Origin: Candidatus Hydrothermarchaeum profundi
Lineage (GTDB): Archaea > Hydrothermarchaeota > Hydrothermarchaeia > Hydrothermarchaeales > Hydrothermarchaeaceae
DNA length: 64,000 bases
Assembly: GCA_002011125.2 (NCBI GenBank)
Contig: MTMF02000008.1
Coordinates: 71,019 to 135,018 of the forward strand
Reading direction: 5' to 3'
Shown: piece after piece, positions 1 through 64,000 of the stretch
How positions within the stretch are numbered: the stretch's first letter is position 1
Layout of the letters: the number at the start of each line of letters is the position of its first letter
Translations under genes and position numbers: made by a program
The notes under the pieces: generated by a model
The model's database searches: none
What the model saw: the letters and a program-made list of their open reading frames with translations, nothing else
Told to the model about the DNA's origin: nothing

Positions 1-692
1 TGTGCCTGGGCATGTATGCTACTTAGCGGAAAGTCCCTGTATACAAATCTTATTTTTCCCTCTTTTGCTAATTCCTTTAGCTTAGGTACTGGAGGTTCCC
101 AATTTGGGTCTCTTGACTTCATTCTGGAAGTAATTCCTTCATTATATCCGGCTACTCCACTACAGAATGGGCACTGGAAATCCGAAAATTCAATAACAAC
201 TACAGGAGCGTTATCTGGACCGATACATGGATCATCATCTGCGCTTAGAGTAACTCTCTCATATGTTCTATTACTTTCCTCCGTAGGTTGTTGCAGTTCA
301 GATTTGAGATCTATGACTACTATTCCATCTTGGTTTGGTAGAATAACTCTTCCATCTCTAGTAGCATATACGGAGAAAAACTGAGCTTGCTGTCCAGATT
401 GAACTTTGAGTACAATGACATAAAGGTTTTCTCCGAGTTCTTCAACTTTCTCAAGAGTGCCTGTTACGCCTTGGGGATTAAGAATACGGCTATTAATAAA
501 CTCCATTGTCATATTTGCTACTTCCTCTTTAGAAAGCTCAGAGTTTTCTTCATTGACTACATTTTGGTTATCTACTTCTTGAGTTGTTTCTTTAGGCTTT
601 CCACCTATCTGGTTGCTCTGTGATATAATGCCCCCGAAAAAAAGAATAGCTACACCAATAGCAATTAATATATATACTTGTTTCTGCTTCAT
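1..692 (-). CDS. DsbA/thioredoxin-fold membrane-anchored oxidoreductase (3' end runs off window)
   Basis: Hand-translated, not in ORF track: MKQKQVYILIAIGVAILFFGG (TM anchor) ... DDDPCIGPDNAPVV..IEFSDFQCPFC ... RFVYRDFPL; GGAGG SD upstream. Confidence 0.85.
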   Translation of the reverse strand, partial: MKQKQVYILIAIGVAILFFGGIISQSNQIGGKPKETTQEVDNQNVVNEENSELSKEEVANMTMEFINSRILNPQGVTGTLEKVEELGENLYVIVLKVQSGQQAQFFSVYATRDGRVILPNQDGIVVIDLKSELQQPTEESNRTYERVTLSADDDPCIGPDNAPVVVIEFSDFQCPFCSGVAGYNEGITSRMKSRDPNWEPPVPKLKELAKEGKIRFVYRDFPLSSIHAQA

Positions 693-797
693 TTAGCCTC
701 CATCTTAAACTTCACAATATAAAAGAATTCTGATTTAAAGTAGATTTTATTTAACATATTTTGAAATTTTCTTAAGAAATAAAACGTTAAAAGTAAA

Positions 798-840
798 TTT
801 ACATGTTAATTACATGTAAAACACCGAAAAATTTTTATAA
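798..840 (+). promoter_or_regulatory. Inverted-repeat operator plus BRE/TATA promoter
   Basis: TTTACATGT-taatt-ACATGTAAA (798-820), then CGAAAA and TTTTTATAA (825-840). Confidence 0.55.
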
Positions 841-886
841 TGGGCCGGGAGATTTTATCATACTTAGTCGAAGGAGGTGTATCCTA

Positions 887-976
887 ATGCTCGGCGACAT
901 TGTAGGAGCAATTGGTGCGGCCTGTATAGCTATATTTCTAGTTATAATGGTCGCTGGGATGGCAGGAGTTATCTAA
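887..976 (+). CDS. 29-aa hydrophobic small protein
   Basis: MLGDIVGAIGAACIAIFLVIMVAGMAGVI; strong SD AAGGAGGTG, upstream TATA, downstream hairpin. Confidence 0.6.
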   Translation: MLGDIVGAIGAACIAIFLVIMVAGMAGVI

Positions 977-1008
977 AAAGCAACTCTCTCTAATCGGATA
1001 GAATATTT

Positions 1009-1036
1009 TAGGAAAGGGGTTTTTGACCCCTTCCTA
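1009..1036. terminator. Hairpin between convergent genes
   Basis: TAGGAAAGGGGT-ttttg-ACCCCTTCCTA. Confidence 0.5.
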
Positions 1037-1052
1037 TTATAAAATAGAATAG

Positions 1053-1526
1053 TTAAAATTTAGTTACTCCATCTGGGACTCGATATAATTTGAATTTAAC
1101 TTTGTTATTTTCTATAGCTTCTTTAACCATTCTCTGGGGTTTATCTAGCCCTTTTTTACCTGTTTTAATTTCTAAGAAAACTATCTCCTCTATTTTGTTA
1201 TGACTTCTACCCTTAAAGACGACCATATCGATAGGGTCTCCTAGAAATTTGACGTCTGTTGGATCATAGTTAAAACCAGGTAGAAAGGGAGCAAGCTGTT
1301 CGCTAAACTTTCCTCCTAGAGTTACTCTGCTTCTCCTCTTTGCGTCCTCTCTTATTTCGCTCTCCTTTTCCTTAATCCATTCCTCAAATTTTAGATCATA
1401 TTCTTTTTTCGTTATTTTCCTCGCTACTATAAAGCCGACTAGAAGTGAGATAAAAATTATTAAGGCTAAAGTAATTGTTTCGTCAATCATATATCCACCT
1501 CTTTTAATCTCAAGTTCGTAATCCAT
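1053..1526 (-). CDS. Holliday-junction-resolvase-like endonuclease with N-terminal TM
   Basis: SRVTLGGKFSEQLAPFLP..FLGDPIDMVVF..IVFLEIKTG PD-(D/E)xK motif. Confidence 0.8.
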   Translation of the reverse strand: MDYELEIKRGGYMIDETITLALIIFISLLVGFIVARKITKKEYDLKFEEWIKEKESEIREDAKRRSRVTLGGKFSEQLAPFLPGFNYDPTDVKFLGDPIDMVVFKGRSHNKIEEIVFLEIKTGKKGLDKPQRMVKEAIENNKVKFKLYRVPDGVTKF

Positions 1527-1575
1527 ATTCTATTTCCGATACAATTTTAAAATAGATTTTTTAATTAATTAAGAT

Positions 1576-2316
1576 ATGACCAATGATATCTTTTCTAAAC
1601 GACCGGCTATTTGTGCTTCGATAATTGCAAACACTGTTGAAGAATATCTGGAAGATGTTAGGGGGGTTGATGGTGCGGATATAATAGAGATAAGAGCTGA
1701 TGGATTGAATGTAAGGTCTCATGATATCCAAAGAGCTTATAAATCTGAAATAAAAAGGTTGCTAAGGAATGTGAGGATTCAAACGGATTTACCAGTAATA
1801 CTTACTTTGAGAGGGGAAAAAGAGGGAGGAGCATTCGCGGGTACAGAAGCGGATAGAATCGAGTGCATAAGGGACTCTCTTAAATTAGCTGACATAGTAG
1901 ATATAGAGTTAGCTATGGAAGGCGAACAAAGAGACGAACTGATAAAGGAAGCAAGGCAGATGAATAAAAAGGTTATAGTATCGTATCATGATCTAAGTTC
2001 TACCCCTGCGGAAGATGCCATGATGAGTATCCTTGAAGAAGAAGTCGAGATTGGGGCAAATGTTGCGAAACTTGCGGTGACTGCTAACTCAAAAAAAGAT
2101 GTAATTAAACTTTTAAATGTAACTCGAGAGATGGCAGAAGGAATGGAAGTACCCATCTGTACAATTGCTATGGGTGACTACGGCAGGATCTCTAGAATAG
2201 TAGCTCCCTTTTTTGGTTCTGTTATGACTTACGGGTATGTCTCAAATGAAACCGCACCAGGCCAGTTAAGTATATTAGAACTTAGAAGAGCATTAGAAAT
2301 TTTGGGATTGAAATGA
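1576..2316 (+). CDS. aroD: Type I 3-dehydroquinate dehydratase
   Basis: IEIRAD, TLRGEKEGG, VSYHD, AKLA, MGDYGRISR, APGQL. Confidence 0.95.
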   Translation: MTNDIFSKRPAICASIIANTVEEYLEDVRGVDGADIIEIRADGLNVRSHDIQRAYKSEIKRLLRNVRIQTDLPVILTLRGEKEGGAFAGTEADRIECIRDSLKLADIVDIELAMEGEQRDELIKEARQMNKKVIVSYHDLSSTPAEDAMMSILEEEVEIGANVAKLAVTANSKKDVIKLLNVTREMAEGMEVPICTIAMGDYGRISRIVAPFFGSVMTYGYVSNETAPGQLSILELRRALEILGLK

Positions 2317-3170
2317 GGATTGATGCAAAGACCAAGGTTTTCTGTGTAATTGGAGACCCGATAGAGCATTCCTTATCTCCGCCTATGCATAACGCAGTAT
2401 TTGAAAAACTAAATTTAGGTTGTGTGTATGTAGCGTTCATGGTTAAACAGGCGGATCTAAAAGACGCGTTAAAAGGATTTAAAGCATTGGGTATTAGAGG
2501 TATTAATGTAACTATACCTCACAAAGTGGCAGTTATAAAGTACTTGGATAGGCTGTCTGAGGAAGCACGTATAATCGGAGCTGTTAATACAATAAAAATT
2601 GGGGAAGAGGTAGTAGGTTATAATACCGATGGGATAGGTGCTCTTAGAGCGTTGAGGGAAGGGGGAGCTGACCCAGAGGATAAAAATGTTTTAATTTTAG
2701 GATCTGGCGGTGCTGCAAGAGCGATTTCTGTTACTCTTGCATTACAAGGGAATGTTAATTCTATCATGATTTTAGGCATTGATAAGGACGAGCTACTCCG
2801 ATTAATAGCTGATATTACAAAAAAAACAGGGATAAATGCTAGCGGGAAGATTATGACAGAAGATACTAAGAAAGAAGAAATTATGAAAGCAGATATATTG
2901 ATCCATTGTACTCCTGTTGGCATGTATCCCCGAATTGATGAGTCCTTAGTGACGGCAGAGATGTTAAAAGAGGACCTGCATGTTATGGATATAGTGTATA
3001 CTCCTAGGGAAACCAAGTTGTTAAAAGAAGCTAAGAAAGCGGGATGCAATACCATCGAGGGGCTCTGGATGTTTATCTATCAAGCAGCTGAATCTGAAAA
3101 AATATGGCTGGGTGTCGATGCTCCTGTGGACTTGATGAAGGAGGTCGTGGTAAAGGAGCTGGAAAGATGA
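2313..3170 (+). CDS. aroE: Shikimate dehydrogenase
   Basis: GDPIEHSLSP, NVTIPHK, GAVNT, NTDG, GSGGAARA. Confidence 0.96.
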   Translation: MRIDAKTKVFCVIGDPIEHSLSPPMHNAVFEKLNLGCVYVAFMVKQADLKDALKGFKALGIRGINVTIPHKVAVIKYLDRLSEEARIIGAVNTIKIGEEVVGYNTDGIGALRALREGGADPEDKNVLILGSGGAARAISVTLALQGNVNSIMILGIDKDELLRLIADITKKTGINASGKIMTEDTKKEEIMKADILIHCTPVGMYPRIDESLVTAEMLKEDLHVMDIVYTPRETKLLKEAKKAGCNTIEGLWMFIYQAAESEKIWLGVDAPVDLMKEVVVKELER

Positions 3171-3526
3171 ATGAAGATGAGATTCTTAGGAGACTTGAGC
3201 CTAACTACGAGGATTTAACCGCTAATGAGATCACTGATCTTATAAAAAAGAAAGCAACATCTGAGGAAAGGGCGTTTTTAGAAAGAAAAAAAGAAGAAAA
3301 AATGCGCCTTGCTATTCAGGCGGAAGAGCTTATAAAACAGGGCAGATTGAATAGAGCCTTAGAAATGCTAAACTTCGCACTCTCTTTGGGTACATATGGA
3401 AATGAGTATCCGTTAGGCCTATTAGGGGACCTGTATTTGAAGAGGGGGGATAAGAAAAAAGCTTTGGAGATGTATAAAAAATCTGGAACGATTGATTCTC
3501 TTAAAAAAGCTAGAAAGCTGGAGTAA
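3167..3526 (+). CDS. TPR-like hypothetical protein
   Basis: Likely start ATG 3167 overlapping aroE stop; LGDLYLKRGDKKKALEMYKK TPR-like helix pair. Confidence 0.6.
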   Translation: MNEDEILRRLEPNYEDLTANEITDLIKKKATSEERAFLERKKEEKMRLAIQAEELIKQGRLNRALEMLNFALSLGTYGNEYPLGLLGDLYLKRGDKKKALEMYKKSGTIDSLKKARKLE

Positions 3527-4020
3527 TGAGCACCTGTGAATATGTTCCTATACCCGATGAAGCTGCTAGGGAAATGCTTAAGGCCTTAGAAGTAAAGAAG
3601 GGGGAGCTGCTATATGACCTCGGAAGCGGTACGGCTAATATTTTGATAATTGCTGCTGAGGAATTTGGAGCAAAATGTATTGGAATCGAGGTGCGGCAGA
3701 GACTTGTAGAATGGTCGCTGGAGGATATAAAGAATTTAGGATTGCATGATAGGATTACTGTTATCAAGGATAACTTTTTTTCTCAGAGATTCTGGTATCA
3801 TTTAGGAGGAAGAGAGCTCACTATAAGGGACGCAGATGTTGTAACTATGTATTTAACATTGCAGGTGCAAGAGGCATTGAGGGATAGGATTGAGAAGGAG
3901 CTAAAGCCGGGTACTAGAGTTGGTTCATACGCCTTTAAGCTTAGAGGATGGGAACCCGTGAAAGTAGTTAATTCTAAGGAAGCTCCAATTTATATTTTTG
4001 AGAAAGGAAAAAGCTTCTAG
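3526..4020 (+). CDS. SAM-dependent methyltransferase (protein-lysine MTase-like), paralog 1
   Basis: YVPIP, LYDLGSGTA, GIE, DVVTMYL, ELKPGTRVGS. Confidence 0.85.
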   Translation: MSTCEYVPIPDEAAREMLKALEVKKGELLYDLGSGTANILIIAAEEFGAKCIGIEVRQRLVEWSLEDIKNLGLHDRITVIKDNFFSQRFWYHLGGRELTIRDADVVTMYLTLQVQEALRDRIEKELKPGTRVGSYAFKLRGWEPVKVVNSKEAPIYIFEKGKSF

Positions 4021-4526
4021 AGTTTATCTTTTAAAGCTTTTAAAATTTCATCAACTACTTCGTCTACAGTTAGATTTGAAGTGTCTATTTTAATGTCGTG
4101 GTTTGCGTAGAATGGGGCTCGGTACTCCATTAATTCTTTGATCTTTTTTTTAGGATCTTTAACACGTAAAAGCGGTCTATGGGTTTCGTTCTTTATCCTT
4201 TCATAAATAACCGCTGGATCGGCATAGAGATACACTATTGTTCCATTTTTTTTTAAATTATCCATATTTTCTTTATTTAAAACCACGCCTCCGCCTGTAA
4301 TTATAATATGGTTACTTAACTTAGATACTTCTTCGACAGCTTTTTTTTCCAGCTCTCTGAATTTAATTTCTCCCATTTTTTCAAAAATATCTGGGATACT
4401 CATCCCTGTATCCTCTTCGATTTTATCATCGGTATCAATGACTTTCATTCCAGTCTTTTCAGAGAGTTTTTTTCCTACAGAGGTCTTTCCAGCACCCATA
4501 AATCCTGTAAGCACTATATTTTTCAT
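4017..4526 (-). CDS. aroK: Shikimate kinase (bacterial type)
   Basis: GFMGAGKT P-loop, FRELE, TGGG, RPLL. Confidence 0.95.
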   Translation of the reverse strand: MKNIVLTGFMGAGKTSVGKKLSEKTGMKVIDTDDKIEEDTGMSIPDIFEKMGEIKFRELEKKAVEEVSKLSNHIIITGGGVVLNKENMDNLKKNGTIVYLYADPAVIYERIKNETHRPLLRVKDPKKKIKELMEYRAPFYANHDIKIDTSNLTVDEVVDEILKALKDKL

Positions 4527-4571
4527 TACAGCAAAATTTTTAAAATCTCATATTAATACATTTTTACCTTA

Positions 4572-5075
4572 ATGTTCGTTGGTGAGTATACTCCTATACC
4601 GCGAGCAGCCGCAATTGAGATGTTAAAGGAATCAGGGATCAAGGAGGGGGATACACTCTATATGCTGAGCTGTGGAGATGGGGATCTGCTAATAATGGCG
4701 GCAAGAAGATTTGGAGTAAGATGTGTTGGTATTGAACGTAAAAAGGTCTTAACTGACGATGCATTTGAGAAGGTGAAAAAGAGCGGGTTGGAGGATAGAA
4801 TCACAATACTCAACGATAACTTTCATTTTCCGAGGTTCTGGTCCCATATTGACGATAGAGAAGAAAAACCTTATGCCTTAAGGAATGCTGATGTTGTAAT
4901 CTATTACCTAACCCTTCAAGTCCAGGAATTGCTTAGAGATAAATTGGTAAAAGAACTTAGGAAAGGTGCTAGAGTGGCATCCTATGCATTTAAACTTATG
5001 GGATGGGAACCGGTTAAGACAAAAGTTGTGGAAGGCGTTCCATTCTATATTTTTGAGAAAGGAAAAAGCTTCTAG
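4572..5075 (+). CDS. SAM-dependent methyltransferase, paralog 2 (degenerate motif I)
   Basis: Clear paralog of 3526-4020; LYMLSCGDG replaces LYDLGSG. Confidence 0.8.
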   Translation: MFVGEYTPIPRAAAIEMLKESGIKEGDTLYMLSCGDGDLLIMAARRFGVRCVGIERKKVLTDDAFEKVKKSGLEDRITILNDNFHFPRFWSHIDDREEKPYALRNADVVIYYLTLQVQELLRDKLVKELRKGARVASYAFKLMGWEPVKTKVVEGVPFYIFEKGKSF

Positions 5076-6475
5076 CTCAGGTAACCTACTACTTTCTGTG
5101 AGGTTAGGTACGCATCTGCAGTACAATAATTTATACCGACCCCTCTAAATGCATTACCGGTCATAAATAATCCTGGATGTTTATTGAGTCGTTTTTCTAT
5201 TATTTCAAGACGTTTTTTATGTCCTAAGGTGTATTGAGGTATCCCCTTTTCATGTCTAAAAACTTTCGCAAATATAGGCTCCGCATCTATCCCCATTATT
5301 TCCATAAGCTCTCCCTTAGCGATGTTAATCAGCTGGTCCTTAGAGAGAAGTGCTAACTCAGGCTGCATTGCTCCCCCGATCATAATCCTAAATAAATATT
5401 TACCCTCTGGCGCTCTGCCTGGAAATATACTACTGGTCCATAGACATCCTATTATTTTTCGTTTCTCGTTTCTTGCTACCAAAAATCCAAAACCATCTAG
5501 AGGGTGATTAAGCTCTTTACGGTTATATCCAAGGGCAACTACTGATATAGGCACATAGGGTATCTCTAGCAGCTTCTGGGATATCTCTGGGTCTAATTCT
5601 TTTATCATTTTGCTTGTTGTGTAAGCGGGTGTTGCTGTTATGATTATATCTGCCTCCAAGGCATCATTTCCCTCTAGCTCGGCGATATATTTGGGTTTTT
5701 TATCATCTATTCTACTGATCTTTTCAACCCTTTTGCCTTTGATTATATCTCCCTCAATTTTCTCTGCAAGAGTATCTATAAGGGTCTGTATTCCACCTTT
5801 GAAGGAAGTTAGTCTGCCCCCTGGACCAGCGGTAGCTTTCATTTTTATTCCCGTTTTCTTTGCCTGTTTCATACGCTTTATCATCCCTCTTATAAGGCTG
5901 CCATTTCCCTCCTTTTCCACTTCTAGAAGGAGAGGGAAACAGCTTTCCATACTTAACTTTTCTGCGTCACCTCCGAAGACACCGCTAACCATTGGAGCTA
6001 TTAGTTTGTTAACAGCTTCTTGTCCCATATGCCTTCTTGCAAACTCCGCTATAGTTTCCTCTTCTCCCTCGGGTTTAGGTTTGGTGAATATCTCCATCGC
6101 AACCCTCATTTTACCTTTCAGCGAGAGGAGGTCAGATTTCAAAAAAGCTATTGGTGACTCTGGGAGTTGTTTTAATTTTCCATCAGAGTAGATGAACCTT
6201 TTTCTCGCAACATCGTTACTAGGTTGTAGCAGGTCGTTTATTCCTAAGGCATCTACTAGTTTTAGTGTGCTGGGCTTATTATCAAGAAATCCGTTGGCTC
6301 CTACCTCAATGGTATACCCCTTTTCCCGCATCGTTTGAACTTTACCTCCTAATTTTTCAGATGCTTCTATTAGGGTTATGTCTACGTCGATACCTTTGTC
6401 TCTGGCTTTTTCTTGTATATTGAAGGCGGTCGATAATCCAGAGATTCCCCCGCCAACTACAACTACTCTGTTCAT
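5072..6475 (-). CDS. hemY: HemY-type coproporphyrinogen/protoporphyrinogen oxidase
   Basis: VGGGISGL FAD motif, LGG, GFGFL, IPQY, GVGINYC. Confidence 0.92.
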   Translation of the reverse strand: MNRVVVVGGGISGLSTAFNIQEKARDKGIDVDITLIEASEKLGGKVQTMREKGYTIEVGANGFLDNKPSTLKLVDALGINDLLQPSNDVARKRFIYSDGKLKQLPESPIAFLKSDLLSLKGKMRVAMEIFTKPKPEGEEETIAEFARRHMGQEAVNKLIAPMVSGVFGGDAEKLSMESCFPLLLEVEKEGNGSLIRGMIKRMKQAKKTGIKMKATAGPGGRLTSFKGGIQTLIDTLAEKIEGDIIKGKRVEKISRIDDKKPKYIAELEGNDALEADIIITATPAYTTSKMIKELDPEISQKLLEIPYVPISVVALGYNRKELNHPLDGFGFLVARNEKRKIIGCLWTSSIFPGRAPEGKYLFRIMIGGAMQPELALLSKDQLINIAKGELMEIMGIDAEPIFAKVFRHEKGIPQYTLGHKKRLEIIEKRLNKHPGLFMTGNAFRGVGINYCTADAYLTSQKVVGYLS

Positions 6476-6513
6476 AAAAATCCATTAGAATTTAAATGAG
6501 AGCAAATATAAAA

Positions 6514-7467
6514 TCATTGTGTATTTGCCTTTACAATTTCTGTTAGTGCAAGAACGAATTCAGGATTATCGTTAAGTGACTGTGTTCTCCTGAGAGTCAC
6601 TCCTAACTTCTGTGCATACTTTTTAAGCTTGATATCTATATCATAGAGGGTTTCCAAATGGTCGGAAACAAAACTGATAGGCACTACTAAAATATTTTTA
6701 ATATCCTTCTCGCTTAATGTTTTAATAACGTCCTCTGTTTTAGGTCCTAGCCATTTAATTGGTCCAGATTGACTTTGGAATCCAAGACTCCATTTAATAC
6801 CGTCTAGTTGTCTTTCTACTCCTTTTATCGTAGCCATTATCTCTGATAAGTAAGGATCTCCTTCTTCTATTACTTTCTGAGGTAGGGAATGAGCGCTAAA
6901 TAAAACATGAACTTCTTTTTCTTCAAATTCTGAGAGTCCTCTTCTAATACTGTTTGCCAAGGCGGTTAGATAACCCGGATGATCATACCACCTGTCTATA
7001 ACTTTTACGCTAATTTTTGGATTTATTTTCTCAATTGCAATATTCAGTTTTTTAACGCATGTGCCAGTTGTAGTTCTAGAATACTGTGGGAAAAGAGGTA
7101 AAGCCAGAATATCTTTTATTCCTGTTTTAACTACGCTTTCAACGGCTTCTTCTATAGTAGGATGCCAATAGCGCATTCCAACAAATACTTCAAAATCTCT
7201 CCCAAGCTCATTTTTAAGAGCCGCAGCTTGCCTCAAGGTTATATCTACAATCGGGCTTTTACCGCCTATTTTCTCGTACCTTTCCCTAACCTTTCTCGCC
7301 CGAAACTTAGATATGAGCTTCGCTGTAGGTTTCTGGAAAGGAAGTCTTATGATATCCCTGTCCGAGAAAAGATTATAAAGGAAAGGTTCAATGGAGGATA
7401 TCGAGTCGGGACCTCCTAAATTCATCATGATTATTGCTTTTTTCTCGGTAGTCATCGTATGCTCCAC
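6514..7467 (-). CDS. hemH: Ferrochelatase
   Basis: NLGGP, GGKSP, MRYWHP, PLFPQYS, SAHSLP, FVSDHLETL. Confidence 0.95.
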   Translation of the reverse strand: MEHTMTTEKKAIIMMNLGGPDSISSIEPFLYNLFSDRDIIRLPFQKPTAKLISKFRARKVRERYEKIGGKSPIVDITLRQAAALKNELGRDFEVFVGMRYWHPTIEEAVESVVKTGIKDILALPLFPQYSRTTTGTCVKKLNIAIEKINPKISVKVIDRWYDHPGYLTALANSIRRGLSEFEEKEVHVLFSAHSLPQKVIEEGDPYLSEIMATIKGVERQLDGIKWSLGFQSQSGPIKWLGPKTEDVIKTLSEKDIKNILVVPISFVSDHLETLYDIDIKLKKYAQKLGVTLRRTQSLNDNPEFVLALTEIVKANTQ

Positions 7468-8480
7468 TTTTTTACGAATTTCACCATGGAAATTACATTT
7501 TCTACAGGTGTTTGTGGTAAGATACCATGCCCTAAGTTAAATATGTGTCCAGGCCTATTTTCAGCTCTATACAAGATATCCCTAACTCTCTCCTTTATCA
7601 AAGGTTTAGTGGTTAATAATATCGCTGGATCAAGATTTCCTTGTATTCCCACATTATATCCTATTCTTTTCCAAGCCTCGTCTAGGTTAATCCTCCAGTC
7701 AATACCTATGACATCTCCCCCAGATTCTCTCATAAGCTCTAAGAGGGTTGAAGCTCCTGTAGCAAAATATATTATAGGGACCTTGTTTTTAAGAGACTTT
7801 ATTACCTTCTTCGTAAATGGCAGTACATATCGCTCATAATCTGTAGGGGAGAGGCATCCTACCCATGAATCGAATAGTTGCAAGGCATGTACTCCAGAGT
7901 CGATCTGATAATTCAAATATTTAACAATAGTATCTGATAGTTTATTCATTAATTTATTGTAGGTGTTTGTGTCTTTCCACATCATAACTTTCAGATTTTC
8001 ATAGTTTCTGCTTCCTTCACCTTCAACCATATAACTCGCTAACGTGAAAGGAGCTCCAGAAAACCCTATTAGTGGAACTCTTTCTTCTAAATGCTTCAAA
8101 GCGAGTTTTATGCTCTCCTCTACGAATGGGATATCTTCTTCTGGTTCTGGAATCTTCAATGATTCTACCTCCCTAGAGTTCCTTACAGGGTTCAGGATGA
8201 CAGGGCCAATTGTTTCTTGGAACTCTATTTTAATTCCCATAGCTTCGATAGGGATTAGTATATCTGAAAACAAAATTGCAGCATCTACTTGCAGCTTATC
8301 AACCGGCTGGATAGTTATCTTTGCGGCAACCTTAGGATTTTTACACATTTCGAGAAAAGAATATTTTTCTCTTATCTCTTGATACTCTTCCATATATCTG
8401 CCCGCTTGACGCATAAGCCAAACAGGGGTTCTTGGGGTTTTCTCAAGGTTACATGCTTTTAGAAAAAGGTCATTTTCCAA
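7452..8480 (-). CDS. hemE: Uroporphyrinogen decarboxylase
   Basis: PVWLMRQAGRYM, FSDIL, GAPFTLASY, QGNLDP, FNLGHGI. Confidence 0.97.
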   Translation of the reverse strand: MENDLFLKACNLEKTPRTPVWLMRQAGRYMEEYQEIREKYSFLEMCKNPKVAAKITIQPVDKLQVDAAILFSDILIPIEAMGIKIEFQETIGPVILNPVRNSREVESLKIPEPEEDIPFVEESIKLALKHLEERVPLIGFSGAPFTLASYMVEGEGSRNYENLKVMMWKDTNTYNKLMNKLSDTIVKYLNYQIDSGVHALQLFDSWVGCLSPTDYERYVLPFTKKVIKSLKNKVPIIYFATGASTLLELMRESGGDVIGIDWRINLDEAWKRIGYNVGIQGNLDPAILLTTKPLIKERVRDILYRAENRPGHIFNLGHGILPQTPVENVISMVKFVKKWSIR

Positions 8481-8554
8481 AGTTTTCTCTCCTTTTATTT
8501 CAATATGACTCTAAATTCTTTGATATACCTGAGAGATATTTTCTATTTAAGTTT

Positions 8555-9622
8555 CTACAAGTTTTTTTCTTTTACTATCCTAATAGGGTTATATGTGCAA
8601 TACGGCTCTTCTGCGAGATAATCTCCATGAACAGCATAGGCTCTTGCTCGGCAACCCCCACAGACCATTAAATATTCGCACTCCCCGCATTTTCCTTTAT
8701 ATATTTTAAAATTTCTAAGGTTTCTAAGTAATTGAGAATTCTCCCATATCTCTTTAAAAGATTGTTCTTTTATGTTTCCTGCATTTTCCGGGAAGTAAGA
8801 GCAAGGGTGAACATTACCTTTGTGATCAATGAAGGCTATTAATTGTCCTGCAACACAACCTTTATTGCCTCCCGTAGAGAAGCTTAGATTCCTACGTTTA
8901 AACTCTCTGCCCTCTTTTTTTGCTAGTTGCCTAAAGACCCTATAGTACTGTGGAGCACAAGTTGGCCTGACTAATATTTCATCCTCCTCTTTTTCCATAG
9001 TATAGTGCCACTTCAAAATTTCTTCATAATCTTCTCTGGAAATTAGTTCCTCCATAATCTCTTTTCCTCTGCCAGTGGGAACTATCATAAACATGTACCA
9101 AGCGGTTGCGCCAAGTTTCTTTGCAAGCTTATAAACATTGGGTATATCTGCTTGGTTTCTCTTAGTAAATGAGGAATTTATTATAAAGGGTATACTATGT
9201 TTCTTGAGTAATCTTGCAGCATTGATCGTACCTTTGAATGCTCCTTTTTGCCTCCTAAAATTATCATGAATTTCTTCCTTAGAACCGTCGAGGCTGAGTG
9301 CAACGATTTTAATACCTGAGGCCTTCATTTTTTCGCATATTTCATCGGTCACTAAGGTGCCATTAGTTGCAAGGCACATCCTTAGACCTTTACTCGTACC
9401 ATAGCTAGCTATGTCGAATACATCTTCCCTTAAAAGAGGCTCACCGCCTGATAGCACTATGACCGGGTCATAGTATTTAGAGATATCATCGAGAAGTCTT
9501 TTTGCTTCTGTGGTAGAAGGTCCATTTTCTTCGCTCAAACTAGCTGATGCTCTACAATGAATGCAATTAAGATTACATCGGCCAGTTAGCTCCCACGCTA
9601 TCCATTTGGGTTCAAAATCCAT
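8555..9622 (-). CDS. ahbD: Radical SAM/SPASM heme synthesis protein, AhbD-like coproheme decarboxylase
   Basis: [38 protein letters not shown] Cys; first gene of heme operon. Confidence 0.75.
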
Positions 9623-9698
9623 TAAAATTACCTTTCCTTAGAGTAAGGAAATTAACATTACAAAAATGTTTATATTATGCAATAAATAAGACTCCAGC

Positions 9699-11006
9699 AT
9701 GAAAATTTCTATAATTGGAGGATCGGGGGATTTTGGAAGAATCTTTGCCAAGATTTTCAGAGAAGAAGGATATGAAGTAATTATTACTGGGAGAAATGTG
9801 GAAAAAGGAGCAAAAGTCGCCAGAGAGATAGGCGTGAAATTTACAAATAATAATAAAAAAGCAGCTGAAGCAGCTGATATCGTTATCGTATCAGTTTATA
9901 TAGATAATACAGTTGAAGTTATAAAAGAAGTTGCTCCCTATGTAAGACCTGGTTGTCTTTTAATGGACTTTACCTCAGTAAAGGAAGAACCCTGTAGTGC
10001 AATGGTTAAGTTTGCGGGTGAAGATGTTGAGATTATTGGCGTTCACCCAATGTTTGGGCCTAGAATAACCTCTTTGGAGGGTCAAACTTTTATTTTAACT
10101 CCGATTAGAAGCGAAAGATGGTTGCCCTTTCTCCAAGAGTTCTTAAAAAAGCATAAGGCTAAATTTTACGTTACTACTCCTGAGGAACATGATCGCATAA
10201 TGAGTGTTGTACAGGGCTTGACTCATTTTGCATATATATCTGTTGCATCTACACTAAAAGAGCTTGACATAGATGTGAAGTATACTAAAAAGTTTGCATC
10301 GCCAATCTACGGTTTAATGTTGGATCTGATTGCTAGAATCGTAGGGCAGAGTCCCCAGCTATATGCGGCAATACAGATTCATAATCCTAGAGTGATAGAG
10401 GTTCATGAGAAATTCATAGAAGAAGCCAAAAAACTGAAGGATATAGTTGCAAGGAAAGATAAAGAATCATTTATTAAAGTGATGGTTGAGAGTTCAAAAC
10501 ATCTGGGGGACATAGATTCCGCTATGGGAAGAAGTGATAAAGCGATTCTTGCTTTGACTGGAGAGCTGAAAAAACTGAGTAGAGCGGTTGGCGAAGAAGT
10601 TGCATTAAAACACATATATTCAGGTGTAGTTCACGTTGGAAAAGTAAAACAGGTAGACCCAGATAGAGTTACTCTTATTACATTTTCTGGAAAGGAAGTT
10701 AACTTGAAGTTATCCAATGTCGAACTTTTAAGCAGGGAAGAGTTGGAGAAATGGAAGCTAGAAAACCTACCTAGGGTTATCAGAGATTTCTCAATAATGT
10801 TTGACGAAAAAGTAAATGAGGAAATTATACTGAAGGTTGTAAAGTCTTTTGATAAAAGGATAGTGGATTGTTCATTGCTGGATATCTATAGAGGAAAACA
10901 GATTCCGAAGGGAAAAAAAAGTATTACTATAAGAGTAGAAGGATATGAGCTAGATTTCAAAAAAATAGAAGAGTTGTTTAGAGGAATTGGAGGAATATTA
11001 AGATAG
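9699..11006 (+). CDS. tyrA: Prephenate dehydrogenase with C-terminal ferredoxin-fold (FDX-ACB-like) domain
   Basis: IIGGSGDFG, TSVK, HPMFGP, EHDRIMSVVQGLTH; C-term DIYRGKQIPKGKKSITIR. Confidence 0.9.
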   Translation: MKISIIGGSGDFGRIFAKIFREEGYEVIITGRNVEKGAKVAREIGVKFTNNNKKAAEAADIVIVSVYIDNTVEVIKEVAPYVRPGCLLMDFTSVKEEPCSAMVKFAGEDVEIIGVHPMFGPRITSLEGQTFILTPIRSERWLPFLQEFLKKHKAKFYVTTPEEHDRIMSVVQGLTHFAYISVASTLKELDIDVKYTKKFASPIYGLMLDLIARIVGQSPQLYAAIQIHNPRVIEVHEKFIEEAKKLKDIVARKDKESFIKVMVESSKHLGDIDSAMGRSDKAILALTGELKKLSRAVGEEVALKHIYSGVVHVGKVKQVDPDRVTLITFSGKEVNLKLSNVELLSREELEKWKLENLPRVIRDFSIMFDEKVNEEIILKVVKSFDKRIVDCSLLDIYRGKQIPKGKKSITIRVEGYELDFKKIEELFRGIGGILR

Positions 11007-11285
11007 TTCATCTAAAAAATAAGTATATAAGGCCTAACCAGCTGAGAATAAATACAATACTCCAAAGTTGCAGTAGTAGTATTTCGTATTTGGACTTTAA
11101 AGTCAGTCTCTCTTTAACTCTCATTCTACGTTTTTCATACATACCCTAATATATGGTAAAAGAAATATTTAAGCTTTATTTTGAAAAAAAAATTCCAAAA
11201 AATCATATATTTAAAAATTTATTTAAAATAAGGCTTTTAATTGTTTAAAAAAGTAAACAAAATCACAGAATGTGTAAAGAATATT

Positions 11286-11741
11286 TCACAATAATTCGGT
11301 TAATAGAACTTTGAACCATCCGAGCTTAGGTACTACGAGGACTACTCTCCCTTTTATGAGGTCTTCGCTTATTGGAGGGGCTATTCCTGACTGCTGATCT
11401 GAAAATCGATTAGTTATCCTATTGTCCCCTTTTGTTATAAAGTAGCGTCTACCGTCTACTTCTTCTATACCTATAACTCTATGTACTACGGGGATACCTC
11501 TCCACGGGTTTTCAAAAACTATAATGTCCCCAACTTTTATTTCATCTGGATCTACTCCTTTAACTATTACTAAATCACCTTTATGAAAAGTGGGCTCCAT
11601 ACTGTTGGATACAACCGCCATAATAGGTTTCTCAGTACCGAGCGCATGACCTAAACCAATATTAATAATGTTAGCGAGAATCAAGCCCAGCACTACATAA
11701 ATTACGGTTTCCTTTATTTCTTTCTTCAAGTCCATATTCAA
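11286..11741 (-). CDS. sec11: Archaeal signal peptidase I (Sec11 type)
   Basis: VSNSMEP, GDLV, VHRV, TKGDN. Confidence 0.9.
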   Translation of the reverse strand: MNMDLKKEIKETVIYVVLGLILANIINIGLGHALGTEKPIMAVVSNSMEPTFHKGDLVIVKGVDPDEIKVGDIIVFENPWRGIPVVHRVIGIEEVDGRRYFITKGDNRITNRFSDQQSGIAPPISEDLIKGRVVLVVPKLGWFKVLLTELL

Positions 11742-11888
11742 AAAGTTCAGGGGTATCCACTAAAAATATATGTGAAACATCTATTAAGATACCCAAGAAG
11801 AATTTGATTTTATTTAATGAATTTCTTAAAGGGTTAAATTCTCATCAACGTTAAGTTCAATTTAAATAACAAAAATCTAGGCGGTAGA

Positions 11889-12485
11889 ATGGAAGAAATT
11901 GAAAAAGAGTGGGACAGGATATATAGGCTTTACTCGCCCTCTCAGCTTCCTTGGGAAACAGGCACTCCCTCTGAGGACCTAGTAGAACTAATTGACAAAG
12001 GCGAGATCGAAAAGGGCAATATTTTAGATATTTGTTCTGGCCTTGGTACACACTTGCGTTACTTAGCAAGAAAAGGCTTTGAAGTATATGGGATTGATAT
12101 ATCACCCACAGCTGTAGAGTATGCTATGAAGAGATGTAAAGAGGAAGGCTTAACTTGTCATATAACCTCTGGAAATGCAGCTGACCTCAAATATCCTGAA
12201 AAATTTTTCACTTTTGTATTTGATAGAGGATGTTTTCATCACATGCAGATTCAGGATAGGGAGAATTATATTAAGGGGATCTATAGGGTTTTAAGGGATA
12301 ACGGTAAATATTACATGGCGTGTTTTAGTGATAGAAATGGGAGAGGATGGAATCATTTTACTGAAGAGCAGATAAGGAGGTATTTTGAACCTTACTTTAA
12401 AATTAAAAGCATTAGGGAAATAGTCCACAGGGAGCCAAATAGCGCAAAAGTCTACCTTTTTGCGGTATTTATGGAGAAGCGATGA
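11889..12485 (+). CDS. Class I SAM-dependent methyltransferase
   Basis: LPW, LDICSGLG, GIDIS, FDRGCFH. Confidence 0.85.
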   Translation: MEEIEKEWDRIYRLYSPSQLPWETGTPSEDLVELIDKGEIEKGNILDICSGLGTHLRYLARKGFEVYGIDISPTAVEYAMKRCKEEGLTCHITSGNAADLKYPEKFFTFVFDRGCFHHMQIQDRENYIKGIYRVLRDNGKYYMACFSDRNGRGWNHFTEEQIRRYFEPYFKIKSIREIVHREPNSAKVYLFAVFMEKR

Positions 12486-12588
12486 TTGTAAAAAGAGATT
12501 TGTAAGAATTTATAACTATTGTAAAAGTTTTAAAATTTGATATGGAAAACTAGTAGTATAAAAATAATTGATGTTGATTTAAGATTTT

Positions 12589-12849
12589 TCAAGGGTGGAG
12601 GGGCTTTTCAAGCTGTTGTCCTAAGTCACAGCTGTCGCATTCTTCAAGGTAAGGTCCACCTGCTGCGAAGCAACAGTCTATACATATATTAAACCCCATT
12701 ACAGAACAGTTTGCAACGCTTTTAATAACAACTCCTAGCGCCTCTAACTGCTCTGCGGATACCCCGCAGATCTCGCAGTATTCATCGGACTCCATATCAC
12801 TCAACAATTTGATTAACGTCTTAAATAAATCAAGTGAATTTGTATTCAA
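12589..12849 (-). CDS. Small Cys-rich hypothetical protein
   Basis: CEIC, CIDCC, CDSC motifs. Confidence 0.5.
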   Translation of the reverse strand: MNTNSLDLFKTLIKLLSDMESDEYCEICGVSAEQLEALGVVIKSVANCSVMGFNICIDCCFAAGGPYLEECDSCDLGQQLEKPLHP

Positions 12850-12954
12850 AAATGTTCATTAATTTTGAAGAAACAATCATTTACGGATAACTTTTATTCA
12901 TATTTTCTTGATCGTGAGTGAGATTTTTAAAAAGGGTTAGGATATAATAATCAG

Positions 12955-14043
12955 CTAATATTCTTTAATAATCTTGTAGAGAGTCGTTCTTTGAGCGGCA
13001 GGCCTGCCTATATCTTTAATCAATCGGACTATTTTTTCTGGTGGTAAATAGTTACTTTTAACGCCTGCAGCTCTTACCACGTTTTCCTCTATCATTGTCC
13101 CTCCAAAGTCGTTCGCACCATAAAACAAAGCTATCTGTGCTACTTTTGTACCTTGAGTAACCCAGGATGCCTGTATATTTCTAATATTATTAAGAATTAA
13201 TCTAGATATAGCCACAATTTTCAAATAGTCTACTCCGGTAGAACTCATGTAGGTCTCTCTTGCTAGCTTTGTATTTTGAGGTTGGAAACTCCAGGGTATA
13301 AACGCAGTAAATCCTCCTGTTTTGTCCTGGATTTCTCTAATTCTAATAAGATGTTTTATCCTACTTTTATAAGATTCACCAAGACCGTACACCATAGTAG
13401 CGGTCGTAGGCAAACCTAACGAATGAGCGGTAACCATCACTTTTTTCCACTCTTCCCAGCTAATCTTGTTAGGGCTTACCTTCTTCCTAATTTCATCATC
13501 AAGTATCTCTGCTCCCCCGCCAGGTAAACTCTGTAAGCCTGCCTCTATAAGCCTCTCCAAGGTTTCTCTAAGACTGATACCAGAAGTTTTGGATATAAAG
13601 TGTATCTCGCTGGGCGAGAAAAAGTGTCTTTGCACGTGGGGAAATCTCTCTTGAGTTGCCTTCAGAATATCTTCGTAATATTCTATCGGCAGATCAGGGT
13701 TTAATCCTCCCTGTAATAATATTTGAGTAGCACCTAAGTCGACAGCTTTTTTTATTTTTTCCATGATCTCTTCGAGAGTTAGAGTATATGCTTCTCTTGA
13801 TTTTTTAGATCTGTAAAAAGCGCAGAACTTACATCCGCTTACACATACATTAGTATAATTTATGTTGCTGTCTATAACAAAGGTAACGAGGTCTCCGCAA
13901 ACCATTTTCCTCAAGGTATCAGCGACGGTACCTAAACTTACTAGATCATTATTTTTGAATAAAGCTAAACCCTCTTCTATGTCTAGGGGTTCTCTTGCCA
14001 ATGCTTTTTCATATATCGCCGTTAGCTCAGTTTCAATTAGCAT
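12955..14043 (-). CDS. mqnC: Cyclic dehypoxanthinyl futalosine synthase
   Basis: NINYTNVCVSGCKFCAF, LLQGG, PGGGAE, QASWVTQG, GANDFGG. Confidence 0.92.
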   Translation of the reverse strand: MLIETELTAIYEKALAREPLDIEEGLALFKNNDLVSLGTVADTLRKMVCGDLVTFVIDSNINYTNVCVSGCKFCAFYRSKKSREAYTLTLEEIMEKIKKAVDLGATQILLQGGLNPDLPIEYYEDILKATQERFPHVQRHFFSPSEIHFISKTSGISLRETLERLIEAGLQSLPGGGAEILDDEIRKKVSPNKISWEEWKKVMVTAHSLGLPTTATMVYGLGESYKSRIKHLIRIREIQDKTGGFTAFIPWSFQPQNTKLARETYMSSTGVDYLKIVAISRLILNNIRNIQASWVTQGTKVAQIALFYGANDFGGTMIEENVVRAAGVKSNYLPPEKIVRLIKDIGRPAAQRTTLYKIIKEY

Positions 14044-14870
14044 TTCGCAACACCGAAAAAATCTAGCTCCGGTTTTTCAGTCAATATACCGTATTTAAAA
14101 GCTTTTTCAAAATAGACTTCAAGTCCCCTGATACTGCGTGCATCCAGATCGTAATCTATTAGTTCAAGATGTTTTTTCATAAAACTCTGACTTACTCCAA
14201 GCTCCTCTGCCAGCCGTGCTGATATGTAGTCCATCTCTTTAAAAGCTTTATCTCTAGATTTCACAAGATAATTATAGAATCTCTCTATCTCATGAGGCTT
14301 CTGGATAGCGGATTGTTTATTTATTACCCACAGAGCATACACCATCTTCTCTCCAGTTAGTTTCATCCATTCTTCCCCTAAATCACAGATATACCTTCTG
14401 CCAGCGTAGTTGGCTTTAAGAGCATGGTCTCCAATGAGGAGAGCAGCATCAGCTTTTTGAAGCATTGAGTCAAGATCTGGTTCCGGGTGATTAAAAAACT
14501 CCACATTTATATCATGTAATTGTAATATGATCCTCAGTAGTGCAGCAGAAGTAGCTGTTGTACCAGGTATAGCTATTGTTTTGCTCTCTATTTCTGAAAG
14601 TTCATCAAAATCATCTGAAAATAATATAATGCTCATGGTTTTACCTAACGCGCTTATGCTGAAATCTGGTAGAAGACAGAATTCTCTGAAATATTGCCCG
14701 TAGATTATTGAAGAGACAGGAGCAATATCTATGCTCCCCTCTCGAAGCATTACCCCTAGTTCCGGAGGGTGCCCCCTAACATAACTCAGATCATCTGCTG
14801 TGATCATCCCGTTGGTAAGTGGATAGTAGACGAAATCTGTGTTTTTGAAATAAGTTTGACCTATTATCAT
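14037..14870 (-). CDS. mqnA: Chorismate dehydratase
   Basis: DIAPVSS, TATS, LLIGDHAL, DLGEEW, MVYALW; between mqnE and mqnC. Confidence 0.85.
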   Translation of the reverse strand: MIIGQTYFKNTDFVYYPLTNGMITADDLSYVRGHPPELGVMLREGSIDIAPVSSIIYGQYFREFCLLPDFSISALGKTMSIILFSDDFDELSEIESKTIAIPGTTATSAALLRIILQLHDINVEFFNHPEPDLDSMLQKADAALLIGDHALKANYAGRRYICDLGEEWMKLTGEKMVYALWVINKQSAIQKPHEIERFYNYLVKSRDKAFKEMDYISARLAEELGVSQSFMKKHLELIDYDLDARSIRGLEVYFEKAFKYGILTEKPELDFFGVAKC

Positions 14871-14874
14871 CTAT

Positions 14875-16020
14875 TTACTCCCTATATACTCTCAAAATCT
14901 CATGGACCGAGGTGCGTAAGGCGGGGATTCTGCCAGCATTCCTTATAAGGGCAAGCAATTTTTTTTCTGTCATCATTCCTCCAGCAATACCTCCAGCAGC
15001 TTTAGTTATACGTTCCTCTACAACAGTTCCTTCGAGGTCATTTGCTCCATAATGAAGGGATATCTGAGCTAGTTTCTCTCCAAGCATAACCCAATACGCT
15101 TTGATATTAGTTATGTAGTCATTAAGCATTATTCTTGAAATAGCGATAGTTCTAAGGATATCAAAACCGCTTGGACCCTCCTCTGATACAAGTCCATCCT
15201 TTAATAGTGGGGTATTCTTTGGGTGAAACGGAAGAGGAATGAAAGCTTGAAATCCATTGGTTTCTTTCTGGGCTTTTCTCAGCCACAGTAAATGGTCCAC
15301 ACGATCCTCTTTGGACTCTAAATGTCCAAATAACATTGTGGCGTTACTTTTTATTCCAAGTAAATGGGCTTCTTTCATTATTTTTATCCAACCCTCAGCA
15401 GAAACTTTGTTTGGGCATATCTTCTTGCGCAATTCCTCATTTAGTATCTCGGCGCCTCCTCCAGGCATACTCCCCAGGCCTGCATCTTTAAGCCGTTGCA
15501 GAACCTCCTTTGTGCTTAACCCCGAGATTTCTGAAAAATAGTTGATCTCCGCCGCTGTAAAAGCCTGTATATGAACTTCAGGAAACTTCTTTTTTATCAT
15601 TTTAACCATTTCCTCGTAGAATTCAAATGGCAAATCTGGGTGGTGACTCCCAACTATATGGAAGTCCTTTATACCTTTCTTCACAGAGCCTTCAACTTTC
15701 TTTAGGATCTCATCTATAGACATAGTATATGATCCAGCTTGGCCTTTTTCTCTGTAGTAGGCACAAAAAGAGCACTTAGAAATACAGACATTAGTATAGT
15801 TTATATGCCGATTCAAAGCGAAAGTTACAATATCCCCTACAGTTCTTTTGCGTAGTTCATCTGCTAGTGCTCCCAAAGCGAGTAAATTATTAGTGTTAAA
15901 AAGTGTAATACCATCGCTTCTATCAAGCTCCTCTCCTGCTAAGGATTTGTCAATAACATCCTTTAAATCGCTGTCATTAATATATTTGTATAATAACAAT
16001 TCAGTACCCCTTCTTACCAC
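14875..16020 (-). CDS. mqnE: Aminofutalosine synthase
   Basis: NRHINYTNVCISKCSFCAY, PGGGAE, NATMLFGH, IKAYWVMLG, GTVVEERI. Confidence 0.92.
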   Translation of the reverse strand: MVRRGTELLLYKYINDSDLKDVIDKSLAGEELDRSDGITLFNTNNLLALGALADELRKRTVGDIVTFALNRHINYTNVCISKCSFCAYYREKGQAGSYTMSIDEILKKVEGSVKKGIKDFHIVGSHHPDLPFEFYEEMVKMIKKKFPEVHIQAFTAAEINYFSEISGLSTKEVLQRLKDAGLGSMPGGGAEILNEELRKKICPNKVSAEGWIKIMKEAHLLGIKSNATMLFGHLESKEDRVDHLLWLRKAQKETNGFQAFIPLPFHPKNTPLLKDGLVSEEGPSGFDILRTIAISRIMLNDYITNIKAYWVMLGEKLAQISLHYGANDLEGTVVEERITKAAGGIAGGMMTEKKLLALIRNAGRIPALRTSVHEILRVYRE

Positions 16021-16488
16021 TTCGCAGTAGTGGTATTTATTATTTATGGAGCCGGAACAGTTGTAAAATTATAGATATTTATCTTCTATATCACGGTCTT
16101 CGATTCTTTTTTCCAAAGTTGAAGCCTAAAAAGGTTTTATATTTTCTAAAAGAAACTAAATTCTTGGCAAAACAGTTATATTACTTTAGGAGGTAATCAT
16201 CTAGGTTTGTATAGTGCAGTATCGATCACAAAGTGATTCTCTTTTCTGCATTTCCTTTAGAGTCTCTCGGAATCATTCCGAGTCGTAGTTCTTTCATCAG
16301 ATTATCCCAGCGTCTTTTAATTTCAGATTCCGCATAAGTTGGTGTAGGGATATTTTTTGCTGTCATAAAACCCTATTTCTAAAGGATAAGTGCAAGTATT
16401 TTTGGTTTACATAAATGGTTGAAAAGGTATACGCTTATGTCTTAAGATTTAGAAAGCTTTTTTATTTCTAGCCTTGTAATCGAGAAAG

Positions 16489-16848
16489 ATGGAGGATAAT
16501 TGTGAAAGATTTAAGCTAATATTTTTAGGTAACATTTTGCTATTTGGACTAGTACTTTTCAATGAAATTAGTATAATCACCGGGAAAATAGAGTTAATGC
16601 GCTTTTTTATGGTGCTGGTAGTTCTCTTATTAGCCTTTAAAAATAGAAGCTACAGGCTCATTAATTCTAAAATAAAATGTTCGCGTTCGTTTTTTGAAAT
16701 TTCTTTTAAAATCGCTATAGTGCTTTTAGGGGTAAGTCTGCTCATAGAGCCTTTTGGTTTTCCTGTTGTTAGCAAGTACTCTCTTTTTATCCTAGCAATT
16801 ATAGGAGCACAGTCTTACCTTATGGCAAAAAAGCTGGATAAGCATTGA
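16489..16848 (+). CDS. Hypothetical membrane protein
   Basis: Four hydrophobic segments. Confidence 0.55.
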   Translation: MEDNCERFKLIFLGNILLFGLVLFNEISIITGKIELMRFFMVLVVLLLAFKNRSYRLINSKIKCSRSFFEISFKIAIVLLGVSLLIEPFGFPVVSKYSLFILAIIGAQSYLMAKKLDKH

Positions 16849-16901
16849 TTTCTAAAACTATCCCAAAGAATTATAATTAAGAATCGATATTCATCAAAAA
16901 T

Positions 16902-17726
16902 ATGTCTAGGATACTAATAGCTCACAGTCCAGATTCAGACGATGCATTCATGTTTTATGCGCTGATAACAGGTAAAGTCGGATGCGAACAGCTGGAATTC
17001 GAGCAGATACTCGCGGATATTGAAACACTAAATCAAAAAGCATTAAAAGGCGAATATGAGGTAAGCGCAGTATCGATACATGCGTATCCTTACATAGCAG
17101 ATAAATATGTACTCATGAATAGTGGAGCAAGTATGGGGTATAACTACGGGCCAATTGTTGTCTCAAAAGAGCCTATGGAAAGTTTAAAAGGTAAAAAAGT
17201 AGCAGTTCCAGGAAAATTAACTTCCGCGTTTCTAGAATTAAAGCTATATGAAGAAGAATTTACTCCGATCTTTATAAACTTTGATAGGATTATAGACGCT
17301 GTGGATAATGAAAAGGTAGATGCGGGGCTCATAATTCATGAAGGTCAGTTAACGTATAGGAGTAAAAAACTCTACAAGGTTGTAGATCTAGGTGAGTGGT
17401 GGTACGAGGAAACTGGTTTACCTCTGCCTTTAGGGGGAAATGTAATCCGAAAGGATATAGGAAAAGAACTAATGGAGAAGATTGCCTTATGTGTAAAGAA
17501 AAGCATTTTGTATGCACAGTCTCATGAAGATGAGGCTTTAGAATATGCGATGAAATTCGGGAGAGGTCTCCGTAATCAAGAAGCAAAGAAGTTTGTAAGA
17601 ATGTATGTTAATGAGTTTACGGTTGATTACGGTGAGAAGGGCAGAGAGGCAGTGAGGCTTCTGTTGGAGAGGGGGTATGAAAGAGGTCTTATTCCTGTAA
17701 AAGTGGAACCGGAGTTTATTGGATAG
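16902..17726 (+). CDS. mqnD: 1,4-dihydroxy-6-naphthoate synthase
   Basis: AHSPDSDDAFMFY, DIETLN, GYNYGP, IIHEGQ, LPLPLG. Confidence 0.93.
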   Translation: MSRILIAHSPDSDDAFMFYALITGKVGCEQLEFEQILADIETLNQKALKGEYEVSAVSIHAYPYIADKYVLMNSGASMGYNYGPIVVSKEPMESLKGKKVAVPGKLTSAFLELKLYEEEFTPIFINFDRIIDAVDNEKVDAGLIIHEGQLTYRSKKLYKVVDLGEWWYEETGLPLPLGGNVIRKDIGKELMEKIALCVKKSILYAQSHEDEALEYAMKFGRGLRNQEAKKFVRMYVNEFTVDYGEKGREAVRLLLERGYERGLIPVKVEPEFIG

Positions 17727-17735
17727 TTTTCTGTT

Positions 17736-18587
17736 TTAAAGTAGAATATCCGCTCCTATGAATATCAAGAAACAGATTCCTACGACTGCATTAACATTGA
17801 AAAAAGCGATAGGGACTTTTTGCAGGTTAGTAGGGCTGATTATTAAATGTTCATAAACGAGGAGAATAGAAATAACTCCAATTCCTATCAGGAATATCGT
17901 TTGGAGATCTACAAAAAATCTCAATGAAATAAGGAAAAAAACGGTTAAGGCATGAAAAAGGGCGGATATTTTTAGTCCCTCTTTTATGCCAAACACCTTA
18001 GGTATCGATTTAAGTCCATATTGTTTATCGAACTCTAAGTCTTGGTAAGAGTAGATAACATCGAAGCCAGCCACCCAGAATGTAACAGCAAGACCTAATA
18101 ATATAGGGGCGAGGTCAAGTGAGGCCGTTACAGCTACCCAAGCGCCGACAGGCGCTATCCCAAGGGTCATGCCAAGCACTATATGTGAGAGGCATGTGTA
18201 TCTCTTGAGGTAAGGGTAAATCACGAAGAGGGCGACTGCGAAAGGATATAGTACAACACAGAGCCAATTGAGCATCAGAGCAGATATGAATAGCATAGTC
18301 AATGAGAATGCAATGTACATCTTAATTTCTTTCTCGCTGATTAATCCGGAAGGAAGTGCTCTGTTACGTGTCCTAGGGTTTTTTGCGTCAATTTCTCTAT
18401 CTATAAGTCTGTTTAACGACATAGCAGCGGTTCTTGCGCTTATCAAACCAATAGTTATCCAAAAAAGAACCCATACAGAGGGGATTCCTTTCGCTGCGAG
18501 TATCGCTCCAGAATATAGAAAAGGCATGCTGAAAACCGTATGCTCTATTTTTATATCCTTAAAAAATATTTCTAGCTTGCTGGGCAT
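17736..18587 (-). CDS. ubiA: UbiA-family polyprenyltransferase (MqnP)
   Basis: IKIEHTVF, NRLIDREIDAKNPRT, YPYLKR, GFDVIYSYQD; start at ATG 18587 with SD. Confidence 0.9.
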   Translation of the reverse strand: MPSKLEIFFKDIKIEHTVFSMPFLYSGAILAAKGIPSVWVLFWITIGLISARTAAMSLNRLIDREIDAKNPRTRNRALPSGLISEKEIKMYIAFSLTMLFISALMLNWLCVVLYPFAVALFVIYPYLKRYTCLSHIVLGMTLGIAPVGAWVAVTASLDLAPILLGLAVTFWVAGFDVIYSYQDLEFDKQYGLKSIPKVFGIKEGLKISALFHALTVFFLISLRFFVDLQTIFLIGIGVISILLVYEHLIISPTNLQKVPIAFFNVNAVVGICFLIFIGADILL

Positions 18588-18604
18588 CCTACCACCAAAT
18601 AGGA

Positions 18605-20053
18605 TTAGATCCCATAGTCTTTCCACTTCTTATCTACTAGTTCCTTAATCTCGCTGGTCATCGTGATTACCTCTGGCCATTCTCTCTCAAATCCCTCTTC
18701 TTTCAGTTTTCTTGTTGCATCAATACCTATTTTAGAACCTAGGTTTGACAATGGAGTAGCATGGTCAAGACTGTCCATAGGAGTTCTCTCTATGATAGTA
18801 ATGTCTCTTGCTGGATCAATCCTTGTCGAAACTGCCCACAGGACTTCTGATAGGTTATGTATGTCAACATCGTGATCGACCACGACTATTACTTTCGTGA
18901 ACATCATCTGTCCCAATCCCCATAAAGCTAGCATCACTTTCTTGGCATGCCCCGGGTATCTTTTCTTTATAGATACTATGGCAAGATTATGAAACACACT
19001 CTCGATAGGGAGATTTATGTCAACGATTTCTGGGAACTGTGCTCGTAGGAGTGGCAGAAATATTCTTTCTACAGCCTTACCTAGGTAAGCATCTTCCATA
19101 GGGGGAACCCCTACAATCGTAGTTGGATAAACAGGATTTTCTTTATGGGTTATGCAGGTTATATGAAAAACCGGATAAAGATCTGCCAGAGAATAGTAGC
19201 CTGTATGGTCACCGAAAGGGCCTTCAGTTCTCCTTTCTTCAGGATCCACATACCCCTCAAGCACTATCTCCGCATTTGCTGGCACTTCAAGACCTATTGT
19301 TTTGCATTTAACTAGCTCAACGGGTTTCTTTCGTATGAAACCTGCGAAGACTAGTTCGTCAAAACCTTCAGGTAGAGGTGCAACTGCTGAGAATATAGTA
19401 GCAGGGTCCCCTCCTAACGCTACGGCTACCTCAAGTCGCTCATTGCTTTTTTCGGCAGTATTAAAATGTTTAGCTCCGTGTTTGTGTATCTGCCAATGCA
19501 TGCCTGTTGTTCTACTATCATAGACTTGCATTCGGTACATACCTACATTTCTTTCTCCTGTATCAGGGTCTTTAGTGAAAACTAAGGGAAGGGTGATATA
19601 CCTGCCCCCATCTTTTGGCCAGCATTTTATAATCGGAAACTCGTTGAGATCAGCTTCTTCTCCTATTTTCACGACTTGTTGGCATGGGGCTTTTTTAACT
19701 ATTTTTGGAGGATAAGAGAGTAATTCCTTCACTTTCGATATCCCTTTCATCTTTTCTATAAGTCCTGAGGGGACCTTTGGTCTCAGTAACTCAGACATTC
19801 TTATTCCAATTCCTTCAAGGTTATCTGTCTCTAAAGCTAACTTCATCCTTTCCATGGTACCAAAGAGATTGCCTACTACAGGTATATCACAGTCTTTGAC
19901 GTTCTCAAATAGAATGGCAGGTCCCTTTTGTTTCACAGTTCTGTCAAGTATCTCGGTTATTTCTAGGTCTCTGTCAACTTCAGTGTGAACTCTCTTAAGT
20001 TCTCCCTTCTCCTCAAGTACTTCAATAAAATTCTGAAGGTCCAAGTAAACCAT
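18605..20053 (-). CDS. ubiD: UbiD-family menaquinone biosynthesis decarboxylase (MqnL)
   Basis: NVGMYRMQ, EGPFGDHTGYY, KKRYPGHA, KIGIDATRK. Confidence 0.93.
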   Translation of the reverse strand: MVYLDLQNFIEVLEEKGELKRVHTEVDRDLEITEILDRTVKQKGPAILFENVKDCDIPVVGNLFGTMERMKLALETDNLEGIGIRMSELLRPKVPSGLIEKMKGISKVKELLSYPPKIVKKAPCQQVVKIGEEADLNEFPIIKCWPKDGGRYITLPLVFTKDPDTGERNVGMYRMQVYDSRTTGMHWQIHKHGAKHFNTAEKSNERLEVAVALGGDPATIFSAVAPLPEGFDELVFAGFIRKKPVELVKCKTIGLEVPANAEIVLEGYVDPEERRTEGPFGDHTGYYSLADLYPVFHITCITHKENPVYPTTIVGVPPMEDAYLGKAVERIFLPLLRAQFPEIVDINLPIESVFHNLAIVSIKKRYPGHAKKVMLALWGLGQMMFTKVIVVVDHDVDIHNLSEVLWAVSTRIDPARDITIIERTPMDSLDHATPLSNLGSKIGIDATRKLKEEGFEREWPEVITMTSEIKELVDKKWKDYGI

Positions 20054-20147
20054 TAGAACTCCATTTTATAATAGGGTATTATTAAAATTTCCCAATCACT
20101 AATCGATTTAATACAATACTTATCTATGAAAATTTTAAATATAGCTC

Positions 20148-20570
20148 ATGAAAGGGATTCAAATTGCGGCTAAAGTAACTGCTGGAATAAGTGCATTACT
20201 TGCAGTGACTATGACTTTGTATGTGGTATTGACGCCTGATTTTTATGTAACATACTCCGAAATAGTTGTAGAAACCTTGAATGGAGATTTAGATCGGGTT
20301 AGTAAAATTGGTACTTCTTCCTATCTTCAGGTAAATGGCTTATATGGGCTTATACCCCTTGCTATACCCATTATGCTTTCACTCTTTGGTTATTGGACGT
20401 TATTCTGGGTAACTAAATCCAGGTTGATTATAATCTGGACGATCGCGATTCTGCTACTTCTTTTTTCATTTTTGTTTATATTTTCGATAGGACTAGGCTA
20501 TGTTCCATCAGGTATTGCTATGATATTAGCAGCGATTTTTGAAACTTTTCATTTTTGTAAAGCAAGATAA
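20148..20570 (+). CDS. Hypothetical membrane protein
   Basis: Several TM segments. Confidence 0.6.
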   Translation: MKGIQIAAKVTAGISALLAVTMTLYVVLTPDFYVTYSEIVVETLNGDLDRVSKIGTSSYLQVNGLYGLIPLAIPIMLSLFGYWTLFWVTKSRLIIIWTIAILLLLFSFLFIFSIGLGYVPSGIAMILAAIFETFHFCKAR

Positions 20571-20788
20571 AATGCTGTTTCTTTTTATAAAATAGATAAC
20601 ACTACCTACTCTTTTTTCTTGTCTTCTTTATGGTGATATTTTAAAAAGTCTTGTAGTGAACAGAGGAGTCCGCATTTATCTGGATTTTTATCGTAATAGG
20701 GTTTTGCTTGCATCATATTACTAATTTAGAAAATTCACTATTAAAGGGATAACGGTAAAGTTATAAGTTATCTCTTCAATTTATTGGC

Positions 20789-21493
20789 ATGGAAGATAAA
20801 GCCGAATCCATCAGAAATATGTTCTCTTCTATTGCTCATCGTTATGACCTCCTGAATACTCTACTAAGCCTAAACCGAGATAAGTATTGGAGAAAATTTA
20901 CAGCTTCAAAAGCAGGTTTGAAGAAAGGAGGTTCTGCTATAGATTTTGCCACAGGAACAGGGGAGCTGGCAATTGAGCTTGCTAAGATAGTGGGAGAGGA
21001 AGGCAGAGTTGTTGGAGTGGATTTTAGCCAAAAGATGTTAGATATAGCAAAAATAAAGGTTGAGAAATCTGGATTAGAGAGAATTATAGAATTTTCTCAT
21101 CAAAGAGCTGAAAGTGTGCCATTCCCTGAGAATACCTTTGATTGTGCAACGATAGGATTTGCCTTGAGAAATGTAACTGATATCCCTACGGTATTAAAGG
21201 AAATGACCCGCGTGGTAAAAGTTGGAGGACGTGTTGTATTATTAGAATTCACGCAGCCTAGGAACCCTGTTGTGAGAAGGCTCTATTTTTTTTACTCCTT
21301 TAACATACTGCCTATGATTGGGGGCATAATTTCCGGCAGAAAAGACGCATATGAATACTTGCCTGAATCAATTCTAAAATTTCCTTCACCTGAAAAGCTT
21401 AGAGATATAATGATAGACGTAGGATTAAAAAATATCAAAATTTACATTCTTACGGGGGGTATAGTGGCAGTTCATGTGGGTGTTAAAGCTTAG
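20789..21493 (+). CDS. menG: Demethylmenaquinone methyltransferase
   Basis: MFSSIAHRYDLLN, DFATGTG, FALRNV, AYEYLPESI. Confidence 0.92.
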   Translation: MEDKAESIRNMFSSIAHRYDLLNTLLSLNRDKYWRKFTASKAGLKKGGSAIDFATGTGELAIELAKIVGEEGRVVGVDFSQKMLDIAKIKVEKSGLERIIEFSHQRAESVPFPENTFDCATIGFALRNVTDIPTVLKEMTRVVKVGGRVVLLEFTQPRNPVVRRLYFFYSFNILPMIGGIISGRKDAYEYLPESILKFPSPEKLRDIMIDVGLKNIKIYILTGGIVAVHVGVKA

Positions 21494-21550
21494 ACTCGAC
21501 TAAAAACGTCATATAGAAACGCTTATTTAAGCGAGCTTCAATATAATCTC

Positions 21551-21754
21551 TTGGATAAAATTGATAAAAAAGTGGAGGTTGGACTTATTAAACCAATAGA
21601 ACTAATTCTGCATGTTTTAGCTGGATTGGCTATTCTTGGAGGGATATTCCGCGCTACTACCACTACAGACCCGCAACTGAGTTCTCTCTTGATGAGCCAG
21701 TATTTGCTTTGGGCTATCTTATTTGAGATAATAGCATTTAACACGAAAGAATAA
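21551..21754 (+). CDS. Small membrane protein
   Basis: Two hydrophobic segments; upstream of peptidase on same strand. Confidence 0.4.
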   Translation: MDKIDKKVEVGLIKPIELILHVLAGLAILGGIFRATTTTDPQLSSLLMSQYLLWAILFEIIAFNTKE

Positions 21755-21774
21755 AAAAATAAAGCAGGTATATC

Positions 21775-22758
21775 ATGCGGTTGCAAAGAGCCCTAAAAAT
21801 CTTGGAAGAGAAGGAACTCCAATGCGGAATAGTACTTAAGCCTGAAAACATCTATTATCTAACAGGTTTTTTCCCCTCTTCACGAGCTGTGCTTATTTTA
21901 AAATCAGATCCTGTGCTTCTAATTTCGAAGATGGATTCAACAAGGGCCGAAGAGATAAATATTGAATATCATATCGTTGAAAAATTTGAGAAAGAATTAA
22001 AGGAGCTTCGGTGTGAGGAAATTGCTGTGGAAAAAAACTACATAACCCTTAGCTTCTTTGAAAAATATCTTAATAATAAAATTGTAGAGAACTTGGAGTT
22101 AGAGGAAATGCGATCTATTAAGGATAAAGCAGAGATAAGAGAAATAATGAAAGCGATAAAGATAGCCGAGAAGGCATTAGAGGGATTAAGTTTAGAAGGC
22201 AGGACAGAAAGGGAGGTTTCAGCAGTTTTAGGGCAGCGCATAAATCTTAAAGCAGATTTGGCGTTCAAGCCTATCGTCGCAAGCGGCAGAAATTCTTCTA
22301 GACCTCATCATAACTCATCAGATAAAAAGATTAGGAGAGGGGAAACGGTAATCGTAGACCTCGGAGCGCGTGTTAACTACTATAACTGTGACTTAACACG
22401 AACTTATCTTACTGGCGAGAAAAAAGAATACCTAGACGTATACGAAGCGGTTCTTGAAGCTCAAAAGGCTGCTATCGCAGAGTGCTATTCTGGAAATGAA
22501 ATTAGGAGGCCTGATGAAGTAGCGAGGTCGGTCTTACGAGAATATGATTTGGCAGAATCTTTTCTCCATTCTACCGGTCATGGAGTCGGTCTAGAGGTCC
22601 ATGAAATGCCTGTGGTAAATGGCGAGTCTAAAGGAGCATTTAAGAGTGGGATGGTGGTTACCATTGAGCCGGGGGTTTATAAAGAGTTTGGAGTTAGAAT
22701 TGAAGATATGGTTTTAATTGGTGAAAAACCAAAACTTTTGACAACTATAAAAAAATAA
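21775..22758 (+). CDS. Xaa-Pro aminopeptidase (M24)
   Basis: DLGA, DLTRT, HSTGHGVGLEVHE, TIEPGVY, GVRIED. Confidence 0.92.
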   Translation: MRLQRALKILEEKELQCGIVLKPENIYYLTGFFPSSRAVLILKSDPVLLISKMDSTRAEEINIEYHIVEKFEKELKELRCEEIAVEKNYITLSFFEKYLNNKIVENLELEEMRSIKDKAEIREIMKAIKIAEKALEGLSLEGRTEREVSAVLGQRINLKADLAFKPIVASGRNSSRPHHNSSDKKIRRGETVIVDLGARVNYYNCDLTRTYLTGEKKEYLDVYEAVLEAQKAAIAECYSGNEIRRPDEVARSVLREYDLAESFLHSTGHGVGLEVHEMPVVNGESKGAFKSGMVVTIEPGVYKEFGVRIEDMVLIGEKPKLLTTIKK

Positions 22759-22762
22759 GTGG

Positions 22763-23962
22763 ATGAACATGTGTATATTTTTTATAGACCCTTCATTTTC
22801 TGGTATTAGTGGAGATATGCTCCTTGGTGCTCTAATCGATTTAGGGGGAGATCTTAAAAAATTCCAAGCGATTATAGAAGCGGTAAAAAAGGAGGAAGGA
22901 GCGAAGTTTTCTGTAAAAGTGAACAAAGTTAGAAAGAAGGGAATAACCGCTACCGATGTAAGCGTGGAATCTAGGGCGAGGTGTGATGATCTAGTTAGCG
23001 CAATAAAGGCTCTTCCGCTAGTAGAAGCTGAAAAGAATTTTAGTCTACAAGTCGCTAAGACTCTCATAGACGCCGAATCTAAGGTCCATGGAGTCTCTGG
23101 TAGGGAAATTCGCCTACATGAACTCGGTAGCATTGATACACTGGTCGATATTGTGGGTACATCGGTACTGGCAAACAGCGTGGGGATGTTATCCTCTGAT
23201 GTAGAGGTATACTCCTCGCATGTTCTTGTCGGCAAAGGTAAAGTTGTTACTGAGGAAGGATTAATGCCGGTTCCGCCTCCTGCAGTACTTGAGATTCTTA
23301 GAGAATATTCTATACCCTTCCGTCTTTCTACTACCGAGGGAGAACTAGCTACCCCTACAGGTGTTTCACTATTATCTCACCTAGCTACAAGCTTTGAAAA
23401 TATTCCAATTATTAGACCGGAAGTAATAGGAATTGGTGCTGGAAAAGCTAATTTGGATTTCCCGAATATTCTTAGGATAGTTAAAGGTTCAAAATTCGAA
23501 AAACTTCGAAAAGAGGAGATAAGGGTTCTAGAAACAAGTTTAGATGATGTTACGGGTGAAGTACTAGGCTATACTATCGGAAAACTCTATGACTCCGGGG
23601 CATTGGATGTTCAAGCCATACCTACTGTTACAAAGAAGAACAGACCCGGGTACATATTGAAGGTAATTTGCAAACCTGAAAATGAAGTTAATCTAGCTGA
23701 GCTGGTGATGAAGGAAACTGGTAGTTTAGGGGTAAGAACCGGCTGCGCTCAAATGAGGTTCATTTTAGATAGAGAAATAAAAACGGTTAAGGTTAAAATC
23801 TCAAACGATGTGGGTGAGGCGAGGGTGAAGATCTCTCGAAACCGTTATGGCGAAGTTGTGAACATCAAGCCAGAATATGAGGATGTAAGGAAAATAGCAG
23901 AGAAAACAAAGATGCCTTTAAAAGACATCATAAAAGCTATTGAAAGAGAAGTTAATCTCTGA
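22763..23962 (+). CDS. larC: Nickel-pincer cofactor nickel insertase
   Basis: SGISGDMLLGAL, HELGSIDTLVDI, GELATPTG, LETSLDD, KPEYED. Confidence 0.92.
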   Translation: MNMCIFFIDPSFSGISGDMLLGALIDLGGDLKKFQAIIEAVKKEEGAKFSVKVNKVRKKGITATDVSVESRARCDDLVSAIKALPLVEAEKNFSLQVAKTLIDAESKVHGVSGREIRLHELGSIDTLVDIVGTSVLANSVGMLSSDVEVYSSHVLVGKGKVVTEEGLMPVPPPAVLEILREYSIPFRLSTTEGELATPTGVSLLSHLATSFENIPIIRPEVIGIGAGKANLDFPNILRIVKGSKFEKLRKEEIRVLETSLDDVTGEVLGYTIGKLYDSGALDVQAIPTVTKKNRPGYILKVICKPENEVNLAELVMKETGSLGVRTGCAQMRFILDREIKTVKVKISNDVGEARVKISRNRYGEVVNIKPEYEDVRKIAEKTKMPLKDIIKAIEREVNL

Positions 23963-24731
23963 ATTTTGCAGCCCTATTAGCTATTAGCGAGGCCGCAATA
24001 CCTGCTCCAAACCCATTATCTATGTTTACGGCAACTAATCCTGGAGAGCAACTTTGAAGTATAGAAAAGAGGGCAGATTTGCCTTTTCCGCCGATACCAT
24101 ACCCTGTAGAAGTAGGCAGACCGATAACTGGAATATCCACGAGGCCAGCGACAACTGAGGGTAGCGCTCCTTCCATGCCCGCGGCTACTATTACTACGTC
24201 TACGTCGTTTTTTATGATATCTTCAATAGCAGGTATAAGCCTATGAAGACCCGCTACCCCCACATCATAGTGCACATACACCTCACATCCCATTTCTTGA
24301 GAAATAACCCGTGCTTCTTCGGCTCTTTTAATATCGCTAGTACCTGCGCACAATATAGCGACTTTTCCTCCAGTTTTAGTGACTTGGAATTCTTTCTTTT
24401 TTATTATGAGTATTCCGGCTTTATCAAAAGATTCGACATGCAATCCTTTTATGTTCCTTTTTAATGATTTAGCTCTTTCAGAGTTTAGTCTAGTTACAAT
24501 ACATCTACCTTTCTCATTAACCAGCTCTCTTACTATCTCCAATATCTCGTCATCAGATTTTCCCTCGCCGAATACCACTTCTGGAGCGCCGGTTCTATAA
24601 TCTCTATGGACATCTATTATCCCTATACTGCCAATTGTTTTCATGCTAAAAAGCTTTATTTCTTTCTCTGCTTCATCTACGGATAACTTCCCATTCTTGA
24701 AATCTTCTAGGACCTTTTTTAGAGTTCCCAT
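23952..24731 (-). CDS. larB: Nickel-pincer cofactor carboxylase/hydrolase
   Basis: PEVVFGEGK, AGTSD, DVGVAGLHR, AGMEGALPSVVAG, VNIDNGFGA. Confidence 0.95.
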   Translation of the reverse strand: MGTLKKVLEDFKNGKLSVDEAEKEIKLFSMKTIGSIGIIDVHRDYRTGAPEVVFGEGKSDDEILEIVRELVNEKGRCIVTRLNSERAKSLKRNIKGLHVESFDKAGILIIKKKEFQVTKTGGKVAILCAGTSDIKRAEEARVISQEMGCEVYVHYDVGVAGLHRLIPAIEDIIKNDVDVVIVAAGMEGALPSVVAGLVDIPVIGLPTSTGYGIGGKGKSALFSILQSCSPGLVAVNIDNGFGAGIAASLIANRAAKFRD

Positions 24732-24765
24732 ATTGATACAATACCCCTATTTGTATTTAAATCTT

Positions 24766-24856
24766 AAAAAAGGTGGGAAGGAAAGTAAAATCAGCGATCC
24801 CCCTTTGAAGGTATGAGGAAGGAGAGGAGTTAAAGCCAATTTTCCCTTCCCACAGT
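24766..24856 (-). ncRNA. Candidate small RNA (~90 nt)
   Basis: Terminal stem GTGGGAAGG(G)AAA / TTTCCTTCCCAC, TATA ~26 nt upstream, U-tract end. Confidence 0.35.
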
Positions 24857-24898
24857 TATGTTTTTTAATGCAAACCCATATAAAAAACTTTGTTTAAA

Positions 24899-25324
24899 CT
24901 ATCTACCTAGGGCTGTCTTGAGATCCATGGCGTGCTCCTGTTCCATGGCTAGTATTTCTCTCAGTTTTTGGGCTAAAGCCAATTCTTTCAACTCTTCTGC
25001 TTGCCCGATTCTTTCTTTGTATCGCCTAATCGCGTCTTCTTCTCCTTCAAGGTCTTGCTCTAGCATTTCTACATTGTCTTTAGAACTCTTGGCTGGATAC
25101 ACTTCAGTTGCTGGAAAGCCTCCTAGGTAGTCTATCTGCTCCGCTAATATTAAGGCGTGTTGGAGTTCTTCTTGAGCATGAATTTTTATTTCCTTTATAA
25201 TATCTCCATACTGGGCACCTGTAAGAACCCCGCTATGCTGTATATATTGTACCATTGCTGTATATTCCCAGGATAGGTCCTTATTTAACAAATCTATTAG
25301 TTCTTCTTTCGTTATGGTCATCAT
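24899..25324 (-). CDS. Ferritin-like/bacterioferritin-family protein
   Basis: LSWEYTAMVQY, EELQHA, LGG.P, DLEGEEDAIRRY, EQEH diiron ligands. Confidence 0.88.
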   Translation of the reverse strand: MMTITKEELIDLLNKDLSWEYTAMVQYIQHSGVLTGAQYGDIIKEIKIHAQEELQHALILAEQIDYLGGFPATEVYPAKSSKDNVEMLEQDLEGEEDAIRRYKERIGQAEELKELALAQKLREILAMEQEHAMDLKTALGR

Positions 25325-25404
25325 TCTACCTCCTAAATAATTTAATGATGGGAATAATTTAAATACGTTTATGCATGCTATTAAAATGGGGAGGTGAAAA
25401 CAGG

Positions 25405-25473
25405 ATGGAAATCAAAAAAATCGAAAAAGAGAACAGATATTCAACTTGTAAATGTCATAAGAGTTGTATGTAA
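25405..25473 (+). CDS. 22-aa Cys-rich candidate RiPP precursor
   Basis: MEIKKIEKENRYSTCKCHKSCM; SD GGAGGTGA; heads an operon with an rSAM/SPASM gene. Confidence 0.6.
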   Translation: MEIKKIEKENRYSTCKCHKSCM

Positions 25474-25614
25474 ATGAATATAGATGAAGAGCTTAGAAAA
25501 CGTATATGCAAAAAATGCGATTTCTATAAAGAGGGTGAGCGGTTAGAGTGTGGTGCATACAAAATAAGTAAGAAGCTTGTTGAAAATGGTAAAATTTCGT
25601 TGGAAGATCTTTAA
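25474..25614 (+). CDS. 46-aa Cys-containing protein
   Basis: MNIDEELRKRICKKCDFYKEGERLECGAYKISKKLVENGKISLEDL; abuts the upstream stop and overlaps the rSAM start (TAATG). Confidence 0.6.
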   Translation: MNIDEELRKRICKKCDFYKEGERLECGAYKISKKLVENGKISLEDL

Positions 25615-26777
25615 TGTTTCCTAAATTAAAAGGATGCGCTCTTAAGAAGGCTGAAGGACTCTTCATATATGACTTTATTCGTGATGAACTGTATGAGGTA
25701 GATGAGGAAGCTTTTGATTTTTTGAAGTATTGTACAGGGAAAAACAAGCTTGAAGAAATCCCAAACTCTGATGAAGGAAAAGAAGTTTTGAAGTTTGCTT
25801 TAAGTGAAGGTCTTGTTGAAGATGATTTTGACGCAAATGCTCCAGAGCAGTACTCGGTCAAAAATAATCCTGCTCCTTCTTTAAGGTATCTACAGCTTCA
25901 TATAACTGAAAGGTGCAATCTAAACTGCAAGCATTGTTACCTTGGATCAAAAGGAATGCGGAGTTTAAATTTTGAAACAGCTACTAAAGCTATAAGAGAG
26001 TTTGGAGAAATCGGATGGAAACTATTGGTTACAGGAGGAGAACCTCTACTGTATGAGAGATTTTGGGATATCCTTTCCTATGCTAGCAAATTTCCGATTA
26101 GGGTTGAGGTCCTCAGCAACGGGACTCTTATCACAGATGAGATCGCTGAGAGAATGTCCAAGCATGTCCACTCTATACAGATTAGCTTGGATGGAATGAA
26201 AGAAGGGCATGAAGCCTTACGGGGTTTGGGCTCTTTTGAAAAGACTATTAGCGGTATAAAAGCTGCTAAAAAATATATTTCTGTATCAATAGCCACGATG
26301 ATACATGCAAAGAATATTAATGAATTTGATGACCTCAAGGAGTTGGTAGAGGACCTAGAAGCTGCTGAGTGGATGCTTGATGTACCCTCGCTAAAGGGGA
26401 ATTTATTGGAGAATAGAGGTTTGATACCTAAGAAATCTGACGCTGTAAGAATCTATAAAAATTATGGATATGGAGGGGGAAGTCATTCTGGAGATGAAGA
26501 TTTTTCATGTGGCTCACATTTGTGTTCGATAGATGTAGATGGAAATGTTACGAAATGTGGTTTTTTCTCAAGTAGCGTTGGAAAAATAGGAACTAAGCCT
26601 TTGCTAAAATGCTGGCATGAAATTGTTGAAAAGTACCTTCCAAAGCTAAACTCGTTGGAGTGCAAGAATTGCGAATACCTATATGAGTGTAGAGGGGGGT
26701 GCAGGTATAGAGCGGCTTTAGATAAAAATTTCACTGCGAAGGATCTCTTCATGTGCGATATTTATCTTAATAAATAA
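25614..26777 (+). CDS. Radical SAM/SPASM peptide-maturase-like enzyme with N-terminal PqqD/RRE-like domain
   Basis: CNLNCKHC; TGGEP; SPASM CKNC..CRGGCR; ~85-aa N-terminal extension (IYDFIRDELYEVDEEAFDFL). Confidence 0.85.
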   Translation: MFPKLKGCALKKAEGLFIYDFIRDELYEVDEEAFDFLKYCTGKNKLEEIPNSDEGKEVLKFALSEGLVEDDFDANAPEQYSVKNNPAPSLRYLQLHITERCNLNCKHCYLGSKGMRSLNFETATKAIREFGEIGWKLLVTGGEPLLYERFWDILSYASKFPIRVEVLSNGTLITDEIAERMSKHVHSIQISLDGMKEGHEALRGLGSFEKTISGIKAAKKYISVSIATMIHAKNINEFDDLKELVEDLEAAEWMLDVPSLKGNLLENRGLIPKKSDAVRIYKNYGYGGGSHSGDEDFSCGSHLCSIDVDGNVTKCGFFSSSVGKIGTKPLLKCWHEIVEKYLPKLNSLECKNCEYLYECRGGCRYRAALDKNFTAKDLFMCDIYLNK

Positions 26778-26831
26778 TTGTTGCTTTAAGTCCCCGTAAG
26801 AATAATAAATCATTTAAGCCAAATTTCAAAT

Positions 26832-27785
26832 ATGCTGAAAGAAATTTATGATATAGCAATAATTGGAAGCGGCCCAGTTGGACTAGCCTCTGCCATGTAT
26901 GCAGGAAGACTGGACATGAAAACTGTGGTCTTTGGGGACCTTTTAGGGGGTGCAATCACTTTAACGGATATTGTGGAAAATTATCCAGGATTTAAAAGTA
27001 TATCAGGCTCTGAATTGGCAGATAGGTTAATAGAGCATGCCAAGGAGTACAACGCCGAGTTTATAGAGGGAATGGTTGAAAGAGTTGAGCCATATGAAGA
27101 TGTTTATCGCCTTATCTCTAGAGGAGATAAATATTTCTCTAAAACGGTTCTTTTTGCGACAGGTACAAAACATAGGAAGCTTGAAGTCCCTGGTTCTGAA
27201 AAATTTGAAAGAAGAGGGGTGCATTATTGCGCCTTATGCGATGGTCCACTCTATAAGGACAAAAAAGTTGGCGTGGTTGGAGGTAGTGATTCAGCCGCTA
27301 AGGAAGCGTTACTTTTAGAAAAATATGCTAACGAGGTCTATATAATCTACCGGGGAGAAAAGATACATCCAGAGCCAGTAAATGCTAAAAGGATTGAAAA
27401 AAGTTCAAAGATCAAGATAATAACAAAGACAAACATCATAGGACTGGAGGGAGGAGATACTCTGAGCAGAATATTGCTCGATAGGGAATATAATGGGCAA
27501 AAGGAACTTGAGCTAGACGGTCTTTTCGTAGCTATCGGTGGGATACCACGCTCAGAGCTTGCTATACCATTAGGCGTGGCAGTTAATAAGAAAGGCGAAA
27601 TAAAAATAGATAGAGCTGGAAGAACCAATATCGAAGGAATATTCGCAGCCGGTGATGTTGTAGATTCAGAATTTAAGCAAGCCATCACAGGTATAGGTGA
27701 AGGGGTTGCGGCAGTATATCAGGCTTACCGGTATATTAACGAGAAGGAGTTTGTCTGTACATGCTTGGATGAAGAATACCTCTAA
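26832..27785 (+). CDS. trxB: Thioredoxin reductase
   Basis: GSGPVG, VENYPG, GVHYCALCDG, VGGSDSA, FAAGD. Confidence 0.9.
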   Translation: MLKEIYDIAIIGSGPVGLASAMYAGRLDMKTVVFGDLLGGAITLTDIVENYPGFKSISGSELADRLIEHAKEYNAEFIEGMVERVEPYEDVYRLISRGDKYFSKTVLFATGTKHRKLEVPGSEKFERRGVHYCALCDGPLYKDKKVGVVGGSDSAAKEALLLEKYANEVYIIYRGEKIHPEPVNAKRIEKSSKIKIITKTNIIGLEGGDTLSRILLDREYNGQKELELDGLFVAIGGIPRSELAIPLGVAVNKKGEIKIDRAGRTNIEGIFAAGDVVDSEFKQAITGIGEGVAAVYQAYRYINEKEFVCTCLDEEYL

Positions 27786-27790
27786 ATTTT

Positions 27791-29173
27791 TTATTTTAGT
27801 GGTCCTCTAAGTTTTTCTTCAAAAATTTTCAGAACCTCATCTCTTTTCATCAAGCCTTTCTCTACAACTACCTCTATAACAGATTTTCCCTCTCTAAGGG
27901 CTTCCTTTGCAACCTCTGCTGCTTTCATGTACCCTATATAAGGTGTTAATGCAGTTGCAAGAGAGGGATTTTTCTCAAGGTATAAGCTACATTTTTCAAC
28001 ATTAGCTGTTATGCCTCTAACGCACTTCTTCTCAAATACTGGCAGGTAATTTACAAGTAAATCAATTGAAAAATGAAGATTGTGATTTATTACTGGAGCA
28101 AATACATTTAGATCTATCTGGCCAGCCTGCTCTGCTAGAGATACAGTAAGATCGTTGCCTATTATCTGGAAAGCCACCATGTTCAAGCATTCAGCCATAA
28201 CCGGGTTAACTTTTCCAGGCATAATCGAAGACCCTGGCTGGACTGGAGGTAAAGTAATTTCAGCTAGCCCAGTAACAGGTCCTGAACTCAGCAGTCTAAG
28301 GTCATTTGCTATTCTAGTAAGCTCTATCGCGAGATCCCTTAGTGATCCAGAAAAGGCTACAGCAGAAGAGAAACTCTGGAGTCCTTCTCTCGGATCTCTT
28401 GCTGGTCTTAAATCAAGGGCCGTCATTTCTCTAAGTTTTTCGATCACTAAAGTTCGATATTTAGGGTGACTGTTTAGGCCTGTTCCAACAGCAGTTCCAC
28501 CTAAAGCTATTTCTTCTAGATCCTTACTCTTTTCTTTAATTCGGTCTGTACATCTTCTTATGGCAGAAGCATAGGCATAGAATTCTTGGCCCAGCGTTAT
28601 GGGAACAGCGTCCTGTAAGTGCGTTCTTCCTGATTTAACTATGTCTCGAAATTCTTTTCCTTTTTTCTCAAATGCATCAGCTAAGCTTTCTAAGGTTTCG
28701 AGCAGTTTGGGTATTCTAAATAGGATTGAAAGGCACATGGCACTTGGAAATGTATCATTACTGGACTGGGCCATATTCACATGGTCATTAGGACCGATTA
28801 TCTCATACTTACCTTTTTTTTCTCCAAGTATCTCCAATGCCCTATTTGCAATGACCTCGTTGACGTTCATATTAAATGAGGTTCCAGCTCCCGCCTGATA
28901 TACATCGACTACAAATTGGTCTTGGAATTTTCCATCTAAAATTTCGTTACATGCATTTACGATGGCGTCTCCTTTCTTTTTATCTAGCTGCCCTAACTCC
29001 ATATTAGTAAGACATGCTGCCTTTTTTATCATTACATAAGCTCTTATCATCGCAGGATGCACTTTTAACCCGCTCACAGGGAAATTCTCTAATGCACGTT
29101 GAGTTTGTATCCCATAATAAGCGTCTTCAGGGATCTCTTTTTTTCCAAGAGGATCTTCTTCAATCCTTACCAT
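27791..29173 (-). CDS. aspA: Aspartate ammonia-lyase / class II fumarase family
   Basis: YYGIQTQRA, GAGTSFNMN, GRTHLQDA, GSSIMPGKVNP; aspA vs fumC not resolved by eye. Confidence 0.75.
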   Translation of the reverse strand: MVRIEEDPLGKKEIPEDAYYGIQTQRALENFPVSGLKVHPAMIRAYVMIKKAACLTNMELGQLDKKKGDAIVNACNEILDGKFQDQFVVDVYQAGAGTSFNMNVNEVIANRALEILGEKKGKYEIIGPNDHVNMAQSSNDTFPSAMCLSILFRIPKLLETLESLADAFEKKGKEFRDIVKSGRTHLQDAVPITLGQEFYAYASAIRRCTDRIKEKSKDLEEIALGGTAVGTGLNSHPKYRTLVIEKLREMTALDLRPARDPREGLQSFSSAVAFSGSLRDLAIELTRIANDLRLLSSGPVTGLAEITLPPVQPGSSIMPGKVNPVMAECLNMVAFQIIGNDLTVSLAEQAGQIDLNVFAPVINHNLHFSIDLLVNYLPVFEKKCVRGITANVEKCSLYLEKNPSLATALTPYIGYMKAAEVAKEALREGKSVIEVVVEKGLMKRDEVLKIFEEKLRGPLK

Positions 29174-29218
29174 ACCATTCGTTTTATTAAAAGAGGTTTT
29201 ATATTTTTTGATGCGGTA

Positions 29219-29632
29219 TTACATAAGTAGCATTGCAGCGATGCCTCTAATAACATCCTTCTGTGAGATTATCCCGACAATTTTATCGTTTTCTTTAACA
29301 AGGAGATGTCTAACATTTTTTTTCTTCATAAGTTTAAAAGCATCAAATAGGTCTGAAGACGGGGGTATTGTTATCAGGTTGGTCGACATTAATCCTGCGA
29401 CCCCCTTGGGATTCCCTCCATGATACGCCAATCTCACAAAATCCTTATCAGTGACTATCCCTATTATTTTGTCATCTTTTTTTACCACTACGCTGCTAAT
29501 GCTATTCTTTAACATAGCCTCAGCGGCATCACTAACAAGTACGTTTGGCGGTACTGAGATGATATTCTCGACCATAACATCCGAGACCTTTATTATCCCC
29601 CCGTTCAACAATTTTTTCTCCATGACATTCAT
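29219..29632 (-). CDS. CBS-domain pair protein
   Basis: VSDVM, GIVTDKD, GIISQKD. Confidence 0.88.
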   Translation of the reverse strand: MNVMEKKLLNGGIIKVSDVMVENIISVPPNVLVSDAAEAMLKNSISSVVVKKDDKIIGIVTDKDFVRLAYHGGNPKGVAGLMSTNLITIPPSSDLFDAFKLMKKKNVRHLLVKENDKIVGIISQKDVIRGIAAMLLM

Positions 29633-29654
29633 ATTTCTCCTCCTATTAATATAT

Positions 29655-31409
29655 TTACTCTTCTATCCTTTTAAGCTGCGCTTTATACATTTCCACAATT
29701 TCTTCGACAGTAGTACAATCTTCTGGGCTTTTATCTTGACGCCATCTTCCTGTGAATCTTGGAAATCTAATGGCTATTCCAAATCCTTCTTTTACTTCAC
29801 CGTAGGCAGATGTATGAGTAGGGCTTAAAGTAAGCTCGTCTCCTATAATTTCTATGACTAAGGCGGGAGTGAACCATATGTCAGCTTCCATTTGGCTATC
29901 TACTCGCGGATGGACATGCTCTATCTTGTAGGGAGAAAGCATTTCAGGTAACTTTTCAAGATCTTCGTCGGTAAAGCCGGATCCAACTTTGCAGATCGTT
30001 GTGAAAACGTCTCTTTTTCTATTGTAAACAGCTGCAAGAAGGGCTCCGTATACACCTGACCTTCTCCCTCTTCCTGTGAAGGCTCCTACAATAACTGCGT
30101 CTATAGGCTCAATCATCTTAGATTGATATGAGCGCTTTAGTTTTATCCAGAGCCATCCTCTAGCCCCCGCCTGGTAAACTCCTTTTTCAGATTTTAGTAT
30201 TAATCCTTCGCAGCCTGCAGCTATAGCTTTTTCAAAGAATTCTTCTACTTCTTTAGGGTCATCTGTTATTAATGCCTCTGCCAGTCTAAATTCATCTGAT
30301 TCTTTGACAGATTTCTTAAGAGCCTCCCTACGCTCGATGTAGGGCGCTTGAGTTAAGTCTCTCCCATCAATATATAGGGCATCAAACAAGAATAAGTTTA
30401 CAGGGAACTTTTCTGCAGCCTCCTCTATGCCATATTTCCGCCTCCTATGCATTAGTAGCTGGAAGGGGAGGAGTTCCCCGGTTTCGGGGTTAACTGCCAC
30501 AGCTTCGCCTTCAATTATGGCTTCTTTGGCTTTAATATTTTTTTTCGATAATTCAAGTAGGTCAGGGTACTGGGATGTTATATTTTCAAGGCGCCTAGTG
30601 AATAGCGTTACTTCATCGTTATATTTATGGATCTGCACTCTTTCTCCGTCATATTTCCACTCGCATGCAGCTCGTCCACCAAGCTTCTCTAGTATTTCTT
30701 CAGCTGTTGAAAGCCTCTGAGCCAGCATCATTCTTATCGGTCTGCCTACTTTTACATGATATTTCTCAATAGCATCAATGCCGTAGTTTGCGAGGGTCTT
30801 GGCTACATCACCTAAATCAGATGTAAGGTTATATGCCCTCTCTACGGCTTCCCTTTTACCTTTATCTCCTGCAAAGCTGATTGTTAGAGCATCTAGGATA
30901 GTCATATCTGCGATGCCTAGTCTCAACTTACCAGTTACCATTCGGAGAAGATATTTTGCTTCTTTTGGACTAGCATCGCTAAGTAGGCCTGAGAGTAGCT
31001 TCATCTTTAAGTCTTGGCTGCCAGGGCCGGTTGATCTTGCAATCTTGTCCAGCTTATCATATACCTCAGCTATATCTAGTGGCTTAGCGAATAGGGACGC
31101 TTGGGTCTTTCTCTTAGCGAGTTCTTCTGCGGTTAGCCCTAAGTCTCCTTTTTCTCTTAGCACTTTCATTACTTCATCTTGAGATATGCCGTAAGCCTTA
31201 GAAATGGCTTTTACTGCTAGCTTCTCAGCTATTCCAAGATTTACATCTACGAAATCTGGGTAAAGTTTTCCTTGAGTCATATATACAACCTTGTCCAGCA
31301 GTTCAACAGGGGTCCGCCTGAAAAATTCAACTAGGTAGTCAGTCATCTCTAGACGCTTAGTTGTTCCTTCTATTTTCTCATAAACTTCAACTAGTTCTGC
31401 AAATCTCAA
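29655..31409 (-). CDS. lig: ATP-dependent DNA ligase
   Basis: EWKYDGER, EGE, EGLILK, WIKLKRSY, VGSGFTD, IRFPR. Confidence 0.97.
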   Translation of the reverse strand: MRFAELVEVYEKIEGTTKRLEMTDYLVEFFRRTPVELLDKVVYMTQGKLYPDFVDVNLGIAEKLAVKAISKAYGISQDEVMKVLREKGDLGLTAEELAKRKTQASLFAKPLDIAEVYDKLDKIARSTGPGSQDLKMKLLSGLLSDASPKEAKYLLRMVTGKLRLGIADMTILDALTISFAGDKGKREAVERAYNLTSDLGDVAKTLANYGIDAIEKYHVKVGRPIRMMLAQRLSTAEEILEKLGGRAACEWKYDGERVQIHKYNDEVTLFTRRLENITSQYPDLLELSKKNIKAKEAIIEGEAVAVNPETGELLPFQLLMHRRRKYGIEEAAEKFPVNLFLFDALYIDGRDLTQAPYIERREALKKSVKESDEFRLAEALITDDPKEVEEFFEKAIAAGCEGLILKSEKGVYQAGARGWLWIKLKRSYQSKMIEPIDAVIVGAFTGRGRRSGVYGALLAAVYNRKRDVFTTICKVGSGFTDEDLEKLPEMLSPYKIEHVHPRVDSQMEADIWFTPALVIEIIGDELTLSPTHTSAYGEVKEGFGIAIRFPRFTGRWRQDKSPEDCTTVEEIVEMYKAQLKRIEE

Positions 31410-32080
31410 TTTTTCACCCTAATTACTCTTTTTGGAGTTGTAATTATATCAACTTCTTGGTCGTGCGGTTCCCATGGAATCTTCTTCACTATTTGAAGCT
31501 CATGAACTGTAGTAGCTACTGGTATATTGCCGTACTTCTCTTTTATCATAGCGATTTCTCTATCACCATATCCTCCTCCTTTTCCAAGCCTCCTACCTTT
31601 AAGGTCTACTGCTACACATCCTGTGACTATCAAATCTACCGGTGGAAGCTCTTTTATTTTTTCTCCAAGCTTAAATGCGCCCCTTATGGTTGATGCAAAC
31701 TCTTCTTTTCCTCCGACCCTCTCAGGCTCTATTTTTAAATAGCCCTCCTTCAATTTAGGCGTTGCCATAAGCAATGTCTTTTTATCTTTTAATGCCAATT
31801 CTCTGACTTTCTTCTGGGCGTAGTCAGGGTTAGCAACAATAACCTCGGATTCCTCCCATTCCCCAATTGATGCTAGCATTTTCGCAGCTTTACCGCTACC
31901 TTCAAAGTTAGGTATTCTTCCTCTGACCGGCAGAGGGAACCTTGCAACTCCTTTCTTTTCAAGGGTTTCCCAGATTTTTTCTCTGAGTTTTTGTTTTTCT
32001 TCCAACTTTCTTTTTCCTTTTGCCTGTAGTCTCTTAAAAAATCTATTAGCATCACTTAAAAACATTATGGAGTTTTTCAA
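31406..32080 (-). CDS. 5-formyltetrahydrofolate cyclo-ligase family (true start may be TTG 32005)
   Basis: RIPNFEG, TPKL, RLGKGGGYGDRE, EPHDQEVDIITTP. Confidence 0.85.
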   Translation of the reverse strand: MKNSIMFLSDANRFFKRLQAKGKRKLEEKQKLREKIWETLEKKGVARFPLPVRGRIPNFEGSGKAAKMLASIGEWEESEVIVANPDYAQKKVRELALKDKKTLLMATPKLKEGYLKIEPERVGGKEEFASTIRGAFKLGEKIKELPPVDLIVTGCVAVDLKGRRLGKGGGYGDREIAMIKEKYGNIPVATTVHELQIVKKIPWEPHDQEVDIITTPKRVIRVKN

Positions 32081-32148
32081 ATATTAGAAAAGCAGTCACT
32101 AACCATTATCCAAAATATTATATCTAATGGCATAAGAACCATTACACT

Positions 32149-33345
32149 ATGGTGAGATATCCAGATCGTAGAGGAAGATTCGGGCCTTATGGTGGGCGGT
32201 ATATACCTGAAGTACTAATGCCCGCTGTGGTTGAATTAGCAAGGGAATATGCAGAGGCAAAAAAGGATAAAAAATTTCAGGATAAGCTCAAATATTACTT
32301 AAAGGAATACGCGGGTAGACCGACACCTCTAACATACTGTGAAAATCTCAGTAGAGAGGTAGGAGTTAAAATCTATTTAAAAAGAGAAGATTTAGCGCAT
32401 ACAGGGGCTCATAAAATAAATAATACCCTTGGACAAGCTCTACTAGCTAAGCGTATGGGGAAGAAAAGAATAATAGCGGAAACAGGTGCAGGGCAGCATG
32501 GTGTAGCTACAGCTACAGCAGCTGCAGCAGTAGGTCTAGAGTGTGAAATATATATGGGCACCGAGGATATGGAAAGGCAAAAAATGAATGTTTTTAGAAT
32601 GCGGCTTTTAGGTGCTGAAGTTACGCCTGTTAAATCTGGTTCAAGGACGTTAAAGGATGCTATAAACGAGGCCCTTCGAGACTGGCTTACAAATGTAGAG
32701 ACTACCCATTATTTGTTAGGGTCCGTGCTGGGTCCTCACCCCTACCCCATGATGATTAGAGATTTTCAAAGGGTAATAGGGAAGGAGGCGAAGAAACAAA
32801 TCTTAAAGAAAGAAGGACGTTTGCCGAATTTCATAGTCGCTTGTGTTGGTGGAGGAAGCAATGCTATTGGGATATTTTATGATTTCTTAAAGTATAAAGA
32901 AGTTAAATTAGTTGGAGTTGAGGCTGGAGGGGAAGGAATTACAACTGGAAAGCATGCGGCGAGATTTGCATCCAATAAAAATGGTAGGAAGGGTGTTTTA
33001 CATGGAACTTTAACTTATGTATTACAGGATAAATATGGCCAAATTTTACCTACGCACAGTGTTTCTGCAGGACTAGACTATCCGGCAGTAGGCCCTGAGC
33101 ATTCTTGGTTAAGAGAGATAGGGAGAACAGAGTATCACTACGCTACCGATGCTGAGGCATTAGGGGCATTCCATATTCTCTCAGAAAAAGAAGGCATAAT
33201 TCCGGCGCTTGAGTCTGCGCATGCTGTTGCATGGGTTTTAAAAAACAAAAATAAATTTAACAAGGAGGATATCATACTCATCAATCTATCGGGAAGAGGC
33301 GACAAGGACGTTGAGGCAGTAGCTAAGCGAGAAGGAGTACTTTAA
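32149..33345 (+). CDS. trpB: Tryptophan synthase beta chain
   Basis: [46 protein letters not shown]. Confidence 0.97.
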
Positions 33346-33376
33346 TCATATGATTGTTTAGTATTTTAAGAAAGAG

Positions 33377-34123
33377 ATGTATTTTGAAGTTGCTCCAACA
33401 GCGGAATCTGCTAAAAAATTTTTAGAAGAGCAGAGCCCAAAGTCGATGATCCTTATAATCGGAGATTGTAGAGTAAAGTACCGGGGGAGGGCAAAGTCGT
33501 TTCTAGATTTTGGAGAAAGACTCGTAGTAATTAAAAGAGATAAATCGATTATGGTTCAGCGAGATACAAAGTGTGAGCCAGTTAACTGGCAGCCTCCTGG
33601 AAGTGTGATTGAATACGGCTGTAATGATGAATTTCTAGTGATCTACGCATTCAGAAATAACCCTCCTGAAAAAATGAGGATTGAGTTTAGAAAGATAAAA
33701 ATGGTTTTATCTACCGTGCTACAGGATTATGCTCCCCTAAATGTTGTAGGTATGGAAACGTCATATGTAGGGAAGATAATGGAAGACCCAGCGATAATAG
33801 AGGAGGGATTCCACATTTATAAAAAGGAAAAAAGAACAGCGTCAGGTTCTATTGACATCTACGGTGTTGATAGCAAGGGAGTCCCTGTTATTGTTGAAGT
33901 AAAACGCAGTCAAGTCACTCCCTTGGCGGTCACCCAGCTAGAAGCGTACGTACTTGACCTAAAAAGAAAAAACCCTGAAGTTGAAGTGAGAGGTATACTG
34001 GTTGCTCCGCGCATTCCAAAGATGGTCAAGAACTTGCTAAGAGAGAAAGGACTTGAGTTTAAGGAAGTCGGATGGGAGTTTGAACTGCCGGATGAGAAGC
34101 AAAAAAGTTTATTAGAGTTTTAG
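33377..34123 (+). CDS. nucS: Endonuclease NucS/EndoMS
   Basis: CRVKYRGRA, PVNWQP, GSIDIYG, VEVKR, QLEAY, GILVAP. Confidence 0.92.
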   Translation: MYFEVAPTAESAKKFLEEQSPKSMILIIGDCRVKYRGRAKSFLDFGERLVVIKRDKSIMVQRDTKCEPVNWQPPGSVIEYGCNDEFLVIYAFRNNPPEKMRIEFRKIKMVLSTVLQDYAPLNVVGMETSYVGKIMEDPAIIEEGFHIYKKEKRTASGSIDIYGVDSKGVPVIVEVKRSQVTPLAVTQLEAYVLDLKRKNPEVEVRGILVAPRIPKMVKNLLREKGLEFKEVGWEFELPDEKQKSLLEF

Positions 34124-34165
34124 ATTATTCTATATAGGAGTATCTGAAGTATTGGAGGTATAGAG

Positions 34166-34462
34166 GTGAAGCCTAAGAAGAAAATATTTGACCTTTTTAA
34201 AATATTGCCAGAGAGGTCGGATGAGCCTGAGGTGCCTCTGGAGACTCGGAGATTATTAATAGATATGGCAAGAGAAGGCAAGCTCTCTCAGGATGAGATG
34301 GAGTATCTCAAGAAAAGAGGCATCATAGAGGATTTCCCTAAACCAGAATATACAGAGACAAGAGAGAAAAAAAACCTTACCTCTGAGGAGATAGAGGATA
34401 TAAAAAAGAGACTGGACTTTTTGGAGTCAGAGATCCGCAGGATAAGAAGACTTCTCGGGTAA
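34166..34462 (+). CDS. Hypothetical protein with C-terminal coiled coil
   Basis: GGAGGT SD; charged heptads. Confidence 0.6.
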   Translation: MKPKKKIFDLFKILPERSDEPEVPLETRRLLIDMAREGKLSQDEMEYLKKRGIIEDFPKPEYTETREKKNLTSEEIEDIKKRLDFLESEIRRIRRLLG

Positions 34463-34475
34463 ATAGAAATTAATA

Positions 34476-34550
34476 GCAAAGGCAGGTTTTTTTGGATGAG
34501 GCGACATGCAAGTTATGTTCTTCTGCAGATAGCCGTCCCACCTTTGCCGG
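34476..34550 (-). ncRNA. Candidate small structured RNA
   Basis: GC-rich intergenic long hairpin GCAAAGG...CCTTTGC; TATTTATA ~26 nt upstream on the minus strand. Confidence 0.3.
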
Positions 34551-34645
34551 TTTATTATAGATGATTTTCTAATATAAATAGTTTTGTATTTTAATGCACA
34601 ACTTGCTAACTATTGGGGGGACTATTTTGTAGGCGTTACAGTTAA

Positions 34646-35617
34646 ATGGAGGAAAGCTTAAACAACCATTTGATGGCAGAGGACTATGATCTAATAGTAG
34701 TTGGTTCTGGTCCAGCAGGTTTAAGCGGAGCTATATTTGCGGCTCAGCGAGGACTGAAAGTATTAATATTTGAAAGTGGAAGCGTTGGTGGAGCGATGTC
34801 GAGTATTTATCCTAATAAAATAATCCCAAATTACCCTGGGTATTCTAATAAGATAACTGGGAGAGAATTAGCGAATTTGTTTGTTGAGGAGGCAAAGGGA
34901 CTTGGAGTTGAGATTAGGAATGAACGGGTATTAGAGATCTCTGTAAATAAAATAGTTAAAACCGGGGATGGAGAATATGAGGCTAAAGCTGTATTAATTG
35001 CTACCGGTTCTCGGCCAAGGGAGCTTGGTATACCTGGTGAAGCCGATTATAATTACGCGGATAGAGGAGTATATTATTTCTCTAAGGAACTAGAGAAATT
35101 TAGGGATAAAAGAGTCCTAATAGTAGGAGGGGGGGATAGTGCTGTAGATGCAGCCCTTGAATTAGTAGAGGTTGCGGCTAAAGTTGTCCTTATACACCGC
35201 AGAGGTAATTTCAGGGCAGTTGATAAGAATGTCCAGAAATTGAAAAAGACTGATGTGGAGATAAGGATGAACACTGAGCTTAGGGAAATAAAAGGCGATG
35301 ATGAAAGGGTAAGGAAAGTTGTAATTTTTAATAATAGCTCTAATGATCGATGGGAATTAGAGATCGATTCGGTCATTCTCGCCGTAGGGATGACGCCAAA
35401 CACTGAGATATTCCAGAAACTTGGTTTAGATTTAGACAGCGAAGGCAGGATAGTTGTGGATTCTGGGCAGCGTACAAATATAGAAGGGATATATGCGGCA
35501 GGTGATATTGTTTCAGGGACAGGTAAATTAGAATTGATAGTTGTCGCTGTAGCGCAGGGGGCTATCGCAGCGCATAATATTTACATGGATATTTACCAGC
35601 CATATTGGATGGAGTGA
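34646..35617 (+). CDS. TrxR-like ferredoxin-NADP(+) reductase (no CxxC)
   Basis: GSGPAG, YPNKII, GVYYF in place of CxxC, GGGDSAVD, YAAGD. Confidence 0.8.
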   Translation: MEESLNNHLMAEDYDLIVVGSGPAGLSGAIFAAQRGLKVLIFESGSVGGAMSSIYPNKIIPNYPGYSNKITGRELANLFVEEAKGLGVEIRNERVLEISVNKIVKTGDGEYEAKAVLIATGSRPRELGIPGEADYNYADRGVYYFSKELEKFRDKRVLIVGGGDSAVDAALELVEVAAKVVLIHRRGNFRAVDKNVQKLKKTDVEIRMNTELREIKGDDERVRKVVIFNNSSNDRWELEIDSVILAVGMTPNTEIFQKLGLDLDSEGRIVVDSGQRTNIEGIYAAGDIVSGTGKLELIVVAVAQGAIAAHNIYMDIYQPYWME

Positions 35618-35643
35618 ACTTATCTAAGCGAGCGGGAATTATC

Positions 35644-36036
35644 ATGATAGAGAAAGAAATCCTTGAGAAATATAGAACGATTGCAGTTGTGGGATGTTCT
35701 AGAGATCCTAATAAACCAGCGCATTATGTTCCAAGATATCTCAAAGAGCATGGGTATAGGATAATTCCAATAAATCCCTTCGCTGAAGAAGTTTTAGGTG
35801 AAAAAGCGTACCCCTCGCTTTTGGATGTCCCAGGGGATATAGAGGTCGTAGAAGTTTTCAGGCCAAATAAAGAGGCACAAGAGATTGTAAAGATGGCAGT
35901 GGAAAAAGGAGCAAAAGCTGTATGGCTTCAAGAGGGCATTGTTAGCCTGGAGGCATCTCGGATGGCAAGAGAGGCAGGAATAAAGTTTGTTATGGATAAG
36001 TGCATGATGAAAGAGCATATGAGGTATTTCAAATAG
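35644..36036 (+). CDS. CoA-binding protein (YccU-like)
   Basis: IAVVGCS, IPINP, VFRP, WLQEG, MDKC. Confidence 0.88.
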   Translation: MIEKEILEKYRTIAVVGCSRDPNKPAHYVPRYLKEHGYRIIPINPFAEEVLGEKAYPSLLDVPGDIEVVEVFRPNKEAQEIVKMAVEKGAKAVWLQEGIVSLEASRMAREAGIKFVMDKCMMKEHMRYFK

Positions 36037-36075
36037 CTTATGTTTAGGTTGTAAGAGCTATCAGGAGGTTTTAAC

Positions 36076-37266
36076 TTGGAATTAACAAACAGCGGGGTAA
36101 ATGTTAGAGGCTTCAGCTGTGCGGGTTGGAGGAAAGGTAAATACGGAGTAGCTATGGTATTAAGCGATGTTGAAGTGAACTGTGCGATATCTGTTACATC
36201 TAATAGAGTGAAGGCTGCTCCTTTACTCGTATCTCTTGATCATGTAAAAATGGGAAAGATTAGAGGAGTAGTTGCGAACTCGGGAAATGCCAACGCATAT
36301 ACTGGTGTAGGAGGCGTTCAGGATGCTAAGGAAATGTGCGCCTTTGCTGCAGGAAAGCTTAGACTAGCGGCCGAGAATTTTCTTGTGGCCTCTACAGGCA
36401 TTATTGGCCGTAGACTTGATATGGACATAGTAAAGGAAGGAATTAATTTTGTTTCTGAAAATCTCAGCTCATCTTCCAAGGCATCCCTCGAAGCGGCGAA
36501 GGCTATAATGACGACAGATACGACTCCTAAAATGATTTCTGTAAAAACTTCCCTCAAAGATGGTACGACTGTGGAGATCGGAGCTATAGCTAAGGGCTCA
36601 GGTATGATCGCTCCGAAACTGCATGCTACGATGCTATGCTTTATTACCACAGATGCATACGTACCCAAGGATAAAATAAAAAAGATCCTTGCAAATTCTA
36701 TCGACCAAAGCTTTAACATGACAGTTGTCGATGGGGATACCAGCACCAATGATTTCGTTGCTCTATTAGCAAATGGCATGGCTGGAAATAAAGATGTAGA
36801 CGATAATTTTGTAGAAGCATTGAACTTTGTAACAAGAGAGATCGCTAAAAAAATCGCTAGAGATGGCGAGGGAGCCACTAAGACAATCAAAGTCAAAATA
36901 TTGAAAGCGGCAAATTTGGAAGATGCTAGAAAGGCCGCTAGAACAGTAGTAGGATCAAATCTTGTTAAGGCATCCATATATGGTGAGGACTTGAATTGGG
37001 GGAGGATAATAGCTGCCCTTGGATACTGTGGAGCGGAGTTTGAACCTGAAAAACTTAGTATCAGTATAAACGGCTTTCGGTTAGTAGATAAAGGGAGAGT
37101 ATTGGCAATACCGGGTACACAAGAATTTGATAAAGCTAAAAAATCTCTTAAAAAATCAGAAGTTGAGATATCAGTTGAATTAAACTCAGGAAATGCAAGT
37201 GCAACAGCTTATGGATGTGATTTAACCCCAGAATATGTAAAAATAAATTCAGGATACACTACTTAA
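36076..37266 (+). CDS. argJ: Ornithine acetyltransferase / N-acetylglutamate synthase
   Basis: NSGNANA, STGIIG, IMTTDT, KGSGMIAP..ATML, DTSTND, DGEGATK. Confidence 0.95.
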   Translation: MELTNSGVNVRGFSCAGWRKGKYGVAMVLSDVEVNCAISVTSNRVKAAPLLVSLDHVKMGKIRGVVANSGNANAYTGVGGVQDAKEMCAFAAGKLRLAAENFLVASTGIIGRRLDMDIVKEGINFVSENLSSSSKASLEAAKAIMTTDTTPKMISVKTSLKDGTTVEIGAIAKGSGMIAPKLHATMLCFITTDAYVPKDKIKKILANSIDQSFNMTVVDGDTSTNDFVALLANGMAGNKDVDDNFVEALNFVTREIAKKIARDGEGATKTIKVKILKAANLEDARKAARTVVGSNLVKASIYGEDLNWGRIIAALGYCGAEFEPEKLSISINGFRLVDKGRVLAIPGTQEFDKAKKSLKKSEVEISVELNSGNASATAYGCDLTPEYVKINSGYTT

Positions 37267-37360
37267 GGGGAGATTGACATATCCAATTCATCTTTAGCCT
37301 ATGTACAGTAGCTGATGAATAAAAAGCTATATATCTCTCGGGAATTCTAAGTGTAGGTTC

Positions 37361-38239
37361 ATGAATCGTGCAGAGGTTTTAGCGGAGGCTCTCCCTTATA
37401 TAGAGAAGTTCAGAGGATCTTATATTGTTATCAAGTATGGCGGGCATGCCATGTTAGATGAGAGGGCCAAGGACTGGACCATAAAAGACACTATTCTTCT
37501 AAAATACGTTGGCATGAAGCCTGTAATCGTCCATGGTGGTGGTCCGGAGATATCAGTTGCTATGGAGAAAATGGGCAAAAAACCCAAGTTTATTGAGGGA
37601 CTGAGAGTAACCGATGAAGAGACATTGGACATCGCTAAAATGGTGCTGGTAGGTAAGATTAACACCGATATTGTTTCTCGAATAAATAGTATGGGCTGTA
37701 AAGCAATTGGTTTATCAGGTAAAGACGGAGGCCTGATTATAGCGAAAAAACGTCCTCCTCAGAAGATAGTTAGTGAAGGGGTGGAAAAGGAAGTAGATCT
37801 AGGACTAGTAGGCGAGACTGAGGAAATAAATCCTGAGATAATACGCATTCTTACAGATAGTGATTATATCCCTGTTATCTCGCCTATAGGTTTATCCCGG
37901 GAAGGTGCCAGCCTTAATTTAAATGCAGATACAGTTGCAGGTGACATAGCAAGCGCTATTGGAGCAAAAAAATTGGTCATTCTCACAGATGTCCCCGGAG
38001 TTATGATGGATGTTAATGATAGAGGTACTCTTATAAAAGTGCTTAAGACTTCTCGGATACCTGTTTTGATTAAAAGAGGAGTGATTAAAGGCTCAATGGT
38101 GCCAAAAGTAGAGGCATGCAAAAAATCTGTTTGGGCGGGAGTAGATAAAGCCCATATAATAGATGGTAGGGTAGAGCATGCTATTCTCCTTGAGCTTTTC
38201 ACCGAGGAAGGGATGGGCACGATGGTAGAGAGAGGATAG
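37361..38239 (+). CDS. argB: Acetylglutamate kinase
   Basis: IKYGGHAM, VHGGGP, GLRVTD, NLNAD, MVPK. Confidence 0.96.
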   Translation: MNRAEVLAEALPYIEKFRGSYIVIKYGGHAMLDERAKDWTIKDTILLKYVGMKPVIVHGGGPEISVAMEKMGKKPKFIEGLRVTDEETLDIAKMVLVGKINTDIVSRINSMGCKAIGLSGKDGGLIIAKKRPPQKIVSEGVEKEVDLGLVGETEEINPEIIRILTDSDYIPVISPIGLSREGASLNLNADTVAGDIASAIGAKKLVILTDVPGVMMDVNDRGTLIKVLKTSRIPVLIKRGVIKGSMVPKVEACKKSVWAGVDKAHIIDGRVEHAILLELFTEEGMGTMVERG

Positions 38240-38316
38240 TGTGATAGAAGCCCTTAGAAAAAGAATTATAAAATGCAATTTTAAATGGGGAGTGCTTACG
38301 ATAGCCTATCAAATAT

Positions 38317-38829
38317 CTAAAACTCTTCATAGTGTACTTTTTCTTTACTAAACTCTTCCTTAGAATGGGCTGCTTTTTTCTCAGCCGGTCTGCCTATTGA
38401 GAGAAGGCAGAGAACTCTATAATTCTCAGGTATTTTGAGAATTTCTTTTACATATTCTTCAGCATCTCGTCCCTCTAGCTCGCTCTCATAAATTTGAATC
38501 CAGCAACCACCTAATCCCAGGTCGACTGCTTGTAATAGTATATGCTCTGCGGCAATACTGCAGTCTTCAACCCATCTTTTAGCTAGCTTCATGTCAGCGC
38601 AGACAGCTATAACAAGCGGAGCCTTAGCTGCAGGGCCAGAGTAAGGCGTGGCCTTTGATAGTTTTTCTTTTTTATCCGGATCTCTAACGACTATAAAATG
38701 CCATGGTCTCGAATTAAAGGAAGAGGGGGAATACATGGCCGCCTCTAACAGAGCATTTACTTCTTCTTCAGTGACTTCATCGGGGCTATACTTCCGAATA
38801 GACCTCCTCTCAATTATGGATTTAATCAT
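38317..38829 (-). CDS. Nitroreductase family protein
   Basis: RRSIRKY, SPSSFNSRPW, GLGGCW. Confidence 0.9.
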   Translation of the reverse strand: MIKSIIERRSIRKYSPDEVTEEEVNALLEAAMYSPSSFNSRPWHFIVVRDPDKKEKLSKATPYSGPAAKAPLVIAVCADMKLAKRWVEDCSIAAEHILLQAVDLGLGGCWIQIYESELEGRDAEEYVKEILKIPENYRVLCLLSIGRPAEKKAAHSKEEFSKEKVHYEEF

Positions 38830-38864
38830 AAATCCACATTCTATCTAAAAGGTATTAAATTTTA

Positions 38865-38984
38865 TTATGAAAGGAGATACAATACCGCCACTATTGAAAT
38901 GCCCATAAACAATAGTGACATCACTATTAGGCCCACAGCGGCTCCCATAAACCACTTGAAATCGCCTTTAGTTTCATAACGCAT
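38865..38984 (-). CDS. 39-aa single-TM small protein
   Basis: MRYETKGDFKWFMGAAVGLIVMSLLFMGISIVAVLYLLS; SD GGAGGT. Confidence 0.5.
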   Translation of the reverse strand: MRYETKGDFKWFMGAAVGLIVMSLLFMGISIVAVLYLLS

Positions 38985-39156
38985 TTATCAAACCTCCACT
39001 TTCTTTGTGTTCTATAAGTTATACATTTTTCCAACAATATAAAAATTTTTTGGATAAAATTCTCAAAAACAATAAAAATATTAAATTTCAATTCAATAAA
39101 ATTTTATAAAAATAGAATTAAAACTCAATCGATATACTTCAAGAAATGGTGATAAA

Positions 39157-39231
39157 TGCAGCCTGGGGGATTCGAACCCCCGTCAGTGGCTTGGAAGGCC
39201 ACGGTCCTAGGCCAGACTAGACTAAGGCTGC
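39157..39231 (-). tRNA. tRNA-Gly(TCC)
   Basis: GCAGCCT acceptor, GTGGC-CTTCCAA-GCCAC anticodon arm, GTTCGAATC T-loop. Confidence 0.95.
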
Positions 39232-40451
39232 ATTTTCCTTTTTTTAAGTTCTTCTGCTAATCTCGGTAGAAATATCCCCACGTCTGTAACAATTCCTAAA
39301 GCTTGCGCAGTTCCTCTATCTGTGAGCTTAGTTACCGTAGCGGGGTTTATATCAACACAGATGGTTTTAACGTAAGAGGGCAAAAGATTGCCCACCGCTA
39401 TAGAGTGAAGCATAGTGGAAAGCATTAGTACGATACCCACACCTCTAAGATTCTCAAGCATAGCTTTTTGAGCTTCTACAGCATCAGTAATCACTTCAGG
39501 CAATGGACCGTCGTCTCTAATAGAACCTGCGAGTATAAATGGGACATTGTTTTTTATACATTCATACATTACTCCCCCTCTCAATTTCTTCATTTTAACC
39601 AAGTTTTTAATTGATCCAGCACGGAGTACTTCGTTGATAGCGTAGAGGTGGTTTCTATGCCCTCCTTCCGTAGGTCTGCCTGTTTTAATATCCACTCCCA
39701 AAGATGAGCCATAAAGCTGATTTTCTATATCGTGTACTGGGAGAGCGTTTCCGGCAAAAAGTACATCTACGAATCCTTCTCTTATCATACTTGCTAAGGC
39801 ATCACCAGCGCCTGTATGGATGACTGCGGGTCCAGCAACTACTAATACTTTTTTTCTCTGAGATTTTGTTGCAAGGATCTCATCAGCTATCTTGGAAACT
39901 AATGATGGAGTAGGCTTTTCAGACGACACAGTACTCTTCATAAACTCGAATATCGTATATCCCCTCGGTCTTGCAGGTGGCTCAACTCGTATTCCTTTAT
40001 TTCCTACAATGATTAAGTCTCCTTTTTTCACGGTATTTATTTTCCTACAATATGCCCTCTTATTCTCTAGGTCCACTACGATTACCGAGTCCATCTTTAT
40101 ATCTTCTACCTCTATCCACTCTCCATCGATTCTTACATAGGTAGGGTGGTTAGTGGTCGAGTAGAAGTTTCTGGGAAGAGTCTTGTCCTTTGGGGCTTCT
40201 TGGAGTTCAGCTTCCTCGACCTCAGGGACCCTAGCTCCTATCTGATGAAGAGTACTTAAAATAACATCCAAGTGTTTTCTATTCTTGCCTTTAACCAATA
40301 TACGCGCATAGCTTGGATCAGTTTTATGCTTCCCTATCTCAAATTGCAATACGTCAAAGTCTCCCCCAAGGTCCATTATAGTGTCAAAAACCTTTGGCAA
40401 TATGAAGGAGTCAATTATATGGCCCTTTAATTCTATTTCTCGGACATTCAT
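39222..40451 (-). CDS. TIGR00300 / LOR-SDH family protein (ArgZ-type ornithine cyclodeaminase)
   Basis: GHIIDS, FYSTTNHPT, FEFM..VSSEK, GPAVIHTG, AGSIRDDGPLP, LHSIAVGN. Confidence 0.85.
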   Translation of the reverse strand: MNVREIELKGHIIDSFILPKVFDTIMDLGGDFDVLQFEIGKHKTDPSYARILVKGKNRKHLDVILSTLHQIGARVPEVEEAELQEAPKDKTLPRNFYSTTNHPTYVRIDGEWIEVEDIKMDSVIVVDLENKRAYCRKINTVKKGDLIIVGNKGIRVEPPARPRGYTIFEFMKSTVSSEKPTPSLVSKIADEILATKSQRKKVLVVAGPAVIHTGAGDALASMIREGFVDVLFAGNALPVHDIENQLYGSSLGVDIKTGRPTEGGHRNHLYAINEVLRAGSIKNLVKMKKLRGGVMYECIKNNVPFILAGSIRDDGPLPEVITDAVEAQKAMLENLRGVGIVLMLSTMLHSIAVGNLLPSYVKTICVDINPATVTKLTDRGTAQALGIVTDVGIFLPRLAEELKKRKMQP

Positions 40452-40612
40452 CGGATTAGAACTTATATTATCACTAATATAACGCTTTTCATAGGTGAGC
40501 GAAGATAGAGGTAAAAATTGGTTCTAGGCCATATAAGAAAAAACTAAATAACCTGAAGATATCCGCCTATACCGTAAAATTTTATAAGATGTTAAACAAA
40601 CCAGAGAGCTAA

Positions 40613-40687
40613 GCCCCGGTAGTGTAGACCGGCCAATCATGCGGCCCTTTCGAGGCCGCGACTCGGGTTCAAATCCCGGCCGGGGCA
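40613..40687 (+). tRNA. tRNA-Glu(TTC)
   Basis: GCCCCGG acceptor, CGGCC-CTTTCGA-GGCCG, GTTCAAATC; TTTATAA promoter at ~40581. Confidence 0.96.
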
Positions 40688-40842
40688 TATTTTTAACTAT
40701 CGTAAAGCTTCGCCTTTAAGAGCTATGAAACAGGAAATTTTTTGGGTATGACTAGAAATATCTATAAAAGGCGGGGTTTTAAAAGGAGTGCTTAGGAGTT
40801 ATATACCTGTCTTTATCCCAATGATAGGGAGGTACTTAAGAT

Positions 40843-41565
40843 TTAGAAATTGGGATAATGGTCACTTTTTCGTATCAACTTAGTTTGAACTGAGTCAAAT
40901 TGATTTTTTTTGGATTTATCATAAAGAATTCGAAATAACCTCTCATATGTTTTTTTTCCAACGCCATCCACATTCATTAAGAATCTAAATCTTCTAAAGG
41001 GTTGATTTTGCTTAATTTTGTATGCTATGTCCCGTCTAACCTTATACTTAGAAACTAATTCGTCAACTTCTAATAAATTCAAAGCTCTGACCATCTTTTT
41101 CTCGACTCCTCTTGGGAACTTTAGATCGTCTAAACATATGTAAACAGGGATATCAAATTTTGAGAGATATTTTTCCATGATTTCCTTCACATCATCCCAC
41201 TTTAGTCCCCCATGAGTAATTCCAAGTGGAGGAAACGCAATTGATTTAATGCCTAATTCCGTGTAATTTTCTAATAAATATTTTAAACCGGATTCAATCC
41301 ACTCAATCTTTGAAGGGTCTTTCCAATGAAACTTTGTTGGAAAATTTAAAATCCAAACATCAGGATATTTATATAGGAATGGTTTTCCCGTCTTTACTTT
41401 TTGCATTTTACATCGAGCCAAATAATCCTCAAACATTTCTGGATATCTCAACCGGTATTCAAGCGCTATACCAGCACCCATTACTCCAACACAATTAACA
41501 GTATTCACGATTGTCTGAACTTTTAAATTAAATACTGTATTATCGGAATATTTCGGATATGTCAT
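40843..41565 (-). CDS. darG: Macrodomain DarG-like antitoxin with C-terminal HhH-like domain
   Basis: IVNTVNCVGVMGAGIA, NFPTKFHW, SIAFPPLG..GGL.W; C-term VDGVGKKT. Confidence 0.88.
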   Translation of the reverse strand: MTYPKYSDNTVFNLKVQTIVNTVNCVGVMGAGIALEYRLRYPEMFEDYLARCKMQKVKTGKPFLYKYPDVWILNFPTKFHWKDPSKIEWIESGLKYLLENYTELGIKSIAFPPLGITHGGLKWDDVKEIMEKYLSKFDIPVYICLDDLKFPRGVEKKMVRALNLLEVDELVSKYKVRRDIAYKIKQNQPFRRFRFLMNVDGVGKKTYERLFRILYDKSKKNQFDSVQTKLIRKSDHYPNF

Positions 41566-42311
41566 TGTGTGTCCTCATAAAAATAAAAGCTCTTGTCTAT
41601 AACTATTGGAATTTCAAGCTCAATTTTTTGTTTTAAACTTACTTTCGCATTTTCATCATATAACACTATTTTCTGAATTCTATCAGGAGGAACTTTACTT
41701 GGTACAAGAACTTCAGCCTGTTTTTTTCTTTTTGATTCTCCATCATAGCATCTTACCTCTGGGGGAAATAATTCCCAAGAAATATCTTTTAATTTTCGAA
41801 GATCGCAAAAAAACCTCGTTTCCTTTGCTGCTGCATTACCATCAGAGATATAAACGCCGGGTAAAAGCAATATGGATCTATCTACACAGAGATAGCAGAT
41901 ATTTTTTTCAAATTCTTTTCTTTTATAGTGCATTGGAGTCTTTTTTGCGAAGTATAGACACACATAGTCATGTATAGGTCTCCCTCCAATATTTTTGTTC
42001 TCTCGGATATCTTGAACACTATCCTCTGCAATAGATTTATGAGGGATCCTATATGCTTCATTGTAACACAATATTCCTTTTTCTAAAATAGAGGGAACGT
42101 TTTCAATTGGGGTTAAGTAATATAATTCCAGTAAGAGATTTTTAAATTCTTCAGGAATATCATCATAATAGTAGTTGAAAATTGAGTCCGGTATACCTTT
42201 GATATCACCATCCTCATATTCTATGATACCTTCATCAGCCATTTCTTCAATAGTAGGATAAACCCGAAAAGGGATCTCTCGATATCGATATTTTAAGTAC
42301 AATTTTTTCAA
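41562..42311 (-). CDS. darT: DarT DNA ADP-ribosyltransferase toxin (DUF4433)
   Basis: YYLTPIENVPSILEKG, HDYVCLYF..KTPM, SDGNAA, QAEVLV; stop overlaps darG start. Confidence 0.88.
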   Translation of the reverse strand: MKKLYLKYRYREIPFRVYPTIEEMADEGIIEYEDGDIKGIPDSIFNYYYDDIPEEFKNLLLELYYLTPIENVPSILEKGILCYNEAYRIPHKSIAEDSVQDIRENKNIGGRPIHDYVCLYFAKKTPMHYKRKEFEKNICYLCVDRSILLLPGVYISDGNAAAKETRFFCDLRKLKDISWELFPPEVRCYDGESKRKKQAEVLVPSKVPPDRIQKIVLYDENAKVSLKQKIELEIPIVIDKSFYFYEDTQ

Positions 42312-42702
42312 AATCTGAGCCTTATTTACTCTACTACTAGGAAAAAATTCAAGATATGCAGATAAAATTTCTTTTTTTTCATTTGGAATTTAAAAATCTC
42401 GCTATGTTTTTTGTTATTAAATTTGTCTTTTTCCAATATTTTTTTATTTTGTAGAAATATTTTTGAAAAAATTTTTTTCACGTTTTTTTAATAAGATTAA
42501 CTTAATACACAGGATATTTCGATATATATTTTTACCATGCTCTCTCTTGGATTAACCATATGCGCCTTGGCGCCGCAAAAAAATGACATGGATAGGCTTT
42601 ATAGGAAAACAGCTTCAAGGTGGTGCTTGGAAGATACTAATTTCTGGTGCGGCGAGGTTGGGGATAGTAGAAAGAGGAATTGCGATGAATGTATGAAACG
42701 CT

Positions 42703-43236
42703 TTACAGGACATCATTCACCTCTAGATAATATTCTCTTATGGTAGATCCAGGCTTGCAACGGTATTCAATGTAGACTTCTTCATTAAAATGCATATTAA
42801 CCAGCTTCGGAGGTTTAAGACATTCTTCTTTTAATATGAGCATCCCTGGCATGTAATCTCTCCAAGATTCCTCGTTACTATACCCAAGTTGGCATTCGCA
42901 TTTCTCATAGAAGTCCATCACGCCGATCATCGAATAAGTTTTCTCATAGTATAGTACCCTGTTCCCCATGTCCCATGTAGAACCGACTAGATGCCCTGGA
43001 AGCTTTATCTCCAACCTATACCCCTTTGAATCCTCCAAGAATGCCTTGCCACCTAATGTTAATATGAGCTTTCCAGATACTGTGACCTCCTCTCCTAAAA
43101 ACGTCTCCGGCTGTTTGACTATCTCCTCAATCGAGGTACCACCTAAGGATGCTTCAATACTTCCTTTATCTATGCATCCCCCAGACAGCATAAATGCAAG
43201 GAGACTAAGTAGAAAGAAGCATACCTTTAGACTCAT
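42703..43236 (-). CDS. Predicted lipoprotein
   Basis: Signal peptide with lipobox SGGC; VTVSG OB-like segment. Confidence 0.65.
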   Translation of the reverse strand: MSLKVCFFLLSLLAFMLSGGCIDKGSIEASLGGTSIEEIVKQPETFLGEEVTVSGKLILTLGGKAFLEDSKGYRLEIKLPGHLVGSTWDMGNRVLYYEKTYSMIGVMDFYEKCECQLGYSNEESWRDYMPGMLILKEECLKPPKLVNMHFNEEVYIEYRCKPGSTIREYYLEVNDVL

Positions 43237-43498
43237 AGGCGCCTTGCAGCTTAATTTCTTCTATTATCTTCTCGGCAAGGTTTCCAAGTCCCTGTTCTGT
43301 AAGCATCTTCTTTATCTTCCATATGGGCAAGGGCAACATAGAGAAGATCTCAACCACCTTCATGCTAACAAATTCCCGTAGCTCCCAGGATCCAACTACC
43401 TCAATGTATGCATGGACCCCGTCTCCCTCCATATCATATATATCTACACTATATACTAGATCTGAATCGCAAACCGGGCAACTTGCCTCAAGAAACAT
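43205..43498 (-). CDS. Hypothetical protein (CPVC)
   Basis: Overlaps both neighbours in the leftward operon. Confidence 0.55.
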   Translation of the reverse strand: MFLEASCPVCDSDLVYSVDIYDMEGDGVHAYIEVVGSWELREFVSMKVVEIFSMLPLPIWKIKKMLTEQGLGNLAEKIIEEIKLQGAYESKGMLLST

Positions 43499-43757
43499 CC
43501 TTTCCTTCCTCCAAACCCTCTAACACCTTCTTCCTTAACTCTGGATCCTCCTTCAAGATTCTAATCAACCTATCCGCTCTTCGATCATGCTCGAAACGTT
43601 CTTTTTCCAATTGTTCTTTCAGTCTCCAAATCGCCATCCTCACTATATCACTTATATTTCCGTATTCCCCCTTTTCCTCAAGGTCTTTTAGCCATTTGTA
43701 AAAGAATGGTTGAACCCTTACATGAAGGGTGTATACTTTCTTTCTTTCGTCTACCAT
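43488..43757 (-). CDS. Ribbon-helix-helix regulator (leftward)
   Basis: TLHVRV strand, LEEKGEYGNISDIVRMAI; GGTGA SD. Confidence 0.8.
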   Translation of the reverse strand: MVDERKKVYTLHVRVQPFFYKWLKDLEEKGEYGNISDIVRMAIWRLKEQLEKERFEHDRRADRLIRILKEDPELRKKVLEGLEEGKDVS

Positions 43758-43875
43758 ACAATCACCTATGTATTATTATAGCATTACATATAAAAATATG
43801 CATTTAAATGGCATTTAAAAGGCGTTACAAAATTCTTTTATCATGTGATTATAATGCATTCTTATGGTGATACAA
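43758..43875. promoter_or_regulatory. Divergent promoter/operator region
   Basis: AT-rich; GCATTTAAA twice, CATTTAAATG palindrome, further GCATT boxes. Confidence 0.55.
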
Positions 43876-44037
43876 ATGGAAAACAACAACGTTAGTATGA
43901 CCATAAGGCTTCCTAAACTACTTAAAGAAAACATGGAAGCCCTCGTAAGGGAGGGGAAATATCAAAGCAAGGGCGACCTAATACGTACAGCTGTTCGAAA
44001 AATAATTGAGCAAGAAAAGGAGGGGGAGGTGGCTTAG
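43876..44037 (+). CDS. Ribbon-helix-helix regulator (rightward, 53 aa, not in ORF track)
   Basis: MENNNVSMTIRLPKLLKENMEALVREGKYQSKGDLIRTAVRKIIEQEKEGEVA; GGTGA SD. Confidence 0.8.
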   Translation: MENNNVSMTIRLPKLLKENMEALVREGKYQSKGDLIRTAVRKIIEQEKEGEVA

Positions 44038-44038
44038 G

Positions 44039-45319
44039 GTGGACCCACGAGAAGTAGGCAAGATAACAAGAGAAGAGGTAGAAGAATACCGGAAGCTCTG
44101 CGAGAAGGACCCGGTATGGAAACAATACCTCGAGTTCAAGCGGAGCAACCGAGTCCAGGACAGGCGTATACTCTCATTCCTAATATTCCTGACCAAGGTC
44201 GAAGGCCGTGAAGCAAATCCCATAACACCAACGGAGCTTAGAGACAGACGCCTATCTGAGATCAAAAAAGGATCAGCGAAAAGCAAGGTCAAACACGACA
44301 TACTAGCATTCCTAGACTACCTAAGACATACATGCAAGGACTGCGGATACTGGATAGAAGGAGACCCACTAGCCCCGGAAAACATGCCGACCATGGCATG
44401 CCCAAGATGCGGGGGAACAAACCTATCGGCAAATACTAGGAACGCCATAGCCCAGGGGGTAAGAGGATTCTTCAGAGCAACAATAGACATGGAAGGAGCC
44501 AGCCCATTCAGGAAAGGCGAAAACTTCCCAGAATACGGATGGAACAAGGAGAAGAAGATCGTGATAACGCAGGAGCTATACGGAGACATGCTAGCGGTTG
44601 CCAACGATATCCAGAGGGTGATCCTTGTCCTGCTAAGGCAGACCGGTATGAGCAGCGACATACTCTACATCAAGGTTACAAACGAGCTAATGAACCAGCT
44701 TAACCAGGAGCCTCTCCCAGAGGTCGTTGTCTTCCCATGGAAAAGAACCAAGGTCATGGGGAAAGACTCACACCCAAGGTATGCGGCTATCTGCGGTGAC
44801 GGTGTAAGAATCATCAAGAGCTGGATAGAATACAAGAACTTGAAGCCTGGAGACTACCTTATCCCCGGGAGAAACGGGAAGCCCATGACCAAAGTGCAGC
44901 TGAGGGTAAACTTTAACGCCGTGGTCAAGAAAGCGGGGATCAAGACAAACGGTGAAAGACTCACGCCTCACGTGATGCGTGCAGCAGCCTTCACAGACCT
45001 TGTCTGGGCGAAGGATCATGACTTCGCCAAGTATGTTACCGGTAAGAACGTGGGAATCGAGATCATAACATACTACAATGGCCACCTAGACGACATCAAG
45101 GCCTTCTATCGTAAGGTCATCCCCCGGATGAATCCCCTGGAGCAGGTGCGCATAGAAAACAAGACTCTCAAAGACCGCCTGGACAGCCTCGAGGCTGAGA
45201 ACAAGGAGCTCAAGTCAACGCTTCAGGCAATCCTTCAATCCATGCATGAGCTAAGAACAGAGCTAGCAGCGATTAAGGGCATGGACAAGGGCCAGCTTTT
45301 AAAGGAAGCAATACTATAG
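44039..45319 (+). CDS. Atypical tyrosine recombinase with Zn-ribbon insert and coiled-coil tail
   Basis: QTGMS, KRTK, TPHVMR, TGK, TYY; CKDC..CPRC; likely GTG start 44039 after GGAGGTGG (ORF track start 44006). Confidence 0.75.
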   Translation: MDPREVGKITREEVEEYRKLCEKDPVWKQYLEFKRSNRVQDRRILSFLIFLTKVEGREANPITPTELRDRRLSEIKKGSAKSKVKHDILAFLDYLRHTCKDCGYWIEGDPLAPENMPTMACPRCGGTNLSANTRNAIAQGVRGFFRATIDMEGASPFRKGENFPEYGWNKEKKIVITQELYGDMLAVANDIQRVILVLLRQTGMSSDILYIKVTNELMNQLNQEPLPEVVVFPWKRTKVMGKDSHPRYAAICGDGVRIIKSWIEYKNLKPGDYLIPGRNGKPMTKVQLRVNFNAVVKKAGIKTNGERLTPHVMRAAAFTDLVWAKDHDFAKYVTGKNVGIEIITYYNGHLDDIKAFYRKVIPRMNPLEQVRIENKTLKDRLDSLEAENKELKSTLQAILQSMHELRTELAAIKGMDKGQLLKEAIL

Positions 45320-45334
45320 AGGGGGTTCTAGGTC

Positions 45335-45517
45335 TTGGTAAAGGTTAGGATCTCCTATAGCGCCAGGCTAGAGGGGGAAGGGGAGGCGACTACCACAGTT
45401 GACCTATATGCTGACATGCCGGTGGAGGATTATGCGTTGCACAGGCTGCTTTGCAAGTATGCCCTTGGGCTGCTTGAGCAGCAAGTAAAGATCTACAAGG
45501 GGGGTGGCAAAAGTTGA
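45335..45517 (+). CDS. Viral hypothetical protein
   Basis: SD, coupled to next gene. Confidence 0.5.
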   Translation: MVKVRISYSARLEGEGEATTTVDLYADMPVEDYALHRLLCKYALGLLEQQVKIYKGGGKS

Positions 45518-45990
45518 ATGGAACGTTTAAGCCAACCCTTGATCGTTCTAGCGTTGATCGGTTTATTGATAATATCAGAAAGATCGGTGGAGATGATAAG
45601 AGCCTACAAAGGGCGCTAGAATGGTTTAACGATCACTTCGAAGAATTCAGGCTTGGAGAGGACCCGGAAAAGGAGGAGCTAAAGAAGAAAATAGAAAGGC
45701 TCGAAGCGGAGCTTGACAGGGAAAGAGAAAGGCTTGAAAGCCTTCGCAACGCCGACCCAAAGGTACTAGTTAAAGAGAAAGAATGGGATGTTAAGAGAGA
45801 CATAGAGAGAGACAAGATAGAGATAAAAAAACTAGAGCTAGAGCTGAAAAAAGAGCTTGCTAGTTCTAAGAATGCTGTTGAGATCTTCAAGCTGCTTTTG
45901 AAGACCGGGAAGATCAACCCGGAGATAACAGACGCAATCAACCACAAGATCCGTAAAGAGTTGAAGCTCGACGCATTGGAGGAGGGATGA
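45514..45990 (+). CDS. Viral coiled-coil protein
   Basis: Long charged heptad stretches. Confidence 0.65.
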   Translation: MNGTFKPTLDRSSVDRFIDNIRKIGGDDKSLQRALEWFNDHFEEFRLGEDPEKEELKKKIERLEAELDRERERLESLRNADPKVLVKEKEWDVKRDIERDKIEIKKLELELKKELASSKNAVEIFKLLLKTGKINPEITDAINHKIRKELKLDALEEG

Positions 45991-46160
45991 AGCATTTGCT
46001 GTATTAGATGCAGGCAATTCGATGTATGCCCCTATAGGCCCTTCTGTTGTTCAATCTGTGGTGACTACTATCCATGCAGGCATCACATGCAACGGCCAGC
46101 CTCGATAGAGCAGAAGATTATCCCAGAGTTCCTAGAGGAGGCGTGAGGTGGTGGAAAGCG

Positions 46161-46334
46161 ATGGTTCTTAGGCCACGAACCATTCTGCTTATCGGGCTTT
46201 TCTACTACTTGCTAGGGATGGCGGGGCTTTACGTCTGGCCGCCCCTACTAGGCCTACATATTACTGTTATGGCTGCGGGCATGGGCATGATGCTCCTCGC
46301 AGTAATAACCACGCTGAAGAAAAAAACGAGATAG
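46161..46334 (+). CDS. Viral small 2-TM protein
   Basis: MVLRPRTILLIG...; SD GAGGTGG. Confidence 0.55.
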   Translation: MVLRPRTILLIGLFYYLLGMAGLYVWPPLLGLHITVMAAGMGMMLLAVITTLKKKTR

Positions 46335-46349
46335 AGGGAGGAATCAAGA

Positions 46350-46466
46350 GTGACGGATGATGCCCAGGTCTGGATTGCGATGCTGGCCCTTTATTGGCTA
46401 CTACTCATGCAAGAACTCGAAATAAGAAGACTCAAAAAGAGCATACAGGGAGGCGGAGAGGGATGA
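46350..46466 (+). CDS. Viral 38-aa TM peptide
   Basis: MTDDAQVWIAMLALYWLLLMQELEIRRLKKSIQGGGEG; GGAGG SD, ATGA overlap with next. Confidence 0.5.
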   Translation: MTDDAQVWIAMLALYWLLLMQELEIRRLKKSIQGGGEG

Positions 46467-46687
46467 GCTATTCCAATGGCAGTAAAGAGGCTAGAGAGTG
46501 GTGGACCCCAGAGAAGAAGGCCACAATTATAGTCCTAGCGGGGGCCCTACTTTCCAGCGCAGGAGTCATAATGGTTGACTCCAGCAACTTGGCTGTGCAG
46601 GTCTTAGGTGTCTTTGCCTTCGTAGCGGGGTTGAATCTTGTGATAGGACAAGTCTACCATGGATACGCCAGGGGGTGTAGGGGATGA
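46463..46687 (+). CDS. Viral 2-TM protein
   Basis: MSYSNGSKEA...; ATGA overlaps on both sides. Confidence 0.55.
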   Translation: MSYSNGSKEAREWWTPEKKATIIVLAGALLSSAGVIMVDSSNLAVQVLGVFAFVAGLNLVIGQVYHGYARGCRG

Positions 46688-46896
46688 GGGACACAGCCAT
46701 TCATTGCTTATTTATCGCTGCTTTCCTCCTGATAGCATTCCTAGGAGTAAGGGGCTTTAACCAAGAGCTCGGACGGAGCCCTGAGGAGGCCCTAGCCTAC
46801 GGGCTACTCGCATTCGCAAGCATACTCGGAGTAGGCATCACTGTGACCTGCCTGGCCATCCAATACCTATACCGCGCCGAGGAAAAGGAGGGATAG
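46684..46896 (+). CDS. Viral 2-TM protein
   Basis: Two hydrophobic segments. Confidence 0.6.
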   Translation: MRDTAIHCLFIAAFLLIAFLGVRGFNQELGRSPEEALAYGLLAFASILGVGITVTCLAIQYLYRAEEKEG

Positions 46897-46900
46897 AGAG

Positions 46901-47041
46901 GTGAGCAGACGGCCACTGTGCGAGGGATGCCGGCGGGAGAAAAACCCCCGAGGAGACTTCTACTGCCCCCGGCTCAACAGCATCATAGACCGCGGGCAAT
47001 GCCTACGAGCCCGAAAACCAAGAAAGGAGGCAATGGGATGA
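46901..47041 (+). CDS. Viral 46-aa Zn-finger-like protein
   Basis: MSRRPLCEGCRREKNPRGDFYCPRLNSIIDRGQCLRARKPRKEAMG. Confidence 0.5.
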   Translation: MSRRPLCEGCRREKNPRGDFYCPRLNSIIDRGQCLRARKPRKEAMG

Positions 47042-47262
47042 AGCAGGTGATACGGAATAAGGCTTGTAGGTTTAGGTATGAGGAAAAGAGAACAAGGTAT
47101 AACCGGTTTTTAGGAGACGATACGAGTCATGTTGTGCCTGAGAGGGGCTACCGTTGCAAACTAAGAGACAGGGTAAAACACGGGCTGAAATGCGACTACC
47201 CCACGCTAACGGATAAGGAATGCCCACGAGCCAACAAGGGTGGTGGAAGTGGGGTTCATTGA
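47038..47262 (+). CDS. Viral basic Cys-containing protein
   Basis: MKQVIRNKAC...; ATGA overlap, GGAGG SD. Confidence 0.5.
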   Translation: MKQVIRNKACRFRYEEKRTRYNRFLGDDTSHVVPERGYRCKLRDRVKHGLKCDYPTLTDKECPRANKGGGSGVH

Positions 47263-47554
47263 AGATTTTCTCTACCTACGTGTAGAGCTTGTTAAGCTCC
47301 AGATATTAATGCTTACAGTATACTTCATTTTCACCGTCCTCATAGCATTTGTCATTAACTTCCTGAAGATCTCTGTCCCCTTCATCTTCTACAGGATAGA
47401 CCCGGAGTTTCTAGAGAAGATATTCGTATTCGAGAAAAAGGACCTCAGAAAAGTCGAATGGATCTTCTATGCAATACTCATTATCTCCGTCTCCATCCTC
47501 GGGATCCTACTCGGGGCTCTGATAAACCTCCATAAAATAATGGGGGGATCATAA
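47240..47554 (+). CDS. Viral 2-TM protein
   Basis: Hydrophobic segments. Confidence 0.55.
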   Translation: MVEVGFIEDFLYLRVELVKLQILMLTVYFIFTVLIAFVINFLKISVPFIFYRIDPEFLEKIFVFEKKDLRKVEWIFYAILIISVSILGILLGALINLHKIMGGS

Positions 47555-47556
47555 GG

Positions 47557-47742
47557 ATGGAGGATTTCCATGTATACAAGGTCGAGAGGACATATAGGGC
47601 AAAGTGCCCTAAGTGCCTCTTCGAGAATACGAAGAAGTTCTATGAGACAGATCTTGGAGAAGAATTCCTGAGCATCTGCTTCGGCTGCGGGTCACTGCTC
47701 AAGTTCAAGAAGGTCTCAAGCGTGGTGGAATATCATGGCTAG
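47557..47742 (+). CDS. Viral Zn-ribbon protein
   Basis: CPKC...CFGC. Confidence 0.65.
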   Translation: MEDFHVYKVERTYRAKCPKCLFENTKKFYETDLGEEFLSICFGCGSLLKFKKVSSVVEYHG

Positions 47743-47941
47743 GAAACCTAGGGAGAAAGCCTTCATTTTCCGCCGCTGGTTTCACCTCCTCCTAACCCTC
47801 TTTGTGAATAGGCTCCCTAGGCCTAAATGCCCTGATATTCTAAGAAAAGAAGTGAGCTATGAGTTCATGGAGAAGGTGGTGATATCATGGAGCCTTCTAA
47901 CCCTTCTCCTAGCCTTTATATTTGAATATATATGGGGGTGA
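47735..47941 (+). CDS. Viral small membrane protein
   Basis: C-terminal TM. Confidence 0.5.
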   Translation: MARKPREKAFIFRRWFHLLLTLFVNRLPRPKCPDILRKEVSYEFMEKVVISWSLLTLLLAFIFEYIWG

Positions 47942-47947
47942 TATGTC

Positions 47948-48154
47948 TTGGCCTTGACTCTAAGGTTTTTCTGCAAAATAAAAGTCGTATATACAAGGGA
48001 TGGGAGGCCCAGGCTACTCTGCAACCAGATGGGGGCCTGCCGTAAGACAAGCTCAAAGTACGTTCTAACGAAGAGCTGCTTCAACCAGGGGCCATACAGG
48101 GATGAAGAAGAGGCCCAGCGCCTAGTATTACCCGGGGTGGTGAATGGGAGTTGA
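47948..48154 (+). CDS. Viral Cys-containing protein
   Basis: GGTGA SD; coupled to next. Confidence 0.5.
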   Translation: MALTLRFFCKIKVVYTRDGRPRLLCNQMGACRKTSSKYVLTKSCFNQGPYRDEEEAQRLVLPGVVNGS

Positions 48155-48822
48155 ATCGCACTAAGATCGAGTGGACAGACTACACCTGGAATCCTGTCAC
48201 AGGATGTCTTCATGGTTGCAACTACTGCTACGCAAGGAGGTTAGCGGAAGGAAGGCTAAAGCACCGGTACTCGGATGGATTCTTACCTACCCTCTGGTTG
48301 GAGCGTCTCAGAGATCCTTATCAGGTAAAGAAGCCTTCTAAGATCTTCGTATGCAGCATGGGCGACCTTTTCGGAAAATGGGTCCCCGGTATCTGGATAC
48401 AAGCTATTCTACATGTAGCACATAAGAACCCGCAGCATACGTTCCAATTCCTCACTAAAAACCCGGAGCGATACAAGGAGTTCGAAAAAGACTTCAGCAG
48501 TAATTGCTGGCTGGGAACAACAATTGAAGGCGGGCAATGGACCCGCTGGGATGATCTTCTTTGCGTGGATGCAAGTGTCAGGTTTGTTAGCATGGAACCC
48601 CTGCTTAGCTTCGATTTCGATGATTTCCAGTACATATGTGAGACAGGGGTAGACTGGGTTATCGTGGGTGCACAGACCAACCCCTATAGACAGCCTAAGA
48701 AGGAGTGGATAAAGGACATCATCTACTTGGCCAAGATGTATGGGATCCCCTTGTTTCTGAAAAACAATCTAAACTACAAGCCCGGGATCCAGGAGTTTCC
48801 CCAGATGGGGGTAAAGCGATGA
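48151..48822 (+). CDS. DUF5131 / phage Gp37-Gp68 family (radical-SAM-like)
   Basis: TKIEWTDYTWNPVTGCLHGCNYCYA, FVCSMGDLF, FQFLTK, FVSMEPLL, DWVIVG. Confidence 0.9.
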   Translation: MNRTKIEWTDYTWNPVTGCLHGCNYCYARRLAEGRLKHRYSDGFLPTLWLERLRDPYQVKKPSKIFVCSMGDLFGKWVPGIWIQAILHVAHKNPQHTFQFLTKNPERYKEFEKDFSSNCWLGTTIEGGQWTRWDDLLCVDASVRFVSMEPLLSFDFDDFQYICETGVDWVIVGAQTNPYRQPKKEWIKDIIYLAKMYGIPLFLKNNLNYKPGIQEFPQMGVKR

Positions 48823-49091
48823 ATCGCCAAGATATCTATGAAGAGGCCCTCTTGAAATGGGGGGCGGAGTCACAGATATACATGTTGATCGAGGAAATGG
48901 CGGAGCTCACGAAGGCGGTCTGTAAGTACTACCGTGGCAAGAGGACCCAGGATGACGTGCTTGAAGAGATGGTAGACGTGGAAATCATGATCGAGCAGAT
49001 GAAGATAATCTTCGACTACAACGGAAGATTCAACGAGTTGAAGAAAAAGAAGCTCAAGAGGCTTCACAACATGCTGCTTGGGAGGGAATAG
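48819..49091 (+). CDS. MazG-like NTP pyrophosphohydrolase
   Basis: IEEMAEL...EEMVDV; ATG 48819 overlapping upstream stop. Confidence 0.8.
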   Translation: MNRQDIYEEALLKWGAESQIYMLIEEMAELTKAVCKYYRGKRTQDDVLEEMVDVEIMIEQMKIIFDYNGRFNELKKKKLKRLHNMLLGRE

Positions 49092-49352
49092 ATGATACGT
49101 AAGGTCGTTGGAGATCTTATTTTCGCCGTCGTCTGTGTGATGGTGCTTTATGGCTTCTTTTGGGTTTACTTCAAGATAGACGACTATCTCTGCGGGGAAT
49201 ACTATACGAGCTGCACAATAGCTTATCCGGACACACTCCTATGTCCTTGGGCGCCGATAGCCATAATGATGCTGCTAAGCTTGCTCCTAGTTGTAGCCTT
49301 CATAAGAGTTGGAAGGAGGTTGGATAATGGAGATCTCCAAGGAAGTTGTTGA
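49092..49352 (+). CDS. Viral 2-TM protein
   Basis: TM-loop(Cys)-TM. Confidence 0.55.
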   Translation: MIRKVVGDLIFAVVCVMVLYGFFWVYFKIDDYLCGEYYTSCTIAYPDTLLCPWAPIAIMMLLSLLLVVAFIRVGRRLDNGDLQGSC

Positions 49353-49539
49353 CACGATTGCTAACTCGATAGAAAGCCTGGAATGCGAGAAATGCGCTCT
49401 CCGTAACTCTTGGATGGAGGCGCAGGCTGTCAAGGAGCTAAAGAAGGAGGTCACCAGGCTTAAGAAAGAGATAAAGAAGATGAAGCGCAGGAACAGGTAT
49501 CTCATTAAAAAGCTCAATCAGATGGGGGTAGTGGATTGA
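49327..49539 (+). CDS. Viral coiled-coil protein
   Basis: GGAGGT SD; CEKC plus heptads. Confidence 0.55.
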   Translation: MEISKEVVDTIANSIESLECEKCALRNSWMEAQAVKELKKEVTRLKKEIKKMKRRNRYLIKKLNQMGVVD

Positions 49540-49712
49540 GGAAATCTTCAAGACGAAAAAAAGGAGGTAGAGCGCCGATTTCGGCTAAGAAGCTTATCGA
49601 GATAGTCAGATATTATCGTATGGGCTACGGCTTCCACTCGACCGCCCGTAAGGCGGGTGTCTCGCCAAGCACTGTTAAGCGCTACATCCGGGAGCTCAAA
49701 GACCTCCTCTAA
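49536..49712 (+). CDS. Viral HTH protein (58 aa, not in ORF track)
   Basis: ...RMGYGFHSTARKAGVSPSTVKRYIRELKDLL. Confidence 0.7.
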   Translation: MRKSSRRKKGGRAPISAKKLIEIVRYYRMGYGFHSTARKAGVSPSTVKRYIRELKDLL

Positions 49713-50020
49713 TATGTCTTTAGCAGATAGCCAAGTATAACGCCAATAATAACCCCTATTACACCCAAGAGCCCTGATAAAAACAAGTTTATCCTCTGTT
49801 CCCTCTTTCTATCCTTCTCTCTTTCCATTAATCCTAGATAAGGAGAATTATGATCCTCTTTAACATCGCTATAACCTTTGAAATTAGGGCACCTTGGGGT
49901 GTCATCCCAGACCCTCATGTCATGCCTATAACACCAATAGTAGTCTGAAAAGGGAACAAAATATATGCAGTACTTACAATGATCCTTTTTTCCCATTATC
50001 CAGGATGCCTCCACTACCAA
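49709..50020 (-). CDS. AT-rich cargo protein (Cys cluster plus C-terminal TM)
   Basis: CKYC..C..C; hydrophobic tail. Confidence 0.55.
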   Translation of the reverse strand: MVVEASWIMGKKDHCKYCIYFVPFSDYYWCYRHDMRVWDDTPRCPNFKGYSDVKEDHNSPYLGLMEREKDRKREQRINLFLSGLLGVIGVIIGVILGYLLKTY

Positions 50021-50055
50021 CCTACTTTATGGCAACAGTCCTATAAAAAATATCT

Positions 50056-50733
50056 CTAACAATCAACCTTTTCAACTAAAAAATAAAAGGCGGCAAAGAA
50101 TGCCGTACCGAACGGAAATATTCGGAAATCTCCTTGAAATAAGAGCCCCCATCCAATATTAATTGCTATAAACAAGAGAAGAAAATAATCACTTACCCTC
50201 ATCTTTAAGAAAAAGTTCATAGGCCACTTAGTTACTTCTTTTATCCCACTCAAAAAGTCAGCCGTATCATACAACTCATATAATACTATACCCGTATCTT
50301 CATCTTTAATCTCTTTTTTATCTTTCGCTTTCAAAGTCAACCTTTTATTGAAAATACCCAGCCTCTCCTCAAGCCAATACATTCTACAACTCCTGATTTT
50401 ATTGAAAGCTGTGAGTCTTTTATCTATAAGCAATGCAATCGACATTAATAAAAGAGAAAATATGTAAGGCCCTAATAATCCTTCTAAGCATATTTGTGTA
50501 TCGCTACAGCATTTATAGTATTCTGCATATGTATTACTAATGATCACCAAGGAAGCTCCAAAAAAGACAGATATTATCACATAATTCATGCGGGTGTTTC
50601 TTTTATTCTCCTCCCTGAGTTCTTGATATTCAAACTTTAAAAGAGATATTCTTTGTTCATTATTCAAATCTTCAATATTTACATCCAAATCGTCAATATT
50701 TACGTCTTTTGATGGTTTTTTGGATTTTTTCAT
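50056..50733 (-). CDS. AT-rich cargo membrane protein
   Basis: EYQELREE followed by TM pair, further TMs. Confidence 0.65.
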   Translation of the reverse strand: MKKSKKPSKDVNIDDLDVNIEDLNNEQRISLLKFEYQELREENKRNTRMNYVIISVFFGASLVIISNTYAEYYKCCSDTQICLEGLLGPYIFSLLLMSIALLIDKRLTAFNKIRSCRMYWLEERLGIFNKRLTLKAKDKKEIKDEDTGIVLYELYDTADFLSGIKEVTKWPMNFFLKMRVSDYFLLLFIAINIGWGLLFQGDFRIFPFGTAFFAAFYFLVEKVDC

Positions 50734-50775
50734 TGGATTATTTTACTCATTTAAATATAAAAAAGATTTCCAAGG

Positions 50776-51114
50776 CTACTTTACATTGAATATATTCTTC
50801 AGCGCAACGAACATTAAAAAAGAGAGGGCTGCTCCAACCAAGGTAAAGATTCCTATATATTCTAGTACTATTATGATAAGCGGGATGGAGAGAGATGGGG
50901 GTATATTTTCTTCCCCGATTAGATCTAGCAGCACGGTGACTCCAAACCCTATAATCGCTGCTGCGAATACGATAGAAATATTAGCCAAGATCGTCTTTCT
51001 ATCCCGGCTATCAATGATCTTATCCCACTCTACTCTTTTGAAAACTAAAACTAATAGTATTAGAGGGATCGCTGATAATATGACGGCCTTAATAAGCGCC
51101 ATGACTTTTATCAC
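50776..51114 (-). CDS. AT-rich cargo 3-TM protein
   Basis: Hydrophobic segments. Confidence 0.55.
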   Translation of the reverse strand: MIKVMALIKAVILSAIPLILLVLVFKRVEWDKIIDSRDRKTILANISIVFAAAIIGFGVTVLLDLIGEENIPPSLSIPLIIIVLEYIGIFTLVGAALSFLMFVALKNIFNVK

Positions 51115-51365
51115 TATATCTGGAAGTGTAAAAAAAGATTTCTCCTAGCTTCCGAATGCTAAGTCGGATCGATGGAAGAAAGCATTATTGGTTTTTATAT
51201 ACTTGGTTGTCTTTTCTAACCCCTTCGTCCTAAGATTCTTATATGGTTTGATATTCTAACCATCTTGGAAAAAGAATTAAATTTTTCAAACATCTAGTAT
51301 TTTCCATGCCCTGTAAGAGAAAGAGAAGGAAAAGAAGGAAGAAGAGGTAAAGGTGGTGATAAGCC

Positions 51366-51626
51366 TTGGCGACCTCTGGAACAGCCATAGGAGTTGTGAT
51401 CCTACTTGCCACGCTCATGATAGGTGCGCTCATATTCACCCAGGTTGGCGAGCAAGTTGATCAACAGATCAATGAATCAGCGAACCCCGATGCACAGGCG
51501 GCCTTCGATAACATCGAGGACACGGGTTGGAATAGCCTGCAGATGCTTGCGATAAGCGCATTCGTTGCAGCAGCCGTGACGATCCTAGCCATACTCATGG
51601 TGCTAGGAAGAGGAGGCTCGATCTAA
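51366..51626 (+). CDS. Putative major capsid protein (two hydrophobic helices, spindle-virus type)
   Basis: 86 aa, hydrophobic N- and C-helices around polar linker; first gene of late block; GGTGGTGA SD. Confidence 0.7.
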   Translation: MATSGTAIGVVILLATLMIGALIFTQVGEQVDQQINESANPDAQAAFDNIEDTGWNSLQMLAISAFVAAAVTILAILMVLGRGGSI

Positions 51627-51641
51627 AATGGTCAAGCCCCC

Positions 51642-51665
51642 GCTCTCTCCTTTCTTTTTTTTATT
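51642..51665 (+). terminator. Oligo-T archaeal terminator between the capsid genes
   Basis: CTCTCTCCTTTC followed by a T-run and ATT. Confidence 0.55.
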
Positions 51666-51689
51666 AAATGGTAAAGGTGGTGATAAGCC

Positions 51690-52160
51690 TTGGCGACCTC
51701 TGGAACAGCCATAGGTGTTTTAATCCTGCTGACAACCCTGATGGTTGGAGCTCTCATCTTTTATAGCCTTGGATCTCAAACTCTTGAACAAGCCCTTGAC
51801 GAGGTAGTTGGCGAAGTAGTTGGAACCGCTAACGGAACTGGGTACCTGTCGGCTTCGCTGGCGCATGGAAGCATTGATCCAGGGAGTGAGACGATCTACT
51901 GTAATGACACGCCTACTTCGAGCTACACTCTAACGTATAGTACTGGGGCGATAGTGGTTGATGGAAGCGATTGCGCTAACGATGTCGTGGAAGCAGATTA
52001 CAGCTATCAGGGTACCGCATACTCGAATATGGAGCAGATCGAGGACACGGGTTGGAATAGCCTGCAGATGCTTGCGATAAGCGCATTCGTTGCAGCAGCC
52101 GTGACGATCCTAGCCATACTCATGGTGCTAGGAAGAGGAGGAAGATCTGGGGGGCTCTAA
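51690..52160 (+). CDS. Capsid paralog with ~70-aa beta-rich insertion
   Basis: Same N/C termini as 51366 gene; insert GEVVGTANG..HGSIDPGSETIY..YSTGAIVV..VEADYSY. Confidence 0.7.
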   Translation: MATSGTAIGVLILLTTLMVGALIFYSLGSQTLEQALDEVVGEVVGTANGTGYLSASLAHGSIDPGSETIYCNDTPTSSYTLTYSTGAIVVDGSDCANDVVEADYSYQGTAYSNMEQIEDTGWNSLQMLAISAFVAAAVTILAILMVLGRGGRSGGL

Positions 52161-52162
52161 AG

Positions 52163-52471
52163 TTGATCATCGAGCTCTACTATCTCTTTTTTTTTATTTC
52201 AACGGTCCTCGGGGTAGTAGCAGTTGTTAGCCCGCTTGGAAGCAGCAGCCAAAAGATCAGCAGCCCCATAGCCTTCGTACTATTCACAGCGCTAGGAATG
52301 CAGAGCTTCGACATAAAACGTGTCTACGTCCTAGAGGTCAACCAGACTCTGATGCAGCATATAACCACGATCAGCGATACCTCATTCGCCTACGTCTGCT
52401 ATGGCCTGGCTGTTATCATGTTTGTGATCGCCTTCGTAAGCAACTTATTGGTCTTGAGGGAGGTTGAGTAG
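52163..52471 (+). CDS. Viral 3-TM protein
   Basis: Hydrophobic segments. Confidence 0.6.
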   Translation: MIIELYYLFFFISTVLGVVAVVSPLGSSSQKISSPIAFVLFTALGMQSFDIKRVYVLEVNQTLMQHITTISDTSFAYVCYGLAVIMFVIAFVSNLLVLREVE

Positions 52472-52473
52472 AG

Positions 52474-52914
52474 TTGGATAAGGAGGATATAAAGAACATC
52501 GAGAAGATCCGGGAAGTTCAAAGAGAAAAGGCGCAGAGTGATCTACCTTTTAACTCGTATATCTACTCGGCTATACCGATTGGGGCCGACCCGCATGTGC
52601 AGAGGGAGTACTGGGCTTTCGTGAATAAGCAGCTTGCCCTTGCGAACCACACAGGCGATGACGTGGAAAGCATACTTAACCGGCTCAGGATCATAGATCT
52701 TGAGACTAAGTCAAAGCTTAGGCGATATGAGTTAAGGAGCTTTGAGAAGGTCAACCGGGGGAACTACTCGAATACCAGGGTTTTCGTTCAAAGCCTTGCC
52801 AGCCTTGGAAAGGATATGGCTTTGATCAAGGAGATGGGTAAGAGCCGTAAGGAGATAACGGTTGAGGATAAGCCGCCGGAGCCTAAGCTTAGGAAGATAC
52901 GGATAGGGGGATGA
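52474..52914 (+). CDS. Viral hypothetical protein
   Basis: SD, operon position. Confidence 0.6.
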   Translation: MDKEDIKNIEKIREVQREKAQSDLPFNSYIYSAIPIGADPHVQREYWAFVNKQLALANHTGDDVESILNRLRIIDLETKSKLRRYELRSFEKVNRGNYSNTRVFVQSLASLGKDMALIKEMGKSRKEITVEDKPPEPKLRKIRIGG

Positions 52915-53693
52915 TGGCCTTGGCTAGCTGGATACTCGAGCATTATGCTGCTATACTTGCCGTCTCGATAGTCTTTCATGGCCTAGGTATAGCCTTCCTG
53001 GTAGTGCTCTGGAAGCTTCATCCCGGCTTTCTGAAGCATGTCATGGCGAAGCTCCGGGGGAAGGACTTCGTTTTTGTCATGAGAAGTGACCGTAAGATGG
53101 GTTTTCTCCCGGCGGAATACCGGGAGGGAGACCTGCATACGGCTATGGGAAGCTTTTCGGCTGAGCCTGACGACATGGGTGTATATGAGGGGATCCCAAC
53201 GGCGATAGCTTACGCCCCGTATGCCAGGTCATTGAACCCTAAGGCGCTGGTGGCCCTGCGGAAGATAAGGCGGCTGGGTATTGACAACTACCATGACCTA
53301 ATCCGCATCCTATACATCGACTTGGAGAAGCTTAAGGAAAAAGGGGAGATCAAGGAGGAAGAGGCCCAGGAGATCCTGAAGCTTAGAAAAGAGCTCGGGG
53401 AGCTTGACGGGAAGATCCTGAACGACCTCGAGGTCATCAGGGTCAACGATGTGATCAACTTCCTTGAGGAGGACAACCCGATCATCAAGGATGCAAAGAT
53501 CGAGAGAGAGGTAACCGATGAACTGCGGAAGATAAGGAACCCGATAACCCGGCTTATGCCCTATGTCTTCATGTTCATGATGGTGATGATGGCTGCTGCG
53601 ATAGCCTTCGCTATAATCCAGACAGTTGGAGGGGGGAAGGGAGAAGACCAGATTATTAAGGAATCTACAACGGCTGCTTTGAAGGTGGGATAA
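52911..53693 (+). CDS. Viral protein with N- and C-terminal TM anchors
   Basis: Two terminal hydrophobic helices. Confidence 0.65.
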   Translation: MMALASWILEHYAAILAVSIVFHGLGIAFLVVLWKLHPGFLKHVMAKLRGKDFVFVMRSDRKMGFLPAEYREGDLHTAMGSFSAEPDDMGVYEGIPTAIAYAPYARSLNPKALVALRKIRRLGIDNYHDLIRILYIDLEKLKEKGEIKEEEAQEILKLRKELGELDGKILNDLEVIRVNDVINFLEEDNPIIKDAKIEREVTDELRKIRNPITRLMPYVFMFMMVMMAAAIAFAIIQTVGGGKGEDQIIKESTTAALKVG

Positions 53694-53696
53694 GAA

Positions 53697-55646
53697 ATGG
53701 GTGAATGGGGAACTGAACTGGATGCTCCGGCATGGGTAAAGGCCTTCAAAGAAGATCCTACTGGAAGGCTGACCAGGATCATAGTTCAATATCGTTATGG
53801 ACGTGGACAGCATGGAACAGCGACACCACGGGAGTTAACCGTTGAAGAAGCCAAGGAGACCCCGGAGTATCGATCCAAGGATGTTCCTAAGCTTAAGGTT
53901 GACCCGGTAACTGGGGAGGAAATGGTTTATGATCCTAAGACCGGGGTGACATATAGCCGGGAGGCCTGGGAAAACAAGCAGGTCCGGGACTTCGTCCAGG
54001 AGGTAAAAGAAAAGACTGGAACTGAGCCTACGCCGGAGGAGATAAAGGAGTTCAAGGAGAAAGGAGAGGTAACGATAAGACGCCAGAGGCTCTATTTAGC
54101 ATCGCCTTTCCCACCAGCACCAGAGGAGGAAAAAAAGCTCATTATAAGGGGCGAGCAGGTTTTGAGGAAAAAGGGTGAAGAGACTGAGACATTAATTCTT
54201 AAACCCGACATATCGGGTCCTTCTTGGTATGATAGGCCAGCCGGGGCCCAGCCGACCACGCCAACTTTTTCGCCGGAGTGGGAAAAATATTGGGACGAGA
54301 GGGCTGCTATAAGGAGAGAGCTTGAGAAGCAGACGCTTGAAGTAGCAGCCGAGGTTGCTGGAAGCATGGCGGTTGGAGCATTAGTGGGGCTTCCGATAGG
54401 AGTGGCTAGCAAGATCTCGGTTCCCTTTGCAAAAGGATTAGCTGTTGGCGCTACTGGAGCAGGTGCAGCGGTGCTTGGGAAAGAAGTTAAGAAGGACATA
54501 GAGGCTGGGAAGACGGAGAAAGCGGTTCAGGATGTCTTACTCTTTGGGATCGGAGGCTTAGGAGCAGTACCAGGCTACAGGGCTGGAGCTAAGATCGGGA
54601 GCATAATGAGAGGCGCTCCAACTATCAGGCTGGTTGAAGGTAAGCTCACTTATAAGGGCCAGCAGGTGACCTCGGAGTGGTTGAAGGCTCAAGTAGAGAG
54701 AAAGCCAGCAAGGGTCGAGTCTGTTGATATAGAGCCTACTGGGGAAGGATCCTTGAAGGGGATTGAGCTAGGATATGCAAAAACCAGGACCCTAAAGGTT
54801 GATAGAGACATAATGGTCCAGGTGGAGGACCTGGTTCCTTCAAGGACTGTTGAAACAGGCTTCCCCATGGAGGCAACGCTTAGAGAAGTAAAGATTGGTG
54901 AACCAGAGTATAGGGAGGTTAAGGTAACAGGCCATAAGATCGTTACGGAGAAGGGAGAGCTAAGAAACCTGCTTGCTGAGAAAAGAGTGAGGACAGAAAG
55001 AGAGGGAGAAATTAGTGCAACCGTTGAGGAAAGGAGGACCATCCCGGATATACCTGGTGAGAGGAGTAAGATCATACATGAAGTCAATGTTGGGAAGGCT
55101 AAGGAGGGAGGGCTAGCTGAACAGGTCGGTAGAGAGAGGTTTAGGTATAAGCCTATCATTACTGAGGGCCTAGGAGAAAAGGCATGGTTCAAGAACCTTT
55201 ATTCAAGCTTACCGTTATCATTCTTTAGGGCAAGGTCCTTTACAGGGCCTCAAGAGAAAACACCGGAGTTAGACCTAGATCTACAGGATATTTCCATCCT
55301 TCAAAGAGAAGACCTAACAGAACTGGAGCAACAGGACACCCTTAAACTTCAGAGAGAGGACCTAATAGCCGATCTAGGTCTATCTGATATTGTTATCAGC
55401 CTTCAAAGAGCTAGTCTAATACCGTCAGCGAAGGCGATAGAAACCCCTTTCCAGGAGACCCCTGTAGAGCCAAGGACTCCGGTGGCTCCGGAGGTTATCC
55501 CTGAACTCCTCGAAACCGAGCTAGGCTTTGGAGGAAGGAGACGTGGGTCAAAAGGCCGGGGTGGAATGAGGGTAGCGAAGATCTACAACATCGAGAACGC
55601 CTTCGCAACACCGGAACAATTCCTTAGAAAGATCTTAGGGGGGTGA
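53697..55646 (+). CDS. Large viral protein with central Gly/Ala-rich hydrophobic segments
   Basis: 649 aa; VAGSMAVGALVGLPIG / LFGIGGLGAVPG. Confidence 0.65.
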   Translation: MGEWGTELDAPAWVKAFKEDPTGRLTRIIVQYRYGRGQHGTATPRELTVEEAKETPEYRSKDVPKLKVDPVTGEEMVYDPKTGVTYSREAWENKQVRDFVQEVKEKTGTEPTPEEIKEFKEKGEVTIRRQRLYLASPFPPAPEEEKKLIIRGEQVLRKKGEETETLILKPDISGPSWYDRPAGAQPTTPTFSPEWEKYWDERAAIRRELEKQTLEVAAEVAGSMAVGALVGLPIGVASKISVPFAKGLAVGATGAGAAVLGKEVKKDIEAGKTEKAVQDVLLFGIGGLGAVPGYRAGAKIGSIMRGAPTIRLVEGKLTYKGQQVTSEWLKAQVERKPARVESVDIEPTGEGSLKGIELGYAKTRTLKVDRDIMVQVEDLVPSRTVETGFPMEATLREVKIGEPEYREVKVTGHKIVTEKGELRNLLAEKRVRTEREGEISATVEERRTIPDIPGERSKIIHEVNVGKAKEGGLAEQVGRERFRYKPIITEGLGEKAWFKNLYSSLPLSFFRARSFTGPQEKTPELDLDLQDISILQREDLTELEQQDTLKLQREDLIADLGLSDIVISLQRASLIPSAKAIETPFQETPVEPRTPVAPEVIPELLETELGFGGRRRGSKGRGGMRVAKIYNIENAFATPEQFLRKILGG

Positions 55647-55655
55647 AAAGGGAAA

Positions 55656-55913
55656 TTGGGTGCAATAAAAGTATGGGTAACCGTACTAGTCGGCTGGTTC
55701 ATCCTTGGAGCAGCATATCTTTTCATGGAGCCAATGTTCGCAATGATCTCCAATATTGCCTTGCAAAACGGGGTTGACAGGGCATACCTGGATCTTATAG
55801 AGAAGATGTTCGAGTACTCGCCTATACTGATGGCGGTCTCGCTCCTCATATATGGCATCATAGGGAGCATTCGGAGTGAGGAAGGATCCCAGACAATATA
55901 CCAGAGGTGGTGA
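55656..55913 (+). CDS. Viral 2-TM protein
   Basis: Two hydrophobic helices. Confidence 0.6.
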   Translation: MGAIKVWVTVLVGWFILGAAYLFMEPMFAMISNIALQNGVDRAYLDLIEKMFEYSPILMAVSLLIYGIIGSIRSEEGSQTIYQRW

Positions 55914-58657
55914 AGCCCTTGCGGAGGCTGCTATTGTTCACGCTTGTGTTGCTTGCGGTAAAGATAGACTTAGCCGGTGCTCTTCCCAGCGAATGCTCTG
56001 GGGCAAGCTATTACGCTCATTATAAGATCAATAATACCGGTGGGGGAAGCCTGACGGATTACCCTGTGTTCTTCAACATTACTCGTGAGGCTCACATGCC
56101 AACTAATGCCTCGAATGGGCTTTGTTTCGCTGTGGATAGTGGAGGTTCTGAGGTCTTTGTCCCTTATTTTGTCGAAGAAGACACTAGCTCCTATATAGAG
56201 GGCTACGTGAATGTTTCAAGCCTCCCTGCTTCCTCTGAGGTCGAGCTCTATGTCTACTATAATACTTCTAACGAGGCCGTTGGGTGGGCTAACATGTTCT
56301 ACTTCTATGACGATGCCTCGGTTGATAGGTCTTCAGAATACTCCATTTCTCTCGGTAGCGGACACAGTTTCGGCTGGGATAGCGCAGGATACTACTATAT
56401 CTCTGGCACCGGTAATAGTGTAACTACGGTTTATCACCCAACAGATATCCCAGACAACTTTACCATGGAGTACAGTATACTAGGTGTTGGTGATGGCAAT
56501 AGCAGAGACAATCTACTTGGTGTAATTAATGACCACTACCCAAGTAGGACAGATTACATAGAGTTTGGTTTGCATCACCAAGCTAATCAATATTTTTATA
56601 GAACTGATGAAAGTGGTGGAAGTTTCTCAGGAAGCTTCACGGATGGCGTTTGGTATAACTTAAAGATAGTTGCATGGAATGGTGTGGCTAAGTTCTATGT
56701 CGATGGCTCTTACTTAGACTCGCTTACCGCTGAAAAGAACAATAGATACTATCCAGCAGCAGAATACTATCCTTACATCACTACAGGAACAACCTATATG
56801 CGTTGGAAGAATGTTAAAGTAAGGAAGTACGCAGAGCCAGATCCGAACGTCTACAAGGTGAGCGGTGAACAAGTAGTAGCAAATGTAACGCAGTTCACTA
56901 TATATTCCCCAACAAACTACTCACTAAATAATCATAATGTTTCTATTAATATTGAATATCTGAATACCTATGGCCTAGAGTGGGTGAAGTACTCGGTAAA
57001 CGGGTCGAATTCTTCAACCTATAACCTCTCTTTTGAGTATGAGGACCCCAGTCAGGCGAACTATACGGAGAGCGGAACCGGAACATGGGCTAACTCCAGC
57101 TATGGCTATGACGGTGACTGGGATACCTATGCAACAATAGGAACTGACTGGCCGAATAATGTCTATCTTTATGTCTATGAGAATTATACCGGGTATAGCG
57201 GGTATTATGCTGATTATACGGCTACATGGCGGTTTAAGTTTGGAGACAATGGTAACTCTGGAAGCGTTAAGGCGCAATGCTTTGACGGCTCAGGCTGGAA
57301 TACCCTGTATGACAGCGGGACAATAGAGAAGCCCGGCTATGGTAAAACTGTTGATGTTGATCTTCCCTTGGGATGCCTGCTGGATCCGATTCAGATTAGA
57401 ACCGTGCTTTGGAGCCAGCAGGTCATGGGCTACCAGAGGTATTATGAGGGGATGCTTATCTTCCATAGTCCAACCGAATATAATCTCACGGACTCAACGA
57501 TCCTGGGTCAAGGGTTTTATGAGCTCGTGGCCTGGGCAAACGATACAAATGGGGATATAAGGAGCAGCGACCCGGTATATTTCTATGTCGGGCAAGCGAA
57601 TGCTACTATAAGAGTTCTTGACGAGATAAGCCTGGACACGGTGGGCTTTGATGTTCCGATAAACGTTTTTAACGCAACGAGCTTCGAGCTTATAGCGAAT
57701 GTAACCGCTGTAGGCGGGGAAGCCAATCTCCTTATACCGGATGATCCCGTTTACTTCCAAGCCGGTGATGTAAACGATACAAGCAATCCCTACATTAGGA
57801 GATACTATCTTGATGCTGAGCCCTCTAACGTAACGGTTGATATCCTGTTTCCGGTTGGAGACGTGGTTAACACCATATTTGTTTTGAACGACTATACCGG
57901 GAGGTTTGGTAGCTCTAACATTAAGGTTAAGAAGTACATACAGAATAACCTGACAACCGTTGACTGGAACTTTTTCGACATCGAGGATAAGAGCAGCCAT
58001 TACTTCCTTAAGAACCATAATTATCAGATCTACCTTGATAACGGAGTAGAGGAGAGAAGCCTAGGATGGTTCACGCCAGTACAGGACTCCATCACCAGCC
58101 TAGTGGTATCTGATATCGAGGTTAACGCTATTGCTAATGACTGGCTTAACTACTCCTTCAAGGCCGAGAATGAGACAGGCCTCATAGAATTTGTCTGGAA
58201 TAGCAGCATACCGGTCAGCAGGGTTGAGCTCTGGATAAACTATACGAATGGAACCCTGGTAGCCTATTATTCACAGACCGCAGACCTTGGGAGCATAACG
58301 CACTATGTTGACAACGGCTATAACTATATCGTGAGGTATAGGGTTGAAGCTGTTTCCGGGGAAGTATTTGATCCGATTATTCCCGTGGTCTTCGTGAAAA
58401 GCATTCCAAGCCTTTTCTACCCCTTGCCGAGTGGCTGGACATGGCTCTATGGTGCTTTTAGCGTTGGCATGATAATACTCATATGTATCGCTTTTAGCCG
58501 TGAAAACGCTGAGATAGCAGCGGTGCTAAGCGTGGGGGTCGCCGGGTTCTTCTATTATATTGACTGGCTCCCGGTGAGCGGGTTGGCGATAGCCCTTGCA
58601 GCTATCGTTGCGGTGTTCGGGTACATGGAGAGAAGCCGTAAGGGGGTTGAGAAATGA
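55907..58657 (+). CDS. Secreted membrane-anchored glycoprotein with DUF2341 and lectin-like domains (adhesin/tail)
   Basis: Signal peptide; INNTGGGSLTDYPV..VPYFVE..VNVSSLPA..LYVYY; >20 N-x-S/T sequons; C-terminal TMs. Confidence 0.75.
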   Translation: MVKPLRRLLLFTLVLLAVKIDLAGALPSECSGASYYAHYKINNTGGGSLTDYPVFFNITREAHMPTNASNGLCFAVDSGGSEVFVPYFVEEDTSSYIEGYVNVSSLPASSEVELYVYYNTSNEAVGWANMFYFYDDASVDRSSEYSISLGSGHSFGWDSAGYYYISGTGNSVTTVYHPTDIPDNFTMEYSILGVGDGNSRDNLLGVINDHYPSRTDYIEFGLHHQANQYFYRTDESGGSFSGSFTDGVWYNLKIVAWNGVAKFYVDGSYLDSLTAEKNNRYYPAAEYYPYITTGTTYMRWKNVKVRKYAEPDPNVYKVSGEQVVANVTQFTIYSPTNYSLNNHNVSINIEYLNTYGLEWVKYSVNGSNSSTYNLSFEYEDPSQANYTESGTGTWANSSYGYDGDWDTYATIGTDWPNNVYLYVYENYTGYSGYYADYTATWRFKFGDNGNSGSVKAQCFDGSGWNTLYDSGTIEKPGYGKTVDVDLPLGCLLDPIQIRTVLWSQQVMGYQRYYEGMLIFHSPTEYNLTDSTILGQGFYELVAWANDTNGDIRSSDPVYFYVGQANATIRVLDEISLDTVGFDVPINVFNATSFELIANVTAVGGEANLLIPDDPVYFQAGDVNDTSNPYIRRYYLDAEPSNVTVDILFPVGDVVNTIFVLNDYTGRFGSSNIKVKKYIQNNLTTVDWNFFDIEDKSSHYFLKNHNYQIYLDNGVEERSLGWFTPVQDSITSLVVSDIEVNAIANDWLNYSFKAENETGLIEFVWNSSIPVSRVELWINYTNGTLVAYYSQTADLGSITHYVDNGYNYIVRYRVEAVSGEVFDPIIPVVFVKSIPSLFYPLPSGWTWLYGAFSVGMIILICIAFSRENAEIAAVLSVGVAGFFYYIDWLPVSGLAIALAAIVAVFGYMERSRKGVEK

Positions 58658-59019
58658 GCCTGCTTCATAAGTATATAACGGTCACGATCATAATTAGCCT
58701 GTCCTTTAACCTGGTGAATCTCACGGGGATATTCCAGTTTGAGCAAAGCGTTCCACTTCAAATAAACTACCAAGGCGAATGGGATAGCCTGAAGACCTAT
58801 CTTGAGGATCCAGGTATTTTCGACTATTTTAAGGCACTGGGCTTCCTCACGGTTCAAGGGCTAGCCCTTATATTCAAGTTTGCAGTCAGCCTTTTCACGA
58901 TCTACTATGACATAATGAGGGCCTTCATGATACCGGAGGCCATGGCTTTCACGATACAGGCTAGCCTAGATCTACTGGTATTCCTTGGAATCGCTTATAC
59001 GGTGCGTGGGGGTGGATAA
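58654..59019 (+). CDS. Viral membrane protein
   Basis: Hydrophobic; ATGA overlap. Confidence 0.6.
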   Translation: MSLLHKYITVTIIISLSFNLVNLTGIFQFEQSVPLQINYQGEWDSLKTYLEDPGIFDYFKALGFLTVQGLALIFKFAVSLFTIYYDIMRAFMIPEAMAFTIQASLDLLVFLGIAYTVRGGG

Positions 59020-59025
59020 AGGATT

Positions 59026-59367
59026 ATGGCTTTCTACAACTTGACCAACACCACTTTCTATTTTAATGCCAGCGAGATGGGGATCGTTCAGAACTGGAGT
59101 AACATGAGCAGCCCAAACGAATACCTCTATCCGATGTTATGGTGGGAGACAAGCCTAGGAAGCATGTTTTGGCTGCTGCTATTCTTCAGCATGGTATCGA
59201 TAGTCTTTGTTAAGACCAAGAGCATGGTGACCACTAGCGTCGTGGTGATCTTCCTTAGCAGCCTGATGATCCTCCGGCTCCCAGATACTGCTCAGATGAT
59301 CGCATACTTTGCCCTCGTAATGGGGGTATTCGGAGTGCTCTACAAGATCCTTGTTGGAAGGGGATGA
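59026..59367 (+). CDS. Viral membrane glycoprotein
   Basis: Five sequons in first 30 aa, 3 TMs. Confidence 0.6.
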   Translation: MAFYNLTNTTFYFNASEMGIVQNWSNMSSPNEYLYPMLWWETSLGSMFWLLLFFSMVSIVFVKTKSMVTTSVVVIFLSSLMILRLPDTAQMIAYFALVMGVFGVLYKILVGRG

Positions 59368-59544
59368 ATGGTGGACGACTACCTGGTGATAATAGGTAAG
59401 GAAGCGCTACCCGCCACGAGGGATAACCTGCTCCTCTTGAAGAGGAGGAGCGGGCTGGTGATAGAGAGGTCTGGTAAGAGGCTCTATAAGGTTAAGAACG
59501 GTGTCCCGGATCCTGAGGTGATAATAAGGGCGCTGCTGGGGTGA
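59368..59544 (+). CDS. Viral 58-aa protein (not in ORF track)
   Basis: MVDDYLVIIGKEALPATRDN...RALLG fills the gap exactly. Confidence 0.5.
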   Translation: MVDDYLVIIGKEALPATRDNLLLLKRRSGLVIERSGKRLYKVKNGVPDPEVIIRALLG

Positions 59545-59548
59545 TATA

Positions 59549-59923
59549 GTGGGAGAGGAAACTATAATGGAGAAGGTCTCCAGGAGCAGTGAGGCCACGG
59601 AACAGTTCCTTAACTTTAAGATCCGTGATAGTCTACGTCTGATGCTTGAGCAGGGTAATCAGAGGGGGTTTATCGAGCTTGTCGAGCTACTGGAGTACAA
59701 TCTTCAGCCCGTGTTTGACGAAGAATACCGGGAGGATATCAAGCGGATTGAGGAAGCCAAAAAAGAGTTCCTGGAGGAGAACCTAGGTGCGGATCCTTTT
59801 CAAAATAGGGAGCTTAAGAAACAAGCGGCTTATGATGCTGCAAAAGAGAAGTATGGGGCCCTGATACGCCTGCTCTCCAGGAAGGGCCTGACCGGGGCGC
59901 TTGACGGGTTTGAGGACCTATGA
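59549..59923 (+). CDS. Viral helical protein
   Basis: GGTGA SD; coupled to ATPase. Confidence 0.6.
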   Translation: MGEETIMEKVSRSSEATEQFLNFKIRDSLRLMLEQGNQRGFIELVELLEYNLQPVFDEEYREDIKRIEEAKKEFLEENLGADPFQNRELKKQAAYDAAKEKYGALIRLLSRKGLTGALDGFEDL

Positions 59924-60762
59924 GCATACTAATCGACCATATCAGGGAGAGGCTCAGGCATAACAAGAACTTCATGATGAATATTAGTGGAGAAACCGGT
60001 TCAGGTAAGAGCTATTCGGCTCTCCGTATCGCCGAGCTCATTGACCCGGGCTTTAATGCTGAGAGGATCGTTTTCACGCCTGAGGACTATATCAATGCGA
60101 TAGAAGCTGCTAGGAAGAGGGAATGCATCATATTTGATGAGGCTGGCGTGGGGATACCTAACCGTGAGTGGTACAGCATTACGAACCGGCTTGTGAACTA
60201 TACTAGCCAGATATTCAGGTTCAAGAACCTTGTTGTGATCTATACTAGTCCTTTCAGTAAGTTCATTGATAGCAGCCTTGTTAAGCTGCTTCACGCCTAT
60301 GCTGAGACCGTGGGGATAGACTACAAGAACAACTTGTGCCATCTTAAGGTGTTCAGGCTTCAGTATAATGAGAGAGCCGGGAAGCTCTACTATCACTACC
60401 TTACGCTTAGGGAGCCCGGGGGGATGCTTAAGAGGATAGTCAGGGTAAGGGTTTCAAGGCCCAGCCCCGAGCTGGTAAGGGAGTATGAGGCTAAGAAAAA
60501 GAGGTACTTCAAGACCCTGCTCAAGGACGCACAGGAGATAATAGAAGAGGCGAAGAGGAGGGAGGAAGAGAAGAAGAGGCTCGGGAGAATAGACTATGAA
60601 GAGATCTGCGACAAGGTCGTTGCTGACCTCGACAAGTATACCCGGAGCTGGGGGAAGCGTAAGATCATAGATACTAAGAGGATTGAGGCGGACTTCAACA
60701 TAAGCTATGGAGCTGCGAGGAAGGTTGTTGGGAAGCTGCTTTCTAGAGGGGTCATATCTTGA
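59920..60762 (+). CDS. Viral AAA/P-loop ATPase with possible C-terminal HTH
   Basis: Walker A GETGSGKS, Walker B IIFDEAG; tail IEADFNISYGAARKV. Confidence 0.85.
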   Translation: MSILIDHIRERLRHNKNFMMNISGETGSGKSYSALRIAELIDPGFNAERIVFTPEDYINAIEAARKRECIIFDEAGVGIPNREWYSITNRLVNYTSQIFRFKNLVVIYTSPFSKFIDSSLVKLLHAYAETVGIDYKNNLCHLKVFRLQYNERAGKLYYHYLTLREPGGMLKRIVRVRVSRPSPELVREYEAKKKRYFKTLLKDAQEIIEEAKRREEEKKRLGRIDYEEICDKVVADLDKYTRSWGKRKIIDTKRIEADFNISYGAARKVVGKLLSRGVIS

Positions 60763-60829
60763 AAAAATGGAATTAATCTAATATAGTAAAAAAAAAGGCA
60801 AAATTTTAACAGGTTGGAGGTTAATTGAT

Positions 60830-61045
60830 TTGGGAGAGAGAGGTAAAAGGTTTTTAGAGAAGAACCCGGTAGAATCTCTAAGTAATGTTAAGAAGCGGGA
60901 GATCCTGTTTTCCTTAGATCTTGCCATGAGGGCTATTAAGATGAAGGAGAAGCTAGGAATACCTCTCACGCCGAAGGAACTCTACCTAATCGATGTATGT
61001 GAAGAAGCAATCCCTGCATTAAAGGAGAGCCTTAAAGAAAAATAG
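60830..61045 (+). CDS. Hypothetical protein
   Basis: GGAGGT SD. Confidence 0.5.
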   Translation: MGERGKRFLEKNPVESLSNVKKREILFSLDLAMRAIKMKEKLGIPLTPKELYLIDVCEEAIPALKESLKEK

Positions 61046-61105
61046 CGCTGATGCTTTCAAGGGGTTGTGATCTAGCTTCCAAGAAAGGGAGCGATGATAA
61101 TAGGT

Positions 61106-61131
61106 TAATATTGGGTATATACCCAATATTA
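61106..61131. repeat. Perfect 26-bp palindrome
   Basis: TAATATTGGGTATATACCCAATATTA is its own reverse complement. Confidence 0.95.
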
Positions 61132-61145
61132 TTCATACTCATATT

Positions 61146-61571
61146 TACTCCAATTTTACTCCAATAGTTTTTACCAGAACTAGATACTCCAAAGAAATAT
61201 TATTTTACTCCAAAATTACTCCAAAATTTTTGAGGAATTATTATTTCTAATCATATTTTTGGAGTAAAATCATGGAGTATTTGTTCATGCTTTTTGAATA
61301 AACTAATATCACTTTTTTGGTTTCAAGCTTTTTTCGAAAAATAAGCTTAAATCAGGCTTCTTTTTACTCCAAGCTTACTCCAAAGAAAAAGACCGTAAAG
61401 ATAATGTGTTACTCAGACCAAGCCAACGATCAAAAACCATGTTACTCCATAGCATGGAGTAGTACAAAAATGTACATTAACCAAGACCAAAAATATCTAT
61501 GTCTACTATGCTACTTTATAGCATGGAGTAATTTTACTCCAAACAGAAACTTGTGATACATTTTTGGAGTA
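61146..61571. repeat. Array of 14 TACTCCA/TGGAGTA boxes
   Basis: Forward at 61146, 61157, 61185, 61206, 61217, 61365, 61376, 61443, 61535; reverse at 61260, 61273, 61455, 61524, 61565. Confidence 0.9.
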
Positions 61572-61606
61572 AAAAATTAAAAAAGGAAAGTTTAACTTAT
61601 GGTGAT

Positions 61607-61801
61607 TTAAAAATAGGGAAGCTTCTCTTTTATTTTCATTATCTTTTTAGGTAGTTTGGAAACATGTTTTTCTATTCTTCCTAAAATCTCAACAGATCGT
61701 CTTCCACAATAATCACATTTATCACTTTCCCGAGAAATTATACGCTCTTTACCGTATTGATAACAAGATGGATTTTTGCATCTTATTCTCATTTGGCTCA
61801 T
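61607..61801 (-). CDS. Small Zn-ribbon protein
   Basis: CKNPSC...CDYC. Confidence 0.5.
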   Translation of the reverse strand: MSQMRIRCKNPSCYQYGKERIISRESDKCDYCGRRSVEILGRIEKHVSKLPKKIMKIKEKLPYF

Positions 61802-62332
61802 TTTAAATCAAAATGGCAGTAACTCTCCACGTATATTGTAACTCTCCACTATATATAATATAAGTTAAATATAAACCGTTGACAAATATAAAAATCTATT
61901 TCCTAGTTCAAGACTACCAATTATATAATCCAAGTCAAAAATTGCGCTTTATGCTTTTCCGATACTACATATTTTTATTTTTCTGCGGTTACCAGTACCA
62001 TGAGGTACTTCTCAATAATTAGTTGCCTATTTTCACTGATGAAAACTGTCTTATCTTTGAATCCACGTCTATCAGCCTTATTGGACATGAGCTAAACGGA
62101 GGATAAGTCTTTTCTCAGCTCTTCAATCGCCGTTAAACGCTCACTCTTTTAAGCCAGATGTTTATTCCTGCTCTTTGTAAGTATTTTACCTTTACTTCTA
62201 GGAAAAAAATAAATAGGCTAATGACTACTGAGTCTTGGCTAATACGCACTTTAATATTCTGTGTAAATACCTTGGAGACAAATTTTCTAAGGTTAGGAAA
62301 ATAATCAGAGATATACAATCAGAAATCTGTAT

Positions 62333-62407
62333 GGCCACGGTAGTGTAGCCTGGTTAGCACAAGGGACTGTGGATCCCTTAGCCCGAGTTCAAATCTCGGC
62401 CGTGGCC
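62333..62407 (+). tRNA. tRNA-His(GTG), encoded G-1
   Basis: G-GCCACGG, AGGGA-CTGTGGA-TCCCT, GTTCAAATC, C discriminator. Confidence 0.96.
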
Positions 62408-63260
62408 CTAACTTTCTATTATTCGCTTGGACAAAGATTAAATCTCCCTTATTATTTACAGTAATCAGAAAGCGCTATTGACCAAAAGTCTACTTGGCTC
62501 TTATTTCTGGGCGCAAAAATCTAGTGGCCAATTTAAATTAAGAAAAAAAGTTCTTTTGCTTTCATACCTACATAAAATTGGTAATTCTATCAGGATTTTT
62601 AAGGAACTTCTTTCTTGGAAAAAACCTTCAAAATTACAACTTATTAACCCTGCAAAGGATACCCTAAGTTTAAATACTAGACAATATTACACTAACGTTA
62701 CTCGAAAAAGGCGGCGCTTAATATTAATTTCTTCGACTTAAGTCCTCTTTTCCGTCAAAATAGGTGATACAAGATGGAAGAATACCTCCAATGCCCCCAA
62801 TGCTGGCGACATTACAACGAAGACAATGTCGTGGGGAAAACAACAGCAATAAAAGAAGGGATTAAGAGTACATACGAAGTTGTCCACTGCTCTTGTGGAA
62901 AAATATTTAGGGGCAGAAAGGTGGATGAAAAACAGCTTCCGAGGAGGCATTAAAAAATTGATGTTTTCTCAAGTTTCAAATAAACCAAAAAAAGGGACCG
63001 TTACAACATTTATTTCACTCGGCAAGTGTCTGGGTGAATACTACAAATTCCAAGTGAATTTGATTAATCACGTTAATCTTACCAAAAATATTCAGGAGAC
63101 ACGGAGACGGCAGCAGCTTCGAAGGGTGCATTTTGCAGATGATGAGAAGCTGTGTTGTTCCAATCCGTGGTACAATAACTATGGAGACCCGAGTTATATG
63201 GCTTCGGGTCTGACGTAAACTCGAGTGTGGTGAAACCCTGCCTACGGTGCGGTAATACCA

Positions 63261-64000
<740 letters not shown>

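Follow-up and report, generated by a model that had tools for sequence, protein, structure and literature searches.

Fourteen identical TACTCCA sites beside an ATPase gene in a probable spindle-shaped-virus-like element of an uncultured archaeon

Introduction

To our knowledge, neither the replication origin of spindle-shaped archaeal viruses nor the role of their universally conserved B251-type ATPase is known. Passages of three reports link the B251 family with packaging no less than with replication: B251 and A154 are there 'implicated in replication and packaging' and retained by the satellite pSSVx (PMC9608457), the B251-type ATPase is 'possibly involved in DNA packaging' (10.64898/2026.06.17.732947), and the wyrdvirus ATPase is pI-like and a member of the morphogenetic module (10.1101/2021.07.29.453957). 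A homologue of the ATPase also occurs in LSV-48N, for which PMC13107129 reports a separate Rep-Arvir initiator.

The nearest counterpart of the locus described here is found in SSV1 (Fuselloviridae). Like our element, SSV1 has a single low-GC, repeat- and palindrome-rich non-coding hub with a clustered word, the T5/T6/Tind/Tlys control region, in which 13 of the 16 genome copies of ATAGATA fall within positions 4976-5777, in both orientations and with pairs at exactly 11 bp (5017/5028, 5727/5738 and 5766/5777). Passages of PMC9608457 give these copies as the published sites of the 55-aa regulator F55, and the control region is a hypothesised, unproven origin in sections of the same report and of 10.64898/2026.06.17.732947. 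The two hubs differ in their word (ATAGATAGAGT in SSV1, TACTCCA here) and in their place: the SSV1 hub lies 4 kb from B251, whose gene is directly followed by the integrase gene, whereas the array of the element directly follows the ATPase gene.

Results

The TACTCCA array

The array contains 14 exact copies of TACTCCA, nine on the forward and five on the reverse strand:

61146..61571, no strand: TACTCCA array, 14 exact sites with consensus T-TACTCCA-A
Forward-strand site starts: 61146, 61157, 61185, 61206, 61217, 61365, 61376, 61443, 61535
Reverse-strand site starts: 61260, 61273, 61455, 61524, 61565
61443..61461, no strand: convergent TACTCCA pair TACTCCAT-agc-ATGGAGTA

In the whole 64-kb stretch of DNA analysed (the window), we counted 30 copies of the word, whereas 100 shuffles gave 7.46 ± 2.56 and at most 13. 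Over both strands of the 2,186,281-bp genome there are 499 copies, predicting 0.097 per 426 bp, and none of its other 500-bp stretches has more than four. When 7-mer density was scanned over the genome on a grid of 8717 windows, with low-complexity words left out, the array was the densest cluster, with 11 copies on the grid and nine for the next best. The first-pass annotation had reported 14 exact 7-mers, far above chance, and had suggested a genome-wide count as a check: all 14 copies were found where about 0.1 is expected, and the genome holds no second cluster. The sites are also uniform, as the array contains no one-mismatch copies next to the 14 exact ones, and the flanking letters are partly conserved, with T before the word in 11 of 14 cases and A after it in 10.

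Most sites are paired, 11-13 bp apart and in either orientation. The three direct 11-bp pairs and the inverted pair with the agc spacer that had been described earlier are present (61146/61157, 61206/61217 and 61365/61376 for the direct pairs), and there is a fourth 11-bp pair that is divergent (61524-/61535+); among 200,000 random placements of 14 sites, the frequency of at least four spacings of exactly 11 was 0.0006. Taken together, the shuffles, genome counts, spacing test and density scan exclude a chance origin of the array. A decayed copy of the 26-nt unit at the convergent pair, 85% identical and with its left half lost, is found at 61505-61530. TRF detected just two 2-copy 11-bp units and no regular tandem array. 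A CRISPR array, also discounted in the first-pass annotation, was rejected on core length, spacing and mixed orientation: the core is 7-9 bp and the sites stand 11 to 92 apart in both orientations, versus regular repeats of at least 23 nt in one orientation.

Composition and surroundings

The array is the sole AT-rich non-coding stretch of the element and lies at its right end, where two further features were found:

61280..61364, no strand: site-free AT-rich spacer of 85 bp, GC 0.23-0.30, with 7 sites to its left and 7 to its right
61106..61131, no strand: perfect palindrome with arms of 13 nt, lying after the final gene of the long operon and before the array

GC drops from 0.46 to 0.30 at the array, at the end of a block with GC of about 0.44-0.53 that itself contains a dip to 0.34 at 50-51 kb; the host GC is about 0.39. 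Within the array GC ranges over 0.17-0.40 in 40-bp steps, and positions 61001-62000 have an overall GC of 0.305. On its composition, the spacer is a candidate unwinding stretch; it contains an imperfect inverted repeat at about 61325-61348. The palindrome, folded as a DNA hairpin, gives -8.5 kcal/mol (z -4.6).

The array had been described as noncoding, and the reading frames, the orientation of the sites and the lack of ORFs exclude a coding repeat. No ORF of at least 40 aa crosses the left half of the array, and the sole longer ORF over it (79 aa, TTG start, 61317-61556) has no relative among the fetched loci L004-L109. The 11-bp spacings place the TACTCCA copies in differing reading frames.

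The ATPase gene beside the array

The gene upstream of the array encodes an ATPase with a separate C-terminal part:

59920..60762, forward strand: P-loop ATPase of 280 aa, a member of the fusellovirus B251 / pI(Zot)-like family, its gene ending 384 bp before the first site; candidate binder
60562..60759, forward strand: C-terminal tail of the ATPase, with predicted helix, beta-hairpin and helix-turn-helix

By sequence comparison, the protein belongs to the B251 family, which is probably related to the filamentous-phage pI (Zot). It aligns with SSV1 B251 over 178 columns (hhalign 96.9%, E 1.5e-10), and phrog_5484 matches both the element ATPase (E 4.1e-9) and B251 (E 5.2e-101), which places them in the same PHROG. 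Among 120 listed homologues, the Zot/pI family PF05707 is the precomputed Pfam assignment seen most often; the element ATPase itself is below threshold for it. In the structure model, the P-loop core leads into a beta-rich insert and then a helix of 40 residues rather than a lid. Its fold matches are generic (RecA/AAA/Zot, Z up to 10.5), the Zot N-domain 2r2a (Foldseek E 6.9e-5, Z 8.7) being no better than other P-loop folds. The initial suggestion of a DnaA/Orc-like initiator gave way to the B251 family, whose members here include relatives with the Zot/pI domain; no Pfam match of the ATPase to DnaA, Cdc6 or AAA was found at E ≤0.01. Identity with the pleolipovirus VP8 NTPase was considered and rejected (hhalign probability of 1.2% against HRPV-1 VP8, which is in a different PHROG).

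The HTH-like tail proposed from the sequence is supported by its conservation in relatives, among which the start of the last (recognition) helix varies, and by the model, in which the helix, hairpin and helix-turn-helix reach a pLDDT of 84.5. The fold matches of the tail are winged-helix DNA-binding domains only; they are weak, the best E being at least 0.17 and none reaching 0.001, and include the FtsK gamma domain (E 0.97). SSV1 B251 is without such a tail, and its hhalign alignment ends at residue 234 of 251.

The integrated element

The array and the ATPase gene most likely belong to an integrated, spindle-shaped-virus-like element of about 18-20 kb in an uncultured archaeon. Besides the ATPase gene, it carries a pair of divergent genes for RHH proteins and genes for an integrase, for two-helix capsid-like proteins and for an adhesin-like protein of 916 aa:

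43488..43757, reverse strand: 89-aa RHH paralogue, divergent from the 57-aa RHH gene
43864..44037, forward strand: 57-aa ribbon-helix-helix protein (Arc/CopG-like), overlapping the start of the integrase gene; rival candidate binder
44006..45319, forward strand: tyrosine integrase, 437 aa, intact
51366..52160, forward strand: two paralogous small proteins (86 aa and 156 aa) with a pair of hydrophobic helices in each
55907..58657, forward strand: 916-aa protein, secreted, C-terminally anchored, adhesin-like
60830..61045, forward strand: 71-aa ORF between the ATPase gene and the array, no family match
61607..61801, reverse strand: 64-aa Zn-ribbon ORF to the right of the array, possibly part of the element
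62334..62408, forward strand: tRNA-His, single copy in the genome and thus host DNA, the outer limit of the element's right end

The resemblance to spindle viruses is suggested by the ATPase, by protein features and by gene order. The 86- and 156-aa proteins gave no PHROG or Pfam match, and two hydrophobic helices are described as the pattern of spindle-virus major capsid proteins in parts of 10.1101/2021.07.29.453957. The gene of the 916-aa protein is followed by four small genes and then by the ATPase gene, the same order as that described for wyrdviruses. In the circular form, nearly all genes run one way, away from the array. BLAST of the element proteins against SSV1 and LSV-48N found the ATPase alone in common, and against the fetched loci almost only the ATPase. 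Our scan of 37 ORFs agrees with the earlier remark that no Rep, primase or MCM is recognisable, and Rep-Arvir/DUF7845 is absent from the genome.

We compared the ends of the element for an attachment site. There is no direct repeat of at least 20 nt between them, and a comparison of 38.9-46 kb with 60.7-63.3 kb gave at best exact matches of 11-13 nt, or 16 nt with one mismatch, which is the chance level (CTTATGGTGAT at 43861 and 61596; the 16-mer at 42332 and 62193). The 3' ends of tRNA-Glu and tRNA-His have no second copy in the window. Across the genomes of 40 relatives, tRNA-His was the only match to the locus. The genes next to it in these relatives have their counterparts on a different contig of this genome, which left no way to reconstruct an empty site. 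In run X3, no part of the element is covered and a 262-nt contig with a depth of 2 is identical to 61893-62154, a weak hint that the right end lies to the left of 61893. The contig depth in the source run X1 is flat, at about 88, in the element and its left flank, and so gives no hint of active initiation, though a flat pattern is uninformative for a silent provirus.

A variant of the element and relatives of the ATPase

A variant of the element in run X4, another metagenome, keeps the array beside the ATPase gene. Its listed pieces are 92-97% identical to ours, with five of the six coding pieces at 92-96% and the sixth, the RHH-integrase 5' region, at 97%. The end of the ATPase gene (60763) is joined to the first site (61146) via 89 other letters; the stretch of the 71-aa ORF is among the letters replaced, the array thus being conserved without that ORF, and the palindrome at 61106..61131 is absent or replaced. 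Positions 61146-61297 have four changed letters in 152 plus one extra unit TACTCCAATT, and the 79-aa ORF contains a 1-base insertion. Similarity is gone from 61692 on, within the Zn-ribbon ORF, and 61692-62342 is not covered.

In relatives of the ATPase, the DNA just behind its gene tends to contain repeats that are specific to each element. Repeats of at least 9 nt have a median cover of 9.3% in the first non-coding gap downstream of the ATPase gene (n = 40), in comparison with 0% in other gaps (n = 143; one-sided P = 0.004); examples are L013, L024, L030, L041, L079, L085, L140 and L141. Terminators or the next promoter are other possible reasons for repeats in a gap that follows an operon's last gene. 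Exact 7-mer arrays of at least six copies within 1.5 kb after the gene were found in 6 of 49 relatives and in 20 of 1645 background windows. Downstream repeats with at least 10% cover, at 3 of 15 versus 8 of 42 relatives, were not commoner with the shared tail (P = 0.20), and TACTCC was not enriched after the relatives' ATPase genes (0.49 versus 0.43 per kb). The search for arrays beside ATPase homologues, proposed earlier as a check, thus has a divided outcome: the X4 variant and the repeat tendency speak for it, while exact arrays occur in 6 of 49 only and the word differs. A search of viral_contigs with the ATPase alone found no close relatives. The pattern TTACTCCAANNTTACTCCAA matched 26 loci in viral_contigs, mostly with one pair and with no ATPase homologue within 2 kb, and these were judged unrelated.

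Discussion

We favour the array as a loading site for the tail of the ATPase, serving replication or packaging, a reading that we would place a little short of an even chance. The array would be a cis-acting protein-loading region of fourteen identical 9-bp sites, T-TACTCCA-A, read by a DNA-binding protein that the element itself encodes, and the winged-helix-like tail of the upstream ATPase is the best candidate. As this tail is set on a 40-residue helix from the ATPase core, neighbouring subunits could reach sites of either orientation, and binding, presumably cooperative, would nucleate an ATPase oligomer at a single place on the viral genome. The oligomer might then open the flanking AT-rich DNA and start episomal replication, or it might mark the genome and hand it over during virion assembly; we rate the two outcomes about equal. 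The origin, partition or packaging site of the first-pass annotation survives as a cis-acting multi-site array of a mobile element, not of the host, and loses its DnaA/Orc-like label.

An operator array of a lysogeny or early-gene switch, with a small repressor such as an RHH protein on the paired sites, is the main rival, possible if unlikely. The repressor, as dimers of dimers, would silence promoters in a control region, as F55 does in SSV1, and in the circular form the array would sit upstream of the RHH-integrase operon. This had not been considered earlier, although the F55 sites of SSV1, the closest known example, have the same 11-bp pairing and SSV1, with an ATPase of the same family, has the same layout. 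RHH proteins usually bind tandem sites that are spaced by one helical turn, and the element encodes the 57-aa Arc/CopG-like protein with its divergent paralogue. Against this, the 106-bp gap between the two RHH genes lacks TACTCCA and has another tandem word, GCATTTAAA, with copies at 43800 and, 11 bp further on, at 43811, and TACTCCA is absent near the left end even with one mismatch. None of the window's 16 TTTAWATA boxes falls in 61046-61900 (the promoter consensus of this lineage may differ), and in the integrated state neither strand has a gene start within the array or directly beside it; the sites of SSV1, by contrast, flank annotated TATA boxes (box A elements) and transcript starts. 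Fourteen sites are also many for one or two promoters. We consider it improbable that the array is an episomal replication origin recognised by a host factor, or by an element protein that escaped recognition, and not by the ATPase. The sole AT-rich non-coding stretch of the element, with site blocks around an 85-bp spacer, with palindromes and with nearly all genes pointing away from it, would suit such an origin, and passages of 10.64898/2026.06.17.732947 and PMC9608457 propose one in the counterpart region of SSV1, which is low in GC and rich in repeats and palindromes. No replication protein was found, however, TACTCCA is enriched nowhere else in the host genome, as the site of a host factor might be, and the window has no ORB-like word beyond a single match at 12161, which has three mismatches and is no more than chance would give. 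Beside orc1, the host has an ORB-like pair (L001, 2889 and 2934), where its origin uses TATTTCCACTGGAAATTTG, a word differing from TACTCCA.

Two further explanations start from the place of the array at the end of the element. The sites could be bound by the integrase, as arm-type sites, or by an excision factor, and so shape the recombination complex beside an attachment site: the array is within about 0.5 kb of the right end, the long N-terminal part of the integrase (about 200 aa with a CxxC...CxxC pair) could bind arms, and short repeated sites in both orientations are typical of integrase arms, as in lambda and L5. Yet all sites are at one end, with none beyond background in 42300-44200 even when one mismatch is allowed, fourteen over 425 bp on one arm is far above the cases known to us, and no attachment-site repeat was found, which together make this reading very improbable. 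We find it scarcely credible that the array arose by chance, is the remnant of a coding repeat or belongs to the host chromosome as a feature upstream of tRNA-His and the rRNA operon. The array does lie between the last clear element gene and the host tRNA-His, and the exact end of the element is not mapped; on the other side, the counts exclude chance, the frames, orientation and lack of ORFs exclude coding, the 40 relatives searched share only the tRNA here, and the X4 variant keeps the array by the ATPase gene and is without cover in 61692-62342.

If the ATPase tail binds the sites, they would be the first defined DNA target for the B251 family, and the element offers a clean in vitro pair, a B251 homologue with its own putative DNA-binding tail and fourteen identical sites nearby. 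If an RHH protein binds instead, the array would be a second, distant SSV1-type switch in a lineage far from Sulfolobales. The boldest form of the loading-site reading, a genome-packaging signal (TTACTCCAA) read by the winged-helix tail and selecting the viral chromosome for the budding particle, is in our view unlikely. If true, this reading would give spindle-shaped archaeal viruses their first cis-acting packaging site and the B251 family a function, and it would explain why pSSVx keeps a B251 homologue despite its own replicase.

Sites that are read by an HTH domain during packaging or translocation include the lambda cosB R-sites with gpNu1, the P1 pac hexamers, and KOPS with the FtsK gamma domain. 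Our array likewise consists of short words repeated close to the gene of a winged-helix reader linked to an ATPase, here a putative one. These systems pump DNA into preformed capsids or across septa, whereas spindle viruses bud, and the element is without a terminase; we know of no packaging signal for spindle viruses. The parC centromeres of plasmid R1, bound by the RHH protein ParR, consist of 11-bp phased direct repeats in two blocks, a layout that the array shares; the element is without a ParM or ParA partner, and the adjacent ATPase is of another family, with an ordinary Walker A (GETGSGKS). Archaeal ORB and mini-ORB origins (Orc1/Cdc6) are alike in their repeated sites flanking AT-rich DNA. 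The array is unlike the ORB consensus, as noted from the outset; the host's own ORB-like origin uses the other word, no orc1/cdc6 is nearby, and both Cdc6_C matches of the genome are on contig C9, none in the window. Known iterons, mostly of 17-22 bp, are recognised by dedicated Rep proteins, whereas the element has a 7-9 bp core, no Rep family and an ATPase in no known initiator family. Iteron origins such as those of R6K, P1 and pSC101 place many identical short sites, direct and inverted, by an AT-rich stretch and the gene of the binder, and the array resembles them in its identical sites, its AT-rich stretch, the adjoining gene of a presumed binder and a number of units that varies between variants.

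A Unique Cluster of TACTCCA Sites

Between positions 61146 and 61571 we found 14 exact copies of TACTCCA, nine on the plus strand and five on the minus strand, at the positions called by the first-pass annotation. Its judgment that this is far more than chance was borne out: the window holds 30 copies, against 7.5 ± 2.6 in shuffled sequences. The genome-wide count that it had proposed gave 499 copies in the 2.19-Mb, 19-contig assembly (GCA_002011125.2), in which the window spans 71019–135018 of contig C8. This count predicts 0.097 copies per 426 bp, and any 500-bp stretch elsewhere has at most four. On a grid of 8717 windows, the array was the genome's densest 7-mer cluster that is not of low complexity.

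The core is perfect in all 14 copies, with no one-mismatch copies in the array. With a T before it in 11 of the 14 and an A after it in 10, the site is approximately T-TACTCCA-A; two of the copies share 15 identical bases. Successive sites are spaced by 11, 28, 21, 11, 43, 13, 92, 11, 67, 12, 69, 11, and 30 bp, so that 12 of the 14 fall into six pairs 11 to 13 bp apart. Three pairs are direct on the plus strand (the 11-bp direct pairs reported earlier), one is direct on the minus strand, and one convergent and one divergent pair represent the inverted pairs also reported. Four spacings of exactly 11 arose in 0.06% of random placements.

Repeat analysis of the array ruled out a regular tandem arrangement, and a search of it against Rfam matched no family. 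A coding repeat was also ruled out: the copies lie in different frames and orientations, and no ORF of at least 40 aa spans the left half. No relative of the 79-aa TTG ORF in the array turned up among the fetched loci, and one natural variant has an extra base inside it, in agreement with the noncoding character first assigned.

The Element and Its Surroundings

GC content is ~0.44 to 0.53 over ~43.9 to 61.05 kb, with a dip to 0.34 at 50 to 51 kb, in comparison with 0.39 for the genome. This block gives way to a trough of 0.17 to 0.40 that holds the array, an AT-rich setting as first described.

Features of the element and its right-hand surroundings, from left to right
43488–43757, −: ribbon-helix-helix (RHH) gene, divergent from the following one
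43864–44037, +: RHH gene, divergent from the preceding one
next in block order: tyrosine integrase, intact
48151–49091 (range of both genes): DUF5131 radical-SAM-like gene, phage Gp37/Gp68-like (E = 3e-49), and MazG-like NTP pyrophosphohydrolase gene (phrog_2245, E = 8e-28)
after the MazG-like gene: two paralogous small proteins, two hydrophobic helices each
next in block order: 649-aa and 916-aa proteins
between the 916-aa protein and ATPase genes: four small genes
59920–60762: ATPase, 280 aa
after the ATPase gene: 71-aa ORF, last of the block
right of the 71-aa ORF: perfect 26-bp palindrome, array, opposite-strand Zn-ribbon ORF, tRNA-His

The tRNA-His is the sole copy in the genome and is followed by a 16S gene, where the contig ends. 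Repeat and tRNA-3′-end searches of the window found no attachment sites, and no empty site was recoverable from the genomes of relatives. Among 45 tRNAs predicted genome-wide, ARAGORN called one tRNA-Pyl (cta), which may be a miscall. Two copies of the 12-mer GTAACTCTCCAC with a spacing of 19 bp (61819–61849) separate the 64-aa Zn-ribbon ORF, which starts at 61801 on the minus strand, from a TATA-like stretch, and look like a small operator of their own. The two capsid-like genes (51346–52141) are a recent duplication, with 104 nt identical (51513–51616 = 52038–52141) and another 91 nt at 85% identity; contigs of the source sequencing run, X1, and of a second run, X2, are broken there. Between tRNA-Glu and the element, a minus-strand pair of DarT (PF14487, E = 2e-36) and macro-domain DarG-like (PF01661, E = 3e-16) genes (40843–42311, GC ~0.33) may be cargo with a role in defence, belonging to this island or to one next to it.

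In X1 the element and its left flank have the same flat sequencing depth, ~88, and the element is therefore a quiet single-copy provirus in that run. The per-contig depths in X2 are 53 to 75 within the element (44031–61317) against 32 to 42 in the flanks, except for 49629–51391 (41) and the ATPase–array contig 59720–61317 (31), which do not exceed the flanks; co-existing variants differing at the right end may give this pattern.

Public sequencing runs give the strongest sign that the array belongs to the element. A further run, X4, contains a diverged variant of the element, the listed pieces of which are 92 to 97% identical to the window. One of its contigs carries the last 111 bases of the ATPase gene, then 89 other letters, and then the array; this linker stands in place of 382 letters in the window and contains neither the 71-aa ORF nor the palindrome. 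Over 61146–61297, 4 of 152 positions are changed and one extra unit, TACTCCAATT, is present. The right half of the array is found on another X4 contig, and over 61692–62342 X4 covers nothing but the tRNA. The array therefore travels with the ATPase gene. It is no less conserved than the genes, and its number of units is variable, which is typical of arrays of binding sites.

The ATPase and Its C-Terminal Tail

The ATPase is the element's sole clear tie to known viruses. It matches PHROG 5484 (E = 4e-9), as does B251 of the fusellovirus SSV1 (E = 5e-101), and a profile of 38 homologues matched B251 at 96.9% probability (E = 1.5e-10, 178 columns). Among the matches listed for its 124 database relatives, most have the Zot/pI domain PF05707 and some have HTH domains. 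A phage collection yielded a single match, the homologous gene of LSV-48N, a lemon-shaped virus of Haloferax (34% identity over 68%); kinship with the pleolipovirus NTPase VP8 was ruled out (profile probability 1.2%). An Asgard-virus preprint describes the wyrdvirus ATPase as pI-like and without a membrane anchor and likens it to fusellovirus B251 (10.1101/2021.07.29.453957); from the same source, wyrdviruses share with the element the gene order two-helix capsid-like, large adhesin-like, small-gene block, ATPase. Because the capsid-like proteins matched no family in domain and profile searches, we infer a spindle-virus-like element from the ATPase, gene order, and protein features together.

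In the confident AlphaFold model of the ATPase (pLDDT 93.7), a P-loop core is followed by a beta-rich insert, then by a 40-residue helix, and last by a small domain at the C-terminus. Comparison of its fold gave generic matches, with Z up to 10.5, to RecA, AAA, VirB4, HerA, and the Zot N-domain. The layout of the tail, helix, hairpin, and helix-turn-helix, is kept in 18 aligned relatives, in which the last helix ends in a conserved A-K/R-x-I/V-K-K and begins with four variable residues. Modelled alone (pLDDT 84.5), the tail gave no significant match in a structural search; the top-ranked, nonsignificant hits (E at least 0.17) were without exception DNA-binding domains of the winged-helix kind, namely AraR, GntR, CRP-type, and FtsK gamma. 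The earlier description of an ATPase with an HTH-like tail therefore holds weakly, whereas its DnaA/Orc-like character is not supported.

The first reading also saw no recognisable Rep, primase, or MCM, and indeed no Rep, primase, MCM, or polymerase family was matched among the 37 ORFs scanned. Rep-Arvir/DUF7845, which a recent paper (PMC13107129) describes as the initiator in pleomorphic and lemon-shaped viruses of archaea, was absent in a search of the whole genome. The host orc1/cdc6 genes are on another contig, C9, not near the array. One of these genes has next to it two identical 19-nt words, TATTTCCACTGGAAATTTG, spaced by 45 bp (2889–2952 of the fetched locus L001), which are the probable host oriC; a second, weaker Cdc6_C match is at C9:1871820. 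No similar word was found within the element, which agrees with the view that the array is not an ORB.

Repeats beside Related ATPase Genes

The 83 nonredundant loci with ATPase homologues have almost only this protein in common. Of 49 loci, 6 have an exact 7-mer array of at least six copies in the 1.5 kb that follow the ATPase gene (L024, 13 copies; L025, 12; L041, 9; L052, L079, and L093, 6 each), in comparison with 20 of 1645 background windows. By a softer measure, repeats of at least 9 nt make up a median of 9.3% of the first noncoding gap after the ATPase gene in 40 cases, and 0% in 143 other gaps (one-sided P = 0.004, the loci being related and not independent). Position at the end of an operon may by itself set such a gap apart. 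Two results speak against a link between the ATPase and the repeats: the word TACTCC is not common to the relatives' ATPase loci, and a homologous tail showed no association with richer downstream repeats (P = 0.20).

The repeats are diverse. After the ATPase gene and one small ORF, the viral contig L024 has ~590 bp of noncoding DNA (11300–11890) built almost entirely of 5-nt-periodic AGTNN units, with AGTAAAG 14 times, far denser than the TACTCCA array. L013 has three perfect palindromes based on GGAGAA, and L041 has TTACTCC-gaagt-GGAGTAA directly past the ATPase stop codon and, 0.7 kb past the gene at the end of this metagenome contig (1925–2160), ~16 tandem 15-nt units (CTGCGTCTATGTYCM-like). 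Direct repeats occur in L030, L085, and L079. Of two genomes of the same class, one has five 12-bp tandem units (L141) and the other has inverted repeats of AACAAA in the interval that separates its ATPase gene from its integrase gene (L140).

Possible Roles of the Array and Comparison with Known Systems

The reading that we prefer, at somewhat short of even chances, is that a DNA-binding protein encoded by the element loads at the array, the likeliest candidate being the ATPase next to it, by way of its tail. The tail would load onto the TACTCCA sites as part of an oligomer whose flexibly stalked DNA-binding domains reach the paired sites; as pairs one turn apart occur in any orientation, such an oligomer fits better than a rigid symmetric dimer. 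Loading could lead to origin firing at the array or to selection of the genome that is to be assembled into virions, which seem about equally likely. Origin firing is favoured by the array being the sole AT-rich stretch, by blocks of sites flanking a spacer, and by the lack of another replication gene. Genome selection is favoured by the pI-like family of the ATPase, its place in the morphogenetic module, the retention of a B251-family ATPase by the satellite pSSVx (PMC9608457), and the separate Rep reported for LSV-48N despite its homologous ATPase (PMC13107129). An origin read by a factor other than the ATPase is improbable, arm-type recombination sites slightly more so, and a host feature, decay, or chance would be very surprising.

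A likelier rival, though still a doubtful one, is an operator array like that of F55, the 55-aa regulator of SSV1. Applied to SSV1, the 7-mer cluster statistic led to the T5/T6/Tind control region, where 13 of the 16 genome copies of ATAGATA fall within 4976–5777; these are sites of F55 (consensus ATAGATAGAGT; PMC9608457). This is the closest known look-alike of our array, a short word clustered in both orientations with three pairs exactly 11 bp apart, and the element, like SSV1, encodes small RHH proteins, two in this case. However, no TACTCCA-like copies were found in the 106-bp gap between the divergent RHH genes, which has another word, GCATTTAAA, at 43800 and 43811, 11 bp apart (43800–43819). 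These are two of its four copies in the window and a likely RHH operator. The array also has no TTTAWATA box, and no gene start was found adjoining it; neither argument is decisive.

In SSV1, this low-GC, repeat-rich control region has also been proposed as the origin, without proof, and the origin and the role of B251 are both treated as open in the sources read (PMC9608457; 10.64898/2026.06.17.732947). Our literature search found no paper joining fusellovirus, "origin of replication," and B251, supplementary tables, which possibly list related proviruses, being outside its scope. The locus is of value as a test case, with a B251 homologue carrying a predicted DNA-binding tail beside fourteen identical sites. 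Short binding-site arrays in the control regions of mobile elements are already known, and the TACTCCA array is a new and very clean case.
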